Shown here one piece after another: positions 1 to 24,000 of a DNA stretch of 24,000 nucleotides. Origin of the DNA: Zetaproteobacteria bacterium CG1_02_55_237 (lineage in GTDB: Bacteria; Pseudomonadota; Zetaproteobacteria; Mariprofundales; Mariprofundaceae); NCBI GenBank assembly GCA_001871195.1, contig MNXA01000045.1, positions 21,845 to 45,844 on the forward strand, written 5' to 3'. Each line of letters begins with the position of its first letter. The first letter of the stretch is position 1. Both the position numbers and the translations under genes were made by a program. The notes beneath the pieces are model-generated. The model was not told where the DNA came from, did not search any database, and worked only from the letters and a program-made list of their open reading frames with translations.

Positions 1-1089
1 GGTGAAGCGCCCGCTCTCGAACAGGGTTGTGATAATCGGCTCGGCTAGCAGCAGCAGGGCCAGCATCGAAGGCAGCGTGATCCAGGTTAGCCAACCAAGG
101 CCTAGGCGCAGGTCGGTCAGGGCTTCTGCATGTTGCTCTTTGGCGAAATGTTCGGATAAGGCGGGCAGCAGGGCCGTTCCCATGGCGATACCAAACAGCG
201 CCAAAGGTAGCTGCACAATTCGATCCGAGTAGTAAAGATAGGATACGGCGCCAACCGGCAGCAGGGTGGCCAGAATGGTGCCGACAAGGATATTAATCTG
301 CACTGCGGCGACCCCGACCACGGCCGGCCCGAACAGCTTTAGCGTGCGCCTAACCGCCGGATGGGCGACATTCCAGATCGGGCGTGGCGTCCAGCCGATC
401 CGCTTGAGTGCCGGAAACTGGATGATAAGTTGCAGTGCACCTCCGAGCAGCACGCCGATGGCCAGCGCCAGCGCCGGGTTGGTAAAGGAAGGTGCGAGAA
501 CGATGGCTGCGAAGATGATGGCCATGTTGAGCAGGGCGGGGCTGGCTGCGGCGACAGCAAAGCGACGGTAGGTGTTGAGCACGGCCCAAGACATGGCGGC
601 CAGTGAAATCATCGCCATATAAGGAAACATCCAGCGTGCCAGGGTTAGCGTTTGTTGCCAGCGATGCGGTTCGTCATGAAAGCCAGGTGCGAAGATGTAC
701 AGCAAGGCCGGCATGCCGAGCATGCCGAGGATGGTGAAGACAAGCAGTGTCGCCAGCAGTAGGCCGGCCAGCGCATTGAGGAAGTCGTGGGCTGCCGCCT
801 CGCCCTGTTTACGTTCTTCGGCAAGTACGGGCACCAGAGCAACGGTCAGGGTGCCCTCGGCAAACATGCGGCGGAAGAAATTGGGTAATTTGAAGGCGAC
901 AAAGAAAGCATCGGCCAGCATGCCGGCGCCCAGTACGCGCGCCAGTAGAATATCGCGCACAAAACCCAACAGGCGGGAAAACAGTGTCCAGCTACCGATG
1001 GTGCCAGCAGTTCTCAGCAGGCGACCCGTGCCGGAGGCGCTGGCCTTGGCCGTTTCCGCTTCGTTTAAATTTGACTTATTGTCGCCCAT
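1..1089 (-). CDS. murJ: Lipid II flippase MurJ/MviN, N-terminal 363 codons; the 3' end lies beyond the left edge
   Basis: Absent from the ORF track because it has no stop in the window. My translation of the minus strand from ATG 1089..1087 stays open to position 1: MGDNKSNLNEAETAKASASGTGRLLRTAGTIGSWTLFSRLLGFVRDILLARVLGAGMLADAFFVAFKLPNFFRRMFAEGTLTVALVPVLAEE...EPIITTLFESGRFT. The FSRxLGFVRD and AFFVAFKLPNxFRRxFAEG blocks are typical of the MurJ N-terminus. Hydrophobic throughout. Confidence 0.88.
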   Translation of the reverse strand, partial: MGDNKSNLNEAETAKASASGTGRLLRTAGTIGSWTLFSRLLGFVRDILLARVLGAGMLADAFFVAFKLPNFFRRMFAEGTLTVALVPVLAEERKQGEAAAHDFLNALAGLLLATLLVFTILGMLGMPALLYIFAPGFHDEPHRWQQTLTLARWMFPYMAMISLAAMSWAVLNTYRRFAVAAASPALLNMAIIFAAIVLAPSFTNPALALAIGVLLGGALQLIIQFPALKRIGWTPRPIWNVAHPAVRRTLKLFGPAVVGVAAVQINILVGTILATLLPVGAVSYLYYSDRIVQLPLALFGIAMGTALLPALSEHFAKEQHAEALTDLRLGLGWLTWITLPSMLALLLLAEPIITTLFESGRFT

Positions 1090-1182
1090 GGTGATAATCC
1101 GCCGCCCTTCATGTAAGGCCCGTTCGCCTAGGCACAGCTTACGCATGTGCAGGCAAAAAGAAAAAGGGGGTGATGTTTTTAC

Positions 1183-1398
1183 ATGCCAGGAATCAAAGTA
1201 GATTCTGACGACTTATTCGAAAATGCGCTGAAGCGTTTCCGCAAACAGGTGGAGCGCGCAGGTGTGGTCAGTGAGTGCCGCCGCCGCGAGTGTTACGAAA
1301 AGCCCTCTATTGCCAGCAAACGCAAGGAGGCTGCAGCTCGCAAGCGCCTGATGAAACGCTTGAGTCGTATCCGCCGCCGCGAGTCACGCGACTTTTAG
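1183..1398 (+). CDS. rpsU: 30S ribosomal protein S21
   Basis: 71-aa basic [63 protein letters not shown]. Typical S21 sequence and length. It sits at the head of an rpsU-dnaG-rpoD arrangement. Confidence 0.95.
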
Positions 1399-1414
1399 GC
1401 GTAGCGAAGTGTTG

Positions 1415-1446
1415 AAAATGCCGGGCGTTTATCGCCCGGCATTTTT
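1415..1446 (+). terminator. Rho-independent terminator/attenuator downstream of rpsU
   Basis: AAAATGCCGGGCG-TTTAT-CGCCCGGCATTTTT: a GC-rich 9-bp core stem followed by a T-run, 17 nt after the rpsU stop. Analogous to the internal terminator of the E. coli MMS operon. Confidence 0.7.
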
Positions 1447-1491
1447 CTCATCCTTTTAGAATATTACAGAATAAACAGATCGGGAGGCCGC

Positions 1492-1935
1492 ATGCTGGAC
1501 CAGCGCATTACCGAGGATATGAAAAAAGCCATGAAGGCGGGCAACAAGGAAGCCTTGTCTGCTATCCGCATGCTCAAGTCTGCCATCAAGGACAGGCAGA
1601 TCGAGTTGCGCCGCGATATGGAAGATGAAGAAGTGTTGGCGCTTATCGGCAAGCTGGTCAAACAGCGTCGCGAGGCTGCTCGTCAGTATGCCGAGGCCGG
1701 GCGCGCCGATCTTGAAGCCAAGGAATTGCGTGAGGCCGACGTCTATATCGCCTACCTCCCCGAGCCACTTAGCGAAACAGAACTTGCAGCCATGCTGGAT
1801 ACCGTGCTTGCAGAAACGGGTGCTGCCAGCCTGAAGGATATGGGCAAGGTGATGGCCGAGATGCGCAACAGGGCTGCCGGGCGTGCCGATATGGGGCAGC
1901 TTTCAGCTTTGGTTAAATCCCGTCTGGCCGCTTGA
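1492..1935 (+). CDS. GatB/YqeY domain-containing protein
   Basis: 147 aa, MLDQRITEDMKKAMKAGNKEALSAIRMLKSAIKDRQIE...DMGKVMAEMRNRAAGRADMGQLSALVKSRL. This matches the YqeY/GatB C-terminal-domain family pattern, which is often found next to rpsU. Confidence 0.85.
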   Translation: MLDQRITEDMKKAMKAGNKEALSAIRMLKSAIKDRQIELRRDMEDEEVLALIGKLVKQRREAARQYAEAGRADLEAKELREADVYIAYLPEPLSETELAAMLDTVLAETGAASLKDMGKVMAEMRNRAAGRADMGQLSALVKSRLAA

Positions 1936-2009
1936 AGCCGGATTGTTTGCGGCCTGACAGATCGGCGCCGATTGCTTGCATCAGGCTTGTTTAGGGTCTA
2001 CACAGGAAC

Positions 2010-3701
2010 ATGGCGCATTTTCCCACTGAATTTCTCGATGAGGTATTGGCTCGCACCGATATAGTCGAATTGATTGCACGTCATGTTCAACTGAAAAAAT
2101 CCGGTAATAACTTCATGGGCCTGTGCCCCTTCCATCATGAAAAATCACCTTCCTTCTCGGTATCGGCCGATAAACAGTTGTTTTACTGCTTTGGCTGCGG
2201 CAAGGGTGGTGGTGCGTTTCAGTTTTTGACCGAACACGACGGCTATTCCTTTCCGGAGGCTGTCGAATATTTGGCCGAAAAGGCCGGGTTGGAAGTGCCG
2301 CAAAGCCTGGCGCCGGATAGCGGGGATCAGGAGAAGCGCAAGCGTGCACTGGCCCTGCTGGAGCAGGGGGCCACCCTGTTTGCGCGTGCCCTGATGTCAC
2401 AGGAAGGCAAAGCAGGACTGGATTATTTCCATCGCCGCAAGCTGTCGCAGGATATCATCAGCAAATACAGGCTGGGCTATGCACTGCCGGGCTACGGGTT
2501 TCTGGAGAAGGTGCTTGGACGTGATGCACGTATGCAGGCGCAATTGGAAGCGGTGGGCTTGATGTTCAAGGGTGATCGCGGATACGTCGATCGCTTTCGT
2601 GCCCGGGTGATGTTTCCGATCACCGACCGGCGCGGTCAGGTGGTTGGTTTCGGCGGGCGCATTCTTGATCAGGGTGAGCCGAAATACCTGAATTCGCCGG
2701 AAACAGCATACTTTCATAAATCCGACCTGCTCTACGGTTTTTCCGAACATCGCGACGAGATTCGCAGCCGCAAGCTGCTGGTGGTGGTGGAAGGGTATAT
2801 GGATGTGCTGGCCATGGCAGCTCATGGCCTGCCTGTGGGTTTGGCCCCGCTGGGAACGGCGATTGGCGAGCGGCAGGTGCGTGAGATTCTACGCCTGCAC
2901 GCGGAGCCTGTGTTTTGTTTCGACGGAGATCGGGCTGGTAAGCAGGCATCGTGGCGCGCGCTGGAGCGGATGTTGCCGGTACTTTCCTCCGACTACGGGC
3001 CGCGTTTTCTGTATCTGCCTGAGGGCGAAGACCCGGATAGCATTTTGCAGCGCGAGGGTGCCGATGCTTTTGTGCAGCGTCTTGAGATAGAGGCAAAGCC
3101 GGTGCTGGATACCTGGATACAGGGCTTGAAGAATCTGGCAGGAAGCGGGGTGGAAGGGCGAGCACGCATGGCCAAGAAGGCCGATGCCATGCTTGCCGTG
3201 ATGCAGGACGACTATCTCAGACAGGTTTGGCGTCAGGAGGCCGAGAAGGTGACCACGCTGAAGCTTAAGGCCCCGGAAGCCTCGCCCAGGAAGCCGCATC
3301 CAATATCCAGAGTGGCCTCGCTGGCAACCCCGAATCAGGAGAAATTCCTTGCCGCTTTGCTGCAAAAGCCGGAGCGAATTCGCCCCCTGCTGCTCGATCA
3401 GAACGTGTTTTTTCTTGACGATGATGGGTTAAATTTGGTATACACGCGCGTTTTAGAATTAGCGGCCACAAATACAGGTGTTGTACAGGCGCTGTTGCTC
3501 GAATTCCCTCAGGAAGAACGAATCCCTCTGTGGGCCAGTCAGTCAGACATATCTGATGAAGAATACGAGAAATTAGAGCTCTTGATGAGAGAGAGGCATT
3601 TGCATCGGCTGTGTAAGAAGCCCGGGACGCTTGAAGAAAAAACGTATCGTCAGGAACAGTGGAAAAAGATAAGTGAAAAACTCAAAAAGGTTGGACATTG
3701 A
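2010..3701 (+). CDS. dnaG: DNA primase
   Basis: 563 aa. Zinc-ribbon [13 protein letters not shown]...CFGCGKGG, and TOPRIM motifs VVVEGYMDV and [11 protein letters not shown]. Its stop overlaps the rpoD start (ATGA at 3698-3701). Confidence 0.95.
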
Positions 3702-5638
3702 TGGCTGATAAAGAACAGGTACGGCTGCAGAACATGGGCGCGCTGATGGCGCGCGGCAAGGCAGAAGGTTTCATCACCTATGATGATTTGAATAAGCATC
3801 TGCCCGAAGGCTTGGTAAGCCCGGATCAGGTGGAGAAGATCATCAATCTGTTCACTGAAATGGGTATCGATGTTGTCGATCCCGAGCGTGCGCCAAACAG
3901 TGAGTACGGTATGCGCAAGGACCGTCTGCGCAAAGAGGATTCGGCACTCAGGGCGGACACCACGACGCTGGGCACGGTGATTCGCATCGATGACCCGGTG
4001 CGTATGTATCTGCGCGAGATGGGTACCGTCGAACTGCTTACCCGTGAGGGCGAGATCGAGATTGCCCGGCGTATTGAAGAGGGTCGCACCCAGGTACTGG
4101 AGGCTATTTGTCTTTGTCCGGCCACCTTCCGTGAAATCATGCTGCTCGGCGAGCAGGTGCAGGAAGATGATGCCAATCTGCGCCATGTGCTGGATATCGA
4201 CGAGAAGGTCGTCAATGCCGCCGCTATTGCCGAGTATGAATCGCGCCTGAACAAGTCCTCCGACGACGACCTGGACGATGGCGAGGAAGAGGCCGAGATG
4301 GACCCCGAGCAGCTGGATGAGGCCATCAAGGCTCGCACAGCCACGCCCGACGGCACGCCGATGCAGGAAATGATCATCACGCGCGAGGAGCAGCTGGAAG
4401 AGGCAATCAAGCACTTTAAGGCTGCCAATGTGCTGCACGACGAGTTTCTGGCTTTGAAGAAAGAGTGCGATGCAAATCCGGCCGATGAGGGATTGAGTCG
4501 GAAGATGCGCGCTGTGCTCGAAGCGATGTTGGCAGAGCTGGTTAGCATTCCGTTTTCCAGCAGGCAGATCGATATGCTGGTGCAACGTTTCAAGAATGCA
4601 GTGGAACGGGTGCGCAAGTACGAGCGGGCGATTCGCGATCAGGCGTTGAAAGCAAAAATGCCGCGCAAGCTGTTCATTGAGACCTTTGCCGAAAGAACCA
4701 ATGATGAGCGTTGGGTGGATTCCGTTCTTGAGGCGCATCCGAGTGAGGCCTGGACCCCGGCGGTTGAGGAAATTGCCGGCAAGATCAGGGAAAACCAGCG
4801 GCGCATCAAGCGCGTCGAGCAGGATGTGGAAATGGACGTCACCGAGCTCAAGCTCGTGGCACGTCGCCTGACCATGGGTGAGGCCAAAGCACGTCAGGCC
4901 AAGCGCGAGATGATCGAGGCCAACCTGCGTCTGGTGATTTCAATCGCCAAGAAGTACACCAACCGCGGTCTTGGATTTCTCGATTTGATCCAGGAAGGCA
5001 ATATCGGTCTGATGAAGGCCGTGGACAAGTTCGAGTGGCGCCGTGGTTATAAATTTTCTACCTATGCAACATGGTGGATCCGTCAGGCCATCACCCGTTC
5101 GATTGCAGATCAGGCGCGCACCATTCGTATTCCGGTGCACATGATCGAAACCATCAACAAGATGATGCGCGTGTCACGTCAGATTGCGCAGGAGGTTGGT
5201 CGCGAACCGACGCCTGAGGAACTGGCTGTTTATCTTGAGCTGCCGGAGGAAAAAGTGCGGCAGATTCTTGAGGTTGCCAAGGAGCCGGTGTCTCTGGAGA
5301 CACCGATCGGCGACGAGGAAGATTCCCAGTTGCTCGATTTCGTCGAGGATGAGAATGCCGAGAATCCGTTGGACGGTGCAGTTAATTCAGCACTTGCCGA
5401 GGCCACCCTTGAGGTGTTGGAGCAGCTCACCGAGCGCGAGCAGAAGGTACTGCGCATGCGTTTCGGTATCGGCATGAACACCGACCATACGCTGGAAGAG
5501 GTTGGCAAGCAGTTCGGCGTGACCCGCGAGCGCATCCGTCAGATTGAGGCCAAGGCGCTGCGTAAACTGCGTCACCCGTCGCGAGCCAAGAAGCTCAAGA
5601 CCTTTGCCGAGAATCCTGACGCAACACCAACGGCTTAA
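3698..5638 (+). CDS. rpoD: RNA polymerase primary sigma factor (sigma-70)
   Basis: 646 aa. Region 2 reads [58 protein letters not shown]. Region 4.2 reads [30 protein letters not shown]. It also has the acidic non-conserved insert ([22 protein letters not shown]) typical of proteobacterial RpoD. Confidence 0.97.
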
Positions 5639-5651
5639 TAGCGTTGATATG

Positions 5652-5691
5652 AAAAAAACGGCAGGTCTTTTCGGCCTGCCGTTTTGTTTTT
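5652..5691 (+). terminator. Rho-independent terminator of rpoD
   Basis: AAAAAAACGGCAGG-TCTTTTCGG-CCTGCCGTTTTGTTTTT: an 8-bp stem (ACGGCAGG/CCTGCCGT) followed by a T-run, 14 nt after the rpoD stop. Confidence 0.8.
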
Positions 5692-5812
5692 ATCCCCTGA
5701 TTAGAAACCGCTGCACTACAGGACTCACAGAGAGTGCCGGGAAAACCAAACCGACAAATCAGGTGCCTGGGTGTTGCTAAAGCCTCTTGAGTGGTGATGG
5801 TTTTTCTCTGTG

Positions 5813-5986
5813 GCGAATGCCTTATCTTCTTCTTTGCGTGCCCAAAGAAGAAGCAAGAAAGGGCACCCACGGGCAGCTGTGAAGGCTCCGGGCCGGGCCC
5901 CTGTCCGTCGGCGCAAACCGGGAATTAAGCCCCCTCTTTTTGCGCAAGGCCCCGCCGGTCAGGTACCCGCCCCGGCACAGCTGCAA
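5813..5986. repeat. Structured intergenic repeat, copy 1 (REP/MITE-like or ncRNA; unclassified)
   Basis: About 170 nt, alignable to 23654-23826 in the same orientation. The first ~55 nt are near-identical. It contains an 11-bp hairpin (CTTCTTCTTTG-CGTGCC-CAAAGAAGAAG, 5817-5844), an alternative GTGCCC/GGGCAC pairing (5829-5834 with 5852-5857), and a ~126-nt imperfect hairpin (5857-5982) closed by GCAGCTGTG/CACAGCTGC. Confidence 0.8.
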
Positions 5987-6096
5987 GTGGGACCGAAGCC
6001 AAAGAAAGGGACAAAGGCAGGGGGATATTCTCTTTCGCAAGAGTAGTCATCCTGATGGTCTTCGCGGTGAATCGATTCCGGGCTTATTCGGGAGGA

Positions 6097-6891
6097 CTAC
6101 TCGGGAGGAATGTGGATGCGCTCGATACGTTCGGCGCGGCGTGTTTGTGGGTTGATGCCGACCAGGGTGGCAAAAATACTCGCACCGCGTTCTGCAGCGG
6201 TAAATCGTTGCGGCATGCGCTCGATCATGCGTTTGAGCGCGCTCTCTACCTGCATGCCGATGATGGACTGGTAGCAGCCTGTCATGCCGAGGTCGGTCTG
6301 ATAGGCCGTACCCTTGGGTAGAATGGTTTCATCGCAGGTCGGCACATGCGTATGTGTACCGAAAACGAAGGACGCGCGTCCATCCAGATGCCAGCCCATG
6401 CCCATTTTTTCGCTGGTGGCTTCGGCATGCATGTCGACGATGATGGCTGATACGTCGTTGGGGATGTCATCCATGATGTTGTTTGCAGCGGCGAACGGGC
6501 AGTCCCATCCCCCCATGAATACCTGACCAATCAGATTGACCACGGCAATGCGATGTCCTGCCGCCGTTTCGCGTATCGTCCAGCCGCGACCGGGGGCTGC
6601 GGAAGTAAAATTGGCCGGTCGGACAAAGCGATCATCCCTGTCCATCACCGGCATTATTTCGCGCTGGTCCCAGCAATGGTTGCCGTTGGTCAGCACATCA
6701 ACGCCCAGGTTGAACATTTCATCGGCTGTTTTTTCGGTCAGCCCGAAACCGGAGGCGAGGTTTTCCCCGTTGGCCACCACGAAGTCGATCTGATGCCGGT
6801 CGATCAGGCTGGAAAGATGCGACTGCAGGGCGCGCCTGCCGGCTCTGCCAATGATGTCGCCGATGGCAAGGATGTTCAGTAATTCCGGCAT
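6097..6891 (-). CDS. YmdB-like metallophosphoesterase (TIGR00282 family; 2',3'-cyclic-nucleotide phosphodiesterase-like)
   Basis: The ORF track gives 6097..7038, but family similarity begins at MPELLNILAIGDIIGRAGRRAL (ATG at 6891..6889). Typical motifs: GDIIGRAGR, VANGENLASGFGLT, GNHCWDQRE and VDMHAEATSEK. The upstream extension overlaps the 5-FCL gene, so it was trimmed. Confidence 0.85.
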   Translation of the reverse strand: MPELLNILAIGDIIGRAGRRALQSHLSSLIDRHQIDFVVANGENLASGFGLTEKTADEMFNLGVDVLTNGNHCWDQREIMPVMDRDDRFVRPANFTSAAPGRGWTIRETAAGHRIAVVNLIGQVFMGGWDCPFAAANNIMDDIPNDVSAIIVDMHAEATSEKMGMGWHLDGRASFVFGTHTHVPTCDETILPKGTAYQTDLGMTGCYQSIIGMQVESALKRMIERMPQRFTAAERGASIFATLVGINPQTRRAERIERIHIPPE

Positions 6892-7466
6892 GCGATGTTT
6901 TCTTCCTCGGTAATAATGATGTCCAGCGGAATATCGTGATTCTCGGCTGGTATGGGTGGACATTCCTGACAGGCAAAGGCCAATCCAACACTCAGCAGGA
7001 TATGGTTTTTTGCCTCGCCAAGCCAGCGGTCGAAGCACCCCTTGCCCAAGCCGAGACGATTGCCGCTTCTGTCGAAACCGACCAGCGGGCAGGCAAGCAC
7101 GGCCGGTTTATCCGCAGGCGACCATGGTTCTCCATCCACAGGCTCCATGATGCCGAAGCTGCCGCGCTGCCATCGGGTTTGGGCATCAATGCGCTGCCAA
7201 TGCATATGTCCGGCATGATGGGTGACCGGGGCGTAAACATCCCGGCCGGCCAGTCCTGCGCATGCCTCAAATAGCTGAGTGGTATCCACTTCATCGCTGA
7301 GTGAGCGATAAATCAGCAGAGGGCTGTCGGATAAGCGGCTGTCGTGCTCAGCCAGATAATCGAGCAAGCCTTGCACGATTCTTGCGGAGGCATTCTGGCG
7401 CATCTGTTCGGGCATTGCGCGCCGGCGGGCCAGCGCCTGCTGTCGGAGTTGGTCTTTGTTGTTCAT
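6876..7466 (-). CDS. 5-formyltetrahydrofolate cyclo-ligase
   Basis: 196 aa, with KDQLRQQALARRRAM...LLIYRSLSDEVDT...PLVGFDRSGNRLGLGKGCFDRWL...HDIPLDIIITEE, the MTHFS/YgfA family pattern. It lies directly downstream of a 6S RNA, as in the E. coli zapA-ssrS-ygfA arrangement. Confidence 0.9.
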   Translation of the reverse strand: MNNKDQLRQQALARRRAMPEQMRQNASARIVQGLLDYLAEHDSRLSDSPLLIYRSLSDEVDTTQLFEACAGLAGRDVYAPVTHHAGHMHWQRIDAQTRWQRGSFGIMEPVDGEPWSPADKPAVLACPLVGFDRSGNRLGLGKGCFDRWLGEAKNHILLSVGLAFACQECPPIPAENHDIPLDIIITEEENIACRNY

Positions 7467-7544
7467 GCTTGAGCCTGTTTGTCGGGCAGGATTCGAGCTC
7501 GGAGGGGCGGCTGGTCTTGCCGTATGGGCATAAAAGAAGCAGGC

Positions 7545-7735
7545 ATAAAAAGGGCGCCCCCGCGCTGACGTATTGGCAATAATGTGCCGAACCCTCTCAA
7601 TTGAGGTGGGCGCCGCACTCTGGCGTCAGGTTTCCCGAAAAACGGGATACACACGACCAGAATAGCTAAGCTCCCGGTCAGCAATTATCGGCTCGGGCAA
7701 TAAGTTGCCTTACGCTCAACGCAGGGGCGCTTCTG
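7545..7735 (-). ncRNA. ssrS: 6S RNA (boundaries approximate, +/-10 nt)
   Basis: Position between zapA and 5-FCL matches the gammaproteobacterial synteny. The minus strand contains CCCGAGCCGAUAAUUG (E. coli 6S has CCUGAGCCGAUAUUU) and CAAUUGAGAGGGUUCGG (E. coli has CCAAGGGUUCAAGGGUU). The 5' segment GCGCCCCUGCGUUGAGCGUAAGGCAA can pair with the 3' segment UUGCCAAUACGUCAGCGCGGGGGCGC to make the long closing helix. Implied length is ~185 nt. The 3' end is followed by a U-run. Confidence 0.7.
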
Positions 7736-8009
7736 CCAGACCCTGTGCCTGTGACACGATGGTGTCGAGTTGCTCAAGCAAACCATCGACATCCTGACTT
7801 TGACTTTCTTTTCCCCTGAGTAACTCGCCGGCCAGATTCAATGCCACCAGTGTTAGCAGGCGATCCGAAGCGACCGTCGTACCCAGTTGCCTGATTTCAT
7901 CAATGCGTTGCTGCACCAGAGCGGCGGCTGCTTCCACCTGTTCGGGCTTGTCATTGCTGCGCACGGAAAAGGTGCGTCCCATCAGGGTGATGTTGACGAC
8001 TTCGCTCAT
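7716..8009 (-). CDS. zapA: Cell division protein ZapA
   Basis: 97 aa, MSEVVNITLMGRTFSVRSNDKPEQVEAAAALVQQRIDEIRQLGTTVASDRLLTLVALNLAGELL, the ZapA family pattern. Synteny with ssrS and 5-FCL. Confidence 0.9.
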   Translation of the reverse strand: MSEVVNITLMGRTFSVRSNDKPEQVEAAAALVQQRIDEIRQLGTTVASDRLLTLVALNLAGELLRGKESQSQDVDGLLEQLDTIVSQAQGLAEAPLR

Positions 8010-8296
8010 GATGGTGTGCTCTCCGACTGCTCAAGCAGGGTGTCCAATTGCTCCATGACATCATCCATGCGGGCACGGGCCTCGCTGCGTTTGTCATCCA
8101 GGCCCTGAATTTCCTGTTCCATATGCTGCACCTGATCGCGGCGCTTGCGCAGTTCGCTTTCGGCAAGCCGAACAACTTCACGCAGGCGCTGGTTTTCGGC
8201 CATCAGTCCTTCCATCTTGCGACGGATTTCACCCAGTGCGTCACTGAGTTTCTGTTGCCTTTCGCTAAAGGCCTGATGCAGATCGGTATTGGACAT
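8006..8296 (-). CDS. Coiled-coil protein, TIGR02449/ZapB-like
   Basis: Heptad-rich sequence MSNTDLHQAFSERQQKLSDALGEIRRKMEGLMAENQRLREVVRLAESELRKRRDQVQHMEQEIQGL. It lies immediately upstream of and overlapping zapA (ATGA), as for the TIGR02449 proteins that precede zapA in pseudomonads. The track ORF starts at a TTG (8341) with no SD, so I prefer ATG 8296. The start is uncertain. Confidence 0.6.
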   Translation of the reverse strand: MSNTDLHQAFSERQQKLSDALGEIRRKMEGLMAENQRLREVVRLAESELRKRRDQVQHMEQEIQGLDDKRSEARARMDDVMEQLDTLLEQSESTPS

Positions 8297-8359
8297 AAGT
8301 CCATTGAAGCACTGCGGCGGGGGATGGTCAATACTCTGCAAAAGGGGGGTGATGCCTTG

Positions 8360-9106
8360 TCAGGGAGAAAGCGAAGCTTCGATATCAGCGAGGAAGGGAA
8401 AATATTCGATTAGCCAGCCGGACAGGGTGCTGAAGCTGCCCAGAAAGATCAGCAGACCGACGAGCATCAGCAGGATGCCGGATATAATTTCAACCATATG
8501 CAGATGCCTGCGAAAATCCTGCATCCACTGGATAAAGTGGTTGGTAGCAGCGGCAGCCAGCAGGAAGGGGATGCCCAGCCCGATGGAATAGACAGCCAGC
8601 AGGGCAGTGCCCTGCAATACATGGTTCTGCGCCCCGGCCATGGCCAGAATGGCGCCAAGGATGGGGCCGACACAGGGTGTCCAGCCGAAGGCAAAGGCAC
8701 TGCCCAGCACGACGGAGCCAAGGGCATGGCCGCCCTTGACCTTGTCCGTGTTCAGGTGCGCATCCATCATCAGGAAGGGGATACGGATCAGGCCGGTATA
8801 ATGCAGGCCGAAGATGAAAATAATGATGCCGGCGATTTTGCCCAGCACCTGCATATTGCCCAGCAGCCATTGGCCGATGAGCGTGGCGGAGGCGCCAAGT
8901 GCCACAAACACCAGACTGAAGCCCAGGATGAACCATAGCGACTGAACCATGGCCCGGCGGCGCACATCCGGTTGTTCGGTTTTCAGGGCATCGACGGAAA
9001 TGCCGCTGATATAGGAGAGGTAGGCGGGCACCAGTGGTAGAACGCATGGTGAAAGAAAGGATAAGAGGCCTGCAAGCAGGGCTCCGGCATAGGATATTTC
9101 AAGCAT
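8360..9106 (-). CDS. ccdA: Cytochrome c biogenesis thiol-disulfide transporter, CcdA/DsbD transmembrane-domain family
   Basis: 248-aa polytopic membrane protein with the two conserved cysteine motifs, LSPCVLPLVP and GWTPCVGPILG. Confidence 0.9.
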   Translation of the reverse strand: MLEISYAGALLAGLLSFLSPCVLPLVPAYLSYISGISVDALKTEQPDVRRRAMVQSLWFILGFSLVFVALGASATLIGQWLLGNMQVLGKIAGIIIFIFGLHYTGLIRIPFLMMDAHLNTDKVKGGHALGSVVLGSAFAFGWTPCVGPILGAILAMAGAQNHVLQGTALLAVYSIGLGIPFLLAAAATNHFIQWMQDFRRHLHMVEIISGILLMLVGLLIFLGSFSTLSGWLIEYFPFLADIEASLSP

Positions 9107-9124
9107 GGGTTACGTCCTTGGTTG

Positions 9125-9454
9125 TCATGGGTTCGATACGCTGGCGGTCTTTTCAACCCAGTCGGCATAAGCCTTTGCTGCCTGTGCTTCAAGCGCGATG
9201 ATCTCCGGGGTGTCGTAGGGGTGATGCTGCTGCAGCCAGCTGATAATCTCATTCCGGCGACTCAGGGGCGCCTTGATGCTCAGGTAGTATTCGCTGCTTT
9301 CCTGCAGTTTTCCATCCCAGTGATAGATTGAGGTTCCGGCAGCTGAAATCTGTACGCAAGCGGCCAACTGCTGTTCGATCAGACCGCGGGCCAGCGTTTT
9401 TGCGATGGACGCATCGTCAACGCTGGTTAATATGATGCCAACAAGGTGATTCAT
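9125..9454 (-). CDS. cutA: Divalent-cation tolerance protein CutA
   Basis: 109 aa, MNHLVGIILTSVDDASIAKTLARGLIEQQLAACVQI...SIYHWDGKLQESSEYYLSIK...HPYDTPEIIAL, the CutA1 family pattern. It lies upstream of a DsbD-type gene, as in the E. coli cutA-dsbD pair. Confidence 0.9.
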   Translation of the reverse strand: MNHLVGIILTSVDDASIAKTLARGLIEQQLAACVQISAAGTSIYHWDGKLQESSEYYLSIKAPLSRRNEIISWLQQHHPYDTPEIIALEAQAAKAYADWVEKTASVSNP

Positions 9455-9542
9455 CGCCGCATCCTACCCGACAGGGCGGTGAAGGGAATGTCGGGTCATT
9501 GTCACTCACGCAGCATGAGATGAGCGAACAAGAGGGGTAGTC

Positions 9543-11489
<1,947 letters not shown>

Positions 11490-11505
11490 GAGGCGGCATA
11501 AGGGC

Positions 11506-14268
11506 ATGAGTCCCGTTTCACTGCTCCGTCATCATACCGGCCGCATGGCCGGTCCGGCCCGCTGGTATCTGGCTGTGCTGGTCATGATGTCGCTGGGTTT
11601 GCTGGCAGCGCATTTTGCAGTGCAGGAGCATGTGCAGAAGAATATGCGGCTTGCCGTGCATGACTGGCTGCAGGAAAGCGGTGGCGATGTGCAGCATGTG
11701 CGCTACCACCTGTTGCGTGGTGCGCTGACCCTGGAAAAGGTGCACTGGGTCGGCAAGTCCGATGCGGGCATGGCGCTCGATGTGGAGCAGGTGTTTATCC
11801 AGACCTCGAGCCAGGTCATGTCTTCCAATAACCCGACATTCTCCCTGCTGCGTCTCGAACACCCGGTGCTCAGCCTGCGCCGTGCCACACTGCTTGGCTG
11901 GCTGCGCGGCAATCCTGCCAATGCCCTGCATGCTGTGGCTGAGCTGCAGCCGCATGCAAAAGCCGTTCTGGTGCATGATATGAGTCTGCGCCTTATTCCG
12001 GATGCCACTGCACCTGTTGCCAATGCTGTGCCGCTGCAAGGTATCAGCGGGCGTATTGCCGCTGATGGCATAAAACTCAGTGGCAAGCTCAATACCGGAT
12101 CGCTTGGCTTCGACGGGCATGTTGATGACGAGGGGGCATTGAGCGGCAACATCGCTCTTCTCGGTGTGCCTCTGGATGCACTGGCCTTCTGGCTTGGCTC
12201 CACCGCAAGCCCTGGGGTGTTAGCCAGCGGTGATGTGCAGGTGAATGGTGCTTGGGCCAAGCGTGATATTGCTATGCAGGGTGACTTGCAGTTGTACGAC
12301 AATAAGACTTCGGCTTCTCTGGCGATGCAGGGCAACTGGTCGGCAGCCGGCGTGAGCATGGAAATGACCTGCGGCAATGTTCCGCTGCTCGGGCTGCCTG
12401 TTGAATGGCCGACGATTGCCGGCAGAACCTTGGTAGCAGGCAGACTCAATGGTGTGCTGCATCTTGAGCGCGGTTGGCAGCAGGCGGGATGGAATGCCGG
12501 CATCAATGGCGAGTTACTGGAGCTTGGGCTGTATGGCGAACATCTGTCGGCGTGGAAGATCGGGCGTCTGCGCCTGAGCAAGGCGGAGCTGGTATCGGGA
12601 GACGGCAGGCTGACAGCCGCGGAAATGCATATTGCAGATGCCGATATCGAACTCAATGCATTTGCCGGTCCGGATGATGTGCCGGCAGTGCTCACCCCCG
12701 AGATTGGCAAGCTGAGCTTGCAGCATATTCACCCGAAATTGTTTTTTGCCGATGGTTCCGAGCTGGTTTTACCCGAACTGGAAGGGTCGGGGAGCCTGGG
12801 TCGGTTTGGGACGGTGGCGCTGTCGAGCCCGAAGCCGGCAGAGGATGCAGGGCCCGGGCCGCATGAAACGTGGAAGATGAAGGTGGAGGGGGACGTGTTT
12901 GCCGACTGGCAGGCACAACTGAAGGCGGGGCATGTGCCCGTCGTTCGCCTGCGCCCGCTGCTGCCGGATATTTCGCTGCCGGGGGAGCAGGGCGTTCCCG
13001 AATACAGTGGCCATGCTGATGTGTCGCTGCAACTAAGGTCGGCTGCGCATGGTCTGCAAGCCATGGGTGGCGCGGTTCTGCACGATGTGCGCATGGTGCA
13101 GGGCGGCGATCAGCTGAGTGCGGTGCGTATTGATGTGGATATTACAAATGTCGGCAGCGATGGCAGTCGCAAACTTTCCCGAGTGCAGCTCAGCGACTGG
13201 CTGTATCAGTTGGGGCTTCGACCACTGGCGCGGGCGGCACCGCCTGCCCGGAGCCCGGTTGCTGCGCAGGCAACGGACTCACAGAGCCCAAGCGAAGGCG
13301 TGGCAAATCAGGCACCGCTTGCAGCACAGCCTGTGCCATCACCGGCCCTGAACTGGGAGCTTGCCGAGTTCAGCGCCGAGAATGGGCGCATCAGTCTGGG
13401 GCAGTCCGAAGCCCTGATTGCCGAAAAGCTTTTGCTGCGCGCGCATCATTTATCCAGCGGCGCGCTTTCCCCGTTTACATTGAGTGGCGAGTTCGCTGGC
13501 GGCGATCTGCTCAGTCAGGGCAAGCTGCAATTACAGCCTGCTTTCAACATGACTTCTAAAACCAGTATCAACAATGCACTGCCCTTTGCCTTCAACAACT
13601 GGATGCGGCTTTCGGGCATGCCGCGTTTTGTGCGCGGCCGTTGGAATGCGGTACTCAACATCGGCTCGGATGGCCCTGCGGCGGATCGCGCTTATACCGG
13701 CAAGCTGATTGTTGGTTTGTATCAGGGCTTGATGGAGGCCGGGGCTTTCCCGGAAGACCCCATGCTGCAACGGACCGGCTACAGGGCGCAGGATCTTCTT
13801 GAGCGATTGAATACCGCACGCAAGGTCAGTTTGTCGATTCCATTTCAGGGCGCATGGGATGCGTCGTTGCTGACCGACACGCTGGGCGAAGCAGGTATGG
13901 CCGTGCTCAAGAAAGCCGGATCAGAAGCCGATATTTCCGGGAAACATGCTGTGCCCCCAGTGAGCAAGCTTACCCGCCTGCGTTTGCAGGGAAAGAAGGG
14001 TTTTTCACACAACGAACGTGTTCGTCTGCGGCAAATGGTCAAGCAGCTGCATGCGGACAAGACGTTGATTGTGGAGCTGACGCCGCAACTGGGGACTGCC
14101 CCGCTGGATGCCGAGATGATCAATCGTGTCGTTTACAGTCAGGGGCTGGTTGAGCGCTTCCTGCGCCGCATGGGCATTGCCAGCAAGCGCATCTATCCGG
14201 TCTGGCCGCAACCCGTGCACCAGCGCGGCGATGCCCCCGGCCTGCTGCTGCAAGCTCGCCCATCCTGA
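11506..14268 (+). CDS. Large membrane-anchored protein, DUF748/AsmA-like (function unknown)
   Basis: 920-aa ORF starting 17 nt after the acs stop, with a TAGGAGG upstream. It has one N-terminal hydrophobic helix (WYLAVLVMMSLGLLAAHF). Beyond that are repeated beta-rich segments of the AsmA/DUF748 style (VQHVRYHLLRGALTLEKVHW...LRLEHPVLSL). There is a Pro/Ala/Ser-rich linker (AAPPARSPVAAQATDSQSPSEGVANQAPLAAQPVPSP). The family call is from memory of the pattern only. Confidence 0.5.
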   Translation: MSPVSLLRHHTGRMAGPARWYLAVLVMMSLGLLAAHFAVQEHVQKNMRLAVHDWLQESGGDVQHVRYHLLRGALTLEKVHWVGKSDAGMALDVEQVFIQTSSQVMSSNNPTFSLLRLEHPVLSLRRATLLGWLRGNPANALHAVAELQPHAKAVLVHDMSLRLIPDATAPVANAVPLQGISGRIAADGIKLSGKLNTGSLGFDGHVDDEGALSGNIALLGVPLDALAFWLGSTASPGVLASGDVQVNGAWAKRDIAMQGDLQLYDNKTSASLAMQGNWSAAGVSMEMTCGNVPLLGLPVEWPTIAGRTLVAGRLNGVLHLERGWQQAGWNAGINGELLELGLYGEHLSAWKIGRLRLSKAELVSGDGRLTAAEMHIADADIELNAFAGPDDVPAVLTPEIGKLSLQHIHPKLFFADGSELVLPELEGSGSLGRFGTVALSSPKPAEDAGPGPHETWKMKVEGDVFADWQAQLKAGHVPVVRLRPLLPDISLPGEQGVPEYSGHADVSLQLRSAAHGLQAMGGAVLHDVRMVQGGDQLSAVRIDVDITNVGSDGSRKLSRVQLSDWLYQLGLRPLARAAPPARSPVAAQATDSQSPSEGVANQAPLAAQPVPSPALNWELAEFSAENGRISLGQSEALIAEKLLLRAHHLSSGALSPFTLSGEFAGGDLLSQGKLQLQPAFNMTSKTSINNALPFAFNNWMRLSGMPRFVRGRWNAVLNIGSDGPAADRAYTGKLIVGLYQGLMEAGAFPEDPMLQRTGYRAQDLLERLNTARKVSLSIPFQGAWDASLLTDTLGEAGMAVLKKAGSEADISGKHAVPPVSKLTRLRLQGKKGFSHNERVRLRQMVKQLHADKTLIVELTPQLGTAPLDAEMINRVVYSQGLVERFLRRMGIASKRIYPVWPQPVHQRGDAPGLLLQARPS

Positions 14269-14400
14269 TTCACCCTGCTCCTCAGTAGATCCGTATCTTT
14301 CTCATCAATGGCCGGAAGCCGCCACTTAGATATTGCAGCAGGGTAGGTCAAAGTATGATGCCCCCGGAATTTCCGTGATGGAGACTTTCCCCGAAGCCCC

Positions 14401-14715
14401 CTAACCAGTGATAGATGCCGTATCCCACATGACGTTATCGCCTGCCGCTGTTGCCGCTGAAAGCAAGTCAATCAGAGGCGACGCCCGATGCGCCATGCTT
14501 ACCGCCGGCTCATCCGGATCGTCACTTTCAACCGGCGATGGGCCTTTTCCTGCTTCAACAGCTGCCTTTAATCGACTTAGCGCCGCCGGCACATCTGCAG
14601 CCAGTATAGCTCCGGGTACGCTTGGGCTGTGCCCCATCATTTTCACCATGCCAAGCGCCACATCCTCAAGCATGGTGATGCCGGCATGGGTCTTCGTTTT
14701 AAATGTTATAGGCAT
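14401..14715 (-). CDS. DUF1840 domain-containing protein
   Basis: 104 aa, MPITFKTKTHAGITMLEDVALGMVKMMGHSPSVPGAILAADVPAALSRLKAAVEA. This resembles the DUF1840 N-terminal pattern (MxITFKSxAxAxVxM...). There is a GAGGAG SD 5 nt upstream. Confidence 0.7.
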   Translation of the reverse strand: MPITFKTKTHAGITMLEDVALGMVKMMGHSPSVPGAILAADVPAALSRLKAAVEAGKGPSPVESDDPDEPAVSMAHRASPLIDLLSAATAAGDNVMWDTASITG

Positions 14716-14777
14716 ATTGTTCTCCTCGTGTGATGCAGCATGTCACAGCGCACCATCTGCGCATATCTTTATCGTTT

Positions 14778-17288
14778 TCAATGGGTGAACTGAGGTGTCT
14801 CATCGCCCTGTTTCCTGCCCAAAAGGGGCATGGCAGTCGGATCGAATACCCGGTAGGCCAGCAGTTTCACGCGGTCATTGATCAGGAACCAGAGCAGCGC
14901 ATAACCCCACACGAACATCGCCCAGCCCCAGCCGAGCGGAGTCATAAACAGTCCATAAACCGCAATCAATGTCGCAATAACCTGTGTGCCGACCACCGCG
15001 AGCAGCAAAATCGACGCGGGACGTATGGACCAGAACGGACCGCGTGTGCGCGTCACAAAAATCGTCAGATGTCCTGCCACGGACAGCATCAGGTACATCA
15101 GCGTCTGGATGTGCGCATGATCGAGGTGATAAACACGTTCGCCGAGGTAAAACAGACCAAACGCAGCGACGGGTCCGATGACGCCCAGCACCGTCGCGAC
15201 GCCCAGCACCATGCGCATATTCCATGCCTCGGGTTTATCCTTGTAGTGCACGTTGTCATAGGCAATGGAGAGGATGGCCCCGTCGTTGAGCAAGGCCAGC
15301 ATTACAATCATCACCGCCGTCAATGGATAGAAGTTAAACACCAGAATCGCCAGCGTCATGAATAACAACACGCGCAGCGTCTCGGCGATACGGTAGATCG
15401 CATAGCTGTTCATGCGCTGGAATATTTTCCGGCTCTCCTTGATCGCGTCTATAATCACCGTCAGACCGGGAGTCATCAGCACAATGTCCGCCGCCGCGCG
15501 CGCCGCATCGGTCGCGCCGGAAACGGCGATGCCGCAGTCCGCCTTCTTCAGTGCGGGTGCATCGTTCACCCCGTCGCCGGTCATGCCGACGATATGGCCG
15601 CGTTGTTGCAGGACATCGATAATGTGGAACTTGTGCGCGGGGAATACCTGGGCGAATCCGTCCGCATGTTCGATGGAGTCCGCCAACTGTGCGGTCTCGT
15701 CATGCTTGGTGTCCCCGAAGCCACTGGCATCCAGAATGTTGCCGCCCAGGCCGAGTTTATTGGAGGTTTCGCTTGCAATGGCCAAGGCATCGCCCGTCAC
15801 CATCTTCACGCTTAATCCCATCTGGCGGGCAGTAGCGATGGTCGATTTTGCCTGCTCGCGCGGAGGATCGAACATGGGCAACACGCCTATAAACTGCCAC
15901 GCTCCGCCTCCATCGGCCCGCGCCACTCCCAGCGAGCGGAAGCCGCGCGCCGCAAATTCATCGACGGCCTTATTAACGGCAGAGGTCACTTCATCGGCAT
16001 TGGCAGACAATTCCAGAATCACCTGCGGCGCGCCCTTGGTCACCTTGAATTGTTTGCCATCCGCACCCTTGACCGTGGCCTCGGTGCGCTTGTGCACAGG
16101 GTCGAACGGCATGAAATGCAAGGCCTGATAGTCTTTCAAAGCCTGATCATCTTGCAGGCCGCCCAGCACGGCCAGATCAATCGTGTCCTGGTTGTCGGCG
16201 CGTGATGCGAGTGCAGCGTTGAGGATGAGCTGTTCAGGACTCATGCCGTCGATGCTGAATGGATCTCCCAAGGTCAGTTTGTTCTGGGTCAGCGTGCCTG
16301 TCTTATCCGAACACAGAATGTCTACACCCGCCAATTCCTCGATAGCGGCCAGGCGTGTCACAATCGCCTCCTTCTTGGCCAGCAGGCGTGCGCCGACCGC
16401 CATGGTGACCGACAGCACCGTGGGCATTGCCACCGGAATCGCGGCCACGGTCAAAACCAGCGCGAACTGCAATGTGGTGAGCATCGGGTCGCCGCGGAAC
16501 AGTGCAACGGCAATAATCACCGTCACCAGAGCTACCGCGAGGATGATCAGGTAGTTGCCGATTTTCAGCACCGCGCGCTGGAAATGGCTGGCCGTCTGTG
16601 CCCCCTGCACCAGTTGCGCCGTCTTGCCGAAGTAGGTGTTCGCACCCGTGGCATACACCAGTGCATCGATTTCGCCGGTGCGGATGATCGAACCTGAAAA
16701 CACCGCATCGCCGGATTGGCGTGTGACGGGCAACGATTCCCCCGTCAGCGCCGACTGGTCCACCTCGATCGGATCACCTTCCAGCAGACGCGCATCCGCC
16801 GGAACGATGTCGCCCAGGCGCAGGTGGATGACGTCACCCGGCACCAGTTCGCGCGCCGCAGGGCTTATCCACTTGCCAGCGCGTTTCACCTGAGCCTTGA
16901 TTGCCAGTGTGGCCTTGAGAGCCTCGATGGCATTGCCCGCCTGATGCTCTTCCCAGAATCCGACCACGGCGTTGGCCACCAGCAGGGTGAGAATAATGAA
17001 GAAATCCGGCCAATGTTGTGCAACCGCCGAAAGGACCACGGCAGCTTCGATCATCCACGGAATCGGCCCCCAGAAATAGCTGAGGAATTTCAATAAGGCA
17101 TTGGTTTTCTTTTCTTCAATTTCGTTGGGCCCGTATTGGCTCAGTCGTTTCTGCGCTTCATCCTGACTCAAGCCATCCGGCGACGAGCCGAGCTTGGTCA
17201 GCAAATCCGGCATGGGCATTGATTTCAGTTCCCCCCCGGCTTCGTCGCTGGCTACGGCAGGATTTGTCTGCTCTGAATTGGATTCCAT
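14778..17288 (-). CDS. Plasma-membrane-type proton-efflux P-type ATPase (P3A subfamily)
   Basis: 836 aa. Motifs: TGES (ALTGESLPV), phosphorylation site CSDKTGTLTQNKLT, MVTGDALAIASETSNKLGLG and GMTGDGVNDAPALKKADCGIAV. The N-terminus (GLSQDEAQKRLSQYGPNEIEEKK) and overall size match plant/fungal-type H+-ATPases rather than the Kdp, Cu or Ca types. Confidence 0.92.
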   Translation of the reverse strand: MESNSEQTNPAVASDEAGGELKSMPMPDLLTKLGSSPDGLSQDEAQKRLSQYGPNEIEEKKTNALLKFLSYFWGPIPWMIEAAVVLSAVAQHWPDFFIILTLLVANAVVGFWEEHQAGNAIEALKATLAIKAQVKRAGKWISPAARELVPGDVIHLRLGDIVPADARLLEGDPIEVDQSALTGESLPVTRQSGDAVFSGSIIRTGEIDALVYATGANTYFGKTAQLVQGAQTASHFQRAVLKIGNYLIILAVALVTVIIAVALFRGDPMLTTLQFALVLTVAAIPVAMPTVLSVTMAVGARLLAKKEAIVTRLAAIEELAGVDILCSDKTGTLTQNKLTLGDPFSIDGMSPEQLILNAALASRADNQDTIDLAVLGGLQDDQALKDYQALHFMPFDPVHKRTEATVKGADGKQFKVTKGAPQVILELSANADEVTSAVNKAVDEFAARGFRSLGVARADGGGAWQFIGVLPMFDPPREQAKSTIATARQMGLSVKMVTGDALAIASETSNKLGLGGNILDASGFGDTKHDETAQLADSIEHADGFAQVFPAHKFHIIDVLQQRGHIVGMTGDGVNDAPALKKADCGIAVSGATDAARAAADIVLMTPGLTVIIDAIKESRKIFQRMNSYAIYRIAETLRVLLFMTLAILVFNFYPLTAVMIVMLALLNDGAILSIAYDNVHYKDKPEAWNMRMVLGVATVLGVIGPVAAFGLFYLGERVYHLDHAHIQTLMYLMLSVAGHLTIFVTRTRGPFWSIRPASILLLAVVGTQVIATLIAVYGLFMTPLGWGWAMFVWGYALLWFLINDRVKLLAYRVFDPTAMPLLGRKQGDETPQFTH

Positions 17289-17367
17289 GATGGGTATTCT
17301 CCTGTCGCTTCAATGCCGAAGTTTCGTCAGTTCTTGCGGCTAAGGCAGGTTAGCGTGCCATAGCCAA

Positions 17368-17394
17368 GGAGGTGCTGAACAAATCAGCATCTCC
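17368..17394 (-). other. Stem-loop in the STAS/ATPase spacer (possible processing, stability or attenuation hairpin)
   Basis: Minus strand GGAGATGCTGA-TTTGT-TCAGCACCTCC: an 11-bp stem with one A.C mismatch, starting 10 nt after the STAS stop codon. No U-run follows, so it is not a canonical terminator. Confidence 0.3.
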
Positions 17395-17403
17395 CTAAAG
17401 GCG

Positions 17404-17766
17404 TTATGTCTCTTCCAGCCACATGCGTGCTCGAGCAGCATCGGCGTGATCGAAATATCGGACTGCTGCTTTCGTAAAGGGCTTGCAGAAAACAGCCATG
17501 CCCTGCTGCCACTTCCTGTCTCCAACCATGGCTAGGCGTTCAATGTCGGCGAAGTGTTCGATGCCGAACTTGAAATCCTCCCAGGCCGCACTGAGCTCCC
17601 ATCCGTGAAAGTCAGGCATATCAAACAGCAGGTTCAATTTTCCGTGTTGCCGAATGAGTCGTTCGAATGCGGGCACAAATTGCGCGTAATCGGCCTTCAC
17701 CAACTTTCCGCTGACGTGAACGACAAGCACCCTGCCGTCATTTTCTTCATTGAATTGAATCGACAT
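17404..17766 (-). CDS. STAS/SpoIIAA-like domain protein (DUF3478-type)
   Basis: 120 aa from ATG 17766, with SD AGGAGTG 5 nt upstream: [88 protein letters not shown]. This is the characteristic SpoIIAA-like/STAS-SEC14 pattern. The track ORF's 29-codon extension (to 17853) is a PPK2 remnant, not part of this gene. Confidence 0.85.
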   Translation of the reverse strand: MSIQFNEENDGRVLVVHVSGKLVKADYAQFVPAFERLIRQHGKLNLLFDMPDFHGWELSAAWEDFKFGIEHFADIERLAMVGDRKWQQGMAVFCKPFTKAAVRYFDHADAARARMWLEET

Positions 17767-17772
17767 GTTCAC

Positions 17773-17830
17773 TCCTATTGCCGTTTCCGGGTGACTTCCG
17801 CTCAGGCCGTTTAGCCCGCGAAGCAGGTCG
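17773..17830 (-). pseudogene. Remnant of a PPK2 3' end
   Basis: 17773-17800 (TCCTATTGCCGTTTCCGGGTGACTTCCG) matches 19271-19298 (TCCTTATGCCGTTCCCGGGTGACTTCCG) inside the intact PPK2 gene. Translated, LLRGLNGLSGSHPETAIG compares with [19 protein letters not shown]. Similarity decays beyond ~17830. Confidence 0.55.
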
Positions 17831-17849
17831 CGGGAAAGCGGAACAGGGA

Positions 17850-19112
17850 TCACGCCTTCTCCTCATTTACACGGAACACGCACTGCCCTTGCAGGGCGTG
17901 GTGGCCGATGATGGCCGCTGCAGCACTCCACCCCTGATGCCTTGTTCCGCCGGGTGTGAGGTGCTTGCCGTGAATGAACTCGGGAAACCCCCATGCCTCG
18001 CCGTCCATCACCAGTGCATTGGCGCGATGTATGGCCTGCAAATACCTGTTTGCCTCAGTCATTCGCCGCCGCCGCACCAGATCCGCCACATAAAATCCAG
18101 TCACCACGGGCCACAGTCCGCCATTGTGGAATTCATATGGTTTGTTCTTGAAGGTATACGAAAACATCACATGCAGATCTTTCCAGTCCTCATCCACAGG
18201 TTCGATCACCGGGTGAAATGCGGGCAGTAATGGCAGTTGCTCATTTACCACCTCCGCAGCAATATATTCATCGACCTTGCGGCATCGGGCGTCATCGGAG
18301 ATATCCAGCAACGATACCAGCACATTGGCCATGGCATCGAAGCGATAACCGTAGCCGCCTGGTGAGAAGAAAGGCATCCAGTGCTGTCCGGCACCGTGCG
18401 ACGGGACGAGAGCCCGCCCCTTTTCATAGAGCACTTCATGGTAAATGTCATCAGGTGTTTTCTTGTCATCCTCAAACCAGTAGTTGGTGCGGATGAGGTG
18501 ACGCAGGCGACTTATCTTCTCGTTGAGAGCATGGTCAATCGAACCATGTGCTGCCGCCCGCATGCGGGCCAGTGTACGTTGCGCCTGCAGATACAACACC
18601 TGATCGTAAAGCACATAACCGTTATGCAGATACTCGTCAGCCCAGTCGCCGGTCAGCGGGACATAAATAAGTCCGCGGTTATTGAACTCCCAGGCGCCGA
18701 GCAGAAAGCGGGCCTTTTCGATAGCAGGCAGTAAATGCTCGAGGAATTCATCATCGCCGGTTGCCAGCCAGTATTCACCACAACCGATGATATACCAGAG
18801 ATCGGCATCAACTCGGCCGGTGGTGCCACCGTAACTGACCCGCTTTGTGGCGGTATCGACATTGCTTGGTATCTCGCCATGTGGCCCCTGATAGGCTGCC
18901 AGGGTCTCGAAGGTACGCCGGGCCACCTTGATCAACTCCTTATCCCCGCTGAGTAGTGCGGCCAGCGAGATAATCGCTCCATCGCGCGCCCAGATCCGCC
19001 GGTAGTTGTCGTGATCGCTGGGGCTGGCCACGAACCCGTCCGCCGTCACACATGCGTGAAGCAGTGCCAGTGCCCTGTTGTAACCTTCTTCCACTACGGA
19101 ATTCTGATGCAT
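17850..19112 (-). CDS. (alpha/alpha)6-barrel glycoside hydrolase, GH100 (alkaline/neutral invertase)-like or GDE_C (amylo-alpha-1,6-glucosidase)-like; substrate unknown
   Basis: 420 aa. Motifs: GFVASPSDHDNYRRIWARDGAI, GEIPSNV, GRVDADLWYII, GDWADEY, NGGLWPVVTGFY and GFPEFIHG...HQGWSAAAAI. This order of acidic/aromatic motifs is typical of that glycosidase fold. The exact family was not resolved without a search. Confidence 0.75.
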   Translation of the reverse strand: MHQNSVVEEGYNRALALLHACVTADGFVASPSDHDNYRRIWARDGAIISLAALLSGDKELIKVARRTFETLAAYQGPHGEIPSNVDTATKRVSYGGTTGRVDADLWYIIGCGEYWLATGDDEFLEHLLPAIEKARFLLGAWEFNNRGLIYVPLTGDWADEYLHNGYVLYDQVLYLQAQRTLARMRAAAHGSIDHALNEKISRLRHLIRTNYWFEDDKKTPDDIYHEVLYEKGRALVPSHGAGQHWMPFFSPGGYGYRFDAMANVLVSLLDISDDARCRKVDEYIAAEVVNEQLPLLPAFHPVIEPVDEDWKDLHVMFSYTFKNKPYEFHNGGLWPVVTGFYVADLVRRRRMTEANRYLQAIHRANALVMDGEAWGFPEFIHGKHLTPGGTRHQGWSAAAAIIGHHALQGQCVFRVNEEKA

Positions 19113-19118
19113 GTCCGG

Positions 19119-19202
19119 TCACTCCAGCGCAGGGCCGATGCCTGCATTTTGAGCAGCGAAGATATTGTTCCGTGTATTTTCTTCGTTAAATTGAATCGAC
19201 AT
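19119..19202 (-). pseudogene. Remnant of a STAS-gene 5' end (27-codon ORF)
   Basis: Minus strand GTGAACATGTCGATTCAATTTAACGAAGAAAAT matches the start of the intact STAS gene (GTGAACATGTCGATTCAATTCAATGAAGAAAAT at 17772..17740). It encodes MSIQFNEEN, then diverges and stops ([27 protein letters not shown]). It overlaps the last codons of PPK2 in another frame. Confidence 0.6.
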
Positions 19203-20112
19203 GTTCACCCCCTTCCCGGCTTTCTGCCTGCGATCCTGTTTCTGTTAACTGCTTGCGGATGGCTTCTAATTCCTTATGCCGTTCCCGGGTGACTTCCGGG
19301 TAAGCCATGTTCAGCCCCTGAAACAACTCAAGCACAATCCGGGAAACAATCAGTCGGGCATGTTTTTTATCGTCAGCCGGAACAACATACCAGGGCGCAT
19401 GATCCGTGCTTGTCGCACTCAGACATGCCTCATAGGCCTTTTGATACTGCTTCCAGCATTTCCTTTCACGCATGTCCGCAAGGCTGAACTTCCAGTTCTT
19501 GTCAGGCTGATCAATGCGTTTAAGAAAACGCTTTTGCTGCTCTGTTTTCGACAGATGCAGGAATATCTTGATGATGCGGGTGCCATTGCGATAAAGATGC
19601 TCCTCCATATCCACGATGGAGCGATAGCGCTCATCCCAGATGGCATTCTCGTCGAGAAGATCATCCGGCAGCCATTGGCTGTCGAGCAGCTCCGGATGCA
19701 CACGCACGACCAGCACCTCTTCGTAGTATGAACGATTGAAAATACCGATCCGCCCGCGTTCCGGCAGACGGCAGTTCGAACGCCAGAGAAAGTCATGCTT
19801 TAACTCTTCACTGCTCGGCTGCTTAAAGCTGAAAACCTGACAGCCCTGGGGATTTACTCCGGACATGACATGCCGGATCGCGCCGTCTTTACCACCTGCA
19901 TCCATACCCTGAAAAATAAGCAGCACAGCATGGCGGCCGGATGCATAGTGCAGGCGCTGCAAGGCGCTCAATTCCTTAACCTGTTTTTTCAGCTGTTTTT
20001 TATACTGCTTCCCGGACTCGAAAACAGGCTCATCTTTCGTTTTCCGTTTTGTGAGACTGAGCTTTTCTCCGGGACACACGCGCAACGCGGTTAAGGGGAT
20101 GTTCGTCGCCAT
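19186..20112 (-). CDS. ppk2: Polyphosphate kinase 2 family protein
   Basis: 308 aa. P-loop [11 protein letters not shown], plus [32 protein letters not shown] and [16 protein letters not shown], which are canonical single-domain PPK2 motifs. Strong SD (AAAAGGAGG) 5 nt upstream. Confidence 0.93.
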
Positions 20113-20311
20113 ACGCTCCTCCTTTTCATCCGGGCGAGTATTCGCCCCGAGGCAGAGCTGATCACATCGGGAACCGGATTTTTATCCGCCTGCTTCCCGC
20201 AGCGTTGGCTTCATTCAGAAGGCAGAATCTGTTCCAAACTAACACCTGTTCTTCCACTATAAACCTTCTGGCGGCCAGATACCACATAAGACCGGGGAGT
20301 TCCTGACTGGC

Positions 20312-20369
20312 CACGGTTAAACCGTGAAGCGCCACTGTTTTATAAACAGCATGCACCTTTATTAAAGGT
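20312..20369. promoter_or_regulatory. Cluster of three distinct palindromes (candidate operator sites) in the PPK2/gltX divergent region
   Basis: CACGGTT-A-AACCGTG (20312-20326, perfect 7-1-7). CTGTTT-TAT-AAACAG (20335-20349, 6-3-6). ACCTTTA-T-TAAAGGT (20355-20369, perfect 7-1-7). They sit in the most AT-rich stretch of the window (18 G+C in 20341-20400 by my count). Confidence 0.45.
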
Positions 20370-20530
20370 AATAAACATCAAAGTGCTGAATATCTGTTTG
20401 TGGCCGATTTATGCCTTTGAGGAATGAGGGCCCTGGGCAGGAACGACTGATGTTTTTGCTTGCGTGGATTTCGGTTACCATGCGTCGCAACTGAGATTGC
20501 AGGCTTAAAGTTCATCTCTATGGAGCTCCA

Positions 20531-21922
20531 ATGACCATTCGTACCCGTTTCGCCCCTTCGCCGACCGGCATGCTGCATATTGGCGGTGCCCGCACGGCAC
20601 TGTTCTCCTGGCTTTATGCCCGCCATCTGGGTGGCGAATTTGTGCTGCGCATTGAGGATACCGATCTGGAGCGCTCCACCGATGAGGCCACGCAGGTGAT
20701 TCTCGATGGCCTGAAATGGCTGGGGCTGGATTGGGATGGCGAGCCGGTGTTTCAGGGCTTAAGAAAAGCCGAACACGTGGTTGCCGCCGAGCAGTTGATT
20801 GAGGAAGGCCATGCCTACCGTTGCTATTGCAGTCGTGAGGAATTGGATGCCATGCGTGAGGAGCAGCGCGCGAATGGTGAGAAGCCGAAGTATGACGGGC
20901 GCTGCCGGCATCGTTCAGACCGCCCCGAGGGCGCGCCCTTTGTGGTGCGTTTCCGCTCGCCCGATGAAGGCGAAACCGTGGTCCGCGATATGGTGCTGGG
21001 CGATGTGGTGTTCAACAACGCCGAGCTGGACGATCTGATTATCCTGCGCTCCGATGGGAGCCCGACCTACAATCTGGCCGTGGTGGCCGATGATGCGGCC
21101 ATGGGCATCACACATGTGGTGCGCGGTTCCGATCATCTGAACAACACGCCGCGCCAGATTCAGCTGTATCAGGCCTTGGGCCTCACACCGCCGCAGTTTG
21201 CCCATATTCCGCTGATTCACGGTCCCGATGGCGCCAAGATGAGCAAGCGGCACGGTGCCGTGGCCATCACCGAATATCGCGAGGCAGGCTTTCTGCCTGA
21301 TGCCGTGGTCAACTATCTGGCCCGCCTCGGTTGGTCGCATGGCGACGATGAGGTGTTCAGCCGCCAGCAGCTGGTTGAATTGTTCGATCTGGCACAGGTT
21401 GGTAAAACAGCCTCACGTTTCGACCAGCAGAAGCTGGACTGGCTCAATGCGCATTATCTGCGTGAATCGGCGCCTGCCGAGCTGGCTGTACAGGTGGCCG
21501 GGTTGATGGATGTCGATACCGCCAATGGTCCTGATCTGGAGGCCGTGATTCCGACCCTGCAGGAACGCAGCAAAAACCTGCTGGAACTGGCTGCCGGGGC
21601 GCGCTTCTTCTACCAGCGGCCGCAGGCCTTCGATGAGAAGGCGGTGAACAAGAACTTCAAGCCGGAAACCGATGCCCTGCTCGATGCCTTTGTGCAGCAG
21701 GCTGCGGCCCTGGATGATTGGTCGGCGGAAACGATACATGCCCTGATTGCCGCGGTTTGCGAGCAGTTCGAGGCCGGCATGGGCAAGCTGGCGCAGCCGA
21801 TTCGCATCCTGATTTCCGGGGGTTCGGTCTCCCCGCCGATTGATGCCACGCTGGCCCTGCTCGGCCGGGCCGAAACACTGGAACGCATGCAGCAGGGCCG
21901 CGAAAAGCTCAGCGCCCGATAG
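20531..21922 (+). CDS. gltX: Glutamate--tRNA ligase
   Basis: 463 aa. HIGH motif in RFAPSPTGMLHIGGARTALF, KMSKS motif as GAKMSKRHG, plus RIEDTDLERS. Full-length class-I GluRS collinearity. Confidence 0.97.
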   Translation: MTIRTRFAPSPTGMLHIGGARTALFSWLYARHLGGEFVLRIEDTDLERSTDEATQVILDGLKWLGLDWDGEPVFQGLRKAEHVVAAEQLIEEGHAYRCYCSREELDAMREEQRANGEKPKYDGRCRHRSDRPEGAPFVVRFRSPDEGETVVRDMVLGDVVFNNAELDDLIILRSDGSPTYNLAVVADDAAMGITHVVRGSDHLNNTPRQIQLYQALGLTPPQFAHIPLIHGPDGAKMSKRHGAVAITEYREAGFLPDAVVNYLARLGWSHGDDEVFSRQQLVELFDLAQVGKTASRFDQQKLDWLNAHYLRESAPAELAVQVAGLMDVDTANGPDLEAVIPTLQERSKNLLELAAGARFFYQRPQAFDEKAVNKNFKPETDALLDAFVQQAAALDDWSAETIHALIAAVCEQFEAGMGKLAQPIRILISGGSVSPPIDATLALLGRAETLERMQQGREKLSAR

Positions 21923-21926
21923 CATT

Positions 21927-22421
21927 TTATTTCCCGTCCGGCTGTAGGTACAGATAGGTGTACCCGGCAGCCACACCAGCACCCTTGTTTTTGCCCTCAA
22001 CGGGTTGCATCAGGATGGTGCCCTTGCGGTTCTGGATGGGGGCGGTCTGGCCGGCTTGAACGCCGAACGTGGCATTGCCACCCAGACCCTCGTATTTACC
22101 GGTCAGCTGGTGTTTACCCGGGATGAATTGCTTGGCGAACACCGCGTAGCTCAGCGACGAGCTTCTGTCGAAGGCCACATCTATTCCGAAACCGATACCT
22201 GTTTCACCTTTGTATATCTCAATCGGGCCCCCGGATACAGGCGCGAAGGTGCACTCGACATTGCGCGTGGAATGAATCAGCAGGTTGATGCCAGTATGCG
22301 GCAGGATATCGCAGTCCAGTGTGCCGATGCGTGGCGGGGGCTTATCTTTTCCATCGGCCAGAGCATTGCCGGCCGGGAAGAGCAGCGCGATCAGACACAG
22401 GCCTGGAAGTATTCGATTCAT
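21927..22421 (-). CDS. Secreted DUF992-like protein
   Basis: 164 aa. Sec signal MNRILPGLCLIALLFPAGNALA, then IGTLDCDILPHTGINLLIHSTRNVECTFAP...YKGETGIGFGIDV, which resembles the DUF992 pattern (GxLxCxV...GFIFGSSxxLxCxF). Good SD (AAGGAGA). Family call from memory only. Confidence 0.65.
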   Translation of the reverse strand: MNRILPGLCLIALLFPAGNALADGKDKPPPRIGTLDCDILPHTGINLLIHSTRNVECTFAPVSGGPIEIYKGETGIGFGIDVAFDRSSSLSYAVFAKQFIPGKHQLTGKYEGLGGNATFGVQAGQTAPIQNRKGTILMQPVEGKNKGAGVAAGYTYLYLQPDGK

Positions 22422-22471
22422 GGCTATCTCCTTCTGACGGCATTTTCACCATGCGATATTTCCATTGTAGC

Positions 22472-23611
22472 CTAGGATAGCCGGTTGCGGAAATCCTCGT
22501 AGGTAAAGCGGCGCACCACTTCGATCTCGCCGGATTCGCGCAGGATGGCGATATCCGGATGGCGCACGCCATTGAACATGGTCGTCTTGACCATGGTGTA
22601 ATGAATCATGTCCTCGAAGACCAGTCTTGAGCCGGGTCTGAGCTCCTTATTGAAGGAATAGTCGCCAATCACATCGCCGGCCAGACATGAGGTGCCGCCG
22701 AGGCGGTAGGTGAAGGCCTTTTCTGTCGGCTGTCCGGAGCCGGTTATTATCGGTCGATAGGGTTGTTCGAGCACATCCGGCATATGCGCCGTGGCAGATA
22801 TATCGAGGATGGCAACGGGGAGTCCGTCGGTGGGCACTATATCCAGCACCGAGGTGACAAGTTCGCCGGTGCGCCAGGCCACAGCACCTCCCGGCTCCAG
22901 ATAAACCTCCACACCCCACTTTTCACGGAAATCGCTGATGCGACGGATCAGCAGGTCGACATCGTAATCCTTGTGTGTCATCAGATGCCCGCCGCCGAAA
23001 TTAACCCATTTCAGTTTCGGGATGTGATCGGCGAATTTCTTCTCGAAGGCGTCGATCAGGCGCACCGAGGATGCGGCCAGGTTCTCGCACAGGGCGTGTG
23101 CATGCAGCCCTTCCATCCCGCTGAGGTCGGTTCCAGCCAGATGTTCGGGGCGCACGCCGAGGCGAGAGCCGGAGAAGCAGGGGTTGTAGAGATCGGTTTC
23201 CACTTCGGCGATGCCCGGATTCACCCGGATGCCGCAGGAGATGCCCGCTGCCAGCGCCTTTGCTCCGAACTGCTGCCACTGGGCCACGGAGTTGAATACG
23301 ATATGCTCGGCCATGCTGCAGATTTCGTCGAATTCATCCTCGCGGAAGGCCGCTGAATAGATGTGGTTCTCGCCTTTGAATTCCTCGGCGGAAAGCTTCA
23401 GTTCATAAAGAGAGCTTGCTGTGCAGCCGGGTAGGTATTGCCGGACCATTGGAAAGGCTGACCACATGGAAAAGCCCTTCAGGGCGAGAATAATCTTGCA
23501 GCCGGCCTCAGCCTGAACCCGCCTGAGCACTTCTAGGTTGGCGCGCAGTTTGGCCTCCTCCAGCACATAGGCCGGGGAGGGGCAGGTGGCAATCCAGTCG
23601 GGTGTCTTCAT
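22472..23611 (-). CDS. nspC: Carboxynorspermidine/carboxyspermidine decarboxylase
   Basis: 379 aa, MKTPDWIATCPSPAYVLEEAKLRANLEVLRRVQAEAGCKIILALKGFSMW...NFGGGH...GGTSCLAGDVIG. This is the NspC-type PLP decarboxylase pattern. It lies downstream of a carboxynorspermidine dehydrogenase-like gene. Confidence 0.88.
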   Translation of the reverse strand: MKTPDWIATCPSPAYVLEEAKLRANLEVLRRVQAEAGCKIILALKGFSMWSAFPMVRQYLPGCTASSLYELKLSAEEFKGENHIYSAAFREDEFDEICSMAEHIVFNSVAQWQQFGAKALAAGISCGIRVNPGIAEVETDLYNPCFSGSRLGVRPEHLAGTDLSGMEGLHAHALCENLAASSVRLIDAFEKKFADHIPKLKWVNFGGGHLMTHKDYDVDLLIRRISDFREKWGVEVYLEPGGAVAWRTGELVTSVLDIVPTDGLPVAILDISATAHMPDVLEQPYRPIITGSGQPTEKAFTYRLGGTSCLAGDVIGDYSFNKELRPGSRLVFEDMIHYTMVKTTMFNGVRHPDIAILRESGEIEVVRRFTYEDFRNRLS

Positions 23612-23653
23612 TTATCCTTGTTACCTCTTTGCTCTCATTGCGTTTGTCACGAA

Positions 23654-23826
23654 TTATCTTTTTCTTTGCGTGCCCAAAGAAGAAGCAAGAAAGGGCACCC
23701 ACGGGTAGCTGTGAATTCCCGGTCCAGTCGCTTGCCCGTCGGGTGCAAACCGGGAATAAAGCCCCTTCTTTTTGCGCAAGGCCCGCCGGTCAAGCACCCG
23801 GGCCGGCACAGCTACACGCGGGACCC
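23654..23826. repeat. Structured intergenic repeat, copy 2
   Basis: Alignable to 5813-5986 in the same orientation. It has an 11-bp hairpin at 23658-23685 (one G.T pair) and a large hairpin at ~23698-23823 closed by GTAGCTGTG/CACAGCTAC. It occupies most of the 240-nt spacer between the CANSDH stop and the nspC start. Confidence 0.8.
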
Positions 23827-23851
23827 GTAGTCACCATACTCGCAGACGGTG

Positions 23852-24000
23852 TCAGGTCTGCGGGGAAATGTCGTCGAGCGGTTTGTAGGGCACATCCACC
23901 CAGGGCAGGCCGCAGGCATTCAGATCGCGCATGAAGGGATCGGGATCGAGCTGCTCCATATTCCACACGCCGGCTTGCATCCATGTGCCGGTAATCATCT
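23852..24000 (-). CDS. Carboxynorspermidine dehydrogenase (saccharopine dehydrogenase family), C-terminal 48 codons; the 5' part lies beyond the right edge
   Basis: Not in the ORF track. My translation of the minus strand gives ...MITGTWMQAGVWNMEQLDPDPFMRDLNACGLPWVDVPYKPLDDISPQT*, with the stop at 23854..23852. The VxNxEELDPDPF...GLPW tail is as I recall for CANSDH. Adjacency to nspC supports the call. Confidence 0.7.
   Translation of the reverse strand, partial: MITGTWMQAGVWNMEQLDPDPFMRDLNACGLPWVDVPYKPLDDISPQT

Follow-up and report, generated by a model that had tools for sequence, protein, structure and literature searches.

Intrastrand-triplex repeats have been known since BoxC, to our knowledge without comparative evidence that the triplex itself is selected. 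The system closest to the repeats described here is the BoxC/PIT/TM_ECO family (Hoyne et al. 2000; Holder et al. 2015, PMC4666352). BoxC forms a stable triplex in single-stranded DNA in vitro and blocks DNA polymerase, and Holder et al. could not detect the triplex in vivo (PMC4666352). The same work states that a purine-motif triplex does not form in RNA, whereas a pyrimidine motif does (PMC4666352). We analysed a 24,000-nt stretch of the genome of Zetaproteobacteria bacterium CG1_02_55_237 (contig MNXA01000045.1), referred to here as the window. The initial annotation of this stretch made no connection to intrastrand-triplex repeats (BoxC/PIT; PMC4666352).

Alignment, together with folding against shuffled sequences, bore out the structured repeat with two copies in the same orientation that had been described in the window. 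The copies occupy positions 5826-5994 and 23658-23826, which sharpens the earlier bounds of 5813-5986 and 23654-23826. Both lie on the plus strand, about 17.8 kb apart, and an nhmmer search with the family profile found just these two elements in the window. Each copy is predicted by folding to consist of a 41-nt module followed by a hairpin of about 126 nt. The two are 86% identical over the entire element, 97.6% in the module and 82.7% in the hairpin body, and the folding of each beats all 200 dinucleotide shuffles on both strands (z -3.6 to -4.0). An Rfam search, which the initial annotation had recommended, assigned the element to no family: Rfam 15 at the gathering threshold gave only 6S RNA at 7553-7730 in the window, and permissive scans, run on both copies and on 30 related loci, returned chance hairpin matches only. 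A literature search with the literal element sequence likewise gave no match.

In copy 1, the module begins on the plus strand with the pyrimidine arm of a hairpin, P1 (CTTCTTCTTTG, 5826-5836), which forms an 11-bp helix with the purine arm CAAAGAAGAAG at 5843-5853. The P1 loop between them, CGTGCC (5837-5842), pairs through its 3' four to five bases with the downstream flank; the partner strand of this second helix, P2, is GGGCAC (5861-5866), complementary to the loop bases GTGCC(C). Between the purine arm and this P2 strand lies a linker, CAAGAAA (5854-5860; UUUCUUG on the minus strand), which repeats purine-arm positions 1-6 (counted after the C) in exact mirror order. Copy 2 has the same parts on the plus strand, with the 5' arm CTTTTTCTTTG at 23658-23668, the loop CGTGCC (the 5' strand of P2) at 23669-23674, the 3' arm CAAAGAAGAAG at 23675-23685, the linker CAAGAAA at 23686-23692 and the P2 3' strand GGGCAC at 23693-23698; the single C-to-T change in its 5' arm gives U.G on the plus and C.A on the minus strand. 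These pairings had been read as two mutually exclusive 5' hairpins, a view that the comparison with relatives overturns, since both covary and together make one H-type pseudoknot, with loop-flank pairing and covariation in both helices. Over 44 distinct modules, P2 shows at least four pair types per column (in one example CG 14, GC 12, TA 13 and AT 3), and in type-A elements, the subfamily of the window copies, three of its four pairs carry double changes. P1 has two covarying pairs, with columns 12/27 and 13/26 going from C-G/U-A to U-A/C-G in 5 of 13 relatives, and a covarying foot base pair. The dimensions of the module (11-bp stem, 1-2 nt loop, 5-6 bp stem, 8-nt loop) match those of a minimal IBV-type pseudoknot.

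The mirroring of the P1 purine arm by the linker holds in about 74 of the 81 distinct modules, and a G in the linker tracks the G-C pair in every variant, be it at position 3, 4, 5 or 7, or at none. Around 3 bp of P1 always extend past the linker; in L059 and L145, two variants with a P1 of 15-16 bp, the mirror rule was read by eye. An alternative in which the linker forms Watson-Crick pairs with the purine arm was tried and suits some variants only, whereas the parallel, mirror register suits all of them, L059 and L145 included. The mirrored purine linker indicates a triple helix, in which it would be the third strand, and the module family has the three blocks of an intrastrand triplex. We regard the 41-nt module as a potential intrastrand triplex, of class II on the plus and class IV on the minus strand, which is predicted to be locked additionally by the pairing of the P1 loop with the flank beside the third strand. 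Each base of the third strand changes in step with the helix to which it would bind, and the pseudoknot covaries as well, which is strong sequence-level evidence for a natural bacterial triple helix under selection. The mirror rule is as compatible with U.A-U/C+.G-C triples on the minus strand as with a purine motif of plus-strand DNA.

Downstream of the module, copy 1 forms a long imperfect hairpin body (5866-5991, plus strand) with a base helix CCCAC/GTGGG, an outer helix GCAGCTGTG/CACAGCTGC and an apical helix GCGCAAA/TTTGCGC, as defined by MFE folds and by the consensus fold and compensatory changes in 13 relatives. The differences between the two window copies that had been pointed out in this hairpin proved genuine. 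The change of the outer helix to GTAGCTGTG/CACAGCTAC in copy 2 is a real double change (alignment columns 55/165, C-G to U-A), CCTG/CAGG against CTTG/CAAG is a second (columns 82/144), the most divergent segment is paired in both copies, though in different registers, and the apical helix is kept. Covariation, which the initial annotation had proposed to check, was assessed in 13 type-A elements, namely the two window copies and 11 relatives. In their alignment, 95.2% of cells are paired and 26 of 55 pairs have changed on both sides; 0 of 500 shuffles came up to this, and sliding the partners leaves 39-47% paired. Conservation acts on the fold rather than the sequence.

Upstream of copy 1, a terminator hairpin follows rpoD (5646-5694), flanked by an A-run and a T-run and called in the plus direction by the scan. 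It would halt plus-strand read-through ahead of copy 1 and, as read from the sequence, would also end minus-strand transcripts from ymdB. The adjoining segment at 5783-5825 (plus strand) is a spacer remnant, 'S', with two CTCT(K)nGGYGA motifs (CCTCTTGAGTGGTGATGG and TTTTTCTCTGTGGCGAATGCC); it is homologous to the 58-66 nt spacer that separates head-to-head elements in L007, L057 and L124, and is weakly shared with copy 2. A decayed partner half lies upstream of copy 1. On the other side, type-A similarity extends about 12 nt beyond the hairpin into a conserved 3' tail, ACCGAAGCCAAA (5992-6003, plus strand; family consensus ACCCrArGTCAAA). The orthologous element in L007 has a body 72% identical to that of copy 1.

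Copy 2, whose hairpin body spans 23698-23822 on the plus strand, lies in an inserted segment (23612-23851, minus strand) between two operon genes. The upstream gene, on the minus strand, is saccharopine-dehydrogenase-like (stop TGA at 23852-23854) and the downstream gene encodes carboxynorspermidine decarboxylase (start codon at 23611). Where the junction lacks the element, the genes overlap by 4 nt in L164 and are separated by 3 nt in L166 and by 19 nt in L165; the window and L163 have a gap of about 240-250 nt there, which holds the element. Copy 2 is an insertion into a compact operon, present in the window and L163 and absent from the orthologous junction in L164, L165 and L166, and in this the repeat behaves as the non-autonomous mobile element that had been among the earlier suggestions. 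The bodies in L163 and the window are 89% identical, their spacers cannot be aligned and their module types differ, with every change in P1, the third strand and P2 compensated. Similar bodies with different, compensated modules at one site point to module swapping or gene conversion.

In the wider search for further copies, another check that had been proposed, about 100 modules were recovered across several phyla, in Zetaproteobacteria, a Pasteurellaceae-type prophage, Rhodocyclaceae and Chitinophagaceae; the bodies differ, and the same fold is found in Bacteroidota and three classes of Proteobacteria. A general module scan of about 1 Mb of loci gave 103 matches, against 0 when the sequence was shuffled, and exact-module matches number 1-2 per representative genome. 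The unit consists of the 41-nt terminal module, a structured body (the hairpin of about 126 nt in the window) and a short tail. Similarity in one subfamily, 'ATCAAG', begins precisely at P1 in five unrelated contexts. Inverted pairs occur head to head in L007, L057 and L124, each with one 'main' and one 'var' module, and tail to tail in L081, likewise main plus var, and their outer ends make long inverted repeats. The elements are intergenic, with mixed orientation relative to genes and no gene-class bias, and unrelated housekeeping genes flank them at every locus. The prophage copy lies between the small terminase and head-completion genes, with its minus strand co-directional with the late operon. 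We conclude that the window copies are units of a dispersed, non-coding, insertion-type repeat family, which accounts for the roughly 240 nt inserted in the polyamine operon and for a segment of the phage late operon that are otherwise without annotation.

We agree with the initial annotation that no conserved ORF, terminal inverted repeat (TIR), target-site duplication (TSD) or U-tract adjoins the element. Neither TIR nor TSD was found at the two window copies, at the five 'ATCAAG' copies or on comparing the filled with the empty operon site, and the 'ATCAAG' copies and the operon insertion site showed no conserved target sequence. Clustering of the ORFs within 3 kb of about 80 elements revealed no linked protein family, only shared synteny, and no transposase (including Y1) or other recurrent gene. 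The scan found no promoter or terminator of the element's own, and BLAST against plasmids and phages gave no match to the elements, the single phage match being the flanking gpL gene.

The explanation we favour, with a probability of about 0.4, is a structure-dependent DNA repeat in which, as has been suggested for BoxC/PIT of E. coli, selection acts on folded single-stranded DNA. Folding would take place in the single-stranded state, during lagging-strand synthesis or repair or in a transposition or copy-choice intermediate, and the triplex-capped hairpin would be the substrate for whatever copies, converts and inserts the element, by way of polymerase stalling or a structure-specific enzyme. 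The element would then be a selfish or genome-architectural repeat that tolerates both orientations, and its effects on host transcripts would be side effects. The strand tests (wobble counts, MFE, z-scores and gene orientation) gave no decisive result. It had been suggested, from three C-to-T differences in copy 2 that give plus-strand G.U pairs, that the plus-strand RNA is the folded species. The three changes are present (columns 9/30, 94/126 and 102/116), but two opposite cases had been overlooked, plus-strand A.C pairs at columns 49/170 and 76/150 that are G.U on the minus strand. The hint is not supported by the fuller counts: plus-strand G.U against A.C (which is G.U on the minus strand) stands at 3 versus 2 between the window copies, 7 versus 14 in the type-A bodies and 6 versus 7 in P2, and folding z-scores are equal for the two strands, better on the minus in 37 elements and on the plus in 36. 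This want of a wobble asymmetry supports the DNA-level repeat, as do the mixed orientation to genes and the absence of a promoter or terminator in the scanned element. The same holds for the sharp P1 start in the 'ATCAAG' contexts, the insertion of copy 2, the decayed partner of copy 1, the module difference between the window and L163, and the missing protein family. In addition, BoxC/TM_ECO offers parallels in block order, intergenic sites and two-subtype inverted pairs (PMC4666352).

Several observations fit a DNA-level repeat less well. Orthologous resident copies have kept their pairing through many compensatory changes. Unless gene conversion happens often, a function at the level of the host accounts for this more readily than selfish spread does. 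Copy number appears low, at one or two exact-module matches per representative genome, and a fold common to Bacteroidota and Proteobacteria implies machinery that is universal or often co-transferred, of which none was found. The BoxC triplex itself went undetected in vivo (PMC4666352), and the A.A-T purine-motif triplets available here are weaker than the G.G-C triplets of BoxC. Moreover, the minus strand, which would be the transcribed one in the window copies and their orthologues, is the strand that gives an RNA-compatible U.A-U/C+.G-C triplex, and tetraloops on the plus strand in some subfamilies hint at RNA.

The main rival, which we consider doubtful, is that the element acts as a minus-strand RNA co-transcribed with the upstream gene, in which the long hairpin is followed by a 3' triplex cap. 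UUUCUU would lie in the major groove of P1 and form U.A-U and C+.G-C triples, locked by the P1-loop pairing. Such a cap would hide the A-rich 3' strand and stop exonucleases that work 3'-to-5', and would stabilise the upstream cistron or set a stable RNA end, in the manner of REP stabilisers and ENE/MALAT1. The REP-like mRNA-stability element among the earlier suggestions likewise stays a serious candidate. The triple-helix rule fits the canonical pyrimidine motif, with a C opposite every internal G-C pair, which is the kind that RNA is stated to allow, unlike the purine motif (PMC4666352). The genomic setting is also suggestive: both window copies and their orthologues are placed such that the minus strand is the transcribed one, if any. 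Copy 2 and its L163 counterpart sit in an operon with the minus strand co-directional, as does the prophage copy in the late operon, and copy 1 and its L007 counterpart follow ymdB on the minus strand and are themselves followed by a terminator hairpin that is possibly bidirectional. Across the family, the gene on the body side is co-oriented with the minus strand in 35 cases versus 21, minus-strand G.U pairs exceed plus-strand ones in the type-A bodies (14 against 7), and the A-rich arm ends at the element boundary. Against this, 38% of copies are oppositely oriented, some of them inside co-directional gene pairs; the wobble asymmetry is weak and is absent in P2 and the z-scores; the 0-2 loop bases for crossing the minor groove of P2 are tight; and the tetraloop-like motifs lie on the opposite strand. 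We propose tentatively that the family represents either the first bacterial genome-encoded RNA triple-helix end-cap or a recognition structure for structure-specific DNA copying between sites. The former would mean that a pseudoknot-locked U.A-U/C+.G-C cap, analogous to ENE/MALAT1, is carried by small elements that invade operons and 3' UTRs across phyla, and that upstream RNA is shielded from 3' exonucleases.

A conventional MITE or PATE mobilised by a transposase in trans, of the HUH/Y1 type of IS200/IS605 or the RAYT type, with the hairpins as binding ends, appears improbable. The insertion polymorphism, the sharp ends and the inverted pairs with long outer inverted repeats would be expected of it, the GTAG...CTAC found at the foot of the type-A hairpin is reminiscent of the REP tetranucleotide, and TSD and TIR are normally absent from IS200/IS605 and REP elements. 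It has to contend with the lack of a transposase or recurrent gene within 3 kb in about 80 loci and of any TSD or target sequence seen, and with single units that have one conserved end only. Furthermore, what stays constant across phyla is a fold with a freely covarying P2 rather than a protein-recognition sequence.

We consider it quite unlikely that the element is a plus-strand small RNA or 5' leader that starts at P1, with an H-type pseudoknot (S1 of 11 bp, L1 of 1-2 nt, S2 of 4-6 bp and an A-rich 8-nt L3 along S1) followed by the hairpin, an RNA that could serve as a 5'-end protective structure or bind a protein. Similarity does start right at P1, the loop lengths fit canonical H-type pseudoknot geometry as generally understood, and copy 2 carries its three plus-strand G.U pairs. 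The two head-to-head elements of L057 also appear to face outward to divergent genes, the gene starts there being uncertain. Sequences of the type-B and 'ATCAAG' subfamilies contain UNCG-type (UUCG/UGCG) and GNRA-type (GAAA/GGGA/GUAA) tetraloops on the plus strand; d(GCGAAAGC)-type loops are stable in DNA too. The base-specific mirroring, A with A-U and G with G-C, is unlike what minor-groove A-minor contacts predict, and the major-groove version is a purine motif, reported not to form in RNA (PMC4666352). In addition, no promoter was found upstream of either window copy, the rpoD terminator precedes copy 1, and only 38% of copies are co-oriented in this way.

A cis-regulatory RNA for the neighbouring genes (a riboswitch or attenuator) or a functionless segmental duplication is very improbable and largely refuted by the context data: the pseudoknot and triplex do resemble SAM-II and preQ1-II aptamers and on the minus strand the decarboxylase gene follows copy 2, but the neighbours are unrelated housekeeping genes, position and orientation vary, relatives lack the element at the same junction, and chance duplication is ruled out by the covariation and the cross-phylum spread.

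Other identities were rejected outright. A coding element has no start codon or frame common to the copies when these are read, and neither hairpin is followed by the U-tract of an intrinsic terminator. Neither the module nor the upstream motif has the spacing and key bases of a sigma-54 or sigma-70 promoter, and the promoter scan was likewise negative. A Xer/tyrosine-recombinase core site has a similar 11-6-11 layout, but the sequence is unlike dif, and the covariation of P2 suggests a strand that folds. Integron attC, retron msr-msd and omega or bridge RNA were dismissed for want of core sites and of a nearby RT, IscB, TnpB or recombinase. Self-cleaving ribozymes (hammerhead, pistol, HDV-like) misfit in helix order and gave no Rfam match.

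Compared with known small repeats, the family resembles the Correia, ERIC/IRU and RUP MITEs in being small, non-coding and multi-copy, in lying in or between operons and in forming long hairpins if transcribed, but differs in that it has no TIR, no TSD in single units and no partner IS that we could find. With REP/BIME/REPIN sequences it shares extragenic palindromes, two-variant inverted pairs, compensatory stems and the absence of TIR and TSD. Like REPs, which can stabilise the mRNA upstream of them, it also sits in 3' UTRs and between cistrons. REPs are imperfect palindromes that are short and GC-rich and contain a conserved GTAG/GTGG tetranucleotide; they have tens to hundreds of copies per genome and come with a cognate RAYT gene. 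The unit here is about 170 nt with an apparently low copy number, a triplex/pseudoknot module that REPs lack and the same fold across phyla, and no RAYT gene lies near its loci as judged from the flanks. GTAG...CTAC is present at the base of type-A bodies and lacking in other subfamilies.

Among RNA structures, the H-type pseudoknots of telomerase RNA, SAM-II, preQ1-II and the IBV-type frameshift signals similarly have a loop-flank helix and a connecting strand that runs along the other helix. The window module differs from them in having no ligand or gene context and no coding frame, and in its strict polypyrimidine/polypurine helix with a base-by-base mirror. As in ENE/MALAT1, two U-rich strands of the minus strand would hold a genome-encoded A-rich tract by Watson-Crick and Hoogsteen pairing; the A-rich strand would be 3'-most in the minus-strand element, with U.A-U triples and interspersed C+.G-C. 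Unlike an ENE, a U-rich internal loop that clamps a tail, it is a hairpin with a folded-back 5' strand tied to the loop, and the family is bacterial, dispersed and insertion-like. If it acts as RNA, bacteria and phages would join eukaryotic viruses and lncRNAs as cases in which RNA is stabilised by a triple helix; if it acts as DNA, the implication would be that structure drives the copying or gene conversion of repeats.

Taken together, these comparisons place the window family as a probable variant of the little-studied intrastrand-triplex repeats such as E. coli BoxC. With BoxC/PIT it shares the order of pyrimidine arm, loop, purine arm and mirror purine run (class II, with the complement in class III/IV), strictly intergenic sites without orientation bias, presence or absence that varies among relatives, and inverted pairs that combine two subtypes. 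It departs from BoxC in its A/T-rich arms, TTCTTYYTTG/CAARRAAGAA as opposed to CCCTCNCCC/GGGNGAGGG, and the window module, CTTCTTCTTTG-CGTGCC-CAAAGAAGAAG-CAAGAAA, does not fit the TM_ECO consensus CCCTCNCCC-N3-6-GGGNGAGGG-N3-GGGNGAGGG. Its third strand spans 6-7 of 10-11 pairs with no second loop, its 6-nt loop pairs with the flank where the 3-4 nt loop of BoxC cannot, and its module is attached to a structured body of 100-130 nt. Unlike the C-rich complement of BoxC, its complement could form a stable RNA triplex at neutral pH. The family supplies short, defined sequences with natural compensatory variants, which bear on whether such repeats act as DNA or RNA.

As the initial annotation proposed, the window carries two copies of the structured repeat in one orientation, both on the plus strand with about 17.8 kb between them; the limits assigned to them were refined to 5826-5994 (copy 1) and 23658-23826 (copy 2). 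A profile built from relatives matched only these two copies within the window. They are 86% identical as a whole, 97.6% over the first 41 nt (the end module) and 82.7% over the hairpin body, and on both strands each folds better than 200 of 200 dinucleotide shuffles. The compensatory changes described between them hold: at columns 55/165 and 82/144, copy 1 has C-G pairs where copy 2 has U-A. The suggested search for further copies was also productive. Scanning a single genome for each species with the exact pattern returned ten loci, each in a Mariprofundaceae/Zetaproteobacteria MAG at one or two per genome, and many more were recovered with a looser pattern of the hairpin arms only (32 loci in viral contigs and at least 120 in metagenome contigs). 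The full module is present in at least about 100 of the arms-only matches listed, which include a P2/HP1-like prophage, where the element lies between the small terminase and head-completion genes with a Haemophilus uptake sequence nearby, and Chitinophagaceae-like and Dechloromonas/Rhodocyclaceae-like loci. Neighbours of the exact-pattern loci are unrelated housekeeping genes; copy 1 has its orthologue at locus L007, where the order dnaG-rpoD-element-ymdB is kept.

The first ~41 nt of the exact-pattern loci are near-invariant, and the next domain varies by subtype. In plus-strand order, the module comprises the pyrimidine 5' arm of the P1 hairpin (CTTCTTCTTTG in copy 1; 10-11 nt), a 6-nt loop (CGTGCC), the purine 3' arm (CAAAGAAGAAG; 10-11 nt), a 7-nt linker (CAAGAAA) and the flank P2' (GGGCAC; 4-6 nt). 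The two hairpins of this region had been taken as mutually exclusive, but both stems covary, making them the two stems of one H-type pseudoknot. Two internal P1 pairs switch jointly in 5 of 13 type-A relatives (those with the body type of the window copies) and the foot pair is C-G, G-C or U-A. P2, formed between the flank and the last four to five bases at the 3' side of the loop, covaries heavily, one column across 44 distinct modules reading CG 14 times, GC 12, TA 13 and AT 3. Two extra upstream copies, in L007 and L008, have an altered hairpin and loop, with matching changes elsewhere. In the 1,050-nt contig L083, two element types occur as tandem and inverted copies over almost the whole length, and one of them has a different P1 sequence (ACTTTTTTT/AAAAAAAGT). 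The search pattern therefore does not cover the whole family, and elements can form arrays.

The linker obeys a mirror rule, in which positions 1-6 of the purine arm recur in reverse: AAAGAA in the arm is accompanied by AAGAAA in the linker, AAGAAA by AAAGAA, AAAAAA by AAAAAA and AAAAGA by AGAAAA. The rule is kept in about 74 of 81 distinct modules, the exceptions being one-base bulges, and in two loci whose hairpins measure 15-16 bp (L059 and L145, compared by eye) a longer linker mirrors 10-11 positions, G included. The whole arrangement was matched 103 times in ~1 Mb of fetched loci and never in shuffled copies. Template-based mutation yields direct or inverted repeats and not mirror repeats, so the rule probably reflects selection. 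Mirroring of the purine strand is what marks a triple helix, and judging from the sequence the linker would be its third strand. Two readings offer themselves, an antiparallel purine-motif triplex on the plus strand (A.A-T and G.G-C) or a parallel pyrimidine-motif triplex on the complementary strand (U.A-U and C+.G-C). The third strand always leaves about three base pairs of P1 uncovered, suggesting a fixed turn. An alternative Watson-Crick register of the linker fits some variants only. In some modules (L067, L134, L083), a GCTACGCTCA-containing hairpin is inserted in the turn.

In an alignment of 13 type-A elements (~180 nt), the consensus fold with P2 gives standard pairs in 95.2% of cells, falling to 39-47% when partners are slid, and both sides change in 26 of 55 pairs, a figure reached by 0 of 500 shuffles. 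Other subfamilies carry different bodies behind the same module: zetaproteobacterial type B and the Chitinophagaceae type have a common hairpin followed by GGTTCCCTGA / GGGTTCCCTCAG, and the 'ATCAAG' and prophage types a common hairpin with loop AACTCGCTACGCTCAAACA. Strains differ by the precise presence or absence of a 45-nt hairpin (CGGAAAATTTTTAACTCGCTACGCTCAAACAAGAAAAATTTTCCTAA) in their Pasteurellaceae-type prophage element (L029, L036 and L038 versus L020 and other prophage loci; about L020 6745-6790), and the loop of this hairpin, AACTCGCTACGCTCAAACA, also occurs in an unrelated AT-rich subfamily. Structure and family are well supported, and we read the element, with a probability of roughly 0.42, as a structure-dependent DNA repeat of the BoxC/REP class. 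The four readings considered overlap in part, because an element may be mobile DNA and RNA-active at once.

A rather less probable reading is that the element caps the 3' ends of minus-strand RNAs as an exonuclease barrier. Copy 1 sits between plus-strand dnaG-rpoD, followed 3' by a terminator hairpin (5646-5694), and a convergent minus-strand YmdB-like gene ending at 6097; copy 2 sits between minus-strand saccharopine-dehydrogenase-like and carboxynorspermidine decarboxylase genes. The decarboxylase of the window has the same protein sequence as one annotated from a Zetaproteobacteria MAG of the CG12 sample set. A window scan found no sigma-70 promoter adjoining either copy, and the minus strand is the transcribed strand of both, if they are transcribed at all. 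On that strand, 6S RNA (SsrS; 7553-7730, 91 bits versus a gathering score of 46.4) precedes a gene for 5-formyltetrahydrofolate cyclo-ligase (6876-7466) and the YmdB-like gene, so copy 1 lies at the 3' end of this gene string. Family-wide, the elements show no uniform orientation to genes: of those lying between co-directional genes, 11 run with them on the minus strand and 7 on the plus, and the minus strand matches the direction of the body-side gene in 35 cases versus 21. MFE is lower on the minus strand in 49 of 73, and the composition-corrected z-score is better on minus in 37 and on plus in 36. Plus-strand G.U against plus-strand A.C wobbles number 7 versus 14 in type-A bodies and 6 versus 7 in P2. 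Pseudoknot loop lengths suit either strand, being tight on the minus strand for a few 6-bp P2 cases. RNA is reported to form pyrimidine-motif but not purine-motif triplexes (PMC4666352), so if the molecule is RNA its chemistry speaks for the minus strand. Beyond copy 1, at 5995-6048, a string resembling linker plus P2 (CCAAAGAAAGGGAC) and a small hairpin (TTCTCTTTCGCAAGAG) may be what is left of a further, decayed module. Elsewhere, two direct repeats (36 and 28 nt, 92% and 89% identical) at 17740-17800 and 19176-19298 extend over the regions where two minus-strand ORFs begin, one of 149 aa and one for PPK2 polyphosphate kinase 2; they resemble paralogous 5' ends or leader sequences common to both.

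Copy 2 is an insertion; mobilisation by a transposase, as a MITE or PATE, is improbable. In three relatives the two polyamine genes flanking copy 2 either overlap by 4 nt or have 3-19 nt between them, versus a gap of 240-250 nt with the element inside in the window and in L163 (protein 85% identical). Five 'ATCAAG' copies in five contexts share similarity that begins exactly at P1 and stops ~175 nt on; these five showed neither TIR nor TSD, and no recurrent protein family was found within 3 kb of ~80 elements. Copy 2 and L163 have unalignable spacers, bodies 89% identical, and modules of different types (GUGCCC 'main' versus GCGGCC 'var') in which the P1, linker and P2 changes are all matched; like bodies with different but matched modules point to module exchange between copies. 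In both (window 23612-23657, minus strand; L163 2455-2500), AAGAGG and AAGGAT lie 3' of the module, directly before a new decarboxylase ATG, and both the ribosome-binding site and the start codon that replaced an ancestral overlapping GTGA junction seem to come from the inserted DNA. Inverted pairs are frequent: head-to-head pairs (L007, L057, L124) have a conserved 58-66 nt spacer with one main and one var module each, and tail-to-tail pairs also occur. A diverged pair spacer is kept upstream of copy 1, together with an apparent remnant of the lost partner element. A short motif, CTCTGTGGTGAA, with variants CTCTTGCGGTGG and TCTTCGCGGTGAA, recurs in tandem near elements (window 5783-5821 and 6049-6066; downstream of elements in L001, L004, L007 and L009; L046, L058, L073 and L156). 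In Zetaproteobacteria it always reads in the module's plus-strand sense, inverted pairs of another lineage have it as their outer ends (TTCACCACAGAG...CTCTGTGGTGAA), and its complement resembles the 16S 3' tail (AUCACC).

Least probable is a plus-strand small RNA. The three C-to-T changes first seen as weakly hinting at a folded plus-strand transcript do give plus-strand G.U pairs, but two plus-strand A.C pairs between the copies had been missed (3 versus 2). UNCG-type and GNRA-type tetraloop-like motifs occur on the plus strand in some subfamilies, GCGAAAGC being also a stable DNA mini-hairpin. For an RNA, neither single strand is clearly favoured.

No earlier description of the present family was found in literature available without subscription. 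For the preferred reading, a structure-dependent DNA repeat, the comparison is with E. coli BoxC (also PIT or TM_ECO), of the form CCCTCNCCC-N3-6-GGGNGAGGG-N3-GGGNGAGGG (Holder et al. 2015, PMC4666352, building on Hoyne et al. 2000). BoxC is always intergenic with unbiased orientation, its inverted pairs always join a type A with a type B, its triplex is stable in vitro as single-stranded DNA and undetected in vivo, and it lacks promoter and terminator activity and is associated with local genome variability (PMC4666352). Its blocks stand in the same order as in our module (class II purine motif; PMC4666352), but its loop of 3-4 nt, in the one E. coli pair read directly, cannot form P2. On these grounds the module is read as an A/T-rich variant of the BoxC kind to which a pseudoknot lock and a body have been added.

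Follow-up and report, generated by a model that had tools for sequence, protein, structure and literature searches.

The direct repeat that brackets the glycosidase gene at this locus is probably the scar of a microhomology-mediated illegitimate recombination, in which a Mariprofundus-type leader and glycosidase were placed into the overlap between a PPK2 gene and a STAS gene. The analyzed stretch, called the window here, comprises 24,000 nt of contig MNXA01000045.1 of Zetaproteobacteria bacterium CG1_02_55_237. Two joints at short microhomologies, an empty site in relatives, the native donor context in Mariprofundus, and a sister variant whose remnant has decayed differently carry this reading.

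Gene Content of the Locus

All genes at the locus lie on the minus strand, in the order PPK2, glycosidase, STAS, H+-ATPase and DUF1840. The identities that a preliminary description had assigned to the first three are borne out by Pfam matches to PPK2, Glyco_hydro_100/GDE_C and SpoIIAA-like families. The features, in window coordinates, are as follows.

14267..20400, no strand: whole 6.1-kb island PPK2-glycosidase-STAS-ATPase-DUF1840, missing at the same site in congener G001
14401..17288, minus: rest of the island, H+-ATPase and DUF1840 (NCBIfam and Pfam)
14401-14715, minus: DUF1840 gene (Pfam families of called genes)
14778-17288, minus: P3A-type H+-ATPase (NCBIfam TIGR01647, 1064 bits)
17404..17766, minus: STAS/SpoIIAA-like gene, intact, 120 aa (Pfam PF11964, 1e-31)
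17740..17838, minus: left (downstream) target copy, with the PPK2 3′ remnant at 17773-17838, then SD and STAS codons 1-9 at 17740-17786; lacks 52-62 nt (equivalent to 19209-19270)
17839..17852, minus: left joint, glycosidase stop TGA, then TCCC...; PV-1 homology stops at 17849
17850-19112, minus: GH100-like glycosidase CDS (Pfam PF12899/PF06202, Glyco_hydro_100/GDE_C)
17850..19175, minus: putative inserted cassette, 63-nt leader (19113-19175) plus glycosidase CDS, 91.3% nt identity to PV-1
19119..19202, minus: 27-codon stub ORF (ORF list), STAS codons 1-9 fused in frame to the donor leader frame
19176..19187, minus: right joint, microhomology zone; window AACGAAGAAAAT, intact STAS AATGAAGAAAAT, donor leader GATGATGAAAAT
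19176..19347, minus: right (upstream) target copy, last ~50 PPK2 codons, SD and STAS codons 1-9; colinear with L060 to window 19177
19186..20112, minus: PPK2 (ADP-polyphosphate phosphotransferase), intact (Pfam PF03976, 1.2e-68; NCBIfam NF042973, 488 bits, cutoff 450)

The STAS open frame extends back through the remnant to a GTG at 17853; the conserved form is 120 aa, a length shared exactly by more than 100 homologues at 72-88% identity. The last 19 PPK2 codons form a lineage-specific extension into the STAS start, present in the window and in L060 but not in the L184 and L188 homologues, which stop after ...IRKQL. This overlap had been taken for a side effect of the rearrangement, but it is not one, as L060 has it at the empty site too.

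At the island edges, contig C58 of congener G001 is colinear with the window to 14266 and picks up 38 nt later at window 20401, and no repeats above shuffles were found there. An Rfam scan of 14000-21000 (E ≤ 1) returned no match, and a promoter and terminator scan of 17200-20600 found nothing within the operon above chance.

A Duplicated PPK2/STAS Junction

Both sides of the glycosidase carry the PPK2 3′ end, ribosome-binding site and STAS codons 1-9; the glycosidase is, as first described, the only ORF that the repeats enclose. The top two repeat families within 17300-20200 both belong to this duplication: 17740-17775 matches 19176-19211 at 33/36 positions (92%, spacing 1436), and 17773-17800 matches 19271-19298 at 25/28 (89%, spacing 1498). 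The second segment agrees with the initial description, including its 3 mismatches in 28 nt. The first had been placed at 17737-17772 with about 3 mismatches in 36 nt; its duplication stands, but the best fit lies 3 nt further on, with 17737-17739 unmatched, and the original placement carries 5/36 mismatches. A gapped local alignment of 17700-17870 against 19120-19360 scored 67.5 (z = 16 against shuffles), so that the junction similarity lies far above dinucleotide shuffles (18.8 ± 3.0, maximum 33.5) and above 2000 171-nt pieces drawn at random from the same genome (18.7 ± 3.1, maximum 35).

The left PPK2 stub, previously thought to end at ~17830, exists and reaches 17838: positions 17773-17838 align with 19271-19347 across gaps of 9 nt and 2 nt (score 59.3 versus 17.3 ± 3.1). 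Taken alone, the part distal to 17800 has marginal similarity to PPK2 (p ~0.02-0.03). Because these distal 50 nt are only marginally PPK2-like by themselves, the duplication may in fact begin near 17822 rather than at 17838-17849 on its upstream side. Identity along the left copy is uneven, at 89-92% in the two segments and ~60% distally. Such a pattern is not what simple neutral decay would produce; constraint, a gene-conversion patch or filler DNA may be responsible. The loss of a block equivalent to 19209-19270 from the left copy is confirmed, with its size better given as 52-62 nt than as exactly 62, since the block sits between two imperfect direct repeats and its ends are ambiguous. The duplicated junction, first estimated at ~130-160 bp, is revised to ~172-177 nt. 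On the right, the 27-codon stub is as originally reported, with its ATG at 19202 and its stop at 19119-19121, 6 nt ahead of the glycosidase ATG.

The Empty Site and Cluster Order in Relatives

Metagenome contigs L059-L064, ~86% identical to the window at the nucleotide level, carry PPK2 and STAS contiguously and without the glycosidase, and thus represent the empty site; a 46-nt stretch of L060 (4618-4663) matches both window copies. PPK2 also directly precedes STAS in L184, L188 and L204, from other phyla. Relatives with adjacent PPK2 and STAS and no glycosidase therefore exist, in support of the earlier proposal that the two genes were once neighbors. A glycosidase at the PPK2/STAS junction was absent in all 80 STAS loci from genomes.

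Across phyla, the cluster occurs in cyclic permutations of its gene order: STAS, ATPase, PPK2 in L143, L159, L164 and L195; ATPase, PPK2, STAS in L184 and L204; PPK2, STAS in L188; and ATPase, PPK2 in G001 and G036.

Foreign Origin of the Glycosidase

Sequence comparison indicates that the insert is foreign, derived from a Mariprofundus-type donor and absent in close relatives. The glycosidase occurs in 5/128 genomes of the family and in 0/4 congeners. Together with its 67-nt leader it is 91.3% identical at the nucleotide level to M. ferrooxydans PV-1/G101 (for PV-1 over window 19179-17849) and 95.5% to G103, versus 64-77% to the same Mariprofundus genomes for all other window genes (gltX 75%); at the protein level GltX reaches 77% and the glycosidase 90%. 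This distribution and the contrast of 91-95% with 64-77% identity support the late arrival of the gene by insertion, as had been suggested. Codon usage, also proposed as evidence, was uninformative: the gene is typical of its genome (GC3 at the 37th percentile, codon log-likelihood z = -0.15), as expected for a donor of the same family.

In its native Mariprofundus context the glycosidase follows an MscS gene (G103, L065, and L072), and in PV-1 the order is reversed, with the glycosidase before MscS. The leader and glycosidase are thus found as a unit in three contexts, namely downstream of MscS, upstream of MscS, and between PPK2 and STAS. Since the leader in G103, L065 and L072 reaches at least 45 nt further upstream than that of the window, the window leader is the truncated, derived copy; its 5′ edge lies at -67, versus ~-110 in PV-1. 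The leader frames of the window and G103 were compared, and the G103 frame ends in ...DDENMRNKIFAAQNAGIGPALE before its stop. The conserved leader comprises a short ORF and a hairpin pairing with the start codon.

Joints at Microhomologies

The switch between homology to the donor and homology to the empty site falls within 19177-19184 at the right-hand joint and at 17849 at the left-hand one. At the right joint, homology to L060 stops at 19177, and homology begins at 19179 for PV-1 and at 19184 for G103; the microhomology is ATGA(A/T)GAAAAT, of which GAAAAT is perfect and 10/11 positions match imperfectly. At the left joint the microhomology is TGATT, where GTGAT(T/C) at the glycosidase end matches CTGATT of PPK2 (19352-19347). 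The joints lie ~172-177 nt apart on the target, hence the stretch between them is duplicated.

Upstream of the joint, the donor leader has no similarity to the target at the PPK2 end and STAS start (p = 0.3-0.7), so the Mariprofundus copies carry no decayed stub. The repeat search found no inverted repeats at the insert edges.

Proposed Course of the Insertion

The ancestral state would have been a 6.1-kb horizontally mobile island with PPK2, STAS, H+-ATPase and DUF1840 in this order, and with the PPK2 stop 14 nt inside STAS. Into this island, 1.33 kb of Mariprofundus-type DNA would have entered, consisting of the 63-67-nt leader and the GH100-like glycosidase natively downstream of the MscS channel gene. 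The leader would have been joined after STAS codon 9 at ATGA(A/T)GAAAAT, and the glycosidase stop region at TGATT within the PPK2 3′ end, ~172-177 nt further upstream on the target; with the two joints offset in this way, the intervening target stretch would come to stand on both sides of the insert. The offset may stem from a linear fragment whose two ends were joined to two sister copies at a fork, from a template switch, or from a transient tandem duplication whose middle was replaced.

We infer that the insertion was tolerated because only one of this kind keeps both overlapping genes whole, as the upstream copy would complete PPK2 and the downstream copy would supply the ribosome-binding site and start of STAS. 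In later decay, the downstream PPK2 remnant would have lost its 52-62 nt between imperfect repeats and gained small indels. The upstream STAS start would persist as the 27-codon ORF, which probably couples translation into the glycosidase.

The repeats had been expected to allow clean excision of the gene. Such excision is possible in principle, but the copies match perfectly over no more than 20 nt at a stretch, and the gene is kept in 19/19 assemblies. No excised form was found in these independent population assemblies, which come from different samples and are 100% identical over 17300-20200, a sample in which rare excision could go unseen; likewise, no excised or pre-insertion allele was found with the exact STAS protein of the window, as all such contigs carry the glycosidase.

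A Sister Variant and Competing Explanations

The sister variant L241 differs from the window by 7-10%. Site patterns in the glycosidase unite L241 with the window and L065 with PV-1 at 13 sites, versus 1 and 0 for the other patterns, and the island-borne glycosidases group with G103 at 19 sites, versus 1 and 1. The PPK2 remnant of the window retains the equivalents of 19347-19271, and those of L241 and L065 retain the equivalents of 19261-19200. The parts retained identify these remnants as complementary deletions of one longer remnant, and the comparison, which for L241 covers the assembled downstream side, supports a single old event behind the island copies. A spacer in L065 sharing the 62-nt deletion of the window was considered and ruled out, given that different parts of the PPK2 end are retained.

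An alternative that we regard as unlikely is a pseudo-duplication by homology-facilitated illegitimate recombination. Here the donor would already have carried the glycosidase, a truncated PPK2 end and STAS, as L065 does; STAS would have served as the homologous anchor, with the leader joined after codon 9 of the recipient STAS. The recipient junction would then remain upstream and the donor junction enter downstream, so that at no time did the two copies exist as a single sequence in the same genome. One homologous anchor and one microhomology joint would yield the duplication without any special step, and in natural transformation of Acinetobacter and Streptococcus such one-anchor illegitimate events are far more frequent than two-ended insertions. 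A suitable donor arrangement exists, with MscS, glycosidase, remnant and STAS in Mariprofundus context in L065 and L140; on the preferred reading it has to be explained by a second transfer, in the backward direction and anchored in the glycosidase. In STAS, the sites in common with L065 also make up a slightly larger share of the 5′ third (10:7) than of the 3′ third (5:12), but this gradient is not significant, these sites and those shared with L060 are interleaved, and no breakpoint of a mosaic STAS was found between the window, L065 and L060. Moreover, an L065-type donor cannot be the source of the window remnant, as the equivalents of 19347-19271 are lacking in the L065 and L241 remnants. 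All the way to its stop codon, the glycosidase of L065 groups with that of PV-1 (the last 63 nt at 97%, versus 81% to the window), and that of the window groups with L241 and G103. Finally, the left copy has GAAGTCACCCGG, as does the window's own PPK2, where L060 reads GAGGTGTCTGCGG.

Replacement within a transient tandem duplication of the island, or of its PPK2-STAS-ATPase core, would be a sub-mechanism of illegitimate insertion rather than a different outcome, and we consider it rather improbable. The cassette would have replaced everything from STAS codon 9 of the first copy to the PPK2 3′ end of the second, leaving the stub and remnant as leftovers. The cyclic permutation of the cluster across phyla fits tandem duplication followed by loss of outer copies, the order of MscS and glycosidase is similarly permuted (MscS first in G103 and L065, glycosidase first in PV-1), and experiments have described the activation of transferred genes by spontaneous, homology-independent tandem duplications (PMC11111574). 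Against this, no second copy and no ATPase or PPK2 5′ pieces lie between the repeats, the insert being donor DNA from joint to joint; among 80 other STAS loci, 77 without a full PPK2 have no PPK2 3′ remnant upstream of STAS, with only 3 carrying a full PPK2; and an extra, unobserved intermediate is required.

We think it very unlikely that the leader and glycosidase form a self-contained, integrase-less mobile unit, in which the leader steers insertion into the 5′ ends of resident genes and captures their ribosome-binding site, with offset-joint duplication a regular outcome in overlapping gene pairs.

Insertion of a mobile element, with the repeats as the target-site duplication or recombination sites of an IS, integron cassette or integrase-borne element, is largely refuted and highly improbable. 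The occurrence of the leader-plus-gene unit in three different contexts would suit it, but its 5′ edge varies between them, and a duplication of ~172-177 nt far exceeds the footprint of any transposase. Terminal inverted repeats are lacking, none of the genes called within 6 kb encodes an integrase or transposase, and no Rfam family was matched. With homology among the three contexts ending within 6 nt of the stop codon, the cassette leaves no room for an attC 3′ of the ORF; the initial remark that no integrase, attC-like site or IS end is visible holds. Chance or convergence, with a ribosome-binding region repeated because both downstream genes need it, is refuted and of negligible probability: the 10-11 nt preceding the STAS ATG show conservation across phyla, so part of the first segment is under constraint, but the match, at z = 16, covers coding sequence from two different genes whose order is preserved on each side, includes an out-of-frame PPK2 fragment carrying stops, and has no counterpart upstream in the Mariprofundus donor leader.

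Relation to Known Recombination Systems

Illegitimate integration at microhomologies, through homology-facilitated or double illegitimate recombination, occurs in the naturally transformable bacteria Acinetobacter baylyi, Streptococcus pneumoniae and Pseudomonas stutzeri. The insertion favored here resembles these events in that foreign DNA without mobility genes is joined on 5-11 nt of microhomology, donor and empty site are identifiable, and a promoter-less gene is inserted inside an operon. Unlike the laboratory events, which usually delete or replace target sequence, ~172-177 nt of target are duplicated here; neither joint uses a long homologous anchor, and the event is old, given the 7-10% divergence from L241.

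Homology-independent tandem duplications, with their join points and the duplication-driven activation of transferred genes, are the subject of PMC11111574 and the work it cites (Reams and Neidle, 2004; Li and Bock, 2019). These share with our case the short or absent homology at the join and the placement of a transferred gene under resident expression signals, but here the junction alone is duplicated, with the foreign gene between the copies, and there is no head-to-tail block repeat. As with target-site duplications of IS elements and transposons, direct target repeats exactly flank the insert; those are 2-14 nt long and arise from a staggered cut of fixed size, in contrast to ~172-177 nt, offset joints, no transposase and no inverted ends. 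Campbell-type single crossover of a circular molecule likewise leaves direct repeats of shared homology around an insert and is reversed by recombination between them. However, the insert here consists only of leader and gene, and the native donor locus has no copy of the PPK2/STAS junction, so homology for such a crossover is lacking.

Significance

This is a well-documented, mechanistically ordinary gene gain, not a new kind of system. Gene gain without mobile-element machinery is usually inferred from patchy distribution alone; here the donor lineage, its native context and the empty site are known, and both joints at base resolution on microhomology, together with a sister variant with complementary decay, complete the case. 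The locus illustrates a route by which a promoter-less foreign gene may enter an overlapping stop/start junction with both resident genes undamaged, through a ~175-nt target duplication; the additional ribosome-binding site and start that it creates serve the glycosidase anew, as a short ORF ahead of the gene. Taken together, these observations document recent exchange between genera of iron-oxidising Zetaproteobacteria, and mark the PPK2-STAS-H+-ATPase cluster as a rearrangement-prone mobile module.

Gene organization and the duplicated junction

The glycosidase gene lies among PPK2, STAS, ATPase and DUF1840 genes, all on the minus strand, which together probably form a single operon. Promoter-like and terminator-like sites in the gaps between them were not above chance in a scan of 17200-20600, and an Rfam search of 14000-21000 (E ≤ 1) returned no matches.

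Gene layout of the locus

20112 to 19186, minus strand: PPK2 (NCBIfam ADP-polyphosphate phosphotransferase, 488 bits)
19202 to 19119, minus strand: 27-codon stub ORF, opening with the STAS start MSIQFNEEN
19112 to 17850, minus strand: GH100/GDE_C-like glycosidase (Pfam PF12899/PF06202)
17766 to 17404, minus strand: intact STAS/SpoIIAA-like gene, 120 aa
17288 to 14778, minus strand: P3A proton-efflux ATPase (TIGR01647, 1064 bits)
14715 to 14401, minus strand: DUF1840 (from the Pfam families of called genes)

The degenerate duplication of the PPK2-3'/STAS-5' junction that the preliminary description placed on either side of the glycosidase is real: gapped local alignment of the junction regions scores 67.5, against 18.8 ± 3.0 for dinucleotide shuffles and 18.7 ± 3.1 for random pieces of the same genome, and the best two direct repeats of the region in a repeat search are 17740-17775/19176-19211 (33/36) and 17773-17800/19271-19298 (25/28). 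In the left copy, downstream of the glycosidase, the PPK2 remnant is traceable to 17838 (equivalent to 19347) with 9-nt and 2-nt gaps (score 59.3 vs. 17.3 ± 3.1), its part beyond 17800 showing, when taken alone, marginal similarity to PPK2 (p about 0.02-0.03). That description also had the left copy lacking 62 nt of the right copy and the duplication spanning ~130-160 bp; both the loss and the duplication hold, with revised sizes of 52-62 nt for the loss and 172-177 nt for the distance between the joints on the target, the intervening stretch now being present in two copies. The edges of the 52-62-nt gap sit in two imperfect direct repeats of the window, CGGGAACGGCATAAGGA and CAGAAAGCCGGGAAGGGGG, and a slippage deletion would fit this arrangement.

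An empty site in related populations

The nearest STAS homologue (88% aa) occurs on metagenome contigs L059-L064, which share ~86% DNA identity with the window and carry PPK2 adjacent to STAS without the glycosidase, as the proposed synteny check had sought. Positions 3489-4663 of contig L060 align with window 20359-19177 and positions 4618-5019 with 17786-17385, 46 nt matching both window copies, so that PPK2 and STAS are contiguous in L060. Among 80 STAS loci of GTDB species genomes, none has a PPK2/STAS junction with a glycosidase.

The PPK2 frame of L060 also enters the STAS start (...SEHVDSIE*), which makes the overlap older than the insertion and contradicts the earlier view of it as a side effect of that event. 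At two more distant PPK2→STAS loci (L184 and L188), PPK2 ends at ...IRKQL*, 54-88 nt ahead of STAS; the last 19 codons of the window's PPK2 (19186-19245, after ...IRKQL) are read-through of DNA that is intergenic in other phyla, and this extension, common to L060, likewise predates the glycosidase. As the PPK2 of L059-L064 reads in three frames, it is probably a pseudogene there.

Origin of the glycosidase

The glycosidase is present in 5 of 128 genomes of the family, evidently Mariprofundaceae given that M. ferrooxydans is a member, and in none of four congeners. Its leader and ORF (19179-17849) share 91.3% DNA identity with Mariprofundus ferrooxydans PV-1 (L067, genome G101) and 95.5% with the assembled part in a second Mariprofundus genome, G103, while all other genes of window 4001-24000 share 64-77% with these genomes; against PV-1, GltX is 77% and the glycosidase 90% identical in amino acids. 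In the Mariprofundus copies, a shared stretch of leader continues upstream for at least 45 nt past the point where window homology ends, and this extra leader shows no similarity to the PPK2 end or STAS start; the truncated and derived leader is therefore that of the window, and transfer ran from a Mariprofundus-type donor into the island. Judged from these comparisons, the glycosidase was imported recently from Mariprofundus, and the L060 site together with the Mariprofundus-like insert bears out the suggestion that PPK2 and STAS were once adjacent and the glycosidase arrived. Comparison of its codon usage with its neighbors, also proposed, gave no signal for or against import and was uninformative on origin.

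The last 244 nt of the G103 part (contig C85, L238 4783-5026, ending inside the glycosidase) are identical to window 18450-18693, and the 419 nt ahead of them differ at 30 sites; the identical tract reflects either an exchange in the very recent past or cross-talk in the assembly of populations that occur together.

In G103 and L065/L072, an MscS channel gene precedes the glycosidase by ~250 nt, and in PV-1 the glycosidase lies upstream of MscS; in L065 the glycosidase is also near glgC. Distant homologues (L074, L081, L083, L097, L082, and L085; 65-75% aa) often have as neighbor either a P-type ATPase, 47-55% identical in amino acids to that of the window, or a STAS-like gene (33-45%). These neighborhoods hint that the genes are functionally linked, perhaps through the turnover of osmolytes or compatible solutes.

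Sister variants and the surrounding island

Contig L241 carries a glycosidase 3' end, a 66-nt spacer, STAS and DUF1840, without the ATPase. By parsimony-informative sites, its glycosidase pairs with that of the window, leaving L065 and PV-1 on the other side (13:1:0), and that of G103 also falls with the window's (19:1:1); the L241 STAS is the nearest to the window's in nucleotides (89.8%), L060 falling outside (87.1%). The spacers of L241 and L065 are colinear with the final 62 nt of PPK2 (19261-19200; score 63.7 vs. 17.7 ± 3.3), whereas the window spacer retains equivalents of 19347-19271 and the last ~15 nt of PPK2; one longer ancestral remnant with different deletions best explains these complementary parts. 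The glycosidase of L065 is PV-1-like as far as its stop codon (97% over the last 63 nt), and an L241-like remnant and then STAS come after it; L065 would represent a secondary transfer that returned remnant and STAS to Mariprofundus, with glycosidase homology as the anchor.

The ATPase between STAS and DUF1840 (window 14718-17393) is absent from two island variants, L060 (5020-5094) and L241 (803-817), the deletions ending at different points; the two losses are independent.

In the congener G001, this site lacks the block 14267-20400: a DUF748-like gene abuts gltX, with 38 nt to the gltX upstream region, and a different ATPase→PPK2 pair lies elsewhere in the genome. The glycosidase insertion is thus nested within an island of 6.1 kb, the edges of which have no repeats. 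A separate ~180-nt stretch of the window (23654-23833) has at least 14 matching places in G001 (75-86% nt). Clusters of STAS, P3A H+-ATPase and PPK2 are spread across phyla (L141-L220, STAS loci of GTDB genomes), with ATPases 75-89% identical in amino acids to the window's (Nitrospirota, Acidobacteriota, Verrucomicrobiota, and Proteobacteria) and PPK2 60-72%, in the cyclically permuted orders STAS→ATPase→PPK2, ATPase→PPK2→STAS and PPK2→STAS→ATPase. Spread and permutation point to wide horizontal transfer with repeated tandem duplication and loss.

The window population was found in groundwater and spring metagenomes, in agreement with published accounts of terrestrial Zetaproteobacteria (PMC6443915). 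Between its 19 assemblies, which come from different samples, 17300-20200 is 100% identical, with the glycosidase in 19/19. Perfect identity of the two junction copies extends over at most 20 nt (17753-17772), so recombination between them is possible but should be rare.

Insertion joints and mechanism

At the right joint, empty-site homology stops at 19177, PV-1 homology begins at 19179 and G103 homology at 19184; the intact STAS reads AATGAAGAAAAT followed by GACGG, the G103 leader GATGATGAAAAT followed by ATGCGG, and the window AACGAAGAAAAT followed by ACACGG. At the left joint, PV-1 homology stops at 17849, immediately past the glycosidase stop, and the gene-end GTGAT(T/C) matches PPK2 CTGATT at 19352-19347. 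Consistent with the earlier report of no integrase, attC-like site or IS end, no inverted repeats were found at the insert edges, neither integrase nor transposase turned up within 6 kb, and there is no room for an attC.

Selection may explain the visible duplication: with PPK2 ending within STAS, any flush insertion would cut short either PPK2 or STAS. The stub ORF joins STAS codons 1-9 in frame with the donor leader frame and stops 6 nt ahead of the glycosidase ATG, and probably couples translation into the glycosidase. The leader (19100-19180, minus strand) is conserved in all four contexts; in its predicted fold, an upstream AUGCA pairs with the start-codon UGCAU, only one of the 19 pairs having a compensatory change, and it could be a translational control element.

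The offset may have come about when two ends joined to sister copies, through a template switch, or by a replacement inside a short-lived tandem duplication. Given the cyclic permutation of the cluster across phyla, tandem duplication is plausible as a background process; here, no internal remnant supports such an intermediate. The locus combines foreign origin, an empty site, two microhomology joints, joints offset with a target duplication, later deletions and a lack of element functions, and we consider it quite likely to be a scar of microhomology-mediated illegitimate recombination with an unusually long target duplication. Events of this kind are known; here the donor, the empty site, both joints and a sister variant have all been recovered.
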